Origin: Candidatus Poribacteria bacterium
GTDB taxonomy: Bacteria > Poribacteria > WGA-4E > JAJDTR01
NCBI GenBank assembly: GCA_965222225.1
Contig: CBDCTK010000002.1
Span: 3,712,001-3,776,000 of the forward strand
DNA: 64,000 bases
Direction: 5' to 3'
Shown: positions 1 through 64,000 of the stretch, in pieces
How positions within the stretch are numbered: position 1 is the first letter of the stretch
Layout of the letters: each line of letters begins with the position of its first letter
Position numbers and translations under genes: made by a program
The notes under the pieces: model-generated
The model's database searches: none
Told to the model about the DNA's origin: nothing
The model's input: only the letters and a program-made list of their open reading frames with translations

Positions 1-551
1 AGAGCGGGCAATTTGCCCTTCTCCGTCATTGCCCGCTCATGTGCCGCAAGCCCCTCGCGGTGACTGCCCGGAATCACGTTCATGCAGCCGTTCTCCTCAT
101 CGGCGTCGTCGAGCGCCATCCAGATACTTACCAGATTCGGAGGGACGCAACCCCAGTAGCCGTTGTCCTGATGCCAGTGCACCGCACCGCCGTGGTTCGC
201 GGGCTTGTAGAGGGCTTGGTCGAAGAAAACCTGGATATTCGGCCCAATCAGACTCTCGGCAATGGCGAGCAATGGCGAGTGATGCAGCAACTCCCGAAAG
301 ACTTCGTCGCGTTGCCACATTTGCTGTATCTGCAGCATCTCCTCAGAGCGGTCAGCTTCCGGATCGTCGACCGACTCACCGATCGTTGCGAGGTTGCGTA
401 GCCCTTCGCCGATTGTTCCGCGCTTCTGCGCAAATAGTGCATCGTAATGTTCTCGCACGGCTGCGAGGTGGTTATCGGCTAAAACGCGATGACTGATTTT
501 GAGATAACCTTCTCGTTGAAACTGTTCGACAGCTTGCCTGGTTAATTTCAC
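1..551 (-). CDS. Phytanoyl-CoA dioxygenase (PhyH) family Fe(II)/2OG oxygenase; C-terminus runs off the window
   Basis: Not in ORF track. Manual translation from GTG at 551 (GTGA overlap with trpC stop): MKLTRQAVEQFQREGYL...LYKPANHGGAVHWHQDNGYW...VSIWMALDDADEENGCMNVIPGSH. Confidence 0.88.
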   Translation of the reverse strand, partial: MKLTRQAVEQFQREGYLKISHRVLADNHLAAVREHYDALFAQKRGTIGEGLRNLATIGESVDDPEADRSEEMLQIQQMWQRDEVFRELLHHSPLLAIAESLIGPNIQVFFDQALYKPANHGGAVHWHQDNGYWGCVPPNLVSIWMALDDADEENGCMNVIPGSHREGLAAHERAMTEKGKLPA

Positions 552-1336
552 GATGCCTCCTCTAATCCGAGCAACTCCCGAACCTTCCCGCCGATATCTG
601 CGCTCCTCATCAGCGACTCGCCCACGAGAATTGCATCCACGTCCGCTGCGCGCAGTCTCATTACGTCCTCGCGAGTATAAATCCCGCTTTCGCTAACAAC
701 GATTCTGTCGCCGGGAATTGATTTCCGCAGGTCGAAGGATGTAGCAATATCAGTGTGGAAGGTTTTCAGGTCACGGTTGTTGATGCCGATAATCTCTGCG
801 CCAACGTCAAGGGCAATTTCCAATTCCACTTGGGTGTGCACTTCGACAAGGACGGCGAGATTGAGACGCCGCGCAATTCCGATGAATCCCCGCAACTGAT
901 CCGGCGCTAAGATTGCCACGATGAGCAGAACGGCATCCGCTCCCGCTGCTCGCGCTTGATAGATGTGGTATTCGTCGATTGTGAAATCCTTTCGCAATAG
1001 CGGCAGATCTACAGCGTTACGAATCTTGCTCAGGTAAGAGAGATCGCCGCCGAAGAACTCATGATCGGTGAGGACGGAAATCGCCGATGCACCGTTCTGC
1101 ACGTAGGTTTTGGCAATCTTAAGCGGATCAAAGTCCTCTCGGATAATCCCCTTGCTTGGCGATTTCCTCTTTACCTCTGCGATGAGGTTGACGGCACCCG
1201 GCGCCGCCAATGCAGCTCCGAAATCCCGCGTCGGCGATAAATCGGGAATTCGACTTTTCAGCGTTTGGAGCGGTGCTCGTTCCCTGTCCCGCTTGAGTTC
1301 TTCCCGTTTGTGCGCAACGATTGTATCTAGGATCAA
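548..1336 (-). CDS. trpC: Indole-3-glycerol phosphate synthase
   Basis: IAEVKRKSPSKG, ISVLTD, LRKDF, GINNRDL, VSESGI motifs. Confidence 0.97.
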   Translation of the reverse strand: MILDTIVAHKREELKRDRERAPLQTLKSRIPDLSPTRDFGAALAAPGAVNLIAEVKRKSPSKGIIREDFDPLKIAKTYVQNGASAISVLTDHEFFGGDLSYLSKIRNAVDLPLLRKDFTIDEYHIYQARAAGADAVLLIVAILAPDQLRGFIGIARRLNLAVLVEVHTQVELEIALDVGAEIIGINNRDLKTFHTDIATSFDLRKSIPGDRIVVSESGIYTREDVMRLRAADVDAILVGESLMRSADIGGKVRELLGLEEAS

Positions 1337-1360
1337 TGGTTTCTCCCACTGTTTTTCATC

Positions 1361-2371
1361 TTATGCATTCGACTTTGCTTTGAGCCCCTCTAATTTTTCT
1401 AACGCCTTCCCAGAATCAATCGACTCGCCAGCCAAGGTCAATCCCTCTTCCAAATCTCCCGCCTTGCCGCCGGCGACAATCGCCGCCGCTGCATTGAGCA
1501 CGACGATATCCCGCTTCGGTCCTCCCTCACCATTGAAAAGTCGCACAATCGTTACGGCGTTTTCCTCAGGTGTTCCACCGATGAGGTCCGCAGGCTGCGC
1601 CTTCGGAATTCCCAGTTCGGTCGGGTCAAGTGAGTAGGTCCTCACATCCCCATCAACGAACTCCGAAACCCGTGTGGTCGTCGTTGTTGTAATCTCGTCC
1701 AATCCATCGTTGCCATGCACAACGAAGGCATGCTTACTACCGAAACTCTTGAGCGCGTTCGCATGGGTTTCCGTGAGTTCCGGCGCGTAGACCCCGAGCA
1801 CCTGCGCGCGTGCACCCGCCGGGTTGGTCAACGGAGCAATCGTATTGAAGATGGTACGGAGTCCAATTTCTCGACGAGGCCCAATGGCATATTTCATCGC
1901 ACCGTGCAACATCGGCGCGAAAAGAAATCCAATGCCGACATCGTCAATACACTGACCGACGTGTTCCGACGTAATCTCGACATTTACACCGAGCGCCATC
2001 AATACATTCGCACTCCCACTCGTACGAGTCACTCCTTGATTGCCGTGTTTTGCCACCGGAACCCCCGCGCCCGCTACCACGAAGGCCGAAGTGGTTGAGA
2101 AATTGAACGAGTCCAAACGTGTACCGCCCGTACTACAGGTATCAACGACCAAAGCATGTTTGGTCATGACCGGTGTCGCCTTTGACCGCATGACGCGAGC
2201 AGCGCCGGTAATCTCCTCCAACGTTTCACCTTTCATCCGAAGTGCGGTGATAAAACTGGCGATTTGGGCATCCGTCGCCTCGCCCGACATAATTTCGTTC
2301 ATGGCATCAGTCATTTCAGTTTCGGTCAAATTTTGCCCGTCAACCACTTTCTGGATTGCTTCGCGAATCAT
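1361..2371 (-). CDS. trpD: Anthranilate phosphoribosyltransferase
   Basis: DTCSTGG, AKHGN, GLDE motifs; start moved to MIREAIQ (2371), downstream of a GAGGAGG SD. Confidence 0.96.
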   Translation of the reverse strand: MIREAIQKVVDGQNLTETEMTDAMNEIMSGEATDAQIASFITALRMKGETLEEITGAARVMRSKATPVMTKHALVVDTCSTGGTRLDSFNFSTTSAFVVAGAGVPVAKHGNQGVTRTSGSANVLMALGVNVEITSEHVGQCIDDVGIGFLFAPMLHGAMKYAIGPRREIGLRTIFNTIAPLTNPAGARAQVLGVYAPELTETHANALKSFGSKHAFVVHGNDGLDEITTTTTTRVSEFVDGDVRTYSLDPTELGIPKAQPADLIGGTPEENAVTIVRLFNGEGGPKRDIVVLNAAAAIVAGGKAGDLEEGLTLAGESIDSGKALEKLEGLKAKSNA

Positions 2372-2521
2372 CTTGGAATTCCTCCTCACGTTTCGGGGCG
2401 CTTTATCCTTCACCTGATTGGCGTCGGTTGTTTCAAGCAAGCGCGTAATGCCTTAATCTTGGGCTGGATAGCTTTTTTCGTTCTTCGAGAATCGGGAATA
2501 AACCTCTCATCTATAGCCGTT

Positions 2522-2550
2522 ATTATAACCCGCGCGCATAGGGCGATCAA
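2522..2550 (-). promoter_or_regulatory. Sigma70-type promoter for trpDC
   Basis: TTGATC-17 bp-TATAAT on the minus strand. Confidence 0.6.
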
Positions 2551-2693
2551 GAGCATTTTGAGAACCAAAGAACAGGTTGAAGTTGCACACTCGGTCTGGG
2601 ATTGTCTTGCACCCGGTGCGCACAATTGCGCTTGGGTTGAAGGATATGCTATCATTTCGATGAACTCATGCCTAAACGTGTGACATTCAATTT

Positions 2694-3629
2694 ATGAAAA
2701 TCATTGAAAACATCCCCTATTTCACCATTATCGCGTTCGGCTCGTTCGTGCGTCGCTTGCCGAGGAAATTGGCAACGCTTCTCGGCAGCATGATTGGTCG
2801 ATTTCTGTATCGGGCACTTAAAAGACGCCGTCAAATTGCTTTAGAGAACCTGAACATCGCGTTTGGAAATGACTTGTCAAACCTCGAACGCCAAGAGATA
2901 TGCCGGCAGAGTTTCGCCAATGTCGGCAAAACAGCAATCGAATTTCTGCGTTTTCCAAAACTGACTCGTGAAAATATTTGGCGAGAGGTAACTGTAACAG
3001 GCACGGAACACCTCGCGCACTCGCTAAATGAAGGGCGAGGCGCGGTTGTCTTCCTTCCGCATTTCGGTAATTGGGAACTTCTCGCGTTGGTTTACGGTGT
3101 CATCATCCCGGATCAGGCAAAAGCGCTTGCCTTCCCCCTCAAAAATCAATGGCTTAACGCGTTGGTTTGGAAGTATAGGGAACATCTGAGTTTGAAGTTA
3201 ATCCCTCGCCAACAAGCGGTAAGAGAAACGCTCCGGGCCTTGAGAGCCAACTATGTTGTCGGTTTCTTCGCGGATCAGGATGCCGGACGAGAGGGTGTAT
3301 TTGTGAATTTCTTTGGACGTCCCGCCTCTGCCGTCCGAGGTCCTGTTACTTTTGCCCTCAAAACAGGGGCGCCACTACATTTCTCTCTAAATATCCGGCA
3401 GCCCGATGATCGACACCATGTGCATATCTCGTCACAAATTACCCTTGAGCAGTCCGATAATTTTGAACAGGATGTTCAGACGAATACTGCGCGGTTGATG
3501 AAGTGTCTTGAGGAATACATCCGTCAATATCCGGCTCAATGGCTTTGGATGCACAATCGATGGAAAACTTTGCCGGATTCGGGTTGGCAGACGAAGCGCC
3601 AACAGCGCGACCCCTTGGAGAGGCATTGA
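2694..3629 (+). CDS. LpxL/HtrB-family (lipid A / lysophospholipid) acyltransferase
   Basis: PHFGNWELL, FADQD, FVNFFG, QWLWMHNRWKT motifs. Confidence 0.9.
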   Translation: MKIIENIPYFTIIAFGSFVRRLPRKLATLLGSMIGRFLYRALKRRRQIALENLNIAFGNDLSNLERQEICRQSFANVGKTAIEFLRFPKLTRENIWREVTVTGTEHLAHSLNEGRGAVVFLPHFGNWELLALVYGVIIPDQAKALAFPLKNQWLNALVWKYREHLSLKLIPRQQAVRETLRALRANYVVGFFADQDAGREGVFVNFFGRPASAVRGPVTFALKTGAPLHFSLNIRQPDDRHHVHISSQITLEQSDNFEQDVQTNTARLMKCLEEYIRQYPAQWLWMHNRWKTLPDSGWQTKRQQRDPLERH

Positions 3630-3641
3630 CGGCTATTTCAG

Positions 3642-3670
3642 TTGCGAGGTCTATCAGGTCATGTTATAAT
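3642..3670 (+). promoter_or_regulatory. Sigma70-type promoter for the S41 protease
   Basis: TTGCGA-17 bp-TATAAT with extended TG. Confidence 0.55.
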
Positions 3671-3879
3671 TACTTGCCCATCGCAGGAAAATTCAGTATG
3701 TGTGTTCATAATCGGATTTCCCAATGTGTGGATGTTCTGCTGTATGATTTGAAGAATTCCGATTCAGAATGCACTCAATATTGGGTACCCAGTTACTGAT
3801 TTCTCTCCATCAAAAGGGGAAATCTTTCTGGAGCAATTATTCAAGATACATAGCACTATCACAATATGAAGGAGTTATC

Positions 3880-5352
3880 ATGATTTATCCAAGTAGGAAA
3901 CATGTCTTACCTATCATTTTTTTGACATCTATTGTGGTAGTATCGCTGCGATTTGTGCCCGTGGCTGGCGAAGATGCGTTAAGCAATCGAGACAAACGCA
4001 TCACCAGTCCGATGTTTTACAAAGCCATTGTGGAGGCGGTCAAAAAGGCTGATGAATATTACTATCGGGAAATAGATCGAAAAAAGATGTATGAGGGCGC
4101 CATCAAAGGAGCGCTCGCCGCACTGGGAGACCCCTACACCTACTATTTACCTGAGAGAGTGCAAAAACGGGAAAAGGAAGATCTTTACCACAGCAAATTT
4201 GGAGGACTGGGGATACGAATATACGTCGATAAAGGTTTCATAAAAATTGCCAGACCATTGCCCGACTCTCCCGCCATCAAAGCGGGATTGCAGGCTGGAG
4301 ATTACATTGTCAAAGTCGACGACGTGCGAATTGACATTGGCGGGCCTGGGGGACAGACACGTGACGACGTAATTGACATCTTGCGGGGACGTGTAGGGAC
4401 AACGGTTACAATCACCGTACAACGCCGCGGGCTACAGGAATCATTTGATGTAACCCTCACACGAGAGGAAATTTTGCCCCAAAGCGTCAAAAAGGAAATG
4501 CTGGAAAACCAGATTGGTTATATTCAATTAGACAGTTTTACCGGAAGAACTAACGCCGAGTTCAAGAAGGCTATAACGGAGTTGCAAGAAGAAGAAATGA
4601 TGGCGCTCATTCTGGATCTGAGAAACAACGCAGGCGGACTGCTCGAGCAAGCCAATTATGTCGTAGACGCATTTATTTCCGATGGGCCCATCGTCTCGAC
4701 AAGGGGGCGGGGACATCGATTCAATCAACAATACCCCGCGCACAGCGGTCTACTTTGTCCCCCTGACATTCCGCTCGTGGTAATGGTTAACGAGTATAGC
4801 GCCAGTGGTTCCGAGATTGTTGCCGGGGCAATCAAAGATACCAAACGCGGGGTGCTGGTCGGCACCGACACGTTCGGGAAAGGGCTTGTCCAACAACGGT
4901 TCCCACTGAAAAATGGCGGTGGTTCTATTTCACTAACAATCTCGGAATATTTCACGCCGAGCGGGGCTACAATTCACACGAAAAGTATCGCGCCGCACGT
5001 GGTTGTCGAAAACCGGACAACTGAAGTAGTACATGTTGATAAATCTATCAAGGATTTCGTAGAGAAGTGGATTGAAGAGGAGGAGAAAAGCGCGGGAAAA
5101 ACCCTTACAGAGGCCGACTTTATGGCGCTTGAAGCAGAACTTCCCGACCTGATTACGTCCCTGGGACAAGAATTTGTGGCAAACCTGCAGAAATCGGTCC
5201 GGCTTAAAGCGAGTACGATTTTCGACGTTAACCTCGGAATCTACAACCTTGTAGATTTGCCAAACGACAAACAGTTGGCGGAAGCGATTCGCATACTCAA
5301 CGAAGGTGAAGTCGAAAGCATTCTAGCTGCAGCCCCAACGGCAAATTTGTAA
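3880..5352 (+). CDS. ctpA: S41 carboxy-terminal processing protease (PDZ + peptidase)
   Basis: LGDPYT, FGGLGI, LDLRNNAGG, SASGSEIVAGA, TFGKG; N-terminal signal/TM; GGAG SD before ATG 3880. Confidence 0.93.
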   Translation: MIYPSRKHVLPIIFLTSIVVVSLRFVPVAGEDALSNRDKRITSPMFYKAIVEAVKKADEYYYREIDRKKMYEGAIKGALAALGDPYTYYLPERVQKREKEDLYHSKFGGLGIRIYVDKGFIKIARPLPDSPAIKAGLQAGDYIVKVDDVRIDIGGPGGQTRDDVIDILRGRVGTTVTITVQRRGLQESFDVTLTREEILPQSVKKEMLENQIGYIQLDSFTGRTNAEFKKAITELQEEEMMALILDLRNNAGGLLEQANYVVDAFISDGPIVSTRGRGHRFNQQYPAHSGLLCPPDIPLVVMVNEYSASGSEIVAGAIKDTKRGVLVGTDTFGKGLVQQRFPLKNGGGSISLTISEYFTPSGATIHTKSIAPHVVVENRTTEVVHVDKSIKDFVEKWIEEEEKSAGKTLTEADFMALEAELPDLITSLGQEFVANLQKSVRLKASTIFDVNLGIYNLVDLPNDKQLAEAIRILNEGEVESILAAAPTANL

Positions 5353-5528
5353 ATTGACGCCCGGTTCGATTTCGAACGAAGGTCTATCCGGCAATCTCTA
5401 ATGGCAATCGCTTTTTAGGGATGATTTGGATGTGTGGGGGGCGGAACCGAGCACAGGAAGAAAGTGAATTTGATGGGTCGGCACTGTAGACGTTGCACAA
5501 AAGGGGAAGGAACTTTCAACAAGAGGCA

Positions 5529-5882
5529 TTAGCCCCAAGGTGGACGGCGCCCGCTCAAATCTTCGATATAGTCCGCTGTATCCCGAAGTTCCCGCGCGTG
5601 ATGTGCCTTCGCTTTTTTCGAAGCAGCATCTTCAGTTTGATAGTCAAGTCGCCATGTCCCTTTCTTGAGCCGCGTGAGCACAAACTCGCCCTCCGTACGC
5701 GCGTTCACATATCTGAGTAAATCGTGTAAGATCCAATAAACATCCGACGCGGAATATCTTAGCGGATTGGATTTGGATTCCCGACCAACATACTCCAGCG
5801 CTATCTTAACAAACTCGGTAACTTCCGGCACCGTATAAGTGCCGTTGGAATCCAACTGAATTCTATCCATTACTGTGACCAC
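5529..5882 (-). CDS. Hypothetical protein
   Basis: 117-aa ORF 12 bp downstream of xdhC on the same strand; globular composition. Confidence 0.6.
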   Translation of the reverse strand: MVTVMDRIQLDSNGTYTVPEVTEFVKIALEYVGRESKSNPLRYSASDVYWILHDLLRYVNARTEGEFVLTRLKKGTWRLDYQTEDAASKKAKAHHARELRDTADYIEDLSGRRPPWG

Positions 5883-5894
5883 GTGGCGACGGGA

Positions 5895-7007
5895 CTATTG
5901 ATTATTCAATTTAACTGTGGGCATTCGCGCCGGTTGCGCGTCAAACCGAATCTCCGGCTTTGCGCAATTGCGCACTTGAATCAATTGAGCAACGATACTC
6001 ACAGCGATTTCGGGAACAGTTTTTGAATTTATATCCAAACCAATAGGGGCGTAAACCCTAGCGAGATTATCTTCCGAAATACCAAACTCCATTAAATCGT
6101 CCAGAATCAGTTTAATCTTTCGGCGACTACCTATTAAGCCGACGAAACGGGCGTTGGATTCAACAACGCTGTGGAGCGCCTCCTCATCATGCTGATGTCC
6201 TCTGGTAACAATGACGACGTAAGTCAGATGATTGATAGGATATTTCCGCAACGCCTCGGCAATGTCACCGATGATAATCTCTTTTGCTTCCGGCAAGCGC
6301 TCCGTTGACGCGAAATCGGGGCGATCATCAACAATGGCGATGTCAAAGTCCAACCAATCGCCAAGGTGACAAAGCGCTTGTCCGACATGACCTGCACCGG
6401 CGATGAGAAGCGTTGGCCGCGGTTGTACCGGGTCAAGATAAACCCACACATCGTCGTCTTTCCAGCGAAACACGCCCGGCGAATTCTCCTCCAACACCTT
6501 GCCGAGTTCGCCTTCGATTTCCGACTCCAATTCCCCGTTCCCCAACGAACCAATTCGCTCACTATTCACGGCACGGATCATTTTCATGCCGGCTTGGACA
6601 TCTTCCACTTCACTTTTCACAACTGTTGCGACAACGAGTGGCACTTTCTCGTCGTTCAATTCCTGTAAACGGGCAAACATCACAGCTTCATCTTTGGTTT
6701 TCGGAAGATCTATGAATATCTTCATGTTGCCGCCGCAAATGAGACCGTCATCCCAACCGTAGTCACTATCCAACTGGAAATTAAGCAGACGTGGAACACC
6801 TCCCTGCATCAAACCGATCGCCTGTCGGCGTGCTTCCGCTTCCACACACCCGCCCCCGAGCGTCCCAACGTTGCGCAGATCCGGTAAGATGAGCAGCTTG
6901 GCACCGGGCTTTTGCGGTGTTGACCCCTTTGTCTCGACGACCGTGCAGTACGCCCCCACCTGTTGTGCTTCAATGAGGTTTAGGATTTTCGTATAGATAT
7001 CTCTCAT
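5895..7007 (-). CDS. xdhC: XdhC/CoxI family molybdoenzyme accessory protein
   Basis: GSTPQKPGAK, GTLGGGCVE, CGG, GAGHVG, VTRGH, GLIGSRRK, APIGLDI motifs. Confidence 0.92.
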   Translation of the reverse strand: MRDIYTKILNLIEAQQVGAYCTVVETKGSTPQKPGAKLLILPDLRNVGTLGGGCVEAEARRQAIGLMQGGVPRLLNFQLDSDYGWDDGLICGGNMKIFIDLPKTKDEAVMFARLQELNDEKVPLVVATVVKSEVEDVQAGMKMIRAVNSERIGSLGNGELESEIEGELGKVLEENSPGVFRWKDDDVWVYLDPVQPRPTLLIAGAGHVGQALCHLGDWLDFDIAIVDDRPDFASTERLPEAKEIIIGDIAEALRKYPINHLTYVVIVTRGHQHDEEALHSVVESNARFVGLIGSRRKIKLILDDLMEFGISEDNLARVYAPIGLDINSKTVPEIAVSIVAQLIQVRNCAKPEIRFDAQPARMPTVKLNNQ

Positions 7008-7930
7008 TCCCTCAATCCCCGTACATAATTTCGCATCTTCGCTTGTTGGTTGGTAACGCTTCTTGACACCAACTGAGTAAATTGCCGCTGTTGTTTGTCG
7101 GTCAATTCCAATTTGATAATCTCTTCTACCCCGCAGCTTCCAATTTTAGCGGGGACGCTCAAATAAACCGATGAAGCGCTCGCCCGAATCAGCGTGCTCA
7201 CACTGATTAATTTCTTTTTGTCTAACCCAATCGCATCGACAATTTGCCGGAGACACGCTAAAAGACTGTAGGAACAATCTGCCTGTGTCGGCGCCCTGTG
7301 CCGTTCATTTGTGCCTGCGGTGAGATCATGAATCTTTGTGTCGCCGAGAAGTTGGTCAATGGGAATACCACTAATGCGACAATACTGGGGTAGAACTAGA
7401 ACTTTCTCGTCATTTCCTACTACCAGTGCAGCGACGTCCGTAGCCGAAACGCGAAAATGATTGGCGATTTGATGTTTCAAGTAGGCGCTTGCCCGAATAC
7501 TTGAAAGTCCAATTACTTGCCCCGGTTCCGATTCCAGTTCTTGGTGTATCAGGTGCGCCAGAAAATTCGCCGGCGGCATCGCAACGAGAATTCGCGTCTG
7601 TGGGGCGTGTTGTTTGAGATACTTGGCAGAATCGCGCGCAAATGCCAGATTGGCATTTCGGTTAGTCTGCCCTGAATAGACGGTAGCGCGGGAAGAAGGG
7701 GAAAGCAAAATCGCCACTTCAGAATCAGAAAGTGCAGCAAAAGTGCGAGAAACTGAAATAGTTGCGTCATGTCCTCCAATAGCCAATGACGCTTCCAATT
7801 CCTGTGCAGCCCCGCGAGGTAACCCCCGAATCACATCAACGAGCACGACCTCCGAAACGACATCGGATTTACAGATCTCGGAGGCAACAGCAAGTGTTGA
7901 ATCACCTTGACCAAGAATACTTACTTTCAT
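7004..7930 (-). CDS. Malate/lactate dehydrogenase-fold protein with degenerate catalytic motifs
   Basis: MKVSILG..VVLVD N-terminus, VIG, LSVPAKIG.CGVEEIIKLELT C-terminus; canonical GxGxxG, NPxD, LDxxR and GxHG are absent. Confidence 0.75.
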   Translation of the reverse strand: MKVSILGQGDSTLAVASEICKSDVVSEVVLVDVIRGLPRGAAQELEASLAIGGHDATISVSRTFAALSDSEVAILLSPSSRATVYSGQTNRNANLAFARDSAKYLKQHAPQTRILVAMPPANFLAHLIHQELESEPGQVIGLSSIRASAYLKHQIANHFRVSATDVAALVVGNDEKVLVLPQYCRISGIPIDQLLGDTKIHDLTAGTNERHRAPTQADCSYSLLACLRQIVDAIGLDKKKLISVSTLIRASASSVYLSVPAKIGSCGVEEIIKLELTDKQQRQFTQLVSRSVTNQQAKMRNYVRGLRE

Positions 7931-7962
7931 GTCGATTAGGAGGCAGCATTACCAAATAAAAC

Positions 7963-10806
7963 TTACAAGATAGTATCTATGACGCCTTGGAACTGTTGCT
8001 CAAGTACTTTCCTCTGGTGGTCCATCTCAGATTGGGACGAAATTTTTGTTTCGAGGAGTTGATCGTATCTTTCGACGTACTCCAACAAGGACTCCACTTC
8101 CTTGTCATAACAAACTACTGTCGAAAGCACCTTTTCCTTAATCAATGTGGGGAGTTCATCCGCTGTAATTTGGGTGAGTTCCCAGCGCCATAGCTTTTCA
8201 GAGATATAATTTTCGAATCGCTTCAAAACATCGCCCTTATAGCCCGCGTCCTGAAGGTTCTTCAATTCTTGAACCAGATCCAATGCGACATCAAACGTAG
8301 CCGCTGTATCACCGTTCTCTGAGGCAGAAGATGAAGTCTTTCTCAGATTCATCAAGAAACGACCCGTGGTGGAGATAGGCAACTGGTACTCAAGCAAGAA
8401 TGCTCTCAGATTTGGATAATCATCAACCGATTTGGCGTTTTCCAGCCATGTCTTCTCAATGGGCGGCAGTTCCTGTAAATCGAAGTTCATCACCTGATGC
8501 CGCCTAATTTGGTCTAGTTCGGAAGATTGGGAATCGATGCCTGCCTCAACCAGGATCGGAGCCGCATTTGTATACGGTGTGAGAAATTCGATAAGCTCAG
8601 CGACCTTTGGCTTCTCCTCCTCAATCCAACCCAGAGTTTCCGCCACGGACTCGGACAATGCTCCCTTAGCTTTAGCTTGTCCCTTTTTCTTACCGCTGTG
8701 ATTCTTTTGGGTTTTAGGGCTTGCAATCCGCAAAGCGCGTTTGTCTAAAGTTCGCTGATATTCTAAAAGCTCCTCCCGTAGCAAGCAGAACAGAGTATCC
8801 CCATGAATTTCCAATATTGAGGGCGTTGTCATCTCGCGTAGTCCCCGTCCACTCTTTGATAGAAGGGCACGATCGAGATTTCGTTTCAGACCGTTGAGGT
8901 CCTTCTCGTCACGTATGATGATTTGGCCGCTCAAAACCAAATCAATCAACCGTTTTGCTTCTAGCGGAATACTAAGATTAATGTCGCATAGAGGGCGGAA
9001 GTTCTGGATAATCTGTTCTCTAATTTTTCCATCTGTCAGTATCATCCATAACGTTGCATAATGTTGGTCAAGTGAACTCCGCTCCTTTGGTGAATTCAAA
9101 ATCCAGCGCTTAATGACAGGGAAGTTATCTTTGAGTCGATTAACGACGTGCCGGAATTCCTCATCCGGAATTTCAAATCCGCTGAATTGGATATCTTTTT
9201 CTCTTGACGCTCGGCGCAACCTACCGCTTGATGCCGATTGTTTCGGCATTATTAAGGGATCTACCAAAGGCTGAATAACGGTTTCAAACTGCTGACGGTA
9301 CCGACTCGCGAAGTTAGCGATTTGTAATAGTTCTAGCCAGAGGGTTCGTAGGCGCTCAATTTGCTTAGGATGCACCGAGGCATTCAGAGCGAAACGATGG
9401 AGGCGTTCACGTACTGTTTTCTTTGTCCATGAAGGCAAATGGACTTCGTCAACCAACTCCCCGTTCTCAAGTATAAAGGCTTCTATCGTATGAACATAAC
9501 CGGACTCTATGAAGTACCTCTCGAACAGAAGGTTGTAGAGTATGCCTGTCGCCCGGTCTAACACCTGATTCGCTAGTTTATATCCCGACAAAATGATGCT
9601 TTTGAGTGTAGTCTGACGCAAGTCGTAGATTTGCCATGACTCAATCATCGGGTCAATGATATTCCGGAGTTCATCCTGTTTTGCATCTGCTATTTCCGAA
9701 TCAAAATGTTCGTCGACGTATTCACCGAAGAATTTAGCAAACTCAAGCATCCGATTTCGTAGATCGTGATTGACAAGTTCATCCCAGACTTTATCATGAA
9801 CACGCTGCCCCGGTTGGAGAACAAAGGCTTGGAGTCGAGTCTCAATGCGTTGTTGAAACGCGGACATTAGTTGGAATGCTTGTTGACTTGCTTTTGACAC
9901 ATAGCCATCAATCATTGACGAACATTCGGTGATAGCTTCGTCTATCTGCTCGGATGTTCCGTCAAGGGCGATTGGGGCAAACTGGATAACATCCTGCTCC
10001 AGCGGGTCGTAGACTGCCGCTGTCGGCAAAATCTGGATCCTAGATGCATCTTCTGCCGATCTTAAAGGAGATATGCTTGATACAATGTCGTCTTGCTCGG
10101 AACCTCCGCGTAAATGCGCATCAAGCGTCAGACAGTAACGGATATCAACAAGATCGGGGTAACGTCGAGCGTGTGTGCGAAACACAACTAGGAGCGCATC
10201 GCAGTCGGTCGCGGCAATTGATTCGAACAATTCATCCTCGTTTAGATGTACCTGATGAATGTTCGTTTGTTCAGGGACAATGACTTTTGCCGTAGTTGAG
10301 GCCCCGTCGGCGGAATTTGTGAGGATGTAGCTTCCGGTTTTGGCAGAACTTGGTACTGCCAGCTCAACCTTCAAAACCTCTTGAGATAACTCGGACAACG
10401 TCAGCGACTTACCTAGGTGCTGAACCGTAATATCTGTCAGCACACCATCGGCGAAATCCACGACTTGGCGGGCATTACGTTCCAACTCCTGTACACTTTT
10501 CCGAACGCGCTCGTAATCGTCACTTGTCTCCGCAGCGATTTTTGCCTCGTCAACCCAAGATGCCCATGCTCCGGGGCGTCCCTTCATTTTTAGTCTGAGT
10601 TTGCCATCTTCGGAGTCGAAACCGGGAAGAATTTGCGATTCTGATGAATTCTTGGGCGTCCATACAAGTAGATATTTATCCGTTTTGGCGCCGAGTCCCA
10701 CGCCGAACGTATCTCCCCAATCCATCCGACATTCGACGCTTGATTTAATCTTGTCAGTTAAAGCGAAAAGTGAGTCAGAACGGAAATTAAGCGATAGGTC
10801 TTGCAT
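7963..10806 (-). CDS. Large hypothetical, largely alpha-helical protein (947 aa)
   Basis: Long uninterrupted ORF; no motif recognised. Confidence 0.75.
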   Translation of the reverse strand: MQDLSLNFRSDSLFALTDKIKSSVECRMDWGDTFGVGLGAKTDKYLLVWTPKNSSESQILPGFDSEDGKLRLKMKGRPGAWASWVDEAKIAAETSDDYERVRKSVQELERNARQVVDFADGVLTDITVQHLGKSLTLSELSQEVLKVELAVPSSAKTGSYILTNSADGASTTAKVIVPEQTNIHQVHLNEDELFESIAATDCDALLVVFRTHARRYPDLVDIRYCLTLDAHLRGGSEQDDIVSSISPLRSAEDASRIQILPTAAVYDPLEQDVIQFAPIALDGTSEQIDEAITECSSMIDGYVSKASQQAFQLMSAFQQRIETRLQAFVLQPGQRVHDKVWDELVNHDLRNRMLEFAKFFGEYVDEHFDSEIADAKQDELRNIIDPMIESWQIYDLRQTTLKSIILSGYKLANQVLDRATGILYNLLFERYFIESGYVHTIEAFILENGELVDEVHLPSWTKKTVRERLHRFALNASVHPKQIERLRTLWLELLQIANFASRYRQQFETVIQPLVDPLIMPKQSASSGRLRRASREKDIQFSGFEIPDEEFRHVVNRLKDNFPVIKRWILNSPKERSSLDQHYATLWMILTDGKIREQIIQNFRPLCDINLSIPLEAKRLIDLVLSGQIIIRDEKDLNGLKRNLDRALLSKSGRGLREMTTPSILEIHGDTLFCLLREELLEYQRTLDKRALRIASPKTQKNHSGKKKGQAKAKGALSESVAETLGWIEEEKPKVAELIEFLTPYTNAAPILVEAGIDSQSSELDQIRRHQVMNFDLQELPPIEKTWLENAKSVDDYPNLRAFLLEYQLPISTTGRFLMNLRKTSSSASENGDTAATFDVALDLVQELKNLQDAGYKGDVLKRFENYISEKLWRWELTQITADELPTLIKEKVLSTVVCYDKEVESLLEYVERYDQLLETKISSQSEMDHQRKVLEQQFQGVIDTIL

Positions 10807-10963
10807 CTGGTTGAAGTAATTTCAGTCCTCCAGCATGACTGTGAACACTATGTTAGGTGTGAAGTCATAAAAAAAAGGCAATTCCTAACCCATATATTTG
10901 TGCAAACATGGGAGATCCTTGCCTGAGAAAAACCTACAAAGTAGACGTTTAATTGGGATTTTA

Positions 10964-11512
10964 TTAAGAATTAACGTTTAGCCCTTGTTGAGGAATATCA
11001 TTATTTGCCACTAACTTGTCACGATCAAATATGAAATCGCTACGCGAGCGTCCCAATATTTCACCTTCCTTCTGATTTTCCCTGAAGTATTGTGGTAGAG
11101 TAATGCCTGTCATCTGAATGGCATCTTCAGGGCAGGCCTCCACACAGTACCCACAAAAGATGCAACGCAACATATTGATTTCGAAAACGTCCGGATACTT
11201 CTCGCGCTGAAAGCCTTCCTTGGTTTTCCATCCCTCTGGAGCAGGAGCCGCCTTAATTGTAATGCAATCCGCAGGACAAGCCGTGGCGCACAGGAAGCAG
11301 GCAACACACTTGATATGTTCCTCTATATCGGTTGTAAGTTTATGGATGCCGCGATAGCGCTCATTTCGATCGCTGACGCCCCGCGAATCTTCCGGGTACT
11401 GATAGGTGAACTTCTTCTTCGGAATGTGTTTCAGAGTCGTAAGCATCCCTTTGACCAGCGCCGGAATATAGAGCCTGTCCCAAAACGACATTTCTTCATT
11501 AACTTTCTTCAT
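10964..11512 (-). CDS. nuoI: NADH-quinone oxidoreductase subunit I
   Basis: TYQYPE, RYRGIH, CVACFLCATACP, RCIFCGYCVEACPEDAI. Confidence 0.92.
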   Translation of the reverse strand: MKKVNEEMSFWDRLYIPALVKGMLTTLKHIPKKKFTYQYPEDSRGVSDRNERYRGIHKLTTDIEEHIKCVACFLCATACPADCITIKAAPAPEGWKTKEGFQREKYPDVFEINMLRCIFCGYCVEACPEDAIQMTGITLPQYFRENQKEGEILGRSRSDFIFDRDKLVANNDIPQQGLNVNS

Positions 11513-11651
11513 AACAAACGATAATTACACCTTCCTTAAGAATAATTCCGCACATCCCTCCGAAAACTCACTCTCGTCAAGGGAATTTCATCTGTATTTT
11601 CGTAACACCCCGAAACCGTACGATAGTCGAATACGGTTTTCGCGCATATTG

Positions 11652-11680
11652 ATAGTAACACGATTGTGTGTTTATGTCAA
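11652..11680 (-). promoter_or_regulatory. Sigma70-type promoter for nuoI
   Basis: TTGACA-17 bp-TACTAT on the minus strand. Confidence 0.65.
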
Positions 11681-11684
11681 GTAT

Positions 11685-11950
11685 TACGTAACCCAAGTTG
11701 CCACCCAATCAGGTGGGTCGGCCTAGAAGGCCGACCCACCTGATTGGGAACATCGCACGTTGTGAGAAGTAAACGAAATCAAACTAATCAATGCTTGGCT
11801 TGCAGTGGATTGCAAAATCCACTGCAGCATGTACAAGTACGGCTTGGATATGTCTTCCAAGCCGAGCGGGAGCTGGCAACTAGAGCGCAATACAATACCC
11901 GCAAAGTGAAAATCTCACAACGTCCAATAGGTAGCAACTTAGGTTACGTA
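11685..11950. mobile_element. MITE-like element with TA flanks and internal palindromes
   Basis: TIRs CGTAACCCAAGTTGCCACC / GGTAGCAACTTAGGTTACG (17/19) with TA at both ends; internal hairpins GGTGGGTCGGCC-TAGAA-GGCCGACCCACC, TGCAGTGGATT..AATCCACTGCA and GGCTTGGA..TCCAAGCC. Confidence 0.65.
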
Positions 11951-11982
11951 ACCAAACTCGCAAGGCTCCGATTCCGCAGTGG

Positions 11983-13476
11983 CTAAAGGCCTGTACTGTA
12001 ATTGGGCGCCTCTTCGGTAACCGCAATATCGTGAGGATGGCTTTCACGATAGCCGCTGCCCGTCATCCGGATGAACCGACTTTCCGTTCTCAACGCGTTG
12101 ATCGTCGGGGTACCGCAATATCCCATTGAGGCGCGGAGTCCGCCGACCAATTGATAAACAAATCCGCTCAATGCCCCTTTGTAAGGGACGCGCCCCTCTA
12201 TTCCTTCAGGCACCAGCTTTGAGGGAAGTTGGTCATCCTGGAAGTACCTTTCGCGTCCGCCGCGTTCTTTCATGGCGGCTAAAGATCCCATCGCTCGATA
12301 CGCTTTGAATGTTCGTCCTTGAAAAATAGCCGTTTCGCCCGGGCTTTCTTCCGTACCGGCGAACAGACTTCCTATCATCACTGAGCTTGCCCCCGCACCA
12401 ATGGCTTTGGCAATGTCTCCCGAGTACCGAATGCCCCCATCAGCGATAATTGGGACATCATATTTGTCCGCCTCGCGAGCACAATCATAAATCGCTGTAA
12501 TCTGGGGCACCCCGATTCCAGCGATTACGCGGGTCGTACAAATCGATCCCGGCCCCATACCGACCTTAATGGCATCCGCTCCGGCGTCAATCAGTTCGCG
12601 AGTGCCCTCGACGGTAACAACATTACCGACGATCACTTCAACGCTCGGAAAGCGTTCCTTAACCTGCCGTGTCATCTCAATGACACTTCTAGCTTGCCCG
12701 TGGGCTGTGTCTATGACCAGCACGTCGACTTCTGCCGCAACCAGTTGGTCGACCGCGTCTAAAGGTGATGATGGTGCAATGGCTGCACCGACCCTAAGTC
12801 TGCCGGATTCATCTTTGCATGCCGATGGATACTGTTGGACATTGTCAATATCCTTTATCGTAATCAGCCCGCACAACCGGAACTTCTCATCAACGATTGG
12901 GAGTTTCTCCTTGCGAATCTGATGAAGAATCTGCTTAGCCTTTTGAAGCGTGATACCCGGTGAGGCAGTGGTAAGCTCTTCGCTTGGCGTCATCAACTCC
13001 GTCACAGGAAGTTCGCGATCCTCCTCGTACTTGAGATCGCGGTTCGTAATCATGCCTACCAGATAACCTTCCACCGTTACGATTGGAACGCCACCGATAC
13101 GATAACGTGCTGTCAACTCCAGCGCGTCTCGAACAGTTTTGTCCGGGGTCAACGTAATCGGGTCAGAAATCATTCCACTTTCAGATCGCTTGACTTTGTC
13201 AACCTCATGCACCTGTTCTTCAATTGAGCAGTTGCGGTGGATAATCCCGATGCCCCCTTCTCGCGCAACTGCAATCGCAAGCTTCGCCTCTGTCACGGTA
13301 TCCATTGCGGCGCTGCAGATTGGTAAATTCAAACGGATTCCGCGAGTCAACCGCGTAGTCGTGTCAACTTCATCAGGTAGCACCTCTGACCTGGCAGGAA
13401 TCAATAGAACATCGTCAAATGTCAATCCTTCCTTCACAAATTTGGTGTTTGTTTCGCCAGCCAATTCCGTGCCCAT
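11983..13476 (-). CDS. guaB: IMP dehydrogenase with CBS pair
   Basis: [38 protein letters not shown] motifs. Confidence 0.98.
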
Positions 13477-13630
13477 CGGGATTTCCTCCTTACAAAGTCA
13501 ACATGAGCAATTTGTGTAAAGTGGGGGCGGGTAAATCCGGTTGATTTGTAGACACAAGTCGGTTTACTATTGCTTTAATTTGAGATGAGTTGTCGTTTGG
13601 TAAACGCTATGTGGATTTACGAAATGAACC

Positions 13631-13701
13631 GATCAATTGAGCGGATAGTGATGGATCAAGCGAAAGATTAGTGAGTGCGATAGAACCCCTATAGAAGCTC
13701 C
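13631..13701 (+). repeat. GATCAA...GCGATAG micro-element, nested pair
   Basis: Left ends at 13631 and 13654, lying between palindrome arms TGGATTTAC / GTAAATCCA. Confidence 0.8.
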
Positions 13702-13880
13702 TATCGGTAAATCCATAAGGCGGTTTAAGAGGCAAGAACATCCAGTTGCTTCATTTGGAATCGGAATTAGTAGCTTGTAGCTTTTAGACTGACGACAAAC
13801 ATAAAACTTGGTACCCTGTCGTAAATCTTTTCGTCACACGTAGATGTCCATAGTGACTATTCTTCTCGTAGGAGTTTGCT

Positions 13881-14735
13881 ATGGACATTTTGAATCTTAT
13901 GAAAGAGTTTCCAAATCAAGAATCTTGTCTCAGATTTATAGAGGAAAAACGTTGGAAGGACGGTGTTTGCTGTATCCACTGTGGCAGTGAAAAAGTTGGA
14001 CGCAAGAACAAAAACGACATTACTACTGGTTGGAATTGCTACGATTGTGAATCTAGCTTTTCGGCTACAGCAGGAACCATCTTCCATGGTACCAAGATAC
14101 CTCTCCAGAAATGGTTTTTGGCTATCTCAATTCTTTCCAATGCCAAGAAAAGCATATCGAGTTGTCAGCTTGCTCGTGACTTGGACATGAATCAAAAGTC
14201 CGCTTGGTATATGGCAATGCGCCTCCGTGAGAAAATGAGTGATAGTGATGAATTGCTGAAAGGGATAGTTGAAGCGGACGAAACCTATGTCGGCGGCAAA
14301 CCCAGAGCAAAATCTAAGAGAGGTAGAGGCACAAATAAATCTCCCGTCATCGGCGTAGTCGAGAGAGGCGGTCGGGTGGTTGCTAAATTCATGAAGGTTC
14401 TATCTGGTGAAAATATCAGAGAATTCATCCTTAGCAATGTCTCACCCGATGAGTCTATTCTTATGACTGATGAATTTCGCTCTTACAATAGTCTGGACGA
14501 AGATATCGAAAGACATGTTATCCATCACCAAGAGAGATATGTTTCTGAGGACGGCGTAACTCACACCAACACCATCGAGTCGTTTTGGGCTTGTGTCAAG
14601 AGGTCATTCTACGGAACGCATCATCACTACAGCAAGAAGTGGCTGCCACTGTATATCATGGAGTCTTGCTGGAAATATAATCGCAGAAAAGATGATGAGA
14701 TTTTCATAAGATTTTTTGATGAATGCTTCACCTGA
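13881..14735 (+). CDS. IS1595-family DDE transposase
   Basis: Zn ribbon CIHC/CYDC, GTIFHGTK, EADETY, MTDE, TNTIESFW. Confidence 0.95.
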   Translation: MDILNLMKEFPNQESCLRFIEEKRWKDGVCCIHCGSEKVGRKNKNDITTGWNCYDCESSFSATAGTIFHGTKIPLQKWFLAISILSNAKKSISSCQLARDLDMNQKSAWYMAMRLREKMSDSDELLKGIVEADETYVGGKPRAKSKRGRGTNKSPVIGVVERGGRVVAKFMKVLSGENIREFILSNVSPDESILMTDEFRSYNSLDEDIERHVIHHQERYVSEDGVTHTNTIESFWACVKRSFYGTHHHYSKKWLPLYIMESCWKYNRRKDDEIFIRFFDECFT

Positions 14736-14753
14736 GCCACATGAATTGTTTGG

Positions 14754-14876
14754 CTATCGGTATATTCTGTCAACGACAACATCATGGTGTGCTGAAAATC
14801 CCATAGTGTTGGAAATTAAAATCCCGCAGATAACCCGCAATGCTCCCGCGAGCATGTACAAACGCTTGGTCAACAT
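14754..14876 (-). CDS. Possible 40-aa hydrophobic passenger peptide or gene remnant inside the IS
   Basis: GGAGG SD, then MLTKRLYMLAGALRVICGILISNTMGFSAHHDVVVDRIYR*. Confidence 0.35.
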   Translation of the reverse strand: MLTKRLYMLAGALRVICGILISNTMGFSAHHDVVVDRIYR

Positions 14877-15264
14877 GATATGCCTCCATTTCTCTCTTAT
14901 AGAGATGTATTTTAGTGTGAATCAAGATTCCGAACACTGTCTAAAATGATTGTACATTAAGAAAAGAAAAGCAAGCAAATCAACCAAAAAGCAGTTAACT
15001 ACTAAGTCCCTTTAGAATAAAATATTATCACATCCTTGAGCCTATTGTCAAAGAAAAGGGGAGAATTTTGCGCTCGTTTAATGTCCATCGCCGGGCGATT
15101 TAGGCGAAATGAAAATGCCATTCCGGCCCTTCGCACCAATCGCAGTCCTTCCAAAATGTGGCGAGATATGGTATAATTCAACCGTGGTGCGGAGCTTTGC
15201 GGGGTCTCCCGCCAAGGAAAAGCTTCTTTGTGTCAATTTAAACAATTAACGTGAACTAACCACA

Positions 15265-15360
15265 GTAGTAGGCATACTCCGTATGCCGTAACGGTTGTGC
15301 TTATTACGACACGGCGGAGGGATCTCTGTCGCTATCCGTTCCTTTGATCGTGCCTACTAC
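15265..15360. repeat. REP doublet (REPIN) left of RAYT; the inverted REP is interrupted by a micro-element
   Basis: GTAGTAGGCATAC-TCC-GTATGCC and inverted ...GTGCCTACTAC; insert at 15320-15348. Confidence 0.85.
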
Positions 15361-15371
15361 CCCTTAGTAAC

Positions 15372-16017
15372 ATGTTCAAACTCTTCGATTCTAACAGTGA
15401 CTTCCAAATTACAGAAGGTTCAAATCTGCCACATTGGTTTCAACCGCAAGCAACCTACTTTATTACCTTTCGCACTGAGGATTCACCCCCTGGGCATATA
15501 GTTCGACGGTGGTACGCCAAACGATCGGTTTGGCTTGCACAACACGGAATTTCCATTTCAATGCCAGATTGGAAAGACAAACTTGCAGAACTTCCAGAAG
15601 GATTGCGCAAAAATTTTCATCATACGTTTTCACGGCAATATTATGGAATACCTAGACAATGGTCTGGGAAGATGCGATCTGAAACGACCAAGACTATCAA
15701 AGATTGTAGCGGACAGTTTGTTATACTTTAATGGCGATCGGTACCAAATAGGTGACTTTGTGATAATGCCCAACCATGTTCACTTGCTGGTTTGTTTGCT
15801 AGGCGATACAGATCTCCTGAAGCAATGCCGCTCGTGGAAAAAGTTCAGTGCAGGCAAGATTAATAAACTGCTTGAGCGATCCGGCCGATTTTGGCAGGAA
15901 GAAAGTTTCGATCACCTCGTCCGATCGTCTGAACAGTTCTGCGCAATCCAACAATATATAATGAAAAACCCAAGCTATCTCTCGAATGGCGAGTATTTTT
16001 TGTATCAGTTAAAGTAG
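15372..16017 (+). pseudogene. REP-associated tyrosine transposase (RAYT, Y1 HUH), frameshifted
   Basis: Frame 1 has LPHW...YFITFRT; frame 2 has FVIMPNHVHLL, SWKKFSA, FWQEESFDH, YIMKNP; one extra base near 15640 (CAATATTATGGAA). Confidence 0.88.
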
Positions 16018-16118
16018 TAGGCACACGCCGTGTGCCGTAACCATCGTACCTATAACGGCGTGGTGGAACGAGCCTACTACTGTTGCTTTGTTACGGCATA
16101 CGGAATATGTCTACTTCT
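16014..16118. repeat. REP cluster right of RAYT
   Basis: GTAGTAGGCACAC-GCC-GTGTGCC, inverted ...GAGCCTACTAC, and a third copy TTACGGCATACGGAATATGTCTAC. Confidence 0.85.
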
Positions 16119-16122
16119 ATTT

Positions 16123-16884
16123 ATGATTACGACTTCTGAACTCACCAAGAGATTCGGCAAACTCGCCGCCGTGGAGCGCTTGACGATGGAAATTGAATCG
16201 GGCGAACTTTTCGGATTCCTCGGCCCGAACGGAGCGGGAAAGACCACGACGATAAACATGCTCACCGGCTTGATTCAGCCAACCTCCGGAGTAGCGACAA
16301 TTTGCGGCTATGATGTTCAAGCTCAGTCTTTGCAGGCAAAAGCAATGACCGGGCTAATGCCGGATACGCCGCAGTTATACGAGACCTTAACCGGCAGGCA
16401 GTTTGTTCGTTTAATCGCGGATATCTATGAGGTCCCTCCAAAGCAATCCGAGGAACGCATGGAGAGCATGCTCAACATGCTAGACTTGAGAGACGCAGGC
16501 GACGATCTCATCAAGAGCTATTCGTACGGGATGCAAAAGAAGATCCTTTTGGTAGCGGTGCTGGTGCATACACCCCGTGTTCTCTTTTTGGACGAACCCA
16601 CAAGCGGTCTTGACCCCAAGAGCGCCCGCATAGTTAAGGAGATGCTACGTGAACAATGCGACCTCGGTTGCACGGTGTTCATGACAACACACATCCTCGA
16701 AATCGCCGAGCGAATCTGTGATCGAATCGGCATTATCAATAAAGGCAGATTGGTTGCTGTTGGAACCATGAGTGAATTACGCAAACACAGTGCTGCATCT
16801 GACCTAAGTCTCGAAGACATTTTTCTCGGCCTCACTGACGATGCTGAATATAACAAGATTGGGAAAGGAGACGGGGTATCATAG
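16123..16884 (+). CDS. ABC transporter ATP-binding protein
   Basis: GPNGAGKTT, YSYGMQ, LFLDEPTSGLDP, TTH; start moved to MITTSEL. Confidence 0.95.
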   Translation: MITTSELTKRFGKLAAVERLTMEIESGELFGFLGPNGAGKTTTINMLTGLIQPTSGVATICGYDVQAQSLQAKAMTGLMPDTPQLYETLTGRQFVRLIADIYEVPPKQSEERMESMLNMLDLRDAGDDLIKSYSYGMQKKILLVAVLVHTPRVLFLDEPTSGLDPKSARIVKEMLREQCDLGCTVFMTTHILEIAERICDRIGIINKGRLVAVGTMSELRKHSAASDLSLEDIFLGLTDDAEYNKIGKGDGVS

Positions 16885-16999
16885 TTCCCTTCGTGTCGAT
16901 TGGTTTGAACGGGCACAACTTAAATTGGGGGAATTACGCTTCCAGTCGGTCAAGAATAGGGTTTCTATATCCCGCTTCCTTTTAAGCTAAAACTAAAGA

Positions 17000-18616
17000 A
17001 TGCCCGAGTCCCACTTGCTCCAAAATCCCGGCACACACACCTTCAGAATCCTGTTAAGCGCTAGCTGGCAGAGCTGGTTGAACGGCATTCGCTATCGTGC
17101 GGAAGTCAAACGCAAGCGCCTGATCGAAGTGGTCGGATTTGCGATATTTGTTACAGCATTGTACTTGATGGGGCACGCTATTCTGAGTCAACTGAGCCGT
17201 CCCAATCTCTCAGTGGTATTGAGAGTTATCAATGCATTCATGGCACTTGGCGCTTTTGTCCTGGCAAAAGATGCCATGGAAAAGACACTACGATTTCTGT
17301 ATGAAGCCCCGGAAACCTCTCTGCTATTGTCGCTCCCGTTGTCGCCTTTAACCGTATTTGGATGCAAGCTGACGGAGTTGATTGTCGCCAATCTATTCAG
17401 TATGGTCGTCTGGTTGATTCCGCCGTGGATTGCGTTTGGACAGTTTTTCCATCTGCCATGGCATTTCTATCTTGCCCTCGTTCCAGTGTGTTTTTGTTTG
17501 CACATCATCATAGTTAGTCAGGTCACAATAGGAATGATGATTATCACCCGTTTTTTTTCGTCCAACGGCATAATCAGGATTCTTAAGATTACTGGTGTGT
17601 TGATAGGGGTGTCAGCCGGGTTTCTGCTGTCTACAAGTTTTCTGGCATTGGATCGAGCCGATCAAATCACACGGTTCCTCCTCAACCAATTCCATACTCC
17701 TGCTTCAAGCTGGTATCCCCATGTTTGGGCTGCAAACCTATTGACGGGTTGGCTCCCTGATGCCGACCTTGAACTTTGGCGGTGGGGTGGACCACTTCTG
17801 GGCGGAAGTGTCGGCTTACCGGTTCTCGCGGCGCTGTTGGCTTCAAAGATTTATGTAAGAAGCTGGGAATGTGCCAAACATGTGGAAGTGATTCCCAAGC
17901 GGAAGGCTAATAAATCGGCGCGGCTCTCCCCCTTGGGCAGAGGAAGGCTTCGTTCGATGATGGCGAAGGATTTCTTGGTCTTTGCCAAGCATCGGGGCTG
18001 GTTGACCATGATAATAATGCTAACGCTAATCCTTCTGGTAACGTTGGTCTTTTTAACTTACGATTTGCGGCAAAGCAATCTCCTCCATCAAAGTTTCAAC
18101 GCCCCGTTATCAAGGCTTGGAACCCAAGCGATGCTTTACAGTGCCATGATGACGCTTGGGCTCACGTGGGCTGGATTTAAAAATGAAGGGAAAACATGGT
18201 GGTTGTTGAAGTCAACTCCAACCTCCCCTAGCTTACTCTTTCATAGTAGGCTCCTTGTTGCTGCCTCCTGTGCTACAATCTATGCAAATTCTTGGATGCT
18301 TTTAGGATTAATCTTTTTTGAAGCCCCATTAGGTTACTGGTTGCCGACTCTGGCTGTAACGACCTTGGTTACAACTACCGCCGCTGCATTCAACACTGCC
18401 CTCGGATTGTTGCCTTGGGTCGCGGAGACTGGAACGGCAAACGGTGCTGTAACAAGAAAGCCAATTCTGCGTATAGCCACCATGACAGGAGGAATCATCG
18501 TCAACGTAACGGTTGTCGTCATGTCGGAAACGACTACTAAGTTCGTACTCCTGGCACTCGTTTGGGTGGTTTCATATTTCGCTGGAAGAGGCATTTTGAA
18601 AAGGGTGTTGGCTTAG
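17000..18616 (+). CDS. Putative ABC exporter permease subunit
   Basis: Multi-TM protein with LLLSLPL and EGKTWWLLKSTP motifs; follows the ATPase. Confidence 0.8.
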   Translation: MPESHLLQNPGTHTFRILLSASWQSWLNGIRYRAEVKRKRLIEVVGFAIFVTALYLMGHAILSQLSRPNLSVVLRVINAFMALGAFVLAKDAMEKTLRFLYEAPETSLLLSLPLSPLTVFGCKLTELIVANLFSMVVWLIPPWIAFGQFFHLPWHFYLALVPVCFCLHIIIVSQVTIGMMIITRFFSSNGIIRILKITGVLIGVSAGFLLSTSFLALDRADQITRFLLNQFHTPASSWYPHVWAANLLTGWLPDADLELWRWGGPLLGGSVGLPVLAALLASKIYVRSWECAKHVEVIPKRKANKSARLSPLGRGRLRSMMAKDFLVFAKHRGWLTMIIMLTLILLVTLVFLTYDLRQSNLLHQSFNAPLSRLGTQAMLYSAMMTLGLTWAGFKNEGKTWWLLKSTPTSPSLLFHSRLLVAASCATIYANSWMLLGLIFFEAPLGYWLPTLAVTTLVTTTAAAFNTALGLLPWVAETGTANGAVTRKPILRIATMTGGIIVNVTVVVMSETTTKFVLLALVWVVSYFAGRGILKRVLA

Positions 18617-18776
18617 ATTGGCAGCGCCGGCGCCATTGAAAGCTAGTCTGTCAAGATTAAAGCGTCGCCTTGGCACGGTTACACACCTCATCAACACACA
18701 GCTTTATTGCTTGTAAGGCGAATTTGAGAGCTTCCTGACTTGAACGACGTTAATACAGCTCCGTCTTGGAGGTCGT

Positions 18777-19301
18777 ATGCTAATAGATTTTGAAGGGTTG
18801 TCACCGAAAATTCATCCCACCGTCTTCATTGCTCCCGGCGCAATGCTTATCGGCGATGTCACTATCGGTGAAGATTCAGGAGTTTGGTTCAATTGTGTTT
18901 TACGTGCAGATATTGATAGAATTGAGGTCGGAGCCAGATCGAATATTCAGGATGGCACCGTCATCCATCTCGATACAGGTATTCCGACTATCATCGGAGA
19001 TGATGTTACTATCGGTCACGCCGCCATTATCCATGCTTGCACTATTGGTGACGGAGCCTTGATTGGAATGGGCGCGATTATTCTCTCCGGAGCAAAAATC
19101 GGTGAGGAGGCAATTGTTGCCGCAGGTACTCTTGTCCGCGAGGGACAGGAAATCCCGCCACGCTCGGTAGCTATGGGGGTGCCCGCGCAAGTCAGACGGG
19201 AGCCGACAGAGGAAGATCTCAAACGTATGCGAGATAATGCTGAGGGATATGCCCGACGCGGTGTAATCATGCGAAAAACGATTGGGGACACACAATCGTA
19301 G
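18777..19301 (+). CDS. Gamma carbonic anhydrase family (YrdA/PaaY) hexapeptide protein
   Basis: IGDVTIG, VLRAD, SNIQDGTVIH, TIGHAAIIHAC. Confidence 0.93.
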   Translation: MLIDFEGLSPKIHPTVFIAPGAMLIGDVTIGEDSGVWFNCVLRADIDRIEVGARSNIQDGTVIHLDTGIPTIIGDDVTIGHAAIIHACTIGDGALIGMGAIILSGAKIGEEAIVAAGTLVREGQEIPPRSVAMGVPAQVRREPTEEDLKRMRDNAEGYARRGVIMRKTIGDTQS

Positions 19302-19438
19302 CAAACGTGCCAACAGCGACACGATGCGTAGTGGCCCTACGGTAAAACGGCGGGCGACGGTTCTTGCCACTCAATCTGCTATCAGCTAACTCAAACAAGA
19401 CATTACAGATAATGCTTGACCTAAACGCAAATCTCCCA

Positions 19439-19720
19439 ATGACGCTTGACGAAATACCCGAGTCCGATCAACAAGCGTTGCTTGAAAAAGTTGCGACACA
19501 GATTGTGAAGCGGCGATTGACTGTGCCCGCCATCATGGCTCTTGAAATTTGTAAACCCCTTAACTTTCTGGGTAGTCAAGCCCTCATAGCTTTCAATCCG
19601 TTTGTTCAATCAATCTTCAACTCCGCCGATTACCAGAAGTTTGCATTAATTATTGAAAAAGACGCGAACGTTGAATCCCTAATCAAATTAATCGAAGATT
19701 TAGACAAAGAGGAGAAATAG
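19439..19720 (+). CDS. Conserved small hypothetical protein coupled to the GlmL-like gene
   Basis: LEKVA..IVKRRL.VPAI..LE..KPLNFLGSQ; ends 1 bp before the next start; start codon uncertain. Confidence 0.7.
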   Translation: MTLDEIPESDQQALLEKVATQIVKRRLTVPAIMALEICKPLNFLGSQALIAFNPFVQSIFNSADYQKFALIIEKDANVESLIKLIEDLDKEEK

Positions 19721-19721
19721 T

Positions 19722-21581
19722 GTGCCAGAAACGGTAAATGCCTCCGAAGAAATTGAGACATCGTCGAACGTAACGAAGGAGATCCGTTCGATTATTGCGA
19801 CGGATTGCGGCAGTACGACAACCAAGGCAATCCTAATCGAAAAACGGGGCGATGAATATCGGCTTATCATCCGGGGTGAAGCGCCGACGACTGTTGAAGC
19901 GCCCGTTGAAGATGTCACCGCCGGAGTGATTAACGCAATTACGGAGGTTGAAGAACTCGCCGGACGCCAGCTTTTGGATAACGGGCAAATCATCAAGCCG
20001 CAGCAAGATGGCGCAGGAGTCGATTTGTATATCTCAACCAGTAGCGCTGGAGGAGGGTTGCAGATGATGGTGGCGGGCGTCGTCCGAAATCTCACCGCGG
20101 AAAGCGCCGAGCGTGCGGCGCTCGGCGCTGGAGCGATTGTGATGGATGTCATCGCTTCGAACGATAAGCGCCTTGCCCACGAGAAAATTGAGCGTATTCG
20201 AGCCCTGCGCCCGGATATGATTCTCTTGTCGGGTGGTGTTGACGGGGGCACGACCTCCCACGTCACCGAACTCGCAGAAATAATTGGGGCTGCCAATCCG
20301 ACCCCACGCTTGGGAATCGGTTACGAATTGCCAGTCATTTACGCCGGCAACAAGGATGCCAGTAATCTAATTGGCGAGGAACTTGAAGGAAAGATGTCGC
20401 TTGAGATTGTGGACAACCTGCGCCCGGTGTTGGAACATGAAAACCTAATGCCCACTCGTCTGAAGATTCAGGATCAGTTTCTGGAGCATGTTATGGCACA
20501 TGCGCCCGGGTATAGGAAGTTGATTGACTGGACAGATGCGCCGATTATGCCGACGCCGGGCGCCGTTGGCGCGATTATGCAAACTGTTGCAGACCAACAG
20601 AAGATTCAGGTCGTCGGTGTTGACATCGGCGGCGCAACAACGGACGTATTCTCCGTCTTTAAGAATCGCGAAGGGAGTGCAACGTTCAATCGAACCGTGA
20701 GCGCCAACCTCGGAATGAGTTACAGCATTTCCAATGTTCTTGCCGAGGCGGGATTGGAAAACATCTTGCGCTGGGTGCCTTTCGAAATCGACCAAGCCGA
20801 CCTGCGCAACCGAATCCGGAACAAGACCATCCGTCCGACTACCATCCCACAAACCCTTCAGGAACTGATTGTTGAACAGGCAATTGCCCGCGAAGCGCTG
20901 CGGCTCGCCTTTGAACAGCACAAGCAACTTGCCGTTGAGTTGCGGGGTACGCAGCAACAGCGTACAATCTCCGAAGCCTTCGCTCAATCCGAAGGCGGGG
21001 GGACGCTTGTAAACATGCTTGGGTTAGACATGATTGTCGGCAGCGGCGGCGTACTTTCGCACGCCCCCCGACGGCAGCAAGCCATGCTAATGATGATTGA
21101 TGCCTTTCAGCCGGAGGGAATTACGCGCCTCGCCGTCGATAGTATCTTTATGATGCCGCAACTCGGTGTACTCGCACAAGTCAATCAAGAGGCGGCAACG
21201 CAGGTGTTTGAACGTGATTGCCTTGTCCATCTAGGCACCTGTATTGCTCCCGTAGGAGCCGCAAATCCCGGCGGTGCCTGTCTCTCTATCCGCGTGGAAC
21301 AGTCGGAAAAAGAGACCATTATTGAAGATGTTCCGTTTGGACAATTGCGATTGTATCCGCTCGGAGTTGGACAAAAAGCGCAGGTTAAGTTACAGCCAGA
21401 CCGTCGTTTCGACGTGGGCGCCGAACGTGGCCATGTTCTGGAATCCGAGGTGACCGGGGGTGTGGTCGGTCTAGTCGTGGATACACGAGGACGCCCATTC
21501 GAGATTTGCCCTGATCCCAAACTGCGCGTCCCTGCCCTCAAGAAATGGACGGAAACGCTCAACGTGTACGGCGCCCATTGA
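19722..21581 (+). CDS. Glutamate mutase L (GlmL/MutL)-like actin-fold ATPase
   Basis: DCGSTTTK, SSAGGGL, LSGGVDGG, MPTPGAV, DIGGATTDVFS, RTVSANLGM, GSGGVL. Confidence 0.85.
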   Translation: MPETVNASEEIETSSNVTKEIRSIIATDCGSTTTKAILIEKRGDEYRLIIRGEAPTTVEAPVEDVTAGVINAITEVEELAGRQLLDNGQIIKPQQDGAGVDLYISTSSAGGGLQMMVAGVVRNLTAESAERAALGAGAIVMDVIASNDKRLAHEKIERIRALRPDMILLSGGVDGGTTSHVTELAEIIGAANPTPRLGIGYELPVIYAGNKDASNLIGEELEGKMSLEIVDNLRPVLEHENLMPTRLKIQDQFLEHVMAHAPGYRKLIDWTDAPIMPTPGAVGAIMQTVADQQKIQVVGVDIGGATTDVFSVFKNREGSATFNRTVSANLGMSYSISNVLAEAGLENILRWVPFEIDQADLRNRIRNKTIRPTTIPQTLQELIVEQAIAREALRLAFEQHKQLAVELRGTQQQRTISEAFAQSEGGGTLVNMLGLDMIVGSGGVLSHAPRRQQAMLMMIDAFQPEGITRLAVDSIFMMPQLGVLAQVNQEAATQVFERDCLVHLGTCIAPVGAANPGGACLSIRVEQSEKETIIEDVPFGQLRLYPLGVGQKAQVKLQPDRRFDVGAERGHVLESEVTGGVVGLVVDTRGRPFEICPDPKLRVPALKKWTETLNVYGAH

Positions 21582-21609
21582 GTTAGAGTGTGTGACATTT
21601 AATCGGGTA

Positions 21610-22194
21610 TCACGGTTGCGCTGCCAATTCAATCGCCCCGCAACCGATTCGCGCTCCAGCGGCACCCGACGGTTGTGAGGTAAAATCATCCGCGCCCGCA
21701 TGGACGATAATGCCTCGTCCAACGATATCTACGTTGGAACCGGTGCCTATTTCCCAAAGGTCTGTCGTCAACTCAATACTGCCAGTCCCATCCTCGCCGA
21801 CGTTGATGTTGCCGATGTCGCCAAGATGGAATCCGCCTTCGCCCCACATTCCGTGTGCAACACCGGTGGGATTCCAATGCCCGCCTGCCGACTTTCCGTC
21901 CGGGGAGCTGCAGTCGCCGTATTCATGGATATGAACGGCGTGAAGCCCCGGGGACGCGTTGTTGATTTCAACGAGAAGCGTAATCTGATCGCCGGTCTGT
22001 CGAAAAGTCGCTGCCCCAGTCACGCTACTTCCGCTCGTCGGACCAATTATCGCGATCGCTTGTTGCGAAGCTGGAGCGTCGGCTCCATTGAATAGATCCT
22101 GAAGCATGCCGCAACTCGCCAAATTCATGACGAGTCCAATCAGAAATAGTGGAAACCAGTAAGTTGTATTGAAAGCGTTCAAAGTCTTTTTCAT
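21610..22194 (-). CDS. sodC: Cu/Zn superoxide dismutase, lipoprotein
   Basis: Lipobox LASC; HAVHIHE, SAGGHWNP, HLGDIGNI, IVHAGADD, GARIGCG. Confidence 0.93.
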   Translation of the reverse strand: MKKTLNAFNTTYWFPLFLIGLVMNLASCGMLQDLFNGADAPASQQAIAIIGPTSGSSVTGAATFRQTGDQITLLVEINNASPGLHAVHIHEYGDCSSPDGKSAGGHWNPTGVAHGMWGEGGFHLGDIGNINVGEDGTGSIELTTDLWEIGTGSNVDIVGRGIIVHAGADDFTSQPSGAAGARIGCGAIELAAQP

Positions 22195-22462
22195 TGCTAA
22201 ATCCTCCGAGTCAAAGTAAAATTGAGAAGTTTGGATGCCGTTTTCCCAGTAAAATTCATTGTATTGTGAGGAGCAGGCTTACCAAGGCAATGACTTGAGT
22301 TTAACACAAGGACTTTGGAATATCAACTTCAAAGCACGGAGTTTCATTATCCTTGAGTTTGTCCGAAGTTGGGGCCCCAATCAGACGAGCTGAACTTCTG
22401 CTCTGCAACTTTGCTTCTGCTTCGGTAACCACATTCCGCTTCCCTTGAAGGAGAGACCAACA

Positions 22463-23479
22463 ATGGCAGTAGAAAACCCAATGGACAACATAGAATCCGG
22501 TATAAAAGTAGCCGCCCAGATGTCCCCCGAACCAAGTAAAGAAGATTTACAATTTGTTCGACAGATGGGCGTCGAATACGTTGTATTGTGGACTGACGGT
22601 GCGCACGCAAACTATGACTATTTCATGAGCCGTCGCGATATTTTCGAGAATGCAGGCCTCAAAATATACGGCTTCGGCAACGGCGATGTGCACTGCCAGG
22701 CGGCGCTCGTGTTAAACCTGCCCAACCGCGATGAAAAGGTTGAACAGTACAAACGTTACATTCGCGATTTGGGTAAAGCGGGAATTCCCTACACCACCTA
22801 CGCCCATATGGCGAACGGCGTCTGGAGCACCAATCCCGAGCAAGCCCGTGGCGGCGCTCAGGCGCGCGCTTTTGATCTAGCCAAAGCCGAGAACAGGAGC
22901 CAAGGGACAAATCAGACGCGGCTAACCCACGGGCGCGAATACTCCGAGGATGAGATTTGGGACAATTTCACCCATTTCATCAGGGAGGCGGTTCCAGTCG
23001 CGGAGGAAGCAGGTGTCATGATCGGCATCCACCCGGACGATCCACCCGGGCCAAGTCTAGGCGGCGTTCCGCGCTGTATTTTTAGCAGCTTCGAAGGGTA
23101 TGAACGCGCTCTTGACATCGCCGATAGCCCCAACGTGGGGATGTGTTTCTGTGTGGGCTGCTGGTTGGAGGGCGGCGAAATGATGGGGAAGGATGTGTTG
23201 GAGTCCATCCGCTACTTCGGCGAGCAGGGAAAAATCTTTAAGATACATTTCCGCAATGTGGACAAACCGCTGCCGCACTTTGTGGAGTCATTCGTGGACA
23301 ACGGTTACATGGACATGTATCAAGTGATGAAGGTCATGCGGAAGGTCAATTTCAAGGGGGTGGCGATTCCGGACCATATTCCTCAGATGGCGGACGACGG
23401 TCGGGTCGGGACAGCCTATACCATTGCCTATATGAATGCGCTTGTAAAACGTGCCAATGAGGAAGTGGAAGACATGTAA
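22463..23479 (+). CDS. Mannonate dehydratase (UxuA) family protein
   Basis: IHPDDPP, FCVGC, IHFRNV, F.E.F.D.GYMDM, PDHIP motifs. Confidence 0.85.
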   Translation: MAVENPMDNIESGIKVAAQMSPEPSKEDLQFVRQMGVEYVVLWTDGAHANYDYFMSRRDIFENAGLKIYGFGNGDVHCQAALVLNLPNRDEKVEQYKRYIRDLGKAGIPYTTYAHMANGVWSTNPEQARGGAQARAFDLAKAENRSQGTNQTRLTHGREYSEDEIWDNFTHFIREAVPVAEEAGVMIGIHPDDPPGPSLGGVPRCIFSSFEGYERALDIADSPNVGMCFCVGCWLEGGEMMGKDVLESIRYFGEQGKIFKIHFRNVDKPLPHFVESFVDNGYMDMYQVMKVMRKVNFKGVAIPDHIPQMADDGRVGTAYTIAYMNALVKRANEEVEDM

Positions 23480-23544
23480 CCCAGGTTGTCGCTTAAAAGG
23501 AACGCGGCAAACCGGGAGGACGTGAGTTAAGTTGGGTCAATAAT

Positions 23545-23616
23545 CGCACGTAGTGTATTGTCAAATCCACTACGTGCGTACGGGTATGGCTTGGATATAT
23601 CTATCCAAGCCGAGCA
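23545..23616. repeat. Palindrome pair also present inside the 11.7-kb MITE
   Basis: CGCACGTAGTGTATT..AATCCACTACGTGCG and GGCTTGGATA..TCCAAGCCGAGC; matches 11801-11866. Confidence 0.7.
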
Positions 23617-23873
23617 GGATTGAATTATCCGGAAAATCGGTAGCTAGTAGGTTGGGTTGAAGGGAAGTGTAAGCTCTACAAGGGTTTCAATAAAGTGCCT
23701 GCTTTTTGATGCCACTAGCGTGTGGATGAAGAGAGTGAAACCCAACAACCTCATTACCCACAGGTACAGTCGAGGGTGGTGTGGAAGCAAATCTTCAATC
23801 CTTCCTGCCCACTTTCCCCGGTCGCCTCAGAAAATAAACTTTAGTAATGAAACTTGCTTACAAGGAGCGTTTC

Positions 23874-24467
23874 ATGAGCATAGAATACCCTCCCCAAATT
23901 GATGAATTCGTTCAGAAACTTGATGCGCGTCAACCACTGCCCCCACTCGCGCCGGAGAAGGAGTGGGATACCGACCTGACGAAACGGATTCAAGAAACCA
24001 AAATAACAGATCTCTTTGACGGTCGGGCACTCAAAGATTCATCCCTGGCAAATGCCGTGAAATCCGGACTGCTGCTCTGGAATGATGCGTTGGACGACTC
24101 TCACAACATCTCTCAGGGAATCGCCTCCAAGACGGGCAGTTATTGGCACGGTATTATGCACCGGCGCGAACCGGACTATAGCAATTCCAAATATTGGTTC
24201 GCCCGAGTGGGGAACCATCCCGTCTTCCCTGCGCTGCGCAAGCGCGTTCTGGATACCCTCAATGCTGAGCCAAGCCAATCGACGCAGCTTGCTCGCTACA
24301 TGGAGGCAATCGAGCAAAAGGACAACTGGGATGCCCCGAAATTTATCGATTGGTGCCAAGACGCCGCCGGGCATACCGAGGGGGAGGTCGTTCAGTTCTT
24401 GCAAACGGTGCAGGTCGAGGAGATTAAACTCCTGCTTGACTACTCCTGCCGAAATGCCCTTGCCTGA
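23874..24467 (+). CDS. Conserved hypothetical helical protein
   Basis: SH.ISQ...YWHGIMHRREPDYSNSKYWF motif; AAGGAG SD. Confidence 0.8.
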   Translation: MSIEYPPQIDEFVQKLDARQPLPPLAPEKEWDTDLTKRIQETKITDLFDGRALKDSSLANAVKSGLLLWNDALDDSHNISQGIASKTGSYWHGIMHRREPDYSNSKYWFARVGNHPVFPALRKRVLDTLNAEPSQSTQLARYMEAIEQKDNWDAPKFIDWCQDAAGHTEGEVVQFLQTVQVEEIKLLLDYSCRNALA

Positions 24468-24586
24468 AAGCAGGCAGATTTGAAGGTCGCCCTGAAAAAC
24501 CCTCGGATACGAGAGTTTTGTGTCTAGTATATGGAGCGGTTGTTCTGTTGGGTCGGGAGACCATCCATGATTTGAGGGAGAAATCG

Positions 24587-26572
24587 ATGAATTTCCGACA
24601 GAAAATCACACTATATCTTTTACTCTATATCGCGATGTGCAGCGCCGCATTCGCCCAAGTCGTTGAGATACCCGACCCCAACCTTCGCGCTGCCATCGCC
24701 GATGTGTTGGGCATCCCGCGTGGCGCTCCCATCACCCAAGACGATATGAATCGCCTGACACACCTTGACGTTCTGGACCAAGGTATAGCCAATCTAACCG
24801 GCTTGGAGTTCGCAATAAATCTCACGTCCCTTCGTATTGCCGACAACCCAATATCTGACCTACGTCCACTCGCCGGGTTGACCCAGTTGGAAGACCTATC
24901 AATGTGGGCGGTTCGTCATGCCGACATTAGTCCACTGTCCAATCTCACGAGTCTCCGAGGTCTTGACATTGCAGCATGTATTATTGACGACATTAGCGCG
25001 TTAGCAACGTTAACCCAACTTGTCGGGCTTAATATCAGAGGGAACAACATTGCCGATATTCGTCCGCTGTCAAATCTCAAACGACTTAAATCTTTACATG
25101 CCGATAATAATCGTATTACTGATGTCACTCCACTTAGCAATTTGCCAAGGCTGGACTGGTTAGAAATCCACCACAATCAAATAACCGACCATAGCCCGCT
25201 GGACGCGCTCGCACTGTCTCATTTTACGTATGATCAAACATGCGAGATGCCGCCGCTTCCCCTTGAACCACGATTAGCGAATAGAAACTACCCTTCGGTA
25301 TTTACGCGATGGGGCGGCGCTTCTAGAATTGACAATCGTCCCGATGTATCCTTGACGGAAAATACCGCGCTTCATGATTTATGGTACGACGGCCCTCAAT
25401 TTGATTTAGAATTCCAAGAAACATCTCACGGCTTTGCGATAGCCGGCATTCTTGACGAGGCGGTGCAAAGACGCGATGAATATCTTTCTATCAATCCAAA
25501 CATGGTGTTCATTGTTGATATCCGGATGAGAGAAGAGTGGGTATGGGACCTTCCCGAGAACTGGCCGGGCTGGATACGAGACGCCGATGGCCAAAGAGTA
25601 AGCGATTGGCCCGACGCTTTCCTGAACGATTTTACTAACCCACTTGTCCAAGATCGCATTGTCCAACAGGCCATTGCAGTATCCAAGTGCGGTTTGTACG
25701 ACGGCATTTTCTTCGATTATTGGACCGAGAAATGGCCCGTTCTTTCGGGCTGGCGCAGTATGGAAGCTGAACAACGCGCTCGTGACGAGATCTTGAGACG
25801 CATCCGCGCGGCAACCCGCCCGAATTTCCTAATAACGGGCAATGTGAATAATGCAATACTTCCTAGAACCACACCTTACGTCAACAGTGGATTCATGGAA
25901 ACAGTGGTACCGGCTGATCGTGATCTGGAAGATGTCACACGGGAAATAAATATCGACGCCAATTCTCTGTTCTGGCTAGATAAGAATCTGCGCGAACCGC
26001 GTGTCAACGGAATAGAAGGCTGGGCAGTTCCCACCGAAGCACCCGATAGCCCAACGAACCTCCGCTGGATGCGGGCTTTCACTGCACTCAGCCTAACGCA
26101 TTCCGACGAGTACGTCGCTTACCGAAATATAATAGGAGACTCTTACCACTGGTACGACTTCTGCGATGCTAACCTCGGACGCCCCGTCGGGGAGAAGGGG
26201 CAGGTCTATGAGGGGCGATCAAGCGAGGGGACAGCGAGTGCGATAGAGATCCCAGGGCTTTATATCCGCGAATTCACGAACGGCTGGGCTGTTTACAACC
26301 ACAGCGGCGCGGCGCAGGTCATCACGCTGCCGGAGGAGGTGCAGGGCGTCGCTAGCGGGTTGGTAAACACGGAGCATGCGCTCCCCAACCTTGACGGGGA
26401 GATGTATCTGCGCGTCAAACCGAAGAACCCGGCGGATGTCAACGGGGACGGGGTGGTGAATATCTTCGACTTAACGATAGTTGCGCAGGAATTCGGGACG
26501 GATAGTTTGAAGGGAGATGAGGATGGGGTTGTCAATGTGTTTGACCTTGTGTTTGTGGCGAACCAATTCTGA
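24587..26572 (+). CDS. Secreted internalin-type LRR + putative glycoside-hydrolase barrel + dockerin protein
   Basis: Signal peptide, VEIPDPNLRAAI cap, 22-aa LRRs, YDGIFFD, C-terminal DVNGDGVVNIFDL. Confidence 0.85.
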   Translation: MNFRQKITLYLLLYIAMCSAAFAQVVEIPDPNLRAAIADVLGIPRGAPITQDDMNRLTHLDVLDQGIANLTGLEFAINLTSLRIADNPISDLRPLAGLTQLEDLSMWAVRHADISPLSNLTSLRGLDIAACIIDDISALATLTQLVGLNIRGNNIADIRPLSNLKRLKSLHADNNRITDVTPLSNLPRLDWLEIHHNQITDHSPLDALALSHFTYDQTCEMPPLPLEPRLANRNYPSVFTRWGGASRIDNRPDVSLTENTALHDLWYDGPQFDLEFQETSHGFAIAGILDEAVQRRDEYLSINPNMVFIVDIRMREEWVWDLPENWPGWIRDADGQRVSDWPDAFLNDFTNPLVQDRIVQQAIAVSKCGLYDGIFFDYWTEKWPVLSGWRSMEAEQRARDEILRRIRAATRPNFLITGNVNNAILPRTTPYVNSGFMETVVPADRDLEDVTREINIDANSLFWLDKNLREPRVNGIEGWAVPTEAPDSPTNLRWMRAFTALSLTHSDEYVAYRNIIGDSYHWYDFCDANLGRPVGEKGQVYEGRSSEGTASAIEIPGLYIREFTNGWAVYNHSGAAQVITLPEEVQGVASGLVNTEHALPNLDGEMYLRVKPKNPADVNGDGVVNIFDLTIVAQEFGTDSLKGDEDGVVNVFDLVFVANQF

Positions 26573-26580
26573 TGAAAACT

Positions 26581-26608
26581 GAAGGGAATAACAATCGTCA
26601 TTCCCTAC
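26581..26608. repeat. REP-like palindrome family GTAGGGAATAAC-AATC-GTTATTCCCTAC
   Basis: Copies at 26581, 31569 and (interrupted) 33582-33671. Confidence 0.75.
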
Positions 26609-26743
26609 GAAGAAGAGGCTGGTGCAGGGAGAAGCGGGAAATCGTCGCTCACTCCGCAAATGTATAGCATACTAACGACCGAAAAACCGCGGGCCTCAAT
26701 GGGACGACATGCGGCAACTTGCGTTATGATAGGGCAAATTCTT

Positions 26744-26989
26744 ATGGAGACTTCACCTCAAGAAAACGCTCAACAGTGGATTGAAAGCTGGAAACGTGCA
26801 TCAGTTGCTTTGGAAGCTGTAAAACGACACGAACTCCGCACCTACGATTATGCGAAAAACCAAGCCATTGTGGACGGGATGTTACATTGGGCTTTTGAAC
26901 ATCGAAAGGTGCGATTGAATAGCGGACTGGTTGAACAACAACACCTATTCATGAAGATGAAATCATCATTAAGTGACTCAGCGGCGTGA
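26744..26989 (+). CDS. Small hypothetical protein
   Basis: WIESWKRA..ALE..KR.ELR ... SGLVEQQ..F motif; start codon uncertain. Confidence 0.6.
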   Translation: METSPQENAQQWIESWKRASVALEAVKRHELRTYDYAKNQAIVDGMLHWAFEHRKVRLNSGLVEQQHLFMKMKSSLSDSAA

Positions 26990-27036
26990 GTCCCGCACGA
27001 ACATACACTTGTCGAAACCGGTGAAGGAGAATAACA

Positions 27037-28557
27037 ATGGCGATGATTGACATTGGACCCACCAAGCAGCTCTTCTTTGATGATTTCCTGATTGAAAGTT
27101 TGGCCAACGCAAAACAGGGACTCAACCCCGCAGTAAAGGTGGATGACAACCCTATCCTCCGCCCGGAGCGTCCGTGGGAAGGAAATTTCATGCGGCCCTT
27201 CACGGTGATTTTTGACCCAACCGATCAAATCTTCAAGATGTGGTACACCGCCTCAACCGTCACCGTACGCCTCGAAAACGGGAAGCCGGTTCCCGGTGGC
27301 GCTTCGGGCCTTGTCTGGGACACCCAAGGCGAAGTGATGTGTCTGGCGACCTCTGAGGATGGGATTCACTGGGAACGACCATCGTTGGGACTCGTTGAGT
27401 TCGACGGCTCGACGGACAATAACATCCTCCCCGAAAAAGAAAATCTGCCGACAGCGCCGGGCTTCCTAGACCTGCACGAGAACGATCCTGCCAAACGGTA
27501 CAAGGCACTGCTCATGATCGGCAGCACGCATACACGAGGGATGCAATACAATCTCTTCTATTCCCCGGATGCGCTCAACTGGACTCCCTACGAACATAAC
27601 CCCGTCATTGATACCGGACAGGAATTGGGACGTTGGGCGGGTCGTTTCCAAGGCTGGGATCCGATACGCGAGACATACTACGTCACAATGGAAGCCAGCC
27701 ACCACTGGCGGGGACCTTACGGCAAACGGCTTGTCGGCAGGGCAGAGAGTCCGGACATGATACACTGGAGTGAGCCGGAGATTATCCTTGTGCCGGACGA
27801 GCACGACTATCCGGACACTGAGTTCTATAGCCTGCCGGTCATCGCCTACGAGGGTATCTACGTTGGACTGCTGTGGATCTTCCGCACCACCAACGTGACC
27901 CATCATCCGGAAGTCATCTTCAGCCGGGATGGATTCCACTTTCAGCGAAACTACCGGGAACCCTTCATACCCCGTGGCGGTTCGCAATCGGACTTTGACT
28001 CAAGTAGCGTATACGTTCAAACCATCATCGTTCACGGGGACCGCATCCTCACCTACTATATCGGCACAAACAGTCGATCGCCTGAAATTGCTTTGGAGTT
28101 AGGCGACAAGTCTGTGGAAGGGATTGGGTTGGCGGTCTCACGCCTGGACGGATTTGTCTCTCTCGACAGTGGGAAGGGTTGGGTTACCAAGAACAGATCT
28201 GAGGAGGAACTACAACACATCTATACCGAGGGGCAAATTTTCCAAGAGCCTGAGTCCTTCGGTCAGATGACGACCCGCCCGTTTGGGTTCTCCGGGTCTC
28301 GCCTGTACCTGAACACAAGCATGGCACCGATCGCCGCCGGACCGGGTCCCGGCGAGGTGCGGGTTGAAATTTTAAGGGCAAACCATAAGAAATTGCCCGG
28401 ATTTAGCTTCAACGATGCCGACCCGATTACGGAATCCGGTACTTCTCAAGTTGTCTCGTGGAATGGCAGTTCCGACGTGAGCGCTCTGGCTAACCAGCCG
28501 ATAAAGCTGCGTTTCTACTTCAAGAACGCCAAGCTCTACTCTTTTCAGTTCAAGTAA
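27037..28557 (+). CDS. GH32/43-like five-bladed beta-propeller protein
   Basis: QLFFDD, NPILRPERPWE, FKMWY, ATSEDGIHWERP, SPDMIHWSEP, RLDGFVSL, KLRFYFKNAKLYSFQF. Confidence 0.78.
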   Translation: MAMIDIGPTKQLFFDDFLIESLANAKQGLNPAVKVDDNPILRPERPWEGNFMRPFTVIFDPTDQIFKMWYTASTVTVRLENGKPVPGGASGLVWDTQGEVMCLATSEDGIHWERPSLGLVEFDGSTDNNILPEKENLPTAPGFLDLHENDPAKRYKALLMIGSTHTRGMQYNLFYSPDALNWTPYEHNPVIDTGQELGRWAGRFQGWDPIRETYYVTMEASHHWRGPYGKRLVGRAESPDMIHWSEPEIILVPDEHDYPDTEFYSLPVIAYEGIYVGLLWIFRTTNVTHHPEVIFSRDGFHFQRNYREPFIPRGGSQSDFDSSSVYVQTIIVHGDRILTYYIGTNSRSPEIALELGDKSVEGIGLAVSRLDGFVSLDSGKGWVTKNRSEEELQHIYTEGQIFQEPESFGQMTTRPFGFSGSRLYLNTSMAPIAAGPGPGEVRVEILRANHKKLPGFSFNDADPITESGTSQVVSWNGSSDVSALANQPIKLRFYFKNAKLYSFQFK

Positions 28558-28614
28558 TAGATTTCGCTTGAATAACAGTGCATATGATGTTTTAATCATA
28601 TCATTCTCTTTCTC

Positions 28615-28676
28615 CGTATGCGGGGATCAAGGGAGTGAATAGTGACCGCGATAGAGATCCCCTTGCCCCGCATCGG
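28615..28676 (+). repeat. Micro-element inside the ATGCGGGG/CCCCGCAT palindrome
   Basis: GATCAAGGGAGTGAATAGTGACCGCGATAGAGATCC at 28625-28660. Confidence 0.8.
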
Positions 28677-28788
28677 TAAGTTTTGATTAACGCTATTAAT
28701 GCACTCCAAATATAGGGAATTGGTATTACAAACCGAACTGTGTAAGTTCCACTATATATAACTCAATCTCACCCGAGGAGGCTATACC

Positions 28789-29796
28789 ATGAATCTTCGA
28801 AGCGTGCGTTGCTATCGACGGTTTGTCCCAGTTGTTTGTATATTCACAATCGTGATGTATGCCACCTATGTCAACGCGGACTCAGTGCAGCCGGCTTATA
28901 AGTATCAAGAGATAAAGCAACTTCACAAAAAGATGCTCGAAGGCAGCGGATCGGGGGACTTAAACGCGCTTATTGATAAAGTGACCGCATTTGTCAATGA
29001 GTATTCCGGGTATAAAAGAGTTGCACGAATCCATTATATCTTGGGCAATGCACTGTCCCGCGCCGATCGCACCGAAGAGGCCGTCCAAACGTATCAACTC
29101 CTCACAAAGAATTATCCGGATGATTCGTTTCCCGGGAACGCTTGGCTGGAGATGGGGTTAGCTTATGACAAACTGGGGCGGCATGACGAAGCCGACACCG
29201 CCTATCGACAGCTTGTCGATCACCCCACGTACGGTTCTCGTCCCTATGCCAAGACGGCAAAGAGGATATTAGCCTTGGACAGCGAGTCGCGCAACGGCGA
29301 AATCCCGTCCAATAGATTCCAAATGGGCTCCCCGGACGCGCTGGTCGGAAAACCGGCAATCGAATTCGATGTCAAGAATGTGAATGGGGGCGACCTCTCG
29401 TTAGAAACATACCGCGGCAAAGTCCTACTGCTCGATTTCTGGGCGGTATGGTGCGCCCCTTGCCGCGCGGAGACGCCTCATCTGAAGAGGGCATACGAAG
29501 AATTTAAAAATCAGGGATTTGAAATAATCGGTGTCAGCTTGGATCATGATAAAGCCAAGTTACTGGAATACATCAAGGAGCAGGAGGTCACTTGGCCTCA
29601 GTTCCTCAATGAAACAGGGGAAAACGACATTGCTCAAAAGTATAAAGTCATGGCGATTCCGCAGGCTTTCCTCATTGATCACGAAGGCGTGATTCGCAAA
29701 GCGAACCTACGCGGGAACTCCCTTGAACCGGCGATTGCCGAATTGATTCAAGAGCGCGATGCAAAGTTGGGCACGGCAAACAACCCCGAGGAGTGA
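28789..29796 (+). CDS. TPR + TlpA-like thioredoxin (redoxin) protein, exported
   Basis: TPR pair; LLDFWAVWCAPC; GGAGG SD. Confidence 0.9.
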   Translation: MNLRSVRCYRRFVPVVCIFTIVMYATYVNADSVQPAYKYQEIKQLHKKMLEGSGSGDLNALIDKVTAFVNEYSGYKRVARIHYILGNALSRADRTEEAVQTYQLLTKNYPDDSFPGNAWLEMGLAYDKLGRHDEADTAYRQLVDHPTYGSRPYAKTAKRILALDSESRNGEIPSNRFQMGSPDALVGKPAIEFDVKNVNGGDLSLETYRGKVLLLDFWAVWCAPCRAETPHLKRAYEEFKNQGFEIIGVSLDHDKAKLLEYIKEQEVTWPQFLNETGENDIAQKYKVMAIPQAFLIDHEGVIRKANLRGNSLEPAIAELIQERDAKLGTANNPEE

Positions 29797-29830
29797 TAAT
29801 TCTGGTATTGATTCATAAACGACAACACAG

Positions 29831-30859
29831 ATGAACATTCTTGGTATTGACACCTCGTGCGACGAAACCGCCGCCGCTGTCGTCGTCGATGGCAGAGAGA
29901 TTCTATCCAACATCATCTCTTCACAGATTGATTTGCACCGGAAGTACGGTGGGATTGTACCCGAACTGGCGTCTCGGAGGCATGTCGAGTCGATTAACTA
30001 CATCGTTGATCAAGCGCTGCTCGAATCGGGAACCGGCTTTGACGACCTCGGGGCTATTGCGGTGACAAATCGCCCTGGGTTAATTGGCGCGCTTCTCGTC
30101 GGGGTTGCCGCGGCGAAATCCCTGGCATACGCCCATGACCTTCCGTTGCTTGGCATTAATCACATTGAGGGACATATCTACGCGAACTTTATGGTGCACG
30201 AGGAACTTCCTTTTCCACATGTTTGCTTGACGGTTTCCGGAGGGCATACGCTGCTGGTCGAAGTGCAAGCGGGGTGGCGGTATGAGATTCTAGGAGGTAC
30301 GCTGGACGATGCCGCTGGAGAGGCGTATGACAAGGTAGCGCAGTATCTGGGTCTCGGTTTCCCCGGTGGGAAAGTAATTGACGACTTGGCAAAGCAGGGC
30401 GATCCGGCGGCGATTGAGTTCCCGCGCCCGATGCTCGGCAGCGGCGATTATCAGTTTAGTTTCAGTGGAATAAAAACCGCCGTTCGATATTACGTAGAAA
30501 AGGCAAAATCTTCCGGGACGATGTCTCCCATCGAAGATATCGCGGCTAGTTTTCAAGCCGCCGTAGTAGATGTTCTTGTCCGGAAAACAATTCGCGCCGC
30601 AAAAGAAAAAGGCGCAAAAGCAATTACATTGACCGGTGGTGTCGCCGCGAATAGCCAACTCCGCACCTCTGTGTCCGAAGCCGCGGACAGCCTTGACGCG
30701 AAGGTCTACTATCCGCCAATCAACCTATGCACCGACAACGGCGCAATGATTGCCGGCATCGCATATCACCAGTACCAAACGGGACAGAGGGATGCGCTTG
30801 ACCTTAACGCTTCCGCCGCCGGGTCGATTGTAGAACGGCAGGAGCGGACCGCCCCGTAA
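29831..30859 (+). CDS. tsaD: tRNA threonylcarbamoyltransferase
   Basis: GIDTSCDET, GGIVPELASRRH, NHIEGH, VSGGHT, DDAAGEAYDK, CTDNGAMI. Confidence 0.97.
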   Translation: MNILGIDTSCDETAAAVVVDGREILSNIISSQIDLHRKYGGIVPELASRRHVESINYIVDQALLESGTGFDDLGAIAVTNRPGLIGALLVGVAAAKSLAYAHDLPLLGINHIEGHIYANFMVHEELPFPHVCLTVSGGHTLLVEVQAGWRYEILGGTLDDAAGEAYDKVAQYLGLGFPGGKVIDDLAKQGDPAAIEFPRPMLGSGDYQFSFSGIKTAVRYYVEKAKSSGTMSPIEDIAASFQAAVVDVLVRKTIRAAKEKGAKAITLTGGVAANSQLRTSVSEAADSLDAKVYYPPINLCTDNGAMIAGIAYHQYQTGQRDALDLNASAAGSIVERQERTAP

Positions 30860-30907
30860 AACGGTTTATCGTTCTCTCACAGCACGCATTTCCAAATATT
30901 TATATCC

Positions 30908-31516
30908 GTGAATTCATTTTCTCCTCGGCTGCTGAATCAAGCCGTCCAAATTTTGAGAGACGGCGGTGTTGTCGCCTTTCCAACCGATACCGTATACGGT
31001 GTCGGGGTCGATCCATTTCAGCCGGAAGCGGTGCGCAGACTGTATCGGATAAAAGGTCGACCGGAAGACAAGCCGATTGCAATTCTTGTCGGATCGATTG
31101 AAGATGTCGCGCGGGTCGCTCAGACTCCTTCAAGAACCTTTTCTCGACTTGCCGATCGATTTTGGCCCGGAGGGTTGACACTCATCGTTGAAACGCGAGA
31201 GCTACCACCGGAAATTACCGCGGGTGGAAGTACCGTGGGCGTCCGCATGCCAGATCACCCGTTGACTTTAGAACTTCTGCGCGGCTTTGGGGGACCGATC
31301 GCTACCACCAGCGCAAACAGATCCGGGGAGAACCCGGCAACATCTGCCGAGGAAGTGGGGGCCCAACTTGGAGGTCGCGTCAACTTGATTGTAGACGGCG
31401 GAGACACCATCACGAAAGTTGCTTCGACGGTGCTGGATCTCTCGGTGTCGCCTCCAAAGATTCTCCGTCACGGCGGTATTTCCGAAGAGTTGTTGATGGA
31501 ATGTCTAATAGGATAA
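30908..31516 (+). CDS. tsaC: L-threonylcarbamoyladenylate synthase (TsaC/YrdC)
   Basis: AFPTDTVYG, KGRP.DKP, FWPG.LT, TTSANRSG. Confidence 0.93.
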   Translation: MNSFSPRLLNQAVQILRDGGVVAFPTDTVYGVGVDPFQPEAVRRLYRIKGRPEDKPIAILVGSIEDVARVAQTPSRTFSRLADRFWPGGLTLIVETRELPPEITAGGSTVGVRMPDHPLTLELLRGFGGPIATTSANRSGENPATSAEEVGAQLGGRVNLIVDGGDTITKVASTVLDLSVSPPKILRHGGISEELLMECLIG

Positions 31517-31811
31517 GAACGACAGCAGGAGTTCCCTACTCGCCTGATTCATAGAAAAAAACAAAGAGGTCGGGAATAACAATCGTTATTCCCGACGATA
31601 GCCCCGCAGCATGGGATTATCGCAGAAAACTGTTATTTCTGCTCGTTGCGTAAGCCCTGCCATCAATTGAAGATGATTGACAGTCATCTACTCGCCAATT
31701 TCCGGTCTTATTTTCGAGACGTATCGCATGGGACAAGAAACATGGAAAAAGCCCAGCCCAAATGAAGCAAGATGGCATTGACATCTATTGTCCAAACAGG
31801 TTGACGATGGC

Positions 31812-31850
31812 GTGGAAGGGAATCTTCCAACCTTCCACTCTTCCAGCCTT
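31812..31850. repeat. TGGAAGGGAATCTTCCAACCTTCC repeat family
   Basis: Copies at ~31813, 37201 (extended with 8-bp TTCCAnCC units) and a degenerate copy at 23783. Confidence 0.65.
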
Positions 31851-31871
31851 AAACCGATGGAGGATACTCTC

Positions 31872-32471
31872 ATGGCACGACAAGTATTCGTAGACATCGA
31901 CACCCAATATGACTTTATCAGTCGGGACGGAGCGCTCTCCGTGCCCGGTGCCGAAGAAATTCGAAGAAACTTAAAAACACTGACGGATTACGCCTTGAAG
32001 AACGGCATCAAGATTATCGCCTCCGCGGACGCTCACGTCCCGGATGACAAAGAGTTTGAAGTTTTCCCGCCTCATTGTGTCCAAGATACTCCGGGGCAAA
32101 AGAAAATCGAAGAAACATCTACAGCGGCTACGGTTGTGCTTAAGAATGACGATTCAGACGCGGCGCAGGCGGACGACATTGAAAACGCCAAGCAGATTCT
32201 GTTGGAGAAACAAACTTATGACGTGTTCACCAATCCCAGCGCGCCCGGAATATTTGATGCCGCCGGTGGCGATGAATACGTCGTTTACGGTGTCGCCACC
32301 GATTACTGCGTCAAGGCTGCCGCCGTCGGCTTGCTAGAACGCGGATATAAAGTAACGGTGGTCAAAGATGCTATCGCGGCTGTCACGGAGGAAACGGGAG
32401 AGGAATCCATCGCGCTGATGGAGGAGATGGGAGCGACGTTCAAGACAACTCATGAGGTCCTCGGCGGGTAA
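31872..32471 (+). CDS. pncA: Nicotinamidase / cysteine hydrolase
   Basis: DIDTQYDF, DAH, FPPHCV, EK, GVATDYCV. Confidence 0.85.
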   Translation: MARQVFVDIDTQYDFISRDGALSVPGAEEIRRNLKTLTDYALKNGIKIIASADAHVPDDKEFEVFPPHCVQDTPGQKKIEETSTAATVVLKNDDSDAAQADDIENAKQILLEKQTYDVFTNPSAPGIFDAAGGDEYVVYGVATDYCVKAAAVGLLERGYKVTVVKDAIAAVTEETGEESIALMEEMGATFKTTHEVLGG

Positions 32472-32483
32472 TCGGAGAGATAC

Positions 32484-33434
32484 ATGAACAGTTGCGGAAA
32501 GACCGGTTTGGCGTATCACCCCGATTATGCCAACCATGACACGGGAGCGGGGCACCCCGAACGTCCGGATCGCATAAGAGCAGGAATTCAGGCACTTCAG
32601 GCGTCAACCTATTGGGAAGAGCTGCGCCACATTGAGCCAACCCATGCCACCGTGGAGCAAATCCGGTATGTTCACGCCAGCGACTACATCAACCATGTGC
32701 ACCGATGCTGTGAACAAGAAATCAACCTTGACTACGATACGCCAGTCGTGAAGGCATCTTTCGATATCGCCCGTCTCTCAACCGGCGGGTTATTGAGGGC
32801 AGTCGACGCGGTAATGGCGGGAACGGTTCGTCACGCTTTCGCGCTCGTTCGTCCGCCCGGACATCATGCGACGCCAAGCAGAAGTATGGGATTCTGCCTG
32901 TTCAACAACATCGCGGTTGCGGCTCGCTATCTACAACGCGAGCACGGTATCCGCAAGGTAGCGATTATCGATTGGGATGTGCATCACGGCAACGGCACAC
33001 AGGACATTTTCTATGCCGACCCGTCGGTCTTTTTCTTCTCCATTCACCAATCACCGCTATATCCGGGCACGGGCGCAGCCAACCAGACCGGCTCCGGCAA
33101 TGCGGTCGGCACAACGCTCAACGCGCCGGTACCGCCGGGGAGCGATATCGGTACCTATGTGGAAACCTTCAAGGAGGCGCTTACACCTGCGTTGCTGGAC
33201 TTCTCGCCGGATTTCATACTCATCTCAGCCGGATTTGATGCCCACCGGTTAGATCCGTTAGCCACAATCAATCTGACCGGCGAAGGGTTTGCGACACTCA
33301 CCTCAATTGTTGTTGACCTTGCGGCGGAAACAGCCGAGGACAGGATTGTCTCGACGTTGGAGGGTGGATACAGCCTGAAGGGATTATCAGAGTCAATCGT
33401 CGCGCATGTGGGACAGCTCGTAAAGGCCATGTAA
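32484..33434 (+). CDS. Histone deacetylase family (Zn-dependent) deacylase
   Basis: HPERPDR, RPPGHHA, GFCLFNN, DWDVHHGNGTQ, SAGFDAH, LEGGY. Confidence 0.95.
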   Translation: MNSCGKTGLAYHPDYANHDTGAGHPERPDRIRAGIQALQASTYWEELRHIEPTHATVEQIRYVHASDYINHVHRCCEQEINLDYDTPVVKASFDIARLSTGGLLRAVDAVMAGTVRHAFALVRPPGHHATPSRSMGFCLFNNIAVAARYLQREHGIRKVAIIDWDVHHGNGTQDIFYADPSVFFFSIHQSPLYPGTGAANQTGSGNAVGTTLNAPVPPGSDIGTYVETFKEALTPALLDFSPDFILISAGFDAHRLDPLATINLTGEGFATLTSIVVDLAAETAEDRIVSTLEGGYSLKGLSESIVAHVGQLVKAM

Positions 33435-33581
33435 AAAAGAGGTGAAATAACCCCTGAAACCGAGTTTTTTCCCGAAAACTCGGTTTCTTCCCTCCACATT
33501 TCCTTAGCTCTGTAGGGTGGACACCGCCCACCATAACTCTGTTCTATTTCCCTTGAAACCAATCTTGTGTTTGCACAATTT

Positions 33582-33671
33582 GTAGGGATCAAGCGAGCGG
33601 ACAGCGAGCGATCAAACGACCGAACAGGGAGTGCGATAGAAGTCTTATAGAGATCCATCGTTATTCCCTAC
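33582..33671 (+). repeat. REP palindrome interrupted by a nested micro-element pair
   Basis: GTAGGG[ATCAA..33587, ATCAA..33610 ..AGATCC]ATCGTTATTCCCTAC. Confidence 0.85.
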
Positions 33672-33684
33672 CCCAACTGGTCGC

Positions 33685-34389
33685 TTATCTTTTCCGTCCC
33701 ACATGAATCGCGACGATGCCAAGCGTCTTCCGATAAAACCTGACATCCTCCAGTTCCCATGAACACATTATCCGTCCCAATTCTTCACAGTCGGGAAATT
33801 GCATCACAGATTTCGGGAGATAGCCGTAAGCATCGTCTCTGTTCTTTGAGACCAGATTCCCGATAAAGGGCAGAACCTTCGTAAAGTAAAAGTAATAGAA
33901 CCCCCGAAATATCCGATTGTTCGGTTGCGTGAACTCCAAAATCACGACACGTCCGCCGCTGACAGCAACCCGCACCATCTCCCTGATCCCGCTTTCAAGG
34001 TCCGCAACATTGCGAATACCGAACCCGACGGACACCACATCAAATGTGTTTTCCGCAAAGGGGAGTGTGAGTGTATCCGCCTCAATGGGGATAAAAACCT
34101 TCGGACGGTTCTGTTTCACCACCTTCTGCTTGCCGACCGTCAGCATTTCAAAGCAGAAATCTGTCCCGATTACCCCCGCATTCGTTCCCATTTCATCGGC
34201 ATAAGCGAGCGCGAGTTCACCGGTGCCCGTGCAGACATCAAGCACCTTGCTTTCCGGCGTTACGCCGCTAGCGCGAGCGGTGAACCTCCGCCATGAACGA
34301 TCGAACCGTAGGCTCAAGAGCGAATTGAGGAAATCGTACTGCCGCGCTATGCCAGAGAAAATCTTGTGTACGTAGATTGCCTTGTTCAT
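33685..34389 (-). CDS. ubiE: Demethylmenaquinone methyltransferase (UbiE/MenG)
   Basis: YDFLNSLLS, VLDVCTGTG, FGIRNV, ILEF, AYGYLP.SV. Confidence 0.93.
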   Translation of the reverse strand: MNKAIYVHKIFSGIARQYDFLNSLLSLRFDRSWRRFTARASGVTPESKVLDVCTGTGELALAYADEMGTNAGVIGTDFCFEMLTVGKQKVVKQNRPKVFIPIEADTLTLPFAENTFDVVSVGFGIRNVADLESGIREMVRVAVSGGRVVILEFTQPNNRIFRGFYYFYFTKVLPFIGNLVSKNRDDAYGYLPKSVMQFPDCEELGRIMCSWELEDVRFYRKTLGIVAIHVGRKR

Positions 34390-34425
34390 GACGATATTGT
34401 CGTTACAACTTACGCGGTTCGGTTG

Positions 34426-34515
34426 GTAGGAGCGATCTCCGAATCGCGACGTGCCGGGAATCGGAAGGAACCTTTATTGATCAAACGACCGAACAGAGAG
34501 TGCGATAGAGAACCC
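34426..34515 (+). repeat. Intact REP GTAGGAGCGATCTCCGAATCGCGAC plus a micro-element at 34479
   Basis: Same REP family at 37043, 37071 (inverted), 38583, 39892 (inverted), 48259, 48302 and 42884-43052. Confidence 0.8.
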
Positions 34516-34546
34516 GGTGAAACTCAACTATTTAGCTGAAACCTAA

Positions 34547-36943
34547 TTAGCTACGCAACTCACCACCCAACTCGCCGCTGAGTTTCTCGACTATCTTTTC
34601 GTGAACGCGATCCACCTGTTCATCCGTAAGGGTTTCCGTCGGGGAGGAGTATTCGATGGCATACGCGAGGCTTTTCTTGCCAGCCGGCACTTGGTCTCCG
34701 ATATACAGATCGAACAGGCGCACGGATTTGACCAAAGCGCCGCCGGCAGAATGGATAAGCGCAACGGGACGACTCGCAGGAATATTCGCATCAAGCACGA
34801 TGGCGATGTCTCGATTGACGCTCGGATAGATTGAAATTGGCTCAACCCGCCGCGTCATATCCGACACATCTGCCAAGACCTCGAAATCAAACTCGAACAG
34901 GTACGCCTTGTACCCGAGATCGTAGTTCTCTAGCACCTCCGGGTGGACTTCTCCAAAAATCCCGAGATGTTGCTCGTCCACGGCGACAGACGCATTTCGA
35001 CCCGGATGAAAGAGTGGATGGCGCGCCGGGACGAGCGTGTAATCGGAGATGCCACAGGCGTCGAGCATGCCCTCGACAACTCCTTTGATGTCGAAGAATT
35101 CCGCCGCTCGGTATGGGTCACCATGAACACCAGCCCCCAGATTGCCAGCAATGACACCTGATACGCGCTCGGGTTCGTTCGGCAAGTCGGAATCTCCGCT
35201 GGGCACGAACACTTTGGACATCTCGAAGAGTTGGATATTTTCTACGCGATGGTTTCGATTTCGCTGTGCATTCTCAAGCAGACTGGGGATCAGCGTCGTT
35301 CGCATAATCGACATGTCTTCGCTCAAAGGATTCCGGATTGTGAGCGCATCCCTGGCTCGATTGGACGCTTCGAGTCGTATGCGATCAAGTCCTCGCGGGT
35401 CGTAGAAGGAGTAGTTTACAGCTTCCGTCATTCCCGACGCGATGAGGTGTGTCTTCACCCGTTCCCGCAACTCCGACTTAGATGTCGATGGAGGCGTAGG
35501 AATGTCGCCCGTGGGCATCATTGTCGGAATGTTCTCGTAGCCGTGCACGCGCGCAATTTCCTCGATTAGGTCAATTTCACGACTGACATCCGGGCGAAAC
35601 GTTGGAACCGTGACTTCAAATGTGGGCGAAACGTCGAATCCGAGGCGGGATAAAATTTCAATCATTTCGTCGGAGGAGATTTGTGTACCCAGTACGAAGT
35701 TGGCACGCTCCGGGCGCAACTTCACTTGCACCGGCTGCCGTTTCCCCGGGTAAACATCAAGGATTCCCACCGCGATTTCTCCGTCCGCGAGTTCCGCGAT
35801 TAGCTGCGCCGCGCGGTCGATAGCCGATATAACTCCCTCCGGATCCGCACCGCGTTCGAAACGGTGCGAGGCTTCGGTGTGCATACCCAGCGCTTTTGAG
35901 GTATTTCGAATGCTTGGCGGATGGAAGTAGGCACTCTCAAGCAGCACATCGACCGTTTGGTCGGAGATCTCCGAATCAATTCCGCCCATAACCCCGGCCA
36001 GCGCAACCGGTTTCTCGGCATCAGCAATGACCAGCATGTCCGATGTGAACTTGCGTTCTATTCCATCAATTGTTGTGAGGGTTTCGTCGGGTGCCGCCCG
36101 TCGCACGACAATCCGATTTCCGGCAAGTTTGTGATAATCGAAGGCATGCAGCGGGTGACCCCATTCCATCAGGACAAAGTTGGTAATATCAACGACGTTG
36201 TTGATTGTCCCAACGCCGATTGATTCGAGCTTCCGCTGTAACCATTTCGGTGACAGCGCAATCCTGACGCCTCGAATAACCCGTGCCGCGTATCGCGGAC
36301 ATAACTCCGGGGCGTCAATTGTCACGCTCGTCAGGTCTTGGACATTCGCGACGCCTTCTTGCACGTGGACCGGCGGTAGTTTTAGACGGTTGCCCGTTTC
36401 CGCCCCGATCTCTCGTGCGATGCCAATCATGCTGAGACAATCCGGGCGGTTCGGCGTGATTTCCAGTTCCAAAACAGCGTCGTCCAGCCCTAACGCTTCA
36501 GCTAACGGCGCGCCGATAGAGACATCGTCGGAAAGCGCCATCAAACCCGAGGAGTCGTCACCGATGCCGAGTTCCTTTTCGGAGCAGAGCATTCCGTGCG
36601 ATTCTTCCCCACGGATTTTCGCCGCTTTAATCCTCAAGCCGGTAGCCAATTGAGCCCCAACCAGAGCGACGGGCGCGACCAACTCTTCACGCGCGTTCGG
36701 AGCGCCGCACACAATCTGCAAATCGGCATCCTGTCCCACATCAACAGCACATAAAACCAGTTTGTTTGCATTCGGATGGTTTCTGACTTTTCTGATTCTG
36801 CCTACGGTCACGCCATTCAATCCTTCTCCAAGTTGTTTGATGGATTCGGTCTCAACCCCGAGCATCAACAAACGATCTGCCAATGCCTCCGGAGAAAGGT
36901 CAAAATCAATGTACTCTTTTAACCAGTTTATTGATACATTCAT
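34547..36943 (-). CDS. pheT: Phenylalanine-tRNA ligase beta subunit
   Basis: WLKEY, VCGAPN, ITPNRPDCLS, RFERG, DLIEEIARVHGY, GKKSLA. Confidence 0.98.
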   Translation of the reverse strand: MNVSINWLKEYIDFDLSPEALADRLLMLGVETESIKQLGEGLNGVTVGRIRKVRNHPNANKLVLCAVDVGQDADLQIVCGAPNAREELVAPVALVGAQLATGLRIKAAKIRGEESHGMLCSEKELGIGDDSSGLMALSDDVSIGAPLAEALGLDDAVLELEITPNRPDCLSMIGIAREIGAETGNRLKLPPVHVQEGVANVQDLTSVTIDAPELCPRYAARVIRGVRIALSPKWLQRKLESIGVGTINNVVDITNFVLMEWGHPLHAFDYHKLAGNRIVVRRAAPDETLTTIDGIERKFTSDMLVIADAEKPVALAGVMGGIDSEISDQTVDVLLESAYFHPPSIRNTSKALGMHTEASHRFERGADPEGVISAIDRAAQLIAELADGEIAVGILDVYPGKRQPVQVKLRPERANFVLGTQISSDEMIEILSRLGFDVSPTFEVTVPTFRPDVSREIDLIEEIARVHGYENIPTMMPTGDIPTPPSTSKSELRERVKTHLIASGMTEAVNYSFYDPRGLDRIRLEASNRARDALTIRNPLSEDMSIMRTTLIPSLLENAQRNRNHRVENIQLFEMSKVFVPSGDSDLPNEPERVSGVIAGNLGAGVHGDPYRAAEFFDIKGVVEGMLDACGISDYTLVPARHPLFHPGRNASVAVDEQHLGIFGEVHPEVLENYDLGYKAYLFEFDFEVLADVSDMTRRVEPISIYPSVNRDIAIVLDANIPASRPVALIHSAGGALVKSVRLFDLYIGDQVPAGKKSLAYAIEYSSPTETLTDEQVDRVHEKIVEKLSGELGGELRS

Positions 36944-37252
36944 AGGTGACGCTTCTCCGCTTTGGAATCATACTTCGCAATAGAACTTACACTCGTCAAA
37001 TTCGTGTTTCCCCTTGAAAACTCGGTTTCTTACCGCTCTTCGGTAGGAGCGAGTTTCACTCGCGACCGGGAGATCGCTCCTACAGTTGCATGGTGGGATT
37101 GACGATTCGACAATCGTCAAATCTCCGTTTTCCCCTCGTATTTCCGATGTTTATAAACAACGGGCAGTCCATCATCCGCTCCAGAGGATTGAGGATGGCA
37201 TGGAAGGGAATCTTCCAACCTTCCGCCCTTCCATCCTTCCAATCCAACCCTC

Positions 37253-38269
37253 TCAAAACTGTCGCAAAAACCGTAAATCGTTCTCATAGAGCGCGCGTAT
37301 ATCCGGAATGCCGTAGCGCAGGCTCGCGATGCGCTCAACCCCCATTCCGAACGCAAAACCGGTCACTTCATCCGGATTGTAGTTTGCATATTCGAAGACA
37401 TTCGGATCTACAGCCCCCGCGCCCAAGATCTCGAGCCACCCGGTTCCGGAGCAAGTGCGACAACCCTTGCCGCTGCAAACCGTACAGGAGATATCGACCT
37501 CCGCGCTCGGCTCCGTGAAAGGAAAGAAGTGCGGACGAAACCGCATATCGGTTTGATCGCCGAACATCTGCCGCGCAAAAGACTGGAGAACGCCTTTCAA
37601 CTCACTGAACGTTACATGATGGTCAACCAGCAACCCTTCAACTTGATGGAAGGTCGGTGTATGCGACACATCGTAGTCAAGTCGATATGCTTTACCGGGT
37701 ACAATGATCCGCACCGGCGGTTTATGTTTCTCCATGAAGCGGATTTGAACCGGTGAGGTGTGCGTTCGCAAGAGCACCTCATCCGTGATGTAGAGCGTGT
37801 CCTGCAAATCCCGTGCGGGGTGATCCGCCGGTGTGTTCAGCGCGTCAAAGTTGTAATATTCGTGTTCGATTTCCGGTCCATCGGCGACGTGGAACCCCAT
37901 CCCTCGGAAGATTTGCTGGATACGGTCAAGAATTTGCGTGATGGGGTGCTTTTTCCCCGACTGCGGACGTCTCCCTGGCAAGGTGATATCGATCGCCTCC
38001 GCCGCAAGCTGTTTCTCACGGTCTTGTTGATTTAAACTTTCGCCAACCTCTTCAAAAGCCCTCGTCAGATTCTGCCTCACCTCATTTGCCAGTTTCCCTA
38101 TAATCGGACGTTCCGCCTCGGAGAGTTTCCCCATTCCCCGCATTACGGTAGATAGCAGCCCTTTCCGTCCAAAGTATTTAATCCGAAGTTCCTCAAGATC
38201 GACTGAGTTCGTTACCGCTTTGAGTTCGTAAAGCGCTTCCGCCTCAATTTTCTTCAACTCTTCTTGCAT
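37253..38269 (-). CDS. pheS: Phenylalanine-tRNA ligase alpha subunit
   Basis: NFDALN..HPAR, LLRTHTSPVQIR, FHQVEG, FPFTEPS, FAFGMGVER; AGGAGGT SD before ATG 38269. Confidence 0.98.
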   Translation of the reverse strand: MQEELKKIEAEALYELKAVTNSVDLEELRIKYFGRKGLLSTVMRGMGKLSEAERPIIGKLANEVRQNLTRAFEEVGESLNQQDREKQLAAEAIDITLPGRRPQSGKKHPITQILDRIQQIFRGMGFHVADGPEIEHEYYNFDALNTPADHPARDLQDTLYITDEVLLRTHTSPVQIRFMEKHKPPVRIIVPGKAYRLDYDVSHTPTFHQVEGLLVDHHVTFSELKGVLQSFARQMFGDQTDMRFRPHFFPFTEPSAEVDISCTVCSGKGCRTCSGTGWLEILGAGAVDPNVFEYANYNPDEVTGFAFGMGVERIASLRYGIPDIRALYENDLRFLRQF

Positions 38270-38291
38270 ACTCACCTCCTGTAGCGCCGCA

Positions 38292-38570
38292 ATAAAAAAC
38301 GCCTATCGCTTTCGTCCCTAGGGACGAAAGCGATAGGCGTCAACTTCCGCGGTACCACCCTAATTAACAGATTTCAAAATCTGTTCACTTCGTTGATTGG
38401 TCAATAACAGTGACCTTCCGGCGCGAGCCTACTTTGCCATCTTGACGTTCAACTCGGCGGCTCCAGGATGAAATTCGGCGATCGGTCTCGAAAATGCGCT
38501 TTCAGCCGATGACGCATCCTCCCTAGTCGAGACTCTCCAACCGCTTACTGTGTCCCTTCAAAGCCTTTAT
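38292..38570 (-). promoter_or_regulatory. Phe T-box riboswitch with intrinsic terminator
   Basis: AATTAGGGTGGTACCGCGG T-box (38347-38365); stem I AGTA, AGGGA and GCTGA motifs; specifier TTC (38470-38472); perfect terminator hairpin + U-tract at 38294-38340. Confidence 0.93.
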
Positions 38571-38636
38571 CGTGATTTATTTGTAGGAAAGATCTCCAAG
38601 CCGCGACCTCCCCTTCCATTTCTATAGCTCTGAACA

Positions 38637-38984
38637 CTAACCTTTTGCCATCTCTACAATCCGACCAAATCCTTTCTCATCGCGAATGGCGAGATCCGCT
38701 AGTACTTTTCGGTTCAGATTGATTCCAGCCTTTTTCAAGCCGTTTATCAGGCGACTATACGAGATTCCATGCGCTCTGGCGGCGGCATTAATGCGCGCAA
38801 TCCACAGTTGTCTGAACTCTCGCTTGCGAGTGCGTCGATGCGCATAGGCGTAATTCCAACCCTTCTCAACCGCCTCAACAGCGGATCGCCTCAGATTGTT
38901 ACGTCCGCCGCGATACCCCTTCGAGTGTTTCAAAATCCTCTTGCGGCTTTTTCGGCGGACACTTCCGGTTTTAACTCTTGCCAT
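38637..38984 (-). CDS. rplT: 50S ribosomal protein L20
   Basis: [34 protein letters not shown]. Confidence 0.98.
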
Positions 38985-39017
38985 TCTTAACTCCTCAACA
39001 GTAGAACGATTTGAACC

Positions 39018-39212
39018 TCATCCCTGGATCAGGCGATTAAGCCTTTTAACAGTTGTAGCATCGGCAAGGGTACTCCGCCGTAACCGCCGTTTACGTTTCG
39101 TCGTCTTGGTCAAAAACAGATGGCCCGAATTGGCGCGATGTCTACGGATTTTACCCGTGCCAGTTAATTTGAATCGCTTCGCTGCCCCTTTATGCGTTTT
39201 TATTTTTGGCAT
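39018..39212 (-). CDS. rpmI: 50S ribosomal protein L35
   Basis: [21 protein letters not shown]. Confidence 0.97.
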
Positions 39213-39241
39213 TCAGCTTATCCTCAATTAGCCTTCAACTG

Positions 39242-39799
39242 CTAGGGTGATTTTTGTGATGAATTTGGCGTAAGAATCATAAGCATAACTCGCGTTTCCA
39301 TCCGAGGCGGTTGCTCAACGTCGGCTATTTCGGAAACATCTTTTGCAAGCCGCTCCAACTTCAACCTTCCGAGACTTGTGTGCAACATCTCACGTCCCTT
39401 GAATCTGACCTCAGCCTTGACTTTCCAGCCTTGGGACAAAAACTCCTCGGCGTGCCGTTTCTTGAATTGATAGTCATGCTCCGCCGTATCAGATCGCAAT
39501 TGGATTGTCTTCAAGACAACCTTTGCCTGTTTCTTTTTGGCTTCTTTCGCCCGTTTGCTCTTCTCATACTGGAACTTGCCGTAATCCATAATTCGGCAAA
39601 CAGGCGGATCCGCGTTGGGCGACACCTCTACCAAATCCATTCCTGCCGCTTCGGCACGTTCTACGCCTTCTCTGGTCAAAATGACGCCGAGCTGTTGATT
39701 GTCTTGATCGATTACCAAGACTTCCTTTGCCCGAATCTGGCGGTTTACTTTGTTTTGCGGCTGCCCCTTTTTTGGGAGCCGTCTACCTCTATGCTGTAT
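39242..39799 (-). CDS. infC: Translation initiation factor IF-3 with non-canonical ATA start
   Basis: DLVEVSPNADPPVCRIMDYGKF, FKGRE; frame extends upstream (VNRQIRAKEV) to ATA at 39799, after a GGAGGTG SD, with an in-frame TGA two codons further upstream. Confidence 0.93.
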   Translation of the reverse strand: MQHRGRRLPKKGQPQNKVNRQIRAKEVLVIDQDNQQLGVILTREGVERAEAAGMDLVEVSPNADPPVCRIMDYGKFQYEKSKRAKEAKKKQAKVVLKTIQLRSDTAEHDYQFKKRHAEEFLSQGWKVKAEVRFKGREMLHTSLGRLKLERLAKDVSEIADVEQPPRMETRVMLMILTPNSSQKSP

Positions 39800-40043
39800 T
39801 TTTCACACCTCCATGTGCGTGACCGGCTTTTATCCGTCAAAGAAATTAATGCATGACGTTAAGACATCATCTAGTAAGCAGAAGACCGTGACTGCGCGAT
39901 TGCTCCTACAGTAGATTTGTGGTTTCCAACATCTCAATCACGGGCGGTAAACAGAGATTGCCTTGTATTCTAGCATATTCGGATGGCAGATGCAAGCCAA
40001 AATCCCTCGTGAACATTCAGGAACCCTGTTACCGCGAATGATT

Positions 40044-42638
40044 TCAAGCCTTTGAATGCCAGAAGGCGGCGACCAAGGCTGTCATCGGAATCGCCAACAC
40101 GAGACCAAGCGTCCCAGCCAGTAACCGCACAATCTCGGCGGCGACGACGCCCACACTCATTAGCTCGACCGGCGGAGATTGAAATAGATCCACGTTGGGC
40201 GCTGCCACTGCCAAGACTAACAACAACCGTGCTCCAAGGTAGGCAAACACCAGTGTATTGACCATTGTTCCAAGGATGTCGGTGCCCACGTTCATCCCGG
40301 AGGCGATTAGCCGCCACGTCGGGATGTTCGGGTTCGCCCGACGAATCTCCTCCATTGAGGAGGACACCTCGATTGCGCCGTCCACGGCGACTCCCAGCAC
40401 CCCCATCAACATGCCCGCAACCAGCAACTGGTTAAAGTCGAAAGGCGGCGTCCGCATGGCTTCGACAATATCCGCCGACATGGCGTTCTCCAACCCGGAA
40501 AAGTGAAGGTACTTCTGCGCGAACATGATAATCATGCCCGACACGAGAATTCCGCCCATCGTTCCCAAAACGGCGGAGAACGTCTTGCGGCTTGGTCCAA
40601 TGACAAATACAAGCGACACAAACGCAACCATGCCCGAAGTCAACGTGACGACGAAGACGGCATTGTGCCCACCCGAAATCAGGGGGAGCATGAAGAAATA
40701 GATAATGACCCCCGAGATGATCATGGCGCAGGCGGTACGTACACCTTCAATTCGCCCGACGACAATGATCAGCAGAAACATCAGTCCCACCATCAGCGCC
40801 AAAAAACCGTCGCGCCCATACTCTTGGACGATATTCACCAAGCTGATCTGATCGGGCGTGCCGCCAACACGGCAGAGTACAACATCACCCGGCGTGGCTG
40901 GAATACTCAACAGAGGCATGTTGTGATTCACAATGTTTCGCAGCATCAACCTGTGTCCCTTATACAGTCCCGACAACATCTCAATCTCAAGAATATGATG
41001 TTCCGAATTTGCCCCGTAGATGTTCAGGCTGTCTCCGATTCTTTTTACGGCGTACGTCTGTTCTCTGTCTTTGTCGGTTATTAACCACCTGCTATCCTTC
41101 CACGCTTTGATTTCGACATTCACATTTTGCGAGAGAGGGATTCCGTTGAATTCAAACTCGACTCGCAAACCATCGGGAATCTCCCGATTCTCCAGATCTT
41201 CCGTGTACTCCAACTCCGACTCAAACAGAAACCTCGCATTGGATTCAAGAAGGCTCAAGACCCTCCCCTTTGCATACTCGGACTTGGAAACGACGTTCCC
41301 ATGCTCATCGTGTTGTTCGGTGATTGTTGCGGATGTGTTATTCAGTCTGTGATAAATCACAACGGTGCAGAGCAGCACGACAATCATGGCAATTGGCACA
41401 GCGAATCGCCCCTTGCTGCCGGGTTTATCAGTTTGCAGGAGTTCCTCAAGTTCCTCGGCAGACGGAGCGTCTTCGTGAATCTCAGTCAATTCTACCTTCC
41501 TGTATTTCGTCAGGATTCCGGCAACGGTAGCCGCGATTGGAACCGTCAGCACCAAGCCTATTGTTCCCACGATAGCCTGTATAATGGCAACCGACGTTGC
41601 CTCGTCATTCGCTAACCGGAGGAAAGGGTAAAGCACGCCAACTTCGGGAAACTCGATCGTGGGTAGCAACATGGTGGTTAGGTGTGCGCCTAGGTAGGCA
41701 AAAATCAGTGTGTCCGCCATCGTGCCCATAATATCTCTACCCACGTTCAGCCCGACGCGAATGGCTTGGCGAACCGTGATATTCGGGTTGACCTGCTTCA
41801 CCTCATGCACTGACGAGGATATGGACATTCCGACATCCATCATCGCGCCGACGGCGCCAAGGATGATGCCCGCGGACAGTATACCCGCGAAATTCCAACC
41901 GTGTGAGGCCTCCGTCCGCCAGAGCGCAATACCGAGTTCCAAGAATCCAAATTCCTCTGCCAGACCGGTGAGAACCATAACTTTTTGGCTGATAATAGAA
42001 AGAATCCCGACCGCAGCCAAGCCCCCGAGCGTTCCCAAGACGCCGGAGATAACCTTGAGGCTGAATCCGGTAATGGTCACGAAGGTTACTATGGTCAAGA
42101 ACGCAGCTATGCCCAAAGCGACGGTAATCGGATTATAGCCGCGCACCATAAGAGGAACAAGGATGTAGAGCACGCTTAATCCTGTGAAAAAGAGTGTCAG
42201 GATGGCTCGTATCCCTTTCATCCCGGCGACGAGGATTATCAAAGTCCCCAGCAGCCAGGCTAGATAGAGGAGAAAAGGCGTGCGAAAGTACGCCCCCATG
42301 CGAACTTCATTGATTGTGGTTTGGTTCTGACGCCTGAGAGGGATTTCGAGAAACAGTACATCGCTTTTTTTGATCGTGCGGTCACTGAAATCGCGACCTA
42401 TCCAGACGTTGTCTACGCGGACTGTTTCCCCACGGAATTGTCCGGAGAGAATGCGAAACGTCAGAATCTGGTCTACGTTCTCACTCGTGTTCACATTGAC
42501 AACACGTCCAAGGCAAATCAATTTCCTTAAAGCGCCGTGATGCACCACCTCGGCGAACCGAAACAATTTTATATGTAATAAGACAACAATCACTGACAGT
42601 GCGAGAACGCCAATGATTTTCAAATTCTTCTCATTCAT
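40044..42638 (-). CDS. Tandem YibE/F-family membrane protein
   Basis: Two YibE/F repeats (GAVGAMMDV..SISS / G.DIMGTM.DTL.FAYLG) with extracytoplasmic domains. Confidence 0.88.
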   Translation of the reverse strand: MNEKNLKIIGVLALSVIVVLLHIKLFRFAEVVHHGALRKLICLGRVVNVNTSENVDQILTFRILSGQFRGETVRVDNVWIGRDFSDRTIKKSDVLFLEIPLRRQNQTTINEVRMGAYFRTPFLLYLAWLLGTLIILVAGMKGIRAILTLFFTGLSVLYILVPLMVRGYNPITVALGIAAFLTIVTFVTITGFSLKVISGVLGTLGGLAAVGILSIISQKVMVLTGLAEEFGFLELGIALWRTEASHGWNFAGILSAGIILGAVGAMMDVGMSISSSVHEVKQVNPNITVRQAIRVGLNVGRDIMGTMADTLIFAYLGAHLTTMLLPTIEFPEVGVLYPFLRLANDEATSVAIIQAIVGTIGLVLTVPIAATVAGILTKYRKVELTEIHEDAPSAEELEELLQTDKPGSKGRFAVPIAMIVVLLCTVVIYHRLNNTSATITEQHDEHGNVVSKSEYAKGRVLSLLESNARFLFESELEYTEDLENREIPDGLRVEFEFNGIPLSQNVNVEIKAWKDSRWLITDKDREQTYAVKRIGDSLNIYGANSEHHILEIEMLSGLYKGHRLMLRNIVNHNMPLLSIPATPGDVVLCRVGGTPDQISLVNIVQEYGRDGFLALMVGLMFLLIIVVGRIEGVRTACAMIISGVIIYFFMLPLISGGHNAVFVVTLTSGMVAFVSLVFVIGPSRKTFSAVLGTMGGILVSGMIIMFAQKYLHFSGLENAMSADIVEAMRTPPFDFNQLLVAGMLMGVLGVAVDGAIEVSSSMEEIRRANPNIPTWRLIASGMNVGTDILGTMVNTLVFAYLGARLLLVLAVAAPNVDLFQSPPVELMSVGVVAAEIVRLLAGTLGLVLAIPMTALVAAFWHSKA

Positions 42639-42883
42639 TCAAGTGTTTCCTCTTGCACCGTCTTCTCAAGAATTCAACTATATCGCAACCCATCCGCACC
42701 ATTTGGAACACCGCGACTGCACCCCTCGGTGCGGCGGCCAGGTTTATAGACGAGGCACGATGCGTGTTTGCACGAAGTCTTGCTCCTTGCCGTATGATAA
42801 TTCACCTCAACCTCGCAAGTTTAATGCCTTTGGAGTCGGTTTGAAGATTTTATTCGCGACGATAGATTGCGATTGGGCGATTT

Positions 42884-43052
42884 TCGAGATCCGGAGGGAA
42901 TCTCTATCGATTAACTGAGATCAAAGGAGTGATCAAGTGACCGATTAGTGAACGCGATAGAGATCCTATAGTAAATCCCGTGCGATAGCGATCTTTGATA
43001 GCGAAGGCGGTAGAAAATCCCACTCACTATTCTTTCGTTTGATCGCTCCTAC
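42884..43052. repeat. Minus-strand REP carrying multi-layer nested micro-elements
   Basis: Reverse complement reads GTAGGAGCG[ATCAAACGAAAGAATAGTGAGTG{..}CGATAGAGATTCC]CTCCGGATCTCGA; plus-strand copies at 42919 and 42931 lie inside the braces. Confidence 0.78.
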
Positions 43053-43242
43053 AGATATCCTCTCGGGTTTGTATTTCAATCTTAGCAAACCTTCCCTATT
43101 CCCGTCAATAAAATGCGCATTTCGTTCCAGCACAATCGTCAAAACCCCAATTTCCCGTCTCATCCCCCCGATTTGCGATACGATTCCCTAGCTAGAACGA
43201 AAAAACAAACGAAAAAACAAACGAAAAATAATCCACAATTAG

Positions 43243-43271
43243 TTGACAAAATTCACAAAACTCTGTATAGT
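43243..43271 (+). promoter_or_regulatory. Sigma70-type promoter
   Basis: TTGACA-17 bp-TATAGT; A-rich 12-bp tandem (CGAAAAAACAAA) upstream. Confidence 0.7.
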
Positions 43272-43479
43272 ACTATTTGATTTGGTGGATGTTTTTCAAT
43301 GACATACGATATCTGGATTATTAACGCGTTAGGCATGTGAAACCGTTGCTAACCGCGTATTTTAGCGTGTCGGTATACAGTATGTAATTTGTGTTTGAAT
43401 ACAATATATACTAGCATCACCCCTCGGTATTTTGTAGTTTCACCGTCCTCCCATATTAAGTATTTTTAAGAGATTTCAG

Positions 43480-44502
43480 ATGACAAAGATTCCGTTCCTC
43501 TTCATCGTTTTGTGGTTTGGCTTGCAATTGGCTCTCCCTCACTCAATTCCAGCACAATCAACTACGGCACAACCAACGAAAGATTCCGCCGAGAAGACTC
43601 AGCCTCTCGACGCCCCCGAAGAGAAACCGGCGAACGACTCGGAGCCGGATAATCAGCCATCAGAAATCGCTCGCAGTGTGGAGGCGAATCAACAGGTTGT
43701 GCAGATTGGTGGAAATTATCACCTCAGTCCCAAGGAAGCTGTCGAGAGTTTGATTGTGATTGGCGGCAATTTGACTCTTCGAGGCAAGGTCAATAACGAC
43801 GTGCTGGTTCTAAAAGGTGACGTTGAGGTGCAAGAAGGGGCAGTGGTTCTAGGCAGCGTTACCACGGTTTTAGGTGAGATTCGGGGAAAGCAGTATCTAG
43901 AGGGTATTCACAGAGAAGTTAACGGCTGGAAGTTTATCCCCGCCTCCGCATGGCTTATCATGCGACCACAGGAGGCGTGGGGAATGGGGAAGTCCGCGAA
44001 ATTTGGGTGGGGCGTGTTGGTGTTCATCGCGCTAACTTTGGTTCACATTACGGTTTATGCCGTATTCCCTCAACGGCTGAATACCATGGCACACGTAATC
44101 TCTCACCGTCCCATAGGCAGCACGCTGCTTGGATTCATAGTGATGATCGTCGCCCCTTGTCTCATAGCGGTGTTGGTGCTTTCAATAGTCGGTATCCCGT
44201 TTGTGCTGTTGTTTATCTCAATTTTGCTTCCGATAGCAATCTACGGCAAGACGGCAGTCTTCCTATCAATGGGGCAAACAATCTTTTCCAACCAACCAAA
44301 GGTTGTGGCAGTGGTTGCGGGCTATTGGATTTATTTCATGGCAACTTCTATCCCACACGTGGGTTTACCCATGTTCCTAGCCGCAAACGCCATCGCAGTC
44401 GGTATCTGTCTCAGGACGGTGTTTGGTCAGAAATCGAGACAGAGCGCCCCTCCGTTCGCTCACCGGCACCCCCTCCTCGACAAATACCGGCAGGCGGATT
44501 AA
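43480..44502 (+). CDS. Bactofilin-like beta-helix + multi-TM membrane protein
   Basis: Signal peptide; VIGGNLTLRGKVNNDVLVLKGDV...VLGSVTTVLG repeats; TM bundle with SIVGIP. Confidence 0.75.
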   Translation: MTKIPFLFIVLWFGLQLALPHSIPAQSTTAQPTKDSAEKTQPLDAPEEKPANDSEPDNQPSEIARSVEANQQVVQIGGNYHLSPKEAVESLIVIGGNLTLRGKVNNDVLVLKGDVEVQEGAVVLGSVTTVLGEIRGKQYLEGIHREVNGWKFIPASAWLIMRPQEAWGMGKSAKFGWGVLVFIALTLVHITVYAVFPQRLNTMAHVISHRPIGSTLLGFIVMIVAPCLIAVLVLSIVGIPFVLLFISILLPIAIYGKTAVFLSMGQTIFSNQPKVVAVVAGYWIYFMATSIPHVGLPMFLAANAIAVGICLRTVFGQKSRQSAPPFAHRHPLLDKYRQAD

Positions 44503-44601
44503 CCAAGAGCTCGTAGGTTGGATTGAACATAACGAAGCCCAACTCCCTAATTAAAATCTAATTTCTCCACGCTGCGAACCCAACCCAGGAGAGGCATACC
44601 C

Positions 44602-45582
44602 ATGGCACATCACTCGGACGAACTTTTTAGTACGGACGATTGGGTCGAGATTTACAAGACAGGCGACGAGTGGGAAGTTAAGTTAATCGAGGCAACGCTG
44701 CAAAACCAACAGATTCGGTGTCGTCCGGTCTACGATCGAAAGTTGCGTCAAACAACCTTATTTGTTGCGCCGGAACATCAAGTAGATGCGCTTGAGCTTG
44801 TAAGCAGAATTGGCTTGGTCATTACGGATAATCAAAGTACAACACCCCGTTCGGACGAAGATGAGTGGGAGCAAAATCAATCTTCTCACCAAGCGATTGA
44901 TGGCGACAACAATCTACCGGACGCAACGGCTCCCGCCCTTGAGGAGGTTACGGTTGCGGAACGGGAAGGCATCGGAGCGATTATCCACTATATCGGGCGC
45001 GGATATGAGTTGCATGTCGGTCCCGAGCCTTACGTCATTGTTGAAGAGGACCGTTGGGAGGAATTCACCGACCTGAGCGCACAGCGCCAAGAATTCCCGA
45101 TTCTTCTCAGGCATGAATATCCGGAACTTCTCGCATGGCTCAAGTATAAGAAATTGATGGCAGAGTTCATTCGTCTGGTCGAATCCACCTACAGCGAGGT
45201 TCCGCCGCCACGAGGGCAACGCCGCCGTGAGTCAAATCAGTCGCATCCCGCTACCCAACACCCCGAAACCAATTCGGCTGAAGCGAAAGTCCCCCAAATC
45301 GCAAAATTCAGCCTCTGGCTTTCGCTTGTTTCGTTGCTCGCCGCCTTCATCCAATTGCCTTTGTATGCATGCGCCGTGCTTTCCGTGTTGGCAATTGGAC
45401 TAGCGCTGCTCGGGGCATACAGGATTATCACTGAGGACAGCGGGGTTAAAGGAACCCCCGTTGTTCTGATTGCCATAATTCTCGCCCTATTTGCGCTTGC
45501 AGTCGGGTGGAAACAGTCTCAGCCCAGCCCGGTACAACCGGATGCGCGCATTAGGAACGCCGAGTCCGGGACAGCAAAATGA
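44602..45582 (+). CDS. Hypothetical protein (DUF2007-like N-terminus, C-terminal TM helices)
   Basis: WVEIY...EVKLIEATL...I...LFVAPE..ALELV; 3 C-terminal hydrophobic segments; SD present. Confidence 0.7.
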   Translation: MAHHSDELFSTDDWVEIYKTGDEWEVKLIEATLQNQQIRCRPVYDRKLRQTTLFVAPEHQVDALELVSRIGLVITDNQSTTPRSDEDEWEQNQSSHQAIDGDNNLPDATAPALEEVTVAEREGIGAIIHYIGRGYELHVGPEPYVIVEEDRWEEFTDLSAQRQEFPILLRHEYPELLAWLKYKKLMAEFIRLVESTYSEVPPPRGQRRRESNQSHPATQHPETNSAEAKVPQIAKFSLWLSLVSLLAAFIQLPLYACAVLSVLAIGLALLGAYRIITEDSGVKGTPVVLIAIILALFALAVGWKQSQPSPVQPDARIRNAESGTAK

Positions 45583-45605
45583 TTCTCTGAATCCAAGAAC
45601 ACAAT

Positions 45606-46295
45606 ATGTCCTGCTGCACCATTGTATTTGCCAAGAATCCCGTGCCCGGTCAGGTAAAGACCCGCCTACTCCCTCTCCTCTCGCCCGACCAAGTGGCATC
45701 ACTCTACCGAGCCTTCTTGGTTGACTGGTGTAATGCGCTTTCCTCGCTCCCGACGATCGATTTGGTCGTAGCTTACACTCCACCCGACGGTTTAGGCGAC
45801 CTGAAAACTTTGATTGGAGAGCAGGCGATTTACATCCCCCAAGGAGATTCAGGATTGGGTGAACGGTTAACCGCGGTGTCACGATGGGCTTGCGATCAGG
45901 ACTACGGAACGTTCCTGCTCGTCGGCTCCGATAGCCCAACCCTTCCGATAGCGTACATTCAGCGAGCGATGGAGTTATTGGAATCCCGTGATATTGTCAT
46001 CGGTCCGAGCACGGATGGCGGATATTACCTCATCGGGTTTTCCAAAAGCGGAGCGAACCGCACAATCCCCGTCATATTTCAGGACATTGCGTGGAGCACG
46101 GAGCATGTCCTTAGACAGACACTTGAGAAAGTTGACTCAACCGGCGCACAACTCGGGTTGTTGCCGCCGTGGTACGATGTTGATACGCCATCCGACTTGC
46201 GGTTTTTGCGGGATCACCTGTTTGCCATGCGTCTTGCCGGATGCCGCGCCCCTTTTCCGAGGACAGAACGTGAATTAGAAAAATGGTTGAGTTGA
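45606..46295 (+). CDS. DUF2064/TIGR04282 CofC-like nucleotidyl/glycosyltransferase
   Basis: FAKNPVPGQVKTRL, Q...LGERL, GSDSPTL, GPSTDGGYYLIG, I.WST, DVDT..DL. Confidence 0.88.
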   Translation: MSCCTIVFAKNPVPGQVKTRLLPLLSPDQVASLYRAFLVDWCNALSSLPTIDLVVAYTPPDGLGDLKTLIGEQAIYIPQGDSGLGERLTAVSRWACDQDYGTFLLVGSDSPTLPIAYIQRAMELLESRDIVIGPSTDGGYYLIGFSKSGANRTIPVIFQDIAWSTEHVLRQTLEKVDSTGAQLGLLPPWYDVDTPSDLRFLRDHLFAMRLAGCRAPFPRTERELEKWLS

Positions 46296-46342
46296 ACAAT
46301 CTGCAATCATCGCTGCGGACGTTGCCTCGGAGGTGTTTATGT

Positions 46343-46717
46343 CTAGTCGGTGTTATCCGCAATTCGTCGTAAGTAGGTTTCGACATCGTCTAAATCGGTT
46401 CCCATCTCGCTTAAGTGGCTTTCAATATCGTATAGATAGCTTTTGCTGCTCCCAGACTTGCTTTCGATACTGTTTAACGTACTTTCGATACTACTTAAAT
46501 TGCTGTTGATACTGTTCAAGGTACTTTGGATACTGCTTAAGCTGCTTGTGATGCTGCGCAAGTAGCTTTCGATTTCGGAACTGGGAGCGGGTAGGTTGTA
46601 GTCGGTATTGGGTTCGCCCGATTCACTGGCGGTGTACAGTGTGAATACCCCAAACAGGAAACAAGATATGATAACGGAGACTAGGACGAAGGATCCGTGT
46701 TTCTTGATCTCGGACAT
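46343..46717 (-). CDS. Membrane-anchored Ser-rich heptad coiled-coil protein
   Basis: AAAAGGAG SD; N-terminal TM; (SIxSxL.)n repeats encoded by degenerate 21-bp units. Confidence 0.75.
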   Translation of the reverse strand: MSEIKKHGSFVLVSVIISCFLFGVFTLYTASESGEPNTDYNLPAPSSEIESYLRSITSSLSSIQSTLNSINSNLSSIESTLNSIESKSGSSKSYLYDIESHLSEMGTDLDDVETYLRRIADNTD

Positions 46718-46858
46718 GATAGATTCTCCTTTTTATGTACGGCAGCGCTCAGCGTTGCCGGGGGTTAATCTATGGCTATACTTCACTATTGGGGATTGTT
46801 GGATATTGGGAATTGTTGGATGAATCAGAAGGAGGTGGCTAGTGAAATGAAATGCTTA

Positions 46859-47247
46859 AGAGCCTGTTTGAAAAGTACAGTTTGTAGGGTGCGATCAAAC
46901 GAGTGGATAGCGAGTGCGATAGCTAATCCCGCGCGATAGAAATCCCATAGAAATCCTGCACCATTTCTTGTATGGTGCGATCAAAGGAATGAATAATGAC
47001 TGCGATAGAGATCCCCTTCGATTAAGTGACCGAATAGGGAACGCGATAGGGATCCTACCAGCCTTTGTGAGCCCCAGCGTGGGATCAAACGAGCGAATAG
47101 CGATCAAGCGACTGAATAAGGAGCGCGATAGAAATCCCGTGCGATAGAAATCCTGACAGGTGTATAGCAGGCGACCACAAAAGCATGAAAAAGCCGCACC
47201 CAAAGTGACCAAAAATCGCTTTGCCACCTATTATTCAATCAGGCTCT
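46859..47247. mobile_element. MITE-like element filled with REPs and micro-elements
   Basis: TIRs AGAGCCTGTTTGAA / TTCAATCAGGCTCT (13/14) with TA on both flanks; micro-elements at 46893, 46979, 47020, 47083 and 47102. Confidence 0.65.
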
Positions 47248-47314
47248 TAGTAAATGCCGTGCGATAGAGTCCCTGCTAGAAACAGCTATGTTTTTGGGGT
47301 AACTACAACCAGTT

Positions 47315-47689
47315 TCAGCGCTCTCTGACCTGAGCGTCGTAGATAAGGAACTCCGTAATCTGACTGGCAGTTTTAGGTGTCAATCCCGAGCCGGGCTTTC
47401 TCATCATGTGCTGCACATACTTCTTCCACTCCTCTGCCGTGAAGGCAGAGTTGATGGGGCGGGCAACCGTATGACACCGGCTGCATTTGTTTGCGAACAG
47501 TTGGTAGTATTCCCGTATCTTGGGAGGATAGCCTGAGACATCAACGTAATTTTGCCCCTTATCGGCGGGATACGTCTTGAGAGTTGCTTGGGGTATTCGG
47601 AGCATTCCGATGACTATGGCGACCATCAAGCCAAGCACAATCAAGACGGTTATCCAAACCACGAGTTGACCCATCCGTCGGTATCCCAA
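47315..47689 (-). CDS. Membrane-anchored monoheme cytochrome c
   Basis: N-terminal TM; CSRCH; W...V.HMM.K distal Met. Confidence 0.82.
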   Translation of the reverse strand: MGYRRMGQLVVWITVLIVLGLMVAIVIGMLRIPQATLKTYPADKGQNYVDVSGYPPKIREYYQLFANKCSRCHTVARPINSAFTAEEWKKYVQHMMRKPGSGLTPKTASQITEFLIYDAQVRER

Positions 47690-47692
47690 TCG

Positions 47693-48178
47693 TTACGCTT
47701 CCGCTTTTAGCGTTTCCACGCGTCGTTGGGCAGCCATTCCCAGATAGTGATAATCAAAATCTTTCACGAGCTTCCCAAATTGTTTTATCGCCTTATTGCG
47801 CTGTCCAAGTTTATTGTGGGATTCTGCTAACCAGTAAAGACACTTAAGGAGCGTCGGGTTCGGGTTTTCGTCACTCCCCGCTTTTGCGGATACGCCGTGT
47901 CTCTTCTCGTATGCAATAGCGGCTTTGAATTTCTTTACCGCGTTCTCGAAATCGCGGTGCTCATGGTATGCTTGGAAAGCTTGGTACAGGTTGAGATTGT
48001 CGCTATTGTCACGGAGAAATTCCAGATTATCAGCGACTTCTTCTAAAGCGTACTCTCCGTCATCCGCCTCATCTGGTTGTGTCTCATCTGGTTGTGTCTC
48101 ATCTGGTTGTGCCTCAACTGGTTGTGCCTCAACCAGTTCTTGATCGTCTTGCAACTCAGCCATTTCAATCTCCTTCAT
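47693..48178 (-). CDS. TPR (BamD/YbgF-like) protein with acidic QPDET repeats
   Basis: TPR LYWLAESHNKLG...AIKQF; 15-bp tandem repeats at ~48065-48135. Confidence 0.72.
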   Translation of the reverse strand: MKEIEMAELQDDQELVEAQPVEAQPDETQPDETQPDEADDGEYALEEVADNLEFLRDNSDNLNLYQAFQAYHEHRDFENAVKKFKAAIAYEKRHGVSAKAGSDENPNPTLLKCLYWLAESHNKLGQRNKAIKQFGKLVKDFDYHYLGMAAQRRVETLKAEA

Positions 48179-48258
48179 AAAGGTTTTGTTGTTGATTTAG
48201 TATACCAAACATACGACCGAATCGCAAATCATAAAACTCCCTCAAGCAACTGGATGTT

Positions 48259-48523
48259 GTAGGAGCGATCTCCAGGTCGCGATTCCGTAGAACCAAACGT
48301 TGTAGGAGCAATCAAGCGAGTGGATAGGTCAAGCGAGCGAACAGCGACCACGATAGCAATCCCCCTCCCGGTCGCGACCCATCAACGAAGCGGATAGTAA
48401 TTATAGGGTGCGATCAAAGGAATGAATAATGACTGCGATAGAGATCCCCTGCGATCAAGCGACTGGATAAGGAGCGCGATAGCTATCCCATGCGATAGAG
48501 ATCTTAGTGCGATAGAAATTCCC
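48259..48523 (+). repeat. REP and micro-element cluster
   Basis: Intact REP at 48259; interrupted REP at 48302-48379; element left ends at ~48310, 48327, 48380, 48412 and 48453, with extra right halves. Confidence 0.85.
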
Positions 48524-48783
48524 TAGCCATCCTCCCCTTCCCCCCAAACCTCATTACAGACCCAACCCCATTTCCCATTGGCAATTCCCCGGCACCTATG
48601 CCATAATCTCACACTGCGACCATGTTGAACATGTTCGGATTGAATTATGAAAACAGAAACTTACTAACATTCACCGTAGGAGCCAACCATGAAGACAAAA
48701 TTTATAATATTGATATGTACACTAACTTCACTAAGGTTGAAAAATCCCTGAGCTACATGCCAAATGTAAGAGGTGGCTCTACG

Positions 48784-49644
48784 ATGTCTAAGAAAACGGG
48801 AAACGCAGCACAGGAGAACCACGGAGACGAACAGTCTCGTAAATACATGCTAGAAATTGCCGGCAGCGGTGGTGGCAGTGTAGCAGGTGCGTATTTGGGA
48901 TTACTAGTCGCCGGTCCAGCCGGAGTTTTGGTGGGAGCATTGTGCGGGGGCGCGGGAGGTAAGGTCATTGAAATTGCGTTGAGGGTAGTTTTCCAAGAGA
49001 TTTGGGCGCGACAGTTGAGCACGCCAGAGAGAATGCGCGTAGGTACTGTGCTTGACGTCGTGATTGCCGAAATACGCCGGCGTATAGAAGCTGGTGAAAG
49101 TGTACGCATGGATGGCTTCTTCGACGAGAAACAAGCGGGCAGACCCGATGCAGAAGAAGTTGCGGAGAGCGTGCTATTGAAGGTTCAGAGAGAGCCGGAA
49201 GAAATGAAACTCCCGTACATGGCTTATTTTCTTTCAAGCATCGCCTTCAATCCGGAAATCAGCGCACAAATGGCACACCAACTCACAAAGATCGCCGAGC
49301 AACTTACCTACCGACAATTATGCATTCTTAAGCTCTCTGTCGTGAAAGATGAATATGGGCTGCGTGGCAAAGACTACCGGGATCATGATGATTTCGGAAA
49401 AGACCTCTATCCGGTACTTTACGAGTGTGCTGAACTTTATAACAAGGAATATATTAACTTCGGGGGTGAAGCGAATTTTCATATCGGGGAACATATGGAT
49501 TACGGCGCTACAATTCACCGACTTACGAGGGCAAGACCTGACCAGATGACCCTCCAAGGCATAGGTGCAGATCTTTTCAATCTCATGAAACTGTCTTTGA
49601 TACCGAAGAAAGATATAGCCCCAATTGCCGAGCAGTTAAAGTAA
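48784..49644 (+). CDS. Hypothetical protein with N-terminal glycine zipper (Abi-alpha-like architecture, tentative)
   Basis: GSVAGAYLGLLVAGPAGVLVGALCGG; E.EEMK..YMA...; LTYRQLCIL; start moved to MSKKTG after a GAGGTG SD. Confidence 0.7.
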   Translation: MSKKTGNAAQENHGDEQSRKYMLEIAGSGGGSVAGAYLGLLVAGPAGVLVGALCGGAGGKVIEIALRVVFQEIWARQLSTPERMRVGTVLDVVIAEIRRRIEAGESVRMDGFFDEKQAGRPDAEEVAESVLLKVQREPEEMKLPYMAYFLSSIAFNPEISAQMAHQLTKIAEQLTYRQLCILKLSVVKDEYGLRGKDYRDHDDFGKDLYPVLYECAELYNKEYINFGGEANFHIGEHMDYGATIHRLTRARPDQMTLQGIGADLFNLMKLSLIPKKDIAPIAEQLK

Positions 49645-49970
49645 AACGACATTGGACAACAAGGTTTCGGGCAGCGATGTGACATTATTCTCCCGGAAAG
49701 GTATTGTGCAGATTCCAACCTACATCCACCACATTCTCCTCTAAACACTGCTCGTGCGTTCACTTGTTAAATGGACATCCCCTGAAAGTGAAGGAGTTTT
49801 TCTCAGAGTGTGTAAGGACTAATGGTGACGACAGCTCTTTTACTGGACGCAGGCAAATGTACTTTGCCTATGCGGCGTTTGTCGGACGCCCGCGAGCGCT
49901 ATTCGCCGTGCACCAAATGTAATCCGCCGCAGTAAGAGAAAAGTATCTTGAGAAAAGGAGTTGAAAGCGA

Positions 49971-50507
49971 ATGATAAGCGAAAGGGAAAGCACTTTGGCA
50001 CGAGAGACATATCTGCTAGAAGGATACAAAGATTTAAGCAGATGGAACATCCAAGAGGATGGAGCTTTGATCAATCTTGATAGATTCCTGATAACGGCAT
50101 CGGTAGGGGCATGCCTATTGACATTAGTGAAAGCGCGTGAAGCCTATCCAGCCGTATATTTGGGCAGCGGGTTGGTGCTCTATTTCTGGCTGTTACTATC
50201 TATCCGATATAAAGCCAGAATTAAGCACAGGTTTCTCTTAATGCATGAAATAGAAAAACAGTTACGCTTCAGTGCACATATGGACTATGATTCCGCGAAG
50301 TTGACATACGAACTCGTCTTTCCCCGTAAGAGCTCGAATTGTAAGCGAGAAGAATGTAAGTCGAAAGTACTGCCAACCGATATAGAGATAAGACGACGTT
50401 TCTTCTTCGGTTATTTGATAGTTATGTTCCCAGCTGTAATAAAAGGAATAGAGGCACTACCAAATCTCATGGGCAATCTGCCCATTCTCCAGATAATATC
50501 GGGGTGA
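49971..50507 (+). CDS. Small 3-TM membrane protein
   Basis: AAGGAG SD; layout LEGYK..DR.. TM-TM-W ..IEKQL.. TM. Confidence 0.72.
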   Translation: MISERESTLARETYLLEGYKDLSRWNIQEDGALINLDRFLITASVGACLLTLVKAREAYPAVYLGSGLVLYFWLLLSIRYKARIKHRFLLMHEIEKQLRFSAHMDYDSAKLTYELVFPRKSSNCKREECKSKVLPTDIEIRRRFFFGYLIVMFPAVIKGIEALPNLMGNLPILQIISG

Positions 50508-50580
50508 GGGCACTACGGGGTGTTTGACGCCTGCTCCAAATCGAGTTCCTAGGAATCCCTAGATACTCTTTATTTCAATG

Positions 50581-50727
50581 AGGAAATGATGACACGATTT
50601 AAGGAAATGATGACACGATTTAAGGAAATGATGACACGATTTAAGGAAATGGTGACACGATTTAAGGAAATGGTGACACGATTTAAGGAAATGGTGACAC
50701 GATTTAAGGAAATGGTGACACGATTTA
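50581..50727 (+). repeat. 21-bp tandem repeat x7
   Basis: AGGAAATG(A/G)TGACACGATTTA; three A-type units then four G-type units. Confidence 0.97.
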
Positions 50728-50981
50728 TTGTTTACCGCCCCATACTCACTCTGATTGTAGTTGCTGAAATCTATCTAATTTACTCCGGGTTGGGTGGTGC
50801 AGGTAGTCTGAAATCAGAACCAGAATACAAAGTCATCAGTGACACCGATCACACAGTCGTAGAGAGTAGTTTGGAAAAGTGGGCGAGAGAGGACTATGAG
50901 TTACTTCAGATTTCTACTTGTTGTACGCACGAAAAAGCGATAACGTATACTATTGTGTTGAAAAAGAAAAGCAACTGGTAG
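50586..50981 (+). CDS. TM + DUF4177-like small protein with repeated N-terminus
   Basis: (M/V)TRFKEM repeats, TM helix, EYKVI...LEKWAREDYEL...YTIVLKK. Confidence 0.65.
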   Translation: MMTRFKEMMTRFKEMMTRFKEMVTRFKEMVTRFKEMVTRFKEMVTRFIVYRPILTLIVVAEIYLIYSGLGGAGSLKSEPEYKVISDTDHTVVESSLEKWAREDYELLQISTCCTHEKAITYTIVLKKKSNW

Positions 50982-51096
50982 CTAAATCTCACACACGCAG
51001 TGAATGTCAAAAACGCTGTAAATTGCCTCGGATTGGTAAATCGCCTAGAAGGCAGGGTTTGGAAAACCTCTGCGATTTTTACAATAGGGGAAGGCA

Positions 51097-51855
51097 ATGT
51101 TTATAGAATTTGCTTTAATAGCCAAGGAACATACAAGCTGTGTGCAAGAGGCTCTATTTTCTATAGAAAGTTCTCTAGAAAAGATTACTACGAACTACAA
51201 TAAATATGTAAACATCTTCAGAGCAGAATTGATTAGAAGAGCGTTGATTCATGATAATGATAAGTGCGAGGAAGCCGTTATCATTGATGGGCAACAAGTC
51301 CCTTTTCAGTTTGCTGAATACACTGTGGGCTCTGACTATGTCTTTGGTAAAGGAGTTGCGGATGCCGAGTACGGCTCTGAAGAATATCATAAGATCAACA
51401 CCGAGGGGTACGCTGGACTAAACGCTCGAGATAATCACAAAAAAAAGATCAATGACCATCACCCGGAGTACTACAATGACTACAAAACCGACATGAAACT
51501 TCTTCCACTAATTGAAATGGTATGCGATTGGTGGGGCGCTACTGCCTATCCTCATGGAGATCCGAAGCCTAAGTTTCGAACAAATTCAGCCAAGAATATT
51601 TGTCATTATGGTTTTGACGGCTATCAGAAATTCGTAGTAGAACGAACTCGTGATTTCATAGACACTCATGCCAGTGATTTGATTGAAATCATTTACGAAG
51701 GGTGTACGAATTACCATAACGATTCTATCCCACCGTGTACTTCGGACGCCGAAGGTCAATTCTATAGGGAATTGAATGATTTTCTCAAAGAACGAATAGA
51801 TTCACTAGCGCAAGCGAAAGCTAGGCGATGTAAAGCGTGGAGGACTTATGAGTGA
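51097..51855 (+). CDS. DUF5662-like HD-superfamily metal-dependent hydrolase
   Basis: IHDNDK ... H....NDHHPEYY...MKL..LIEMVCDW motifs. Confidence 0.7.
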   Translation: MFIEFALIAKEHTSCVQEALFSIESSLEKITTNYNKYVNIFRAELIRRALIHDNDKCEEAVIIDGQQVPFQFAEYTVGSDYVFGKGVADAEYGSEEYHKINTEGYAGLNARDNHKKKINDHHPEYYNDYKTDMKLLPLIEMVCDWWGATAYPHGDPKPKFRTNSAKNICHYGFDGYQKFVVERTRDFIDTHASDLIEIIYEGCTNYHNDSIPPCTSDAEGQFYRELNDFLKERIDSLAQAKARRCKAWRTYE

Positions 51856-52315
51856 GAACAATGCGAACGGCTCCAAGGATCCAAAGGAGACCGTGAAACT
51901 TGAGGTATACAAAGGACTAATTCAGTACGGCTGTCAGATGTCTCAAGATCATTTAAATTATGATAGAATATTAATGCCTATATCGCTTGTCCCAGCTTAT
52001 TTGGTATTAACCTCATTGGACGTACGAGAGGCCGGCCTTCCAGCCGAATTAATAATATTGTTCGGCGGCTTTCTATTATTAGTTTTTTGGATAATGCGTA
52101 ACATTCGAAGTCGGGCAAGGCTATATGAAACGTGGGACAAAGTATCCTGCCTTGAGGAAGGCTTTGAGGTCCCCGGCATCGGCAAAGTGCTAGATACGAT
52201 AGCCCCCCACTGGGCCCCGAAAGACTTTACACTAAAGATTGTTTTTTTTGTGTTAGCAGTACTGTTATATTTGGCTGTGTTGATCTACGTCATTGTCCGT
52301 GCATGTAAATGCTAA
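51848..52315 (+). CDS. Small 3-TM membrane protein
   Basis: Overlaps the upstream stop by 8 bp; layout LEVYK..DR.. TM-TM-W ..LEE.. TM. Confidence 0.75.
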   Translation: MSENNANGSKDPKETVKLEVYKGLIQYGCQMSQDHLNYDRILMPISLVPAYLVLTSLDVREAGLPAELIILFGGFLLLVFWIMRNIRSRARLYETWDKVSCLEEGFEVPGIGKVLDTIAPHWAPKDFTLKIVFFVLAVLLYLAVLIYVIVRACKC

Positions 52316-52588
52316 ATACGGCCGATAAGAGAGAATATCGAAAAAAAGGTGCACCGAAAACCATCTTTCCCCGCACGTGTTTTTCAATTGTCAAATCCTA
52401 CGGGAGTTTAAACCTCCCTGTTCCCGCAAATCAGGTGTGCAGCATACTTGTCCTCGCACGACAGAGACTCATGCCAGTGTGGGTTTCCCTCGATTAACTG
52501 AATTCTTCGAATTGCCTTATGATGTGAATGCTCCTTATCAGGCCATGGTGTCGCAAATTGCGGTTTCTGCTAATCTTGGGATAACGAC

Positions 52589-53341
52589 ATGAGAAAGAAA
52601 GTCAACAAGAGCCTACAACTCGAAAAGTGGCTCCGTCAGATGCAAACAATTGAAATTGAAATTTCGCGCCTGCTTGGTGATGTTGAGGCATTCCGCCGAC
52701 TTAGGCAGATAGTCAATTCAAACCCATGTATCCAAAAACCGCACACGTTCTATAGTTATCTTTATGACTCTTACTTATCTCATGTTCTAATGGGCTTGCG
52801 GCGTCAAGTCAAGCCGAATAAGGATAGCATTTCTCTTGTGGGATTGCTCCAGGAAATTGCTAACTACCCCCAGGAACTCTCGCGAAGCTACTACCGATTG
52901 CTTTGTCATCAACCCGACGCCCCGGATTTTCACGAAATAGAACCTGAGGGTCAGAAGCAACTCACTGACATCGGTATCACTACTTCTTCACAGTTTAGAC
53001 AAGCCATTCCGATCGAGGATGACTTCGTAAAATATGCGAATGCGAGCAAGACTCATGTCTGTCCAGAGATGGTACGACGTGATCTGTGCGATCTCCTAAC
53101 AACCGTAGCAGCGTGTGAAGATTATGCCGATAAGCGCATTGCCCATCGCGATAAGCGAGCCCCGCAATACATACAGACGTTTGAGGATTTAGAGAAGAAC
53201 CTTGACTCAGCACTAGAGTTCCTGCAACAGATGTATGAGAAATATTACCACTTGTTCAATGCTGCTTCAATCACTGTAAAACCTCAAGATCAATCGGACT
53301 GGAAGGACATTTTCAGCGTGCCATGGATTAAGCCCAACTAG
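52589..53341 (+). CDS. HEPN (AbiU2-like) domain protein
   Basis: LMGLRR...DSISLVGLL ... YADKRIAHRD motif. Confidence 0.72.
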   Translation: MRKKVNKSLQLEKWLRQMQTIEIEISRLLGDVEAFRRLRQIVNSNPCIQKPHTFYSYLYDSYLSHVLMGLRRQVKPNKDSISLVGLLQEIANYPQELSRSYYRLLCHQPDAPDFHEIEPEGQKQLTDIGITTSSQFRQAIPIEDDFVKYANASKTHVCPEMVRRDLCDLLTTVAACEDYADKRIAHRDKRAPQYIQTFEDLEKNLDSALEFLQQMYEKYYHLFNAASITVKPQDQSDWKDIFSVPWIKPN

Positions 53342-53818
53342 GCGTTGTGACGTAATCAGGCAGCGCCTTGTTAGGTGTGACGGTCGTCCCCTTCTACACC
53401 GTGACAAATTCCTACCTGTTAATGCAACGAAATACCCTCGTTCGTATATAACGGAATACTAACCAATGGTGTTGGTTTGAAATTTGGAGGTTAGTGGATA
53501 TAACAACATAATTTGGCATTGCTTGAGGGCGAAATGTGTCATGTTCATGATCCGATTTCCTTGATTCTACCGTTAATTTGAGCGTCAGTAGCTATTGATC
53601 AACAAAAGGCGATCTAGACTCATGACCATAGAAGATTTTACCAAAAAACTGTTATTTTGATGATAATCTCTCACAGCACGGCAAGAACCGTAAACATAAC
53701 CAAGCCAAACTCTAGGGAATCACCATCTATCAAAGAAACGATTAAGCGACGGATTGTGGAGGGAGATAGTAAATCTCGTGACGTACGGCCCTCGCATCAA
53801 CGCAAATCCTATAACTCG

Positions 53819-55024
53819 CTAACCTACCCTCTTCGCCGCATATTTTCGCCACCAATCTCGCCACTGCCCCTCATTCTCTCGGAGGTTAAACACCCAGAAC
53901 AGCCGATTCAGCAACCCTATGAGAGTATCTGCATACGAGTCGGTTTCGCTCAGATCCCGCGGCAAACACTGGGTAGTAGCAGACACCGCCGGTTCCATTG
54001 ATTTCCTCTCCTCTGCAAAGCTGGGGTGTCGATCCTCTGGAAACACGATTTTCTCTCCGTCAACCCGTCGCAACTTCACGGTAATTTCAATGTTACCGAG
54101 GTACTCGCATCTCCGATAAAAATATTCTGCGTTACCGAGGAATTTGCAAACTTTGCTGCCAATGTCTTCGGAATCGAGATACTCTCCTTCGCCCGTATCG
54201 ACATCGCCAAAACTACGAACGCCCCGAAACCGTTCACGCCTCAAACCCGTCCTGTGATATATGATGCCGTACTCATTCAACTCCCAGAAGTCTAAGGAAT
54301 CTCCTGTTTGCATAAAGCACGCCCCACCTGAAACTTTCCTTGTGGTTAAATTGATGTTGGACTCCGTAGACGGAATGAATGGGTGCAATACCATGAATTC
54401 ATAAATCTCGGATGGTGCAATAATTGGACGGGCTGGAAATGCAGGGCGCGCAAACATTGCGAGATTGGGACATTTTGACTGAGAGCCCTGACTCCATTTT
54501 CGTACGCGCTCGTCAATTCGGTCGAGTATCCGCCGGCTGATTCTCTGCGGTTCTTCACGCCGTTTCAGCAGATACTCGACTCTGCCAATGTCCGCGAGTT
54601 CATATGGCTGTGTGATGCTGCCTTCACGGACGTACACTTTCGTGGAGTTCTGAATCGCATGAGGCGCGTGTTGGCTTTCTTCCACCCGCACGACAACGAC
54701 AACCTTGTCCTTTTCCCCTGGCACTTCACGGATGATGACTTCAGGCGTGACTGCCGGATGAATCCCGGTGAGAGCGCTCTGCACAATCCGTTCCTCAATA
54801 CCTCCGTCGTTCTGTATTCCCTGTATAGGAAATTTGACCTTGTTGTTCTGGTCCGTCTCAACACCGATAATGAAGATTCCGCCCTGAGTATTGGCAAAAG
54901 ATGAAATTATCTTGGGTATATGCGCAATTTCGCTTTTGTATTCAACCCGCACACCTTCACCCCATTTACTGCAGAACGACTCGATGTCGTTGAAGTCAAT
55001 CTCACTTGCTAGCTTTGTAAACAT
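53819..55024 (-). CDS. Schlafen/AlbA_2 domain protein with uncharacterised C-terminal domain
   Basis: EGVRVEYKS...IISSFANTQGGIFIIGV, APH, YVREGS; start moved to MFTKLASE. Confidence 0.85.
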   Translation of the reverse strand: MFTKLASEIDFNDIESFCSKWGEGVRVEYKSEIAHIPKIISSFANTQGGIFIIGVETDQNNKVKFPIQGIQNDGGIEERIVQSALTGIHPAVTPEVIIREVPGEKDKVVVVVRVEESQHAPHAIQNSTKVYVREGSITQPYELADIGRVEYLLKRREEPQRISRRILDRIDERVRKWSQGSQSKCPNLAMFARPAFPARPIIAPSEIYEFMVLHPFIPSTESNINLTTRKVSGGACFMQTGDSLDFWELNEYGIIYHRTGLRRERFRGVRSFGDVDTGEGEYLDSEDIGSKVCKFLGNAEYFYRRCEYLGNIEITVKLRRVDGEKIVFPEDRHPSFAEERKSMEPAVSATTQCLPRDLSETDSYADTLIGLLNRLFWVFNLRENEGQWRDWWRKYAAKRVG

Positions 55025-55176
55025 TTTTTTCCTATCAAATCGATCCGTGAGACATCCTTTGTGTCGAGTTTTCATAGGTGTCGGGGCGAGATTGGTAGTC
55101 ATCAAACCACCGATGTCCCGTCTTACCACCCGCTAATCACTAATTTTTCAAATCCTTCGCCGAGGTCCACGTCGTA

Positions 55177-56130
55177 TCATGCTGGCGCCAGAAGCTTTCT
55201 GAGATCATCGGAAACTGCAACCATGAGCGTGTGATTCTTGGGATCCCCATGATTCACAATTCTATGAAACTGGGCACTGAGGACAAACCGGTACTCGTGC
55301 TGTCCTTCGTACTTTGTCCTTTTTAAGAATGGCAGAATCTCTTCTGAGTCTGTGCCCGCTACTCTATTCATGGCCATCTCAATTCTCTCTTCCGACAAAT
55401 AAACGACCGGTCCATGACCGGCCGTAATAAGATACTCGCCCAAGCACTCCGACTGTCGTCGCAAGTATGCGGTAATCAAGTGACATCCCGGGGGATCGGA
55501 TCTGAGATTGTTCTCGAAGTCAACTTGTTTGCCTAACTCGTAACCGAGTTGTGTGGCGAAGCAAGATGGGCTTGCAATGCGTGTCCCGAAATCATAATCA
55601 GCCGAAAGACTCTCCCGCTGCAGTTTTCTCTTGTAGCTTGTGTCAGGCGTAATTGAAGTACAATACATAAAGACGTTATCACTAGCCCATCTTATTTTCA
55701 GCTGAATATTATCAGCCACACCGTGAAGAGATGACTTCAGGTGTTTCTTCGTGCTCTCCATTATTGGACTCCCAACCCTTCCCCAATCCAGTTTCTCAGT
55801 GTACGCGCTTTCTCTATCGTCAGCCATTAACTCCGAGTTACCCTTGGAATTGGAAGATTCGAAATACGACGGAGTTCCCAATTGTATATCATCTGTCGGT
55901 GTCGCCGAAACAGGAGAATGCATCTTCCTAGAGTATTTGACTACCCCTTTGAGCTCAGAAGAAGGATAGTTAATTCGGAAGGGCAAGGGGACATTATTCC
56001 AATCCATACGGCGGACTAGCACCGTAAATGACGGCTTTTCAAAGTAAGTTGTCAAGGATTCAATTTTAAATCCAGGCGGCTCCTCCTCCTGCAAAGGTCC
56101 AACATCTAGGTTTAGTTTCCCTTCACTCAT
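55177..56130 (-). CDS. Hypothetical protein (DUF2971-like C-terminal motif, tentative)
   Basis: LGTPSYFE, FMYCTS, GPVVY, FLKRTKYEGQHEYRFV. Confidence 0.65.
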   Translation of the reverse strand: MSEGKLNLDVGPLQEEEPPGFKIESLTTYFEKPSFTVLVRRMDWNNVPLPFRINYPSSELKGVVKYSRKMHSPVSATPTDDIQLGTPSYFESSNSKGNSELMADDRESAYTEKLDWGRVGSPIMESTKKHLKSSLHGVADNIQLKIRWASDNVFMYCTSITPDTSYKRKLQRESLSADYDFGTRIASPSCFATQLGYELGKQVDFENNLRSDPPGCHLITAYLRRQSECLGEYLITAGHGPVVYLSEERIEMAMNRVAGTDSEEILPFLKRTKYEGQHEYRFVLSAQFHRIVNHGDPKNHTLMVAVSDDLRKLLAPA

Positions 56131-56210
56131 CCAAATTCCACCTTTGCGTTCCTTCCTTGAAAATCAATAGATAATAGTTGTAGTATGTGCACAGCACTCC
56201 TGTATCTAAA

Positions 56211-56258
56211 AGCCCCAGCGGGGATCAAACGAGTGAACAACGAGGGCGATAGAGTTCA
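56211..56258 (+). repeat. Micro-element after AGCCCCAGCGGG
   Basis: GATCAAACGAGTGAACAACGAGGGCGATAG at 56223; same left flank as 47070. Confidence 0.8.
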
Positions 56259-56449
56259 GTGCGGCTCGACACATGCCGTCAGAAAGACAGAAAGGAAACA
56301 TATTGGGCATTGGAATTACCATGACTGTGAGTTTAGTTTTAAGGTTGGGTGTGGAACGAAGTGTAACAACATTCGAAATTTAGACCATCATCTTAACCAA
56401 AATTGACGTCGCTCGACTCTGCGGAACTGTCTGAGCCGGAAACACTGTG

Positions 56450-57478
56450 CTAATTAAACGGAATGAAAGTGTTTTTTTCTACCAATTCCTGGCAATTTTC
56501 ATATCTTTGAGATGTTGCTCGGAACTCATTAAAATATCGTTCGTAAATGTGTTTATCATCTTCCTTTGTGCAGGTATAGTGAATTTCCTTGACATCAAAT
56601 GTCTGTCCGCCAAATATTTTATTTAAGTTAAACGCCAGAGAATCTGGACCAACACCCAAAAGTATCAATCTCATTTCCACATTTCGCTGACCACTTCCTG
56701 CCAGATTATTAATTCGTTTTTTTATATCAGCAAATGTAAAATGTTCCTGGGTATCATGGCATGAAATAGCATTGTCTACTCCAACTTTAATATAAGATAC
56801 ATCTAAACTTGCTCCACGTGTCCGGGCGTTTCTAAAGGTTTTGGATGTTGGGTGACAGGACGTTTTCCGACCAATCCTCACCTCATCACTCTCGCACAGG
56901 TATAGTATGCCGTGCGGATGAAAAATGTCGTTCGCGCAGTGTTCAAATTGTTTCCCAAAATCAGAATCAGCTCCGTGTTGTAACCTCCACTGTTTAATTT
57001 CTGATTTAGAGGCGTTCACACATTTGTGTTTGAAGAACTGAACAATTTTGGACAATAGCAGAGTGTCATAGTTGAAGTTGATAAAAACTGTGGGATAATT
57101 GGAGACCTCGTTGGTCAAAAGGATTTCCATATTATTTTGATTAACGAATGTTTCTATCCACTCCGCACTTTCAGCCACTGCCCTTGACTTAAATACTTTT
57201 TTCACCACCTCGAAAATCGCTACCGTGGTTTCGGGAAATACGGCCTCATCGTCTTCGAAATTACTAATCATTTCATCAACAGTTTCAAATGTTTTGCCCG
57301 GTCCAATCTGCTCCAATTCGTCTAAGAAGCGGTTTGACGCACCAGGAGAGAATCCACTCAGCCCGTTTTTCTTTATGTCTTCTATTAGAAGCTCCCGCAA
57401 TTCACGTCACACCGGCAATCCGTAATCTACCGATGCCCCTGCTCCTAAGACGAATACGTTGACATACTTGGTACTCAT
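56450..57478 (-). pseudogene. SIR2-like NADase domain gene with in-frame TGA at codon 24
   Basis: MSTKYVNVFVLGAGASVDYGLPV*REL..., FINFNYDTLL, FHPHG; TGA at 57407-57409. Confidence 0.85.
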
Positions 57479-57935
57479 AGGTGTATTTATGCTTGGATAT
57501 CAATAGATGTTGACTTGAATCGCCAACTCGCCAGAGCCCCCTCACTAATCCGAGTCGGTTCCACACTCACATACACAGTCTGCTCACATGCCATCACAAG
57601 GACATGTGGATAATCAGCCCCGCGATCGTTACCGGTATAGTCTCTCACCATCATTTCATGAATCATCATCACTGTCAAGTATAAGTGCTTCGGAGTCGAA
57701 CTGTGTAAATCTAGAAAAACCCCTGTTTTTGCGCCACCTTCGCTCCTATTTAGTGCTATAATCCCCATAAAGCCGCACCAATCCTGCTGAATAGTTACTT
57801 GATGCCATTGGTGCGATTCTTCTGAATCGCCGCATTGAAGGAAAGAAGAAATGTCTGGAAAAACCCAAGAAAAGAACCTATAATTCGTTGGCCCTGCTTG
57901 AAATCTATTGCTGGATCGCTTATGATATTTATGTA

Positions 57936-58500
57936 ATGATAGGGCGCAAGAAACACAATCATCCAGGGCAGGGCAAGGCCAGTCGCAAGAGCTTGTCCAT
58001 CGTCCAGCTAGTCAGAATGTTCCCTGACGACAAAGCATCCGAACACGAGCTATCGCTGCCGCAAGTTCTTCTCGGTGCGCGCCGGCACCGTCATGCAGAA
58101 CCCGAACTTGAGCACTCAGAAGTGGGTAATTGAAGCCTACATGCTGAGAACGAATCTTGGGACAGACTCCAGCATGAAGATGCACAGGGATCTAGATATT
58201 ACACAGAAATCGGCGTGGCACTTGGCGCATCGCATCCGCGAGACTAGGAATCGGGCGAGGGATTGTTTGGCGGCCCCGTCAAGATTGACGAGACCTACAT
58301 CGGTGGCAAGCGGAAGAACAAACCGAACCATGTCTACAAGGAATTGACAGGTTGCGGCCAAGGTCGTAGTGTTAACCACCAAGAAAACCTTACAAGTGTT
58401 CGTGAAGGACTACGCAGAACTGAGAGCGACTGTCTATACGGACGAGGCCGTAACGCACTCCGTCAGTGAGTACATTCGCGGTCATGCGCAACAACCTTAA
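57936..58500 (+). pseudogene. Degraded IS1595-family transposase
   Basis: Fragments in different frames: MFPDDKAS, GTVMQ..KW, SSMKMHRDLDITQKSAWHLAHRIRE, KIDETYIGG, VYTDEA, HSVSEYIRG. Confidence 0.85.
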
Positions 58501-58524
58501 GTCGGGTAGAAGGACTATGACAGC

Positions 58525-61350
58525 ATGAGTGGCCCGCGCAACACGGAACCGCAAGCGAACGGTGCGCTTGCCCGTGCGCTGAGACGACAGAATCCCGACT
58601 GGAGCGACAGTACTGTCCACGCCGAGCGGACCCACGTAATTCACCAAGCCGAGTCCGGCATGGGAATGAGGCCCGATATTCTCGTCGCACCTCCTCGCCG
58701 TCAGCCGGTGATCGTGGAGACGGAGTTCGCCCCTGCCCGGACGGTCGAGCAGGATGCGATCACGCGGCTGGGGGCGCGTTTGCACAGCACGGGGGAGGAA
58801 ATTGAGGGCGTGCTGTCGGTCGTCTTGCCGGAAAGCCTAAGGACAGGCGACCTTGAAACCGTTCGCACGGCCACGTTTCGATATGCCACGCACTACCTGA
58901 ACGCCGAGGGTGAGAGCATCCGCTGGCCGTCAGAACAGCAGTGGCTTGAAGGGGGTGTGGGCGATCTCGCGGATGCCATCGAGTGGCTGTCGCTTTCGGA
59001 ACGTCAACTCGCACGAGGGACGGAAGCCCTCGAACAAGTGGTACGGCAAGCGGCGGGACTACTGGCCAGGTCTGCCAGAGAAGGTTCCCTAGCAAGGGTC
59101 GCCAGAGACTTGCACCAGAGCCCGGGAGAGCAAACCGACCGCATGGCTGCGGCCATCTGCGTCTCGGCCTTCGTGTTTCACGCAGCGATCGAAGATCAGG
59201 ATAACATCCCGCCCGTCCCCCTAGCGGGATCGATTGACAGAAGAACGCTTGTCAACACGTGGAACGAAATCCTCGCGGTGAACTACTGGCCGATCTTTAG
59301 CATCGCCCGCGATGTCGTAATGGACTTGCCGGTCATGGTCGTGCCTCCGGTCATGGACCGCATCGCGGCGTCGATCTCCGACCTGGCGCAGTTAGGTGCG
59401 ACGACCTATCACGACCTCACCGGCAGAATGTTCCAAACCCTAATCACCGATCGCAAATTCCTCGCAACCTACTATACATTGCCCGAGTCCGCTTGCTTGC
59501 TCGCGGAACTCGCTGTCGAGCGGCTGGAGGTGGACTGGTCAGACCGGGCCGCGATCGAAAGACTTCGGATTGCGGACTTCGCTTGCGGCACCGGAGCCTT
59601 GCTCTCGGCAGCGCAGCGAGCAATTTATCGGCGTTGCCGCAGGACCGGCGACAATGACAGGGACTTGCACCGGGCCGTGATGGAGGGAGTATTGACCGGG
59701 CTGGATATCATGCCCGCCGCAACACATCTGACCTGCTCCATGCTGTCCAGTTCCCATCCCTCGCGGGCCTACGGCGAGTCCCATATTCACACGATGCCGT
59801 ATGGCATGGACGACGACGGGACGCACATCGGCGCGCTCGACCTTCTCGATTCCGCGCCTGCCTATTCCCTGTTCCCTACGGGTGAGTCCATAGGTGGCAC
59901 GCAATCGGACAGTCACAGCGTGCACTCCGTCAGGATTGAGGATAACTCATGCGATTTGGTCATCATGAATCCCCCGTTCACGCGACCCACAAACCACGAA
60001 GCAAGCCACGCCGATATACCGGTTCCGTCGTTCGCAGGCTTCAACACTTCGCACGACGAGCAGCAGGCGATGAGACAAAAACTCAAGAAAACGGCGGGCT
60101 TGTTCAGCAGCGGAAACGCTGGCCTCGCGTCCAACTTCATGGACCTCGGGCACAGCAAGCTGAGAGACGGCGGCGTGCTCGCCTTGGTTATTCCCTTCGC
60201 GTTTGTCCGAGGCAAGTCGTGGAACCGTGCGCGAAAAGCACTGCACGCTAATTACAGCGACGTTCATGTCACGTCCATTGCTGCTAGTGGTTCGACGACA
60301 CGGGCATTCTCCGCGGACACCGGCATGGCCGACTGCCTTGTCGTGGCAACCAAGCGCGCAGGTGGCAATCCCCGAGCCAGGTTCTCCAATCTGACGGCGA
60401 GGCCCTCGACGCTCCTGGAGGCTGCTGTGGGAGCGAAGAAAGCAAGGGGAAAGGCTGTTTTGGGCGACATCCTCAACGCGGGCACAGCAGGCGTTCGGTC
60501 CATGAGCCTCATTGAGGCAGCCCGCTCCTTAGAGGCGAGGAAGCTCCGATTGCCGCGGCAGGTGGAAGCGGTCAACCTGCCCATGGTGACACTCGGCACC
60601 GTAGCGGCGCGGGGCCTTGTTGATCGAGACATCAACGGCGGTCCCACGGATCGCGACAATACCGGCCCACCGCGAGGGCCTTTCAAAAAGCGTCCCATCC
60701 GATCGGGCGAGGTGCCGACGTATCCAATGCTCTGGGCGCATTCCGCTGATCGTGAGCGGAAGTTCGTGGTGTTGCCCGACTCCTGCGGAGATCCGCGTCT
60801 GGACGACGAAGCGCGAGCGGCCCAGCGTTGGAGTTCCGCGGCTTCCCGCCTCCACGCGAACCGAGATTTTCAACTAAACTCCCAGAGCCTTTCCATGTGT
60901 GTCACGCCGGACAAGTGCCTCGGCGGAACCGCATGGCCGAATGTCATTCCGGCCGACGAGCGTCACGAGATCCCGCTGCTGTTGTGGTGCAATTCCACGT
61001 TGGGCCTGCTGATGTACTGGTGGAAGGGCACGCGCCAACAGTCGGGGCGTGCACGTATTACGATCACCGCTATTCCCGACCTTCCCGTGCTCGACCCCCG
61101 CACCTTGACCAACAACCAGGTGGATCACTGCCACGCGGTCTTCGAAGACTTCGCGGCCAGATCGCTTCTGCCCGCGAACGAGGCGTACCGAGACGAAACA
61201 CGCAAGGCACTCGACCGCGCGCTGCTGTTCGGAATCACGAGCGTGCTGCAACTCGACCCGGGACTGGAGGAAGGATTGGAGCTGCTGCGGAAGCAGTGGT
61301 GCGCCGAGCCGTCCGTCCATGGCGGGAAAGCTAACCGAATCGACGCATGA
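58525..61350 (+). CDS. Type IIG-like fused restriction endonuclease / N6-adenine methyltransferase
   Basis: N-terminal RPDILV...VETEF nuclease-like motif; YYT; DFACGTG (motif I); IMNPPF (motif IV); long TRD-like C-terminus. Confidence 0.85.
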   Translation: MSGPRNTEPQANGALARALRRQNPDWSDSTVHAERTHVIHQAESGMGMRPDILVAPPRRQPVIVETEFAPARTVEQDAITRLGARLHSTGEEIEGVLSVVLPESLRTGDLETVRTATFRYATHYLNAEGESIRWPSEQQWLEGGVGDLADAIEWLSLSERQLARGTEALEQVVRQAAGLLARSAREGSLARVARDLHQSPGEQTDRMAAAICVSAFVFHAAIEDQDNIPPVPLAGSIDRRTLVNTWNEILAVNYWPIFSIARDVVMDLPVMVVPPVMDRIAASISDLAQLGATTYHDLTGRMFQTLITDRKFLATYYTLPESACLLAELAVERLEVDWSDRAAIERLRIADFACGTGALLSAAQRAIYRRCRRTGDNDRDLHRAVMEGVLTGLDIMPAATHLTCSMLSSSHPSRAYGESHIHTMPYGMDDDGTHIGALDLLDSAPAYSLFPTGESIGGTQSDSHSVHSVRIEDNSCDLVIMNPPFTRPTNHEASHADIPVPSFAGFNTSHDEQQAMRQKLKKTAGLFSSGNAGLASNFMDLGHSKLRDGGVLALVIPFAFVRGKSWNRARKALHANYSDVHVTSIAASGSTTRAFSADTGMADCLVVATKRAGGNPRARFSNLTARPSTLLEAAVGAKKARGKAVLGDILNAGTAGVRSMSLIEAARSLEARKLRLPRQVEAVNLPMVTLGTVAARGLVDRDINGGPTDRDNTGPPRGPFKKRPIRSGEVPTYPMLWAHSADRERKFVVLPDSCGDPRLDDEARAAQRWSSAASRLHANRDFQLNSQSLSMCVTPDKCLGGTAWPNVIPADERHEIPLLLWCNSTLGLLMYWWKGTRQQSGRARITITAIPDLPVLDPRTLTNNQVDHCHAVFEDFAARSLLPANEAYRDETRKALDRALLFGITSVLQLDPGLEEGLELLRKQWCAEPSVHGGKANRIDA

Positions 61351-61462
61351 ACGATCCCAATTGTGCTATGAGGGACACAGTGAAGAATCAAGCGGAGAAG
61401 CCAAAGCGCGAGAACGACGGGGCTATATCAGGCAAACGGGACGAATAACCAAGCGCCTGTAG

Positions 61463-61939
61463 TTGACGGCAATAAAGTGTTACACGGTTACCTTGGTTAG
61501 GATTGTATATAAGCCCCACAAATCGCGCGGATTAGTGTGCATTGAGCTTGGTCGGCCGGAAGAGGCTATCGACGACTTTAACAAGGCGCTACAGTTAAAT
61601 CCAGATGACGCCGAAACACTCGTCAGTCGTGGATGGGCTCAATTCTGCCAGGGCGAACATGACCACACCGTTCAAGATTATAGCACAGCGATGGAACTAA
61701 AGCACGGTTGGTCGAGATCCTATTGCAATCGCGCGCTCGCGTTTATGCATCTGCAAAAATGGCGCGACGCCAGGTCCGACCTCACAACAGCCAAGAACCT
61801 CGGTATGAACATTGTGGCGATGTCTCATGAACGATACCCCACCATCTCCCACCTAGAACAAGAGATCGGCGCAGCCGTACCCGAAGACATCGCTAACATG
61901 TTGGGGTACTCCCAATCGCCAGGTGAGACCTCCAACTAA
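61463..61939 (+). CDS. TPR protein, probably 5'-truncated
   Basis: RG....LG..EEAIDDFNKALQLNP TPRs; no convincing start. Confidence 0.65.
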   Translation: MTAIKCYTVTLVRIVYKPHKSRGLVCIELGRPEEAIDDFNKALQLNPDDAETLVSRGWAQFCQGEHDHTVQDYSTAMELKHGWSRSYCNRALAFMHLQKWRDARSDLTTAKNLGMNIVAMSHERYPTISHLEQEIGAAVPEDIANMLGYSQSPGETSN

Positions 61940-61942
61940 TCC

Positions 61943-62164
61943 GATCAACCGAGTGGATAATGAGCGATCAACTGAACGAATAGTGAAGGCGATAGAAAGT
62001 CCTGATAGAGATCCCTTAATCAGCGATTCAGACAATCTCCTTACCTCCCCATTTACCCCTCCCTACCCCCTGACCATCAAGCAAGCGGATAGCGATCAAC
62101 CGACTGAATAAGGAGGGATCAAGTGAGTGAATAGCGAACGCGATAGAACTCCCATGGAGATCCC
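61943..62164 (+). repeat. Nested micro-element clusters
   Basis: Left ends at 61943, 61966, 62075, 62094 and 62117. Confidence 0.85.
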
Positions 62165-62223
62165 ATTCGGACAATCTCCCTCCACTTCCCACGCTCACCC
62201 CAATGTTAAAAACATATTAACAC

Positions 62224-62252
62224 TTGACAAATCCGCCCTAACATGATATAAT
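62224..62252 (+). promoter_or_regulatory. Perfect consensus sigma70 promoter
   Basis: TTGACA-17 bp-TATAAT. Confidence 0.85.
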
Positions 62253-62400
62253 GTGCCACAGTTGCTCTTCGCAAGCATTGGCCCAAACAAGCGACGGAGC
62301 ACGACGAGCAAGCGAGCGGATAGTGAGTGCGATAGTTGATCTCTCGGGATAGTAAATCCCCCAAACACGAACCGCGCTGAACTAAATATCACAATTTTCC

Positions 62401-62461
62401 AGCCCAATGGAGGCTTTCTTTGATGTCTATCAACAGAAAGCCTCCATTGGGCTTTTTTTTT
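62401..62461 (+). terminator. Strong intrinsic terminator upstream of the terminase genes
   Basis: AGCCCAATGGAGGCTTTCT...AGAAAGCCTCCATTGGGCT followed by a T-run. Confidence 0.85.
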
Positions 62462-62577
62462 GGTAGTCGTGGCTGGCCGTAAAACTCCGGTGGTTAGTGA
62501 TCAGTAGCGCCAAGAGAATATCTTGGTTCTTACTGGACACTAGCCACTGCCCACTGCTTTATATGGAGAGTTAGAAT

Positions 62578-63108
62578 ATGTGCGAAACAAACGAAACACT
62601 CAAAATCTCACACGAAGACCACCTAGATGGAATAGTGAACCGCGTCTACGAAAGCTGGGGGACCTCGCAGATTGTTGATTCCTGGATGGAGAAATATCCC
62701 CGGTGGGCGCATCTTGGTCGCAAGATATTTCGAGATGCCGCACGCGTTTCTAATCCTCGGTCTAACAAATTTTCAACCGAATACCGCAAAATATATGAGC
62801 GCACATTAGCGCACTATCGTGAAGAACGCCGCGCACTACTCGAAGCCACGGCTGTCAAGGCTTCAAGCGCAATTTCGGAGATTGTTGAAAGTGTGCGCTC
62901 AAACGTTCCCAACGTCCCTATTGAAAACGCCCACGACCTGCTTCATCTCTCGCGCGTAATCAATCCCCTTAAGGACATCGTGCTCAAGGCCTCACAAGAG
63001 ATAGATCATGACCATAGTAACTCCCATGCCCGTAATACTAACCGAGATGCAGTCGATCGGCTGCTCCGCTACAAAGACTTGGCTGACGAACTCACGGAAG
63101 ATGAATGA
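62578..63108 (+). CDS. Hypothetical protein, positionally a terminase small subunit
   Basis: GGAGAG SD; helical 176 aa; stop overlaps the large-subunit start (ATGAATGA). Confidence 0.6.
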   Translation: MCETNETLKISHEDHLDGIVNRVYESWGTSQIVDSWMEKYPRWAHLGRKIFRDAARVSNPRSNKFSTEYRKIYERTLAHYREERRALLEATAVKASSAISEIVESVRSNVPNVPIENAHDLLHLSRVINPLKDIVLKASQEIDHDHSNSHARNTNRDAVDRLLRYKDLADELTEDE

Positions 63109-64000
63109 TGATGAAGCGTTCTGCCAACTCAGAGCCCATGCCGGCTACGTCTACCCCGATCTCTTTGTCGATTACTACATCAGAAACACCAGCTACCAAC
63201 TGCTCGCGCTCAAAGATTTCCACATCGAAATCCTCAACGCCATCAAACCAGGCGTGTACGGTAAGCAAATAAACGTCCAAGCACCGCGCGGCACCGGCAA
63301 GACGACCCTCGTTAACGGTCTAATCCCTCTTTGGAGGATCTGCTACAAACACTTCGATCTCGCCATGGACAGGCAACCCGAAGAATTCATCCTCATTGTC
63401 AGTCGCAACGAACCCATGGCGTGCCAACGCATAACCGAAATCCGCCAAGTCCTTGAACGCAATCCCCTCATCCGCCAAGATTTTGGCGACTTGGTCGGCG
63501 ATGTGTGGGCGAAAAAAGAGACCGACACCAAGAACGGAATCGCGCTCCGTCCGTTGGGTCGCGGTTCGTCACCTCGTGGTGCGCTGATTGGCGATGTTCG
63601 ACCGACGCTGAAACTGTGCGACGACATTGAAGACCCAAAACGCTGCCTCAATCCCAACCTCCGAGAAGAAGACAGGGACTGGTTCATGACCGACTTCATG
63701 TACGCCGGCGACCTCGGCAGCAAACACTCCAACACCATCATCGTCGATACCGTAAAACACCCCGAATCCCTTTCCGAACACCTCCGCGCCCTCCCCGGTT
63801 GGCGGACGCTGCGCTACCAAGCCGTCCGTTATCCCAAAGACATCTACCACCCCACCGCCGAACGCCTCTGGAAACAGTGGGAACGCGTCTACAGCGACAC
63901 CACCCTCAACGACGACGAACGCGAAGAGAACGCGAATGCGTTCTACGCGAAACATCAAGATGAGATGTCCGGCGGCGTGAAGATGTTGTGGCCGGAAAAA
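63101..64000 (+). CDS. Phage terminase large subunit ATPase; C-terminus runs off the window
   Basis: Not in ORF track. Manual translation: MNDDEAF...QAPRGTGKTT (Walker A)...ILIVS...GRGSSPRG...RPTLKLCDDIED (Walker B)...DWF...IVDTVKH.ESL. Confidence 0.88.
   Translation, partial: MNDDEAFCQLRAHAGYVYPDLFVDYYIRNTSYQLLALKDFHIEILNAIKPGVYGKQINVQAPRGTGKTTLVNGLIPLWRICYKHFDLAMDRQPEEFILIVSRNEPMACQRITEIRQVLERNPLIRQDFGDLVGDVWAKKETDTKNGIALRPLGRGSSPRGALIGDVRPTLKLCDDIEDPKRCLNPNLREEDRDWFMTDFMYAGDLGSKHSNTIIVDTVKHPESLSEHLRALPGWRTLRYQAVRYPKDIYHPTAERLWKQWERVYSDTTLNDDEREENANAFYAKHQDEMSGGVKMLWPEK

Follow-up and report, generated by a model that had tools for sequence, protein, structure and literature searches.

A 34- to 37-Nucleotide Repeat Inserted on One Strand of REP Hairpins in a Poribacterial Genome May Be Mobilized in trans through Single-Stranded DNA

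The REP doublet upstream of a RAYT-type gene in a “Candidatus Poribacteria” genome (GCA_965222225.1) has one intact and one interrupted hairpin, which raises the question of what the insert is and how it entered. The window analyzed is a stretch of 64,000 nt (contig CBDCTK010000002.1, positions 3,712,001 to 3,776,000), within which all coordinates are counted; its features are listed in Table 1. On the minus strand, the focal site reads, in order, GTAGTAGGCACG, ATCAAAGGAACGGATAGCGACAGAGATC, CC, and TCCGCCGTGTCG. The window contains the focal 29-mer, counted with the G that precedes the element, a single time, and none of 100 shuffles contains it; nhmmer matches only the head of this copy (15329-15348, minus strand, model positions 1 to 20, 11.7 bits). 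As the first-pass annotation had claimed, the interrupted REP has an uninterrupted sister copy, at 16053-16085 on the minus strand. The RAYT gene, with a Y1_Tnp (PF01797) match at 15739-15966, is flanked by inverted REP doublets (15265-15360 and 16014-16085), as befits a REP/RAYT system, and another Y1 locus of the genome (L003, with 1 stop) is REP flanked too.

The insert is a copy of a 34- to 37-nt repeat (the micro-element) consisting of ATCAA, a covarying mini-hairpin, and GCGATAG-ARATC-CY. The hairpin would have 6 pairs (RS-GA-NN, a GRATA loop, and N'N'-GA-SY), with tandem G.A within the stem. Genome-wide, nhmmer gave 1565 matches versus 4 in a block-shuffled genome; a regular expression found 708 canonical un-nested copies, or 1083 once nested copies were peeled off, and GCGATAGAGATCCC is the most frequent 14-mer (146 copies). 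Hairpin positions 6-22, 7-21, 10-18, and 11-17 were paired in 88 to 93% of 689 distinct cores, compared with 18 to 49% in a partner-shifted control, and are the top four mutual-information pairs. Wobbles of the G.T or T.G type occurred 338 times, versus 100 for A.C or C.A. Compensatory changes that keep the hairpin, together with a tolerance of G.T far above that of A.C, indicate that the plus strand is the one that folds when single stranded, and maintenance of the hairpin by compensatory change implies selection for a recognized structure. The predicted hairpin rests on covariation, and in nearest-neighbor folding of four element copies it was not significant (0 to −2.2 kcal/mol, z-scores of 0.19 to 1.21). 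In an Rfam 15 search of the window at gathering scores, the element matched no RNA family; the sole match in the window was a T-box leader (38317-38570). A long autonomous parent was sought through head-only and tail-only matches lying 250 to 8000 nt apart, and the 98 pairs obtained showed no favored spacing.

The micro-element is inserted rather than ancestral, since at least seven unrelated REP families carry it, as do a non-GTAG hairpin repeat, other intergenic DNA, and copies of the element itself. Peeling inner copies out restored 83 + 5 more canonical host elements, and host restoration on excision was best when the net insert was taken as the core plus 1 nt. The further window sites cited by the first-pass annotation (48302, 33582, 46884, 28618, and 13612) all checked out. 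At 48302, GTAGGAGCA is followed directly by ATCAA, compared with intact copies at 48259 and 34426, and at 46884 the insert separates GTAGGGTGCG from TGCACC. At 33582, an array stands between GTAGGG and ATCGTTATTCCCTAC; compared with intact REPs at 31569 and 26581, host sequence has indeed been lost there, but the loss is 7 nt rather than the approximately 6 bp originally given.

Table 1. Micro-element copies, REP repeats, and the RAYT-type gene in the 64,000-nt window
Feature	Coordinates	Strand	Details
Focal micro-element	15321..15348	-	ATCAA...GATC, 28 nt, ~6 nt missing internally; host G (15349) before, CC (15320-15319) after
Interrupted GTAG REP (GTAGTAGGCACG ... TCCGCCGTGTCG)	15303..15360	-	Second half of doublet upstream of RAYT gene
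Intact GTAG REP (GTAGTAGGCATACTCCGTATGCC)	15265..15287	+	First half of upstream doublet
RAYT-type Y1 (HUH) gene	15372..16017	+	Frameshifted: overlapping ORFs 15372..15731 (119 aa) and 15535..16017 (160 aa)
Uninterrupted sister REP doublet downstream of RAYT gene	16014..16085	.	REP 16014-16036 on plus strand, REP 16053-16085 on minus strand
Nested array, two heads, inside palindrome (GGATTTAC...GTAAATCC)	13632..13701	+	nhmmer; palindrome at 13612 confirmed
Full-length element after ...GGGGCG	26218..26253	+	nhmmer
Full-length element in degenerate REP (GTATGCGGGG before, CTTGCCCCGCAT after)	28626..28661	+	Site at 28618; GTAGGCGGGG family, GTAT variant
Nested array after GTAGGG	33588..33655	+	Host REP GTAGGGAATAACAATCGTTATTCCCTAC without 7 nt
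Element in non-REP context (after ...TTTATTG)	34480..34516	+	
Two elements, opposite orientation	42932..43043	.	42932-42967 (+); 43017-43043 (-) after GTAGGAGCG
Four arrays in composite repeat	46894..47154	+	After GTAGGGTGCG; after GTATGGTGCG; GATTAA variant; after CCCCAGCGTGGG (REP-B site)
Arrays after GTAGGAGCA and after TAGGGTGCG / CCCCTGCG	48311..48504	+	
Element at REP-B site (after AAGCCCCAGCGGGG)	56224..56257	+	
Three more arrays, two nested	61944..62335	+	

The two ends of the element join the host differently. The 5' junction is exact, with G at base −1 in 960 of 1106 junctions (87%) and CG (470) or GG (365) as the preceding dinucleotide; base −2 tracks the host (GCG in REP A, GGG in REP A'). 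At the 3' junction, YY stands in place of 1 to 3 host bases, the terminal GATC of the element being followed by CC (508), CT (185), or TT (118). Insertion is 3' of SG, in one polarity, and creates no target duplication. Removal of the insert, said to restore the host repeat, does so approximately but not exactly, as 1 to 3 host bases are missing. MITE hallmarks (terminal inverted repeats of 15 to 30 bp and a target duplication) were not found: the two ends have only GATC in common, and the target carries a deletion. Given how untidy the 3' junction is, the second joint would seem to come from repair or re-priming and not from a second precise transesterification. The near-identical strains of runs X3 to X14 share 62 to 70% of the 31-mers of the window. 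Alleles with an empty site, sought in near-identical strains for window positions 42801-62800 in runs X3, X5, X6, and X8 (short Logan contigs that break at repeats), yielded no usable site; the sides of the joints found there, e.g., 46979>47019 (which skips 39 nt), were only 20 to 31 nt, and these joints probably derive from paralogous copies. In orthologous intergenic regions of nine sister species (~83 to 87% identity), the spacers were too rearranged for exact empty sites and showed turnover and one filled REP common to three species.

The preferred hosts are GTAG-tagged hairpins (GTAGGGTGCGCACTGCGCACC with 78 intact copies, GTAGGGTGGGCA..CCCACC with 77, and further families) that fit the definition of REPs as abundant intergenic repeats with GTAG located 5' of an imperfect hairpin of 20 to 40 nt. 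Intact and filled copies numbered 78 and 48 for GTAGGGTGCG, 77 and 21 for GTAGGGTGGG, 95 and 31 for GTAGGAGCG, and 14 and 17 for GTAGGCGGGG. GTAG lies within 20 nt upstream of 316 of the 892 arrays with an intact 5' end, compared with CTAC within 20 nt downstream of 38 and CTAC upstream of 29 of the same arrays (chance, ~57). The junction most often lies 6 nt from GTAG (122 arrays), with further peaks at 13 nt (46), 5 nt (44), and 1 to 3 nt (66). The genome-wide tabulation of offset and orientation proposed in the first-pass annotation thus revealed a fixed direction and a preferred offset, and where at least four REP families had been described as hit a few bases 3' of GTAG, with the element reading away from it, at least seven were found.

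Strand choice within the REPs exceeds what local sequence or regional strand bias can explain. Although both strands of REP A contain the target TGCG/CA (a slash marks the junction), the top strand has 71 filled copies (21 insert types) and the bottom strand 2 (1 type). For REP A and REP A' combined, 35 distinct insert types occur on the top (GTAG) strand, at three sites, and 2 on the bottom strand; 35 of 37 gives a P value of 5e-9 against 0.5 and of 2.6e-4 against the 0.70 expected from regional strand bias. REP-B has 18 filled copies (7 types) on its top strand and none on the bottom strand, though CTGGGG/C occurs there too. Hairpin repeats are hit on one strand only; in REPs it is the strand with GTAG, and the repeat flanking an IS200-like tnpA likewise takes insertions on a single strand. 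Part of the REP signal is due to co-amplified composites: REP A and REP-B both belong to a single larger composite repeat, and roughly every second copy at REP A site 1 is of one insert type (AAGGAATGAATAATGACT), whose core is the commonest in the genome (43 copies).

Insertion is not confined to these hosts. The 1106 5' junctions comprise 296 with GTAG within 20 nt, 104 in a non-GTAG hairpin repeat, 339 nested in other copies (287 in the same and 52 in the opposite orientation, mostly head to tail), and 367 elsewhere. An adjoining GTAG is dispensable, being absent within 20 nt of 810 of the 1106 junctions, and REP-B lacks GTAG yet receives insertions on a single strand. The restriction to GTAG repeats that the first-pass annotation had implied does not stand, as such repeats hold only about one-third of insertions. 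Some sites classed as “other” are degenerate REPs, e.g., GTAT or GTCG variants. The flank logo of clean non-REP sites contained no GTAG-like signal, and folding gave the 144 cleanest of these sites no more structure (mean, −7.25 kcal/mol) than a control set of 600 intergenic SG sites (−7.95 kcal/mol), on which ground a general hairpin requirement for the target was rejected.

Elements and REPs have a common bias toward the C-rich strand, which serves here as a tentative skew proxy for the replication strand, the skew being fragmented. The element strand coincides with the C-rich strand in 65 to 76% of cases, from 213 of 326 in other contexts to 73 of 96 in REP-B, and intact REPs do so in 50 of 70 (REP A) and 57 of 74 (REP A') cases. 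Regional orientation is opposed by 21 of 153 GTAG-class arrays and by 17 to 31% of intact REPs. By convention the G-rich strand is the leading strand, and the element plus strand would then lie on the leading-strand template, the opposite of IS608. Orientation relative to flanking genes (353 to 315) was not significant, and a transcription-linked orientation was rejected.

Which enzyme could perform such insertions? A PF01797 search found five Y1_Tnp loci in the genome, none of them linked to the element, and no cognate enzyme was found among them. For two loci, L001 (IS200-like TnpA type) and L002 (RAYT-like), the putative family names come from this search together with sequence motifs. The RAYT genes that lie between REPs in this genome are disrupted. 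The intact RAYT-like L002 is sporadic, being present in three of nine other genomes of the same genus and in none of four genomes of a second genus, and was rejected as a co-distributed partner. TnpB (PF07282) was not found in the genome, and its only reverse transcriptase (one PF00078 match) is an AbiA-type defense enzyme, for which reason it was rejected as the mobilizer.

The element exceeds 1000 copies per genome in one genus and reaches ~150 canonical copies in a second, which belongs to another family. GTAG upstream outnumbered the CTAC control in five genomes of the first genus (260 to 577 versus 25 to 59) and in four of the second (95 to 110 versus 13 to 17). Its distribution among genera is patchy, and that of the Y1 genes does not follow it. 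Of 41 relatives, 34 have Y1_Tnp genes, and some of these belong to genera that lack the element. In a set of 176 Poribacteria genomes, all 14 that are element rich have Y1_Tnp (PF01797) matches. A scan of genome contigs gave at least 101 matching stretches, with Poribacteria MAGs exclusively among the matches listed; a plasmid search gave chance-level matches only (E = 6), and viral contigs gave none. In four metagenomes, depth at element-bearing bins was 10 to 60 times the neighboring depth.

The reading that we favor, with a probability of roughly 0.4, is that of a non-autonomous 34- to 37-nt element mobilized in trans via single-stranded DNA, most likely by a Y1 HUH enzyme. The element would travel as single-stranded plus-strand DNA, and a trans-acting enzyme would join it to single-stranded target DNA of matching polarity. 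The candidate enzyme would most likely be a RAYT or IS200-like protein sitting on or processing its own hairpin repeat, which would explain why hits fall on the strand that such enzymes bind. In one account of RAYT biochemistry, any single strand with a 3'-OH might in principle be accepted by a RAYT monomer that remains attached through a 5'-phosphotyrosine, and E. coli TnpA-REP cleaves and joins at C/T, as specified by A3 and G4 of GTAG (PMC3479197). The present junctions, G/ATCAA and GATC-YY with a loss of 1 to 3 nt, do not follow the E. coli C/T rule, although a poribacterial RAYT could differ.

The proposal of the first-pass annotation that RAYT cleavage or strand transfer is the entry route is supported only in part. 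Insertion on the GTAG strand, the Y1_Tnp matches in 14 of 14 element-rich genomes, and recurrence in the second genus speak for it; the 810 junctions without GTAG, the lack of C/T, the Y1_Tnp genes of 34 of 41 relatives, and the broken state of the REP-flanked RAYTs speak against it. RAYT involvement is plausible for the REP-hosted share, but it cannot be the sole route, because about two-thirds of junctions lie outside GTAG repeats, the junctions are not C/T, and element-free relatives have Y1 genes. A bolder version, which we regard as unlikely while still taking it seriously, would make the element a hyperparasite of HUH transposition, its 36-nt plus strand being spliced into the single-stranded top strand of Y1-held hairpin elements. 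Its targets would be GTAG REPs, the IS200-like hairpin repeat, and its own copies, while Y1 enzymes hold or move them, and the polarity would then be set by chemistry and not by sequence. If so, no smaller single-strand transposon would be known, and a REPIN/RAYT system would have its first known parasite.

A strict RAYT model goes further, with cleavage of a GTAG-bound REP as the entry, the element as a dedicated parasite or tag, and all other copies as decayed REPs or secondary events. It would account for the absolute orientation to GTAG, the favored 5- to 6-nt offset in several REP families, the recurrence in the second genus, the PF01797 matches in every element-rich genome, and the degenerate REPs among the “other” sites. 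We nevertheless hold it improbable, given that GTAG lies within 20 nt of a minority of junctions, clean non-REP flanks lack a GTAG-like signal, REP-B is hit on one strand only without GTAG, insertion points are G/N and not C/T, and many RAYT-bearing relatives are without the element. A non-Y1 enzyme, i.e., a host recombinase or nuclease or a reverse-transcription route, is an unlikely but respectable competitor, under which REPs would be hit merely because they expose structured single-stranded DNA on one of the template strands. Primed-copying mechanisms typically leave an exact joint on one side and an untidy one on the other, with small target deletions. The junctions here have that form, the tandem G.A pairs, GRATA loop, and G.U-type wobble look RNA-like, and the Y1 genes do not share the genus-level patchiness; against this stand the AbiA-type nature of the sole reverse transcriptase and an orientation unbiased relative to transcription. 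Moreover, the GTAG strand is hit even in REPs opposing the regional orientation, and as REP hairpins are palindromic, exposure alone fails to explain such hits.

Two further explanations would dispense with a REP preference or with a dedicated enzyme. Template switching, in which nascent strands stalled at hairpins would anneal through 1 to 2 nt of microhomology (SG on the left, C/Y on the right) to another copy, which would be copied before a switch back, is very improbable. The conserved flanking G(−1) and C(+1) could be such microhomologies, and small deletions at the 3' joint, the favoring of hairpin repeats, and the apparent replication-strand bias would fit; yet the 5' end of the unit is sharply defined, the hairpin has been kept by compensatory change in 689 distinct cores, and homology of 1 to 2 nt cannot account for more than 1000 copies of one unit only. 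Lowest in our ranking is the view that the REP preference is unreal and that a few chance REPIN insertions were copied many times with their host repeat. This is what the predominance of AAGGAATGAATAATGACT at REP A site 1, the larger composite containing REP A and REP-B, and the filled REPs common to orthologous loci of sister species might suggest. The count of distinct inserts (35 top-strand types versus 2 in REP A/A') already disfavors it, as do the seven or more REP families hit and the same bias in another genus with other REP families. Mobilization in trans through single-stranded DNA remains our preferred reading. The features of the element make testable predictions for Y1 HUH enzymes and bear on the erosion or remodeling of REP/RAYT systems. 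In practice, short-read assemblies of Poribacteria are fragmented by the element.

Known mobile elements each match part of this behavior. IS200/IS605 elements and gene-less PATEs move as single strands via a Y1 HUH transposase, and both joints of IS200/IS605 are fully precise. Like them, the micro-element leaves the target unduplicated, lacks terminal inverted repeats of any length, is hairpin dependent, and inserts in one polarity 3' of a short specific sequence; its strand bias may also reflect replication. It differs in being a single hairpin of ~36 nt with a target of ~2 nt, in its imprecise 3' joint (1 to 3 nt lost), and in lacking TnpB and a full-length parent among the sequences searched; by convention, the sign of its strand bias also appears opposite to that of IS608. 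IS1397 is said to insert in E. coli palindromic units, and REP-targeting insertion sequences were reportedly also treated by Tobes and Pareja in 2006. These likewise prefer REP hairpins but are full insertion sequences with their own transposase, whereas the 36-nt element has no coding capacity. Bacterial MITEs, given as 70 to 300 bp in one source (PMC3733652), are similarly non-autonomous, intergenic, and of high copy number. The micro-element is 2 to 8 times smaller and has no terminal inverted repeats beyond GATC and no target duplication. As for REPtrons (REP/REPIN-RAYT), the host repeats are GTAG hairpins in inverted doublets flanking a Y1 gene, and the micro-element, too, forms a short hairpin, has conserved flanks, and shares the strand bias of REPs; it is without GTAG, does not form inverted doublets flanking a gene, and inserts inside REPs at G/N.

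The closest resemblance, judged by description, is to the small dispersed repeats (SDRs) of cyanobacteria, of which the micro-element would be a variant. SDRs were reportedly described from Nostocaceae by Elhai et al. in 2008, are said to be 21 to 27 nt long, and reportedly nest and have secondary structure in common. To our knowledge, the movement of elements of 20 to 40 nt has gone unexplained since then. Both kinds of repeat are very small, non-coding, highly repeated, dispersed, and apparently mobile; a length of 34 to 37 nt, more than 1000 copies, and fixed-direction insertion into REPs, its own copies, and elsewhere suggest the likeness, and filled and intact paralogous sites together with restored nested copies qualify the element as a non-coding dispersed repeat of <100 nt with evidence of insertion. 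SDR5 inserts between the third and fourth bases of HIP1 (GCG/ATCGC), according to one report (PMC4390886); the micro-element resembles it in inserting after (G)CG or GG and in beginning with ATC. The poribacterial genome is not HIP1 rich (120 copies of GCGATCGC), and the preferred hosts are GTAG REP hairpins, on one strand only. SDR or SDR-like repeats have been reported, in one account, as absent outside Nostocaceae (PMC5861425), and a surface-level literature search found no such repeats described for Poribacteria. The micro-element, longer than SDRs and from another phylum, may thus represent a second, independent system of this kind, in an uncultured sponge-symbiont phylum, and one that offers several handles on the mechanism: a 5' joint that falls exactly after G, a characteristic 3' scar, a hairpin with covarying pairs, a probable bias toward one replication strand, and an absolute strand choice in REPs.

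The site under study is a REP (a GTAG-tagged palindromic hairpin repeat) that reads, on the minus strand, GTAGTAGGCACG, ATCAAAGGAACGGATAGCGACAGAGATC, CC and TCCGCCGTGTCG in succession; with GTAGTAGGCATACTCCGTATGCC, which comes first, it makes up a REP doublet. A Y1 HUH gene in two overlapping frames lies between this doublet and an uninterrupted one, and the locus is a classic REP-flanked RAYT (REP-associated Y1 HUH nuclease; Y1_Tnp, PF01797) in which the RAYT is broken. The site's 29-mer occurs only once in the window (in 0 of 100 shuffles), and the insert is a shorter-than-usual copy from a large family of 34- to 37-nt repeats starting with ATCAA. The other coordinates listed by the first-pass annotation were all confirmed on re-inspection. 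A 284-aa ORF with a cysteine-rich N-terminus adjoins the RAYT locus, and we take it to resemble an IS1595/ISXO2-type transposase.

Coordinates of features in the window and on chromosome C2 of its genome (G000)
Feature	Coordinates	Strand	Remarks
Interrupted REP	window 15360-15303	-	second half of doublet
Element at the site	window 15321-15348	-
First half of interrupted doublet	window 15265-15287
Uninterrupted REP doublet	window 16014-16085
REP-flanked RAYT locus	window 15265-16085
Y1 HUH gene (L004)	window 15372..15731 and 15535..16017		frameshifted
PF01797 match	window 15739-15966		26.8 bits
284-aa ORF	window 13881-14735	+
T-box leader RF00230	window 38317-38570	-	93.5 bits; gathering score 93; Poribacteria genome
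Variable segment	window 43172-43279		12 or 24 nt at 43196 absent from strain variants in four metagenome runs; looks like length polymorphism
Repeats	window 46803-47469 and 48137-48803		summed contig depth 390-2400 vs ~40 in nearby bins, four metagenome runs; hugely over-represented in sponge-associated data sets; break short-read contigs
IS200-like tnpA (L001)	C2:3080372-3080716		intact
RAYT-like gene (L002)	C2:2563965-2564705		intact, 247 aa; no flanking REPs
Y1_Tnp locus (L003)			one stop codon
Y1_Tnp locus (L005)			fragment
AbiA-type reverse transcriptase	C2:4499560-4501572 (L012:514-2526)	-	670 aa
Repeated-unit cluster	C2:4079500-4089000

The commonest 14-mer in the 5.70-Mb genome is GCGATAGAGATCCC (146 copies). 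A regular expression recovered 708 un-nested copies of the element (423 of 34 nt and 255 of 35 nt), and an nhmmer profile built from them gave 1565 genome matches, against 4 (top score, 12.3 bits) in the block-shuffled genome. No Rfam family matches the element. In its consensus, ATCAA-RS-GA-NN-GRATA-N'N'-GA-SY-GCGATAG-ARATC followed by two pyrimidines, pairs 6-22, 7-21, 10-18 and 11-17, all at positions unconstrained in the search pattern, are paired in 88-93% of 689 distinct cores versus 18-49% with the partner shifted by one. These pairs are the top four by mutual information, each with at least three Watson-Crick types. Between them sits a tandem G.A/A.G, whose conservation is in part imposed by the search pattern; positions 19 and 20, free in the regular-expression search, are G in 96% and A in 97% of copies. 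Stem mismatches are G.T or T.G in 338 cases versus A.C or C.A in 100, so pairing is maintained on the ATCAA strand, and the covariation indicates that this plus-strand hairpin is under selection. Energy-model folding recovered no element hairpin; the structure therefore rests on covariation, and its formation probably needs a protein. The family is old, since 1083 copies comprise the 689 distinct cores and some filled REPs (those holding an element) are common to sister species.

Identical REP families are present in both intact and filled form. Elements also nest in elements; when the inner copies are excised, 83 more canonical hosts are recovered, then another 5, and recovery is best if the net insert is taken as core plus 1 nt. 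The first-pass claim that removing the insert restores the host was borne out only approximately, with 1-3 host bases missing at the 3' joint. At the 5' side the joint is exact, with G before ATCAA in 960 of 1106 junctions (CG in 470, GG in 365), and this G belongs to the target because the base preceding it varies with the host (C in REP family A, G in family A'). At the 3' joint, GATC is followed by two pyrimidines (CC 508, CT 185, TT 118; n = 995) with no subfamily specificity. Here, REP A has CCC in place of CAC at site 1 and CT, TT or CC in place of C at site 2; REP-B (a hairpin repeat lacking GTAG) has CC or C where the intact repeat has CG, and the GTAGGCGGGG family has CCC for CATC, with a like change in nested hosts. 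No target duplication was found at the junctions, and no terminal inverted repeat in the element except GATC. Insertion is strand specific, follows a G and leaves a scarred 3' joint.

GTAG lies within 20 nt upstream of 296 of the 1106 5' junctions, and a single site in REP-B (AAGCCCCAGCGGGG/CGACAGGT; the slash marks the junction) takes 104. Self-nesting is mostly head to tail (287 in the same orientation, 52 in the opposite), and 367 junctions lie elsewhere. Crude ORF calls contain about 92 of some 1100 junctions, the remainder being intergenic. Inverted copies of REP-B, the AAGCCCCAGCGGGGCGACAGGT hairpin repeat, flank the intact IS200-like tnpA. This repeat is dispersed in about 100 copies, and it and REP A are neighbours in a longer composite repeat (AGAGCCTGTTTGAAAAGT...GTAGGGTGCGCACTGCGCACCAGCC...AGCCCCAGCGGGGCGACAGGT...TAGCAGCC...). 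Among 892 arrays (single or nested elements) with an intact 5' end, GTAG occurs within 20 nt upstream in 316, CTAC within 20 nt downstream in 38 and CTAC upstream in 29 (chance expectation, ~57). The commonest distances from GTAG to the junction are 6 nt (122 arrays), 13 nt (46), 5 nt (44) and 1-3 nt (66). The fixed orientation seen in the first-pass annotation therefore extends genome-wide, and the REP families used number at least seven, where it had counted at least four.

Element orientation tracks GC skew, a proxy for replication direction, and not transcription. Local GC skew and element orientation flip together along the chromosome, and ATCAA reads along the C-rich strand at 196 of 268 GTAG-class, 73 of 96 REP-B, 213 of 326 other and 183 of 265 same-orientation nested junctions. 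Intact REPs behave likewise (50 of 70 and 57 of 74), and orientation relative to flanking tandem genes splits 353 to 315. The element does not create the skew, because its plus strand is G-rich. Along the chromosome, GC skew switches sign at least eight times (250-kb bins), a pattern suggestive of numerous inversions, of joins made in assembly or of replication laid out in an unusual way; in one example, element orientation goes from 69:5 at 5.25 Mb to 1:15 at 5.5 Mb.

Within hairpin repeats, the element also prefers the strand for which binding by Y1 enzymes is established. In REP A (GTAG-GGTGCGCA-C-TGCGCACC), the cut motif TGCG/CA occurs twice on each strand, with 50 and 21 filled copies at the top-strand sites versus 2 and 0 at the bottom-strand equivalents; REP A' has 21 versus 4. 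To correct for co-amplified composites, distinct insert types (>2 mismatches apart in 18 nt) were counted, giving 35 (11 + 10 + 14) on top and 2 (1 + 0 + 1) on the bottom in REP A/A' (P = 5e-9 against 0.5). REP-B holds 18 top-strand copies of seven types and no bottom-strand copies. The regional majority orientation is shared by 69-83% of intact REPs and by 86% of REP-hosted arrays, so regional bias predicts ~70% top-strand insertions; with 35 of 37 types on top (P = 2.6e-4 against 0.70), shared regional bias fails to explain the strand choice. By pattern counts that include some double counts and loose matches, the bias is seen again in five genomes of the window's genus (260-577 GTAG-upstream matches; CTAC control, 25-59) and in four genomes of g4, a genus of a different family (95-110; control, 13-17), where tail-then-CTAC matches (10-21) are near the backwards control level. 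Nearly all the rare bottom-strand REP insertions lie in one cluster of repeated units (...AAAAGGCTGGTG[GC]G/ATCAA...GATAGTCTTGGTGGATTCC...GAATCGCG...) and are probably a single event copied with its unit.

A species-collection scan returned at least 101 stretches, among the matches listed all from Candidatus Poribacteria MAGs. The element pattern is present in 21 of 176 genomes of the phylum: all 10 of the window's genus (459-1094 canonical copies), all four of g4 (142-166), one of a third genus, g6 (17), and six others with 1-5 copies each, possibly reflecting contamination between co-resident MAGs. IMG/VR viral contigs gave no matches, and a plasmid search gave chance-level matches only. Y1_Tnp genes occur in 34 of 41 relatives, element-free genera included, and at five loci in the window's genome. 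The intact RAYT-like gene L002 has a sporadic distribution in relatives, and the copy in sister species G005 is 99% identical, against ~83-87% identity in genes shared between sister-species genomes, which suggests recent transfer.

We propose, with a probability of about 0.42, that the element is mobilized in trans as a single strand by a Y1 enzyme. It would travel as single-stranded plus-strand DNA, and a trans-supplied enzyme would join it into single-stranded targets; a Y1 HUH nuclease engaged with its own repeat is the simplest candidate for that enzyme. In the cited passages of PMC3479197, any strand with a 3'-OH could in principle be accepted by a RAYT that remains on a 5'-phosphotyrosine, and E. 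coli TnpA-REP cleaves between C and T. The first-pass annotation had gone further and made RAYT cleavage or strand transfer itself the entry route. The choice of the GTAG strand agrees with that route, but the element cuts after G rather than between C and T, GTAG is absent at two thirds of junctions, the 3' joint is imprecise and no Y1 clade co-distributed with the element was found, and strict RAYT entry is quite unlikely.

Mobilization by machinery other than Y1 is a somewhat unlikely alternative; the sole reverse transcriptase found in the genome is of the AbiA defence type (PADLOC AbiA, E = 4e-76). Searches of the genome found neither TnpB nor a long parent element. Template switching as the maker of the copies is very improbable. 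Part of the REP signal does come from co-amplified composites, but co-amplification as the only source of the REP preference is still less probable than template switching.

The element is SDR-like and belongs to a phylum new for such micro-elements; it is likened by description to the small dispersed repeats (SDRs) of Nostocaceae, its closest precedent as portrayed in passages citing them. There, the insertion point of SDR5 is given as exactly between bases 3 and 4 of HIP1, GCG/ATCGC (PMC4390886), and no SDR-like repeat was found outside Nostocaceae (passage in PMC5861425). A literature search at the level of titles returned no report of such repeats in Poribacteria. Full insertion sequences are known to target REPs (works cited in PMC3116915), and GTAG repeats are reported to occur in several phyla, the PVC group included (PMC3733652). 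The element has a defined scar at its junction and a preference for GTAG REP hairpins, absolute as to strand, that is newly documented here.
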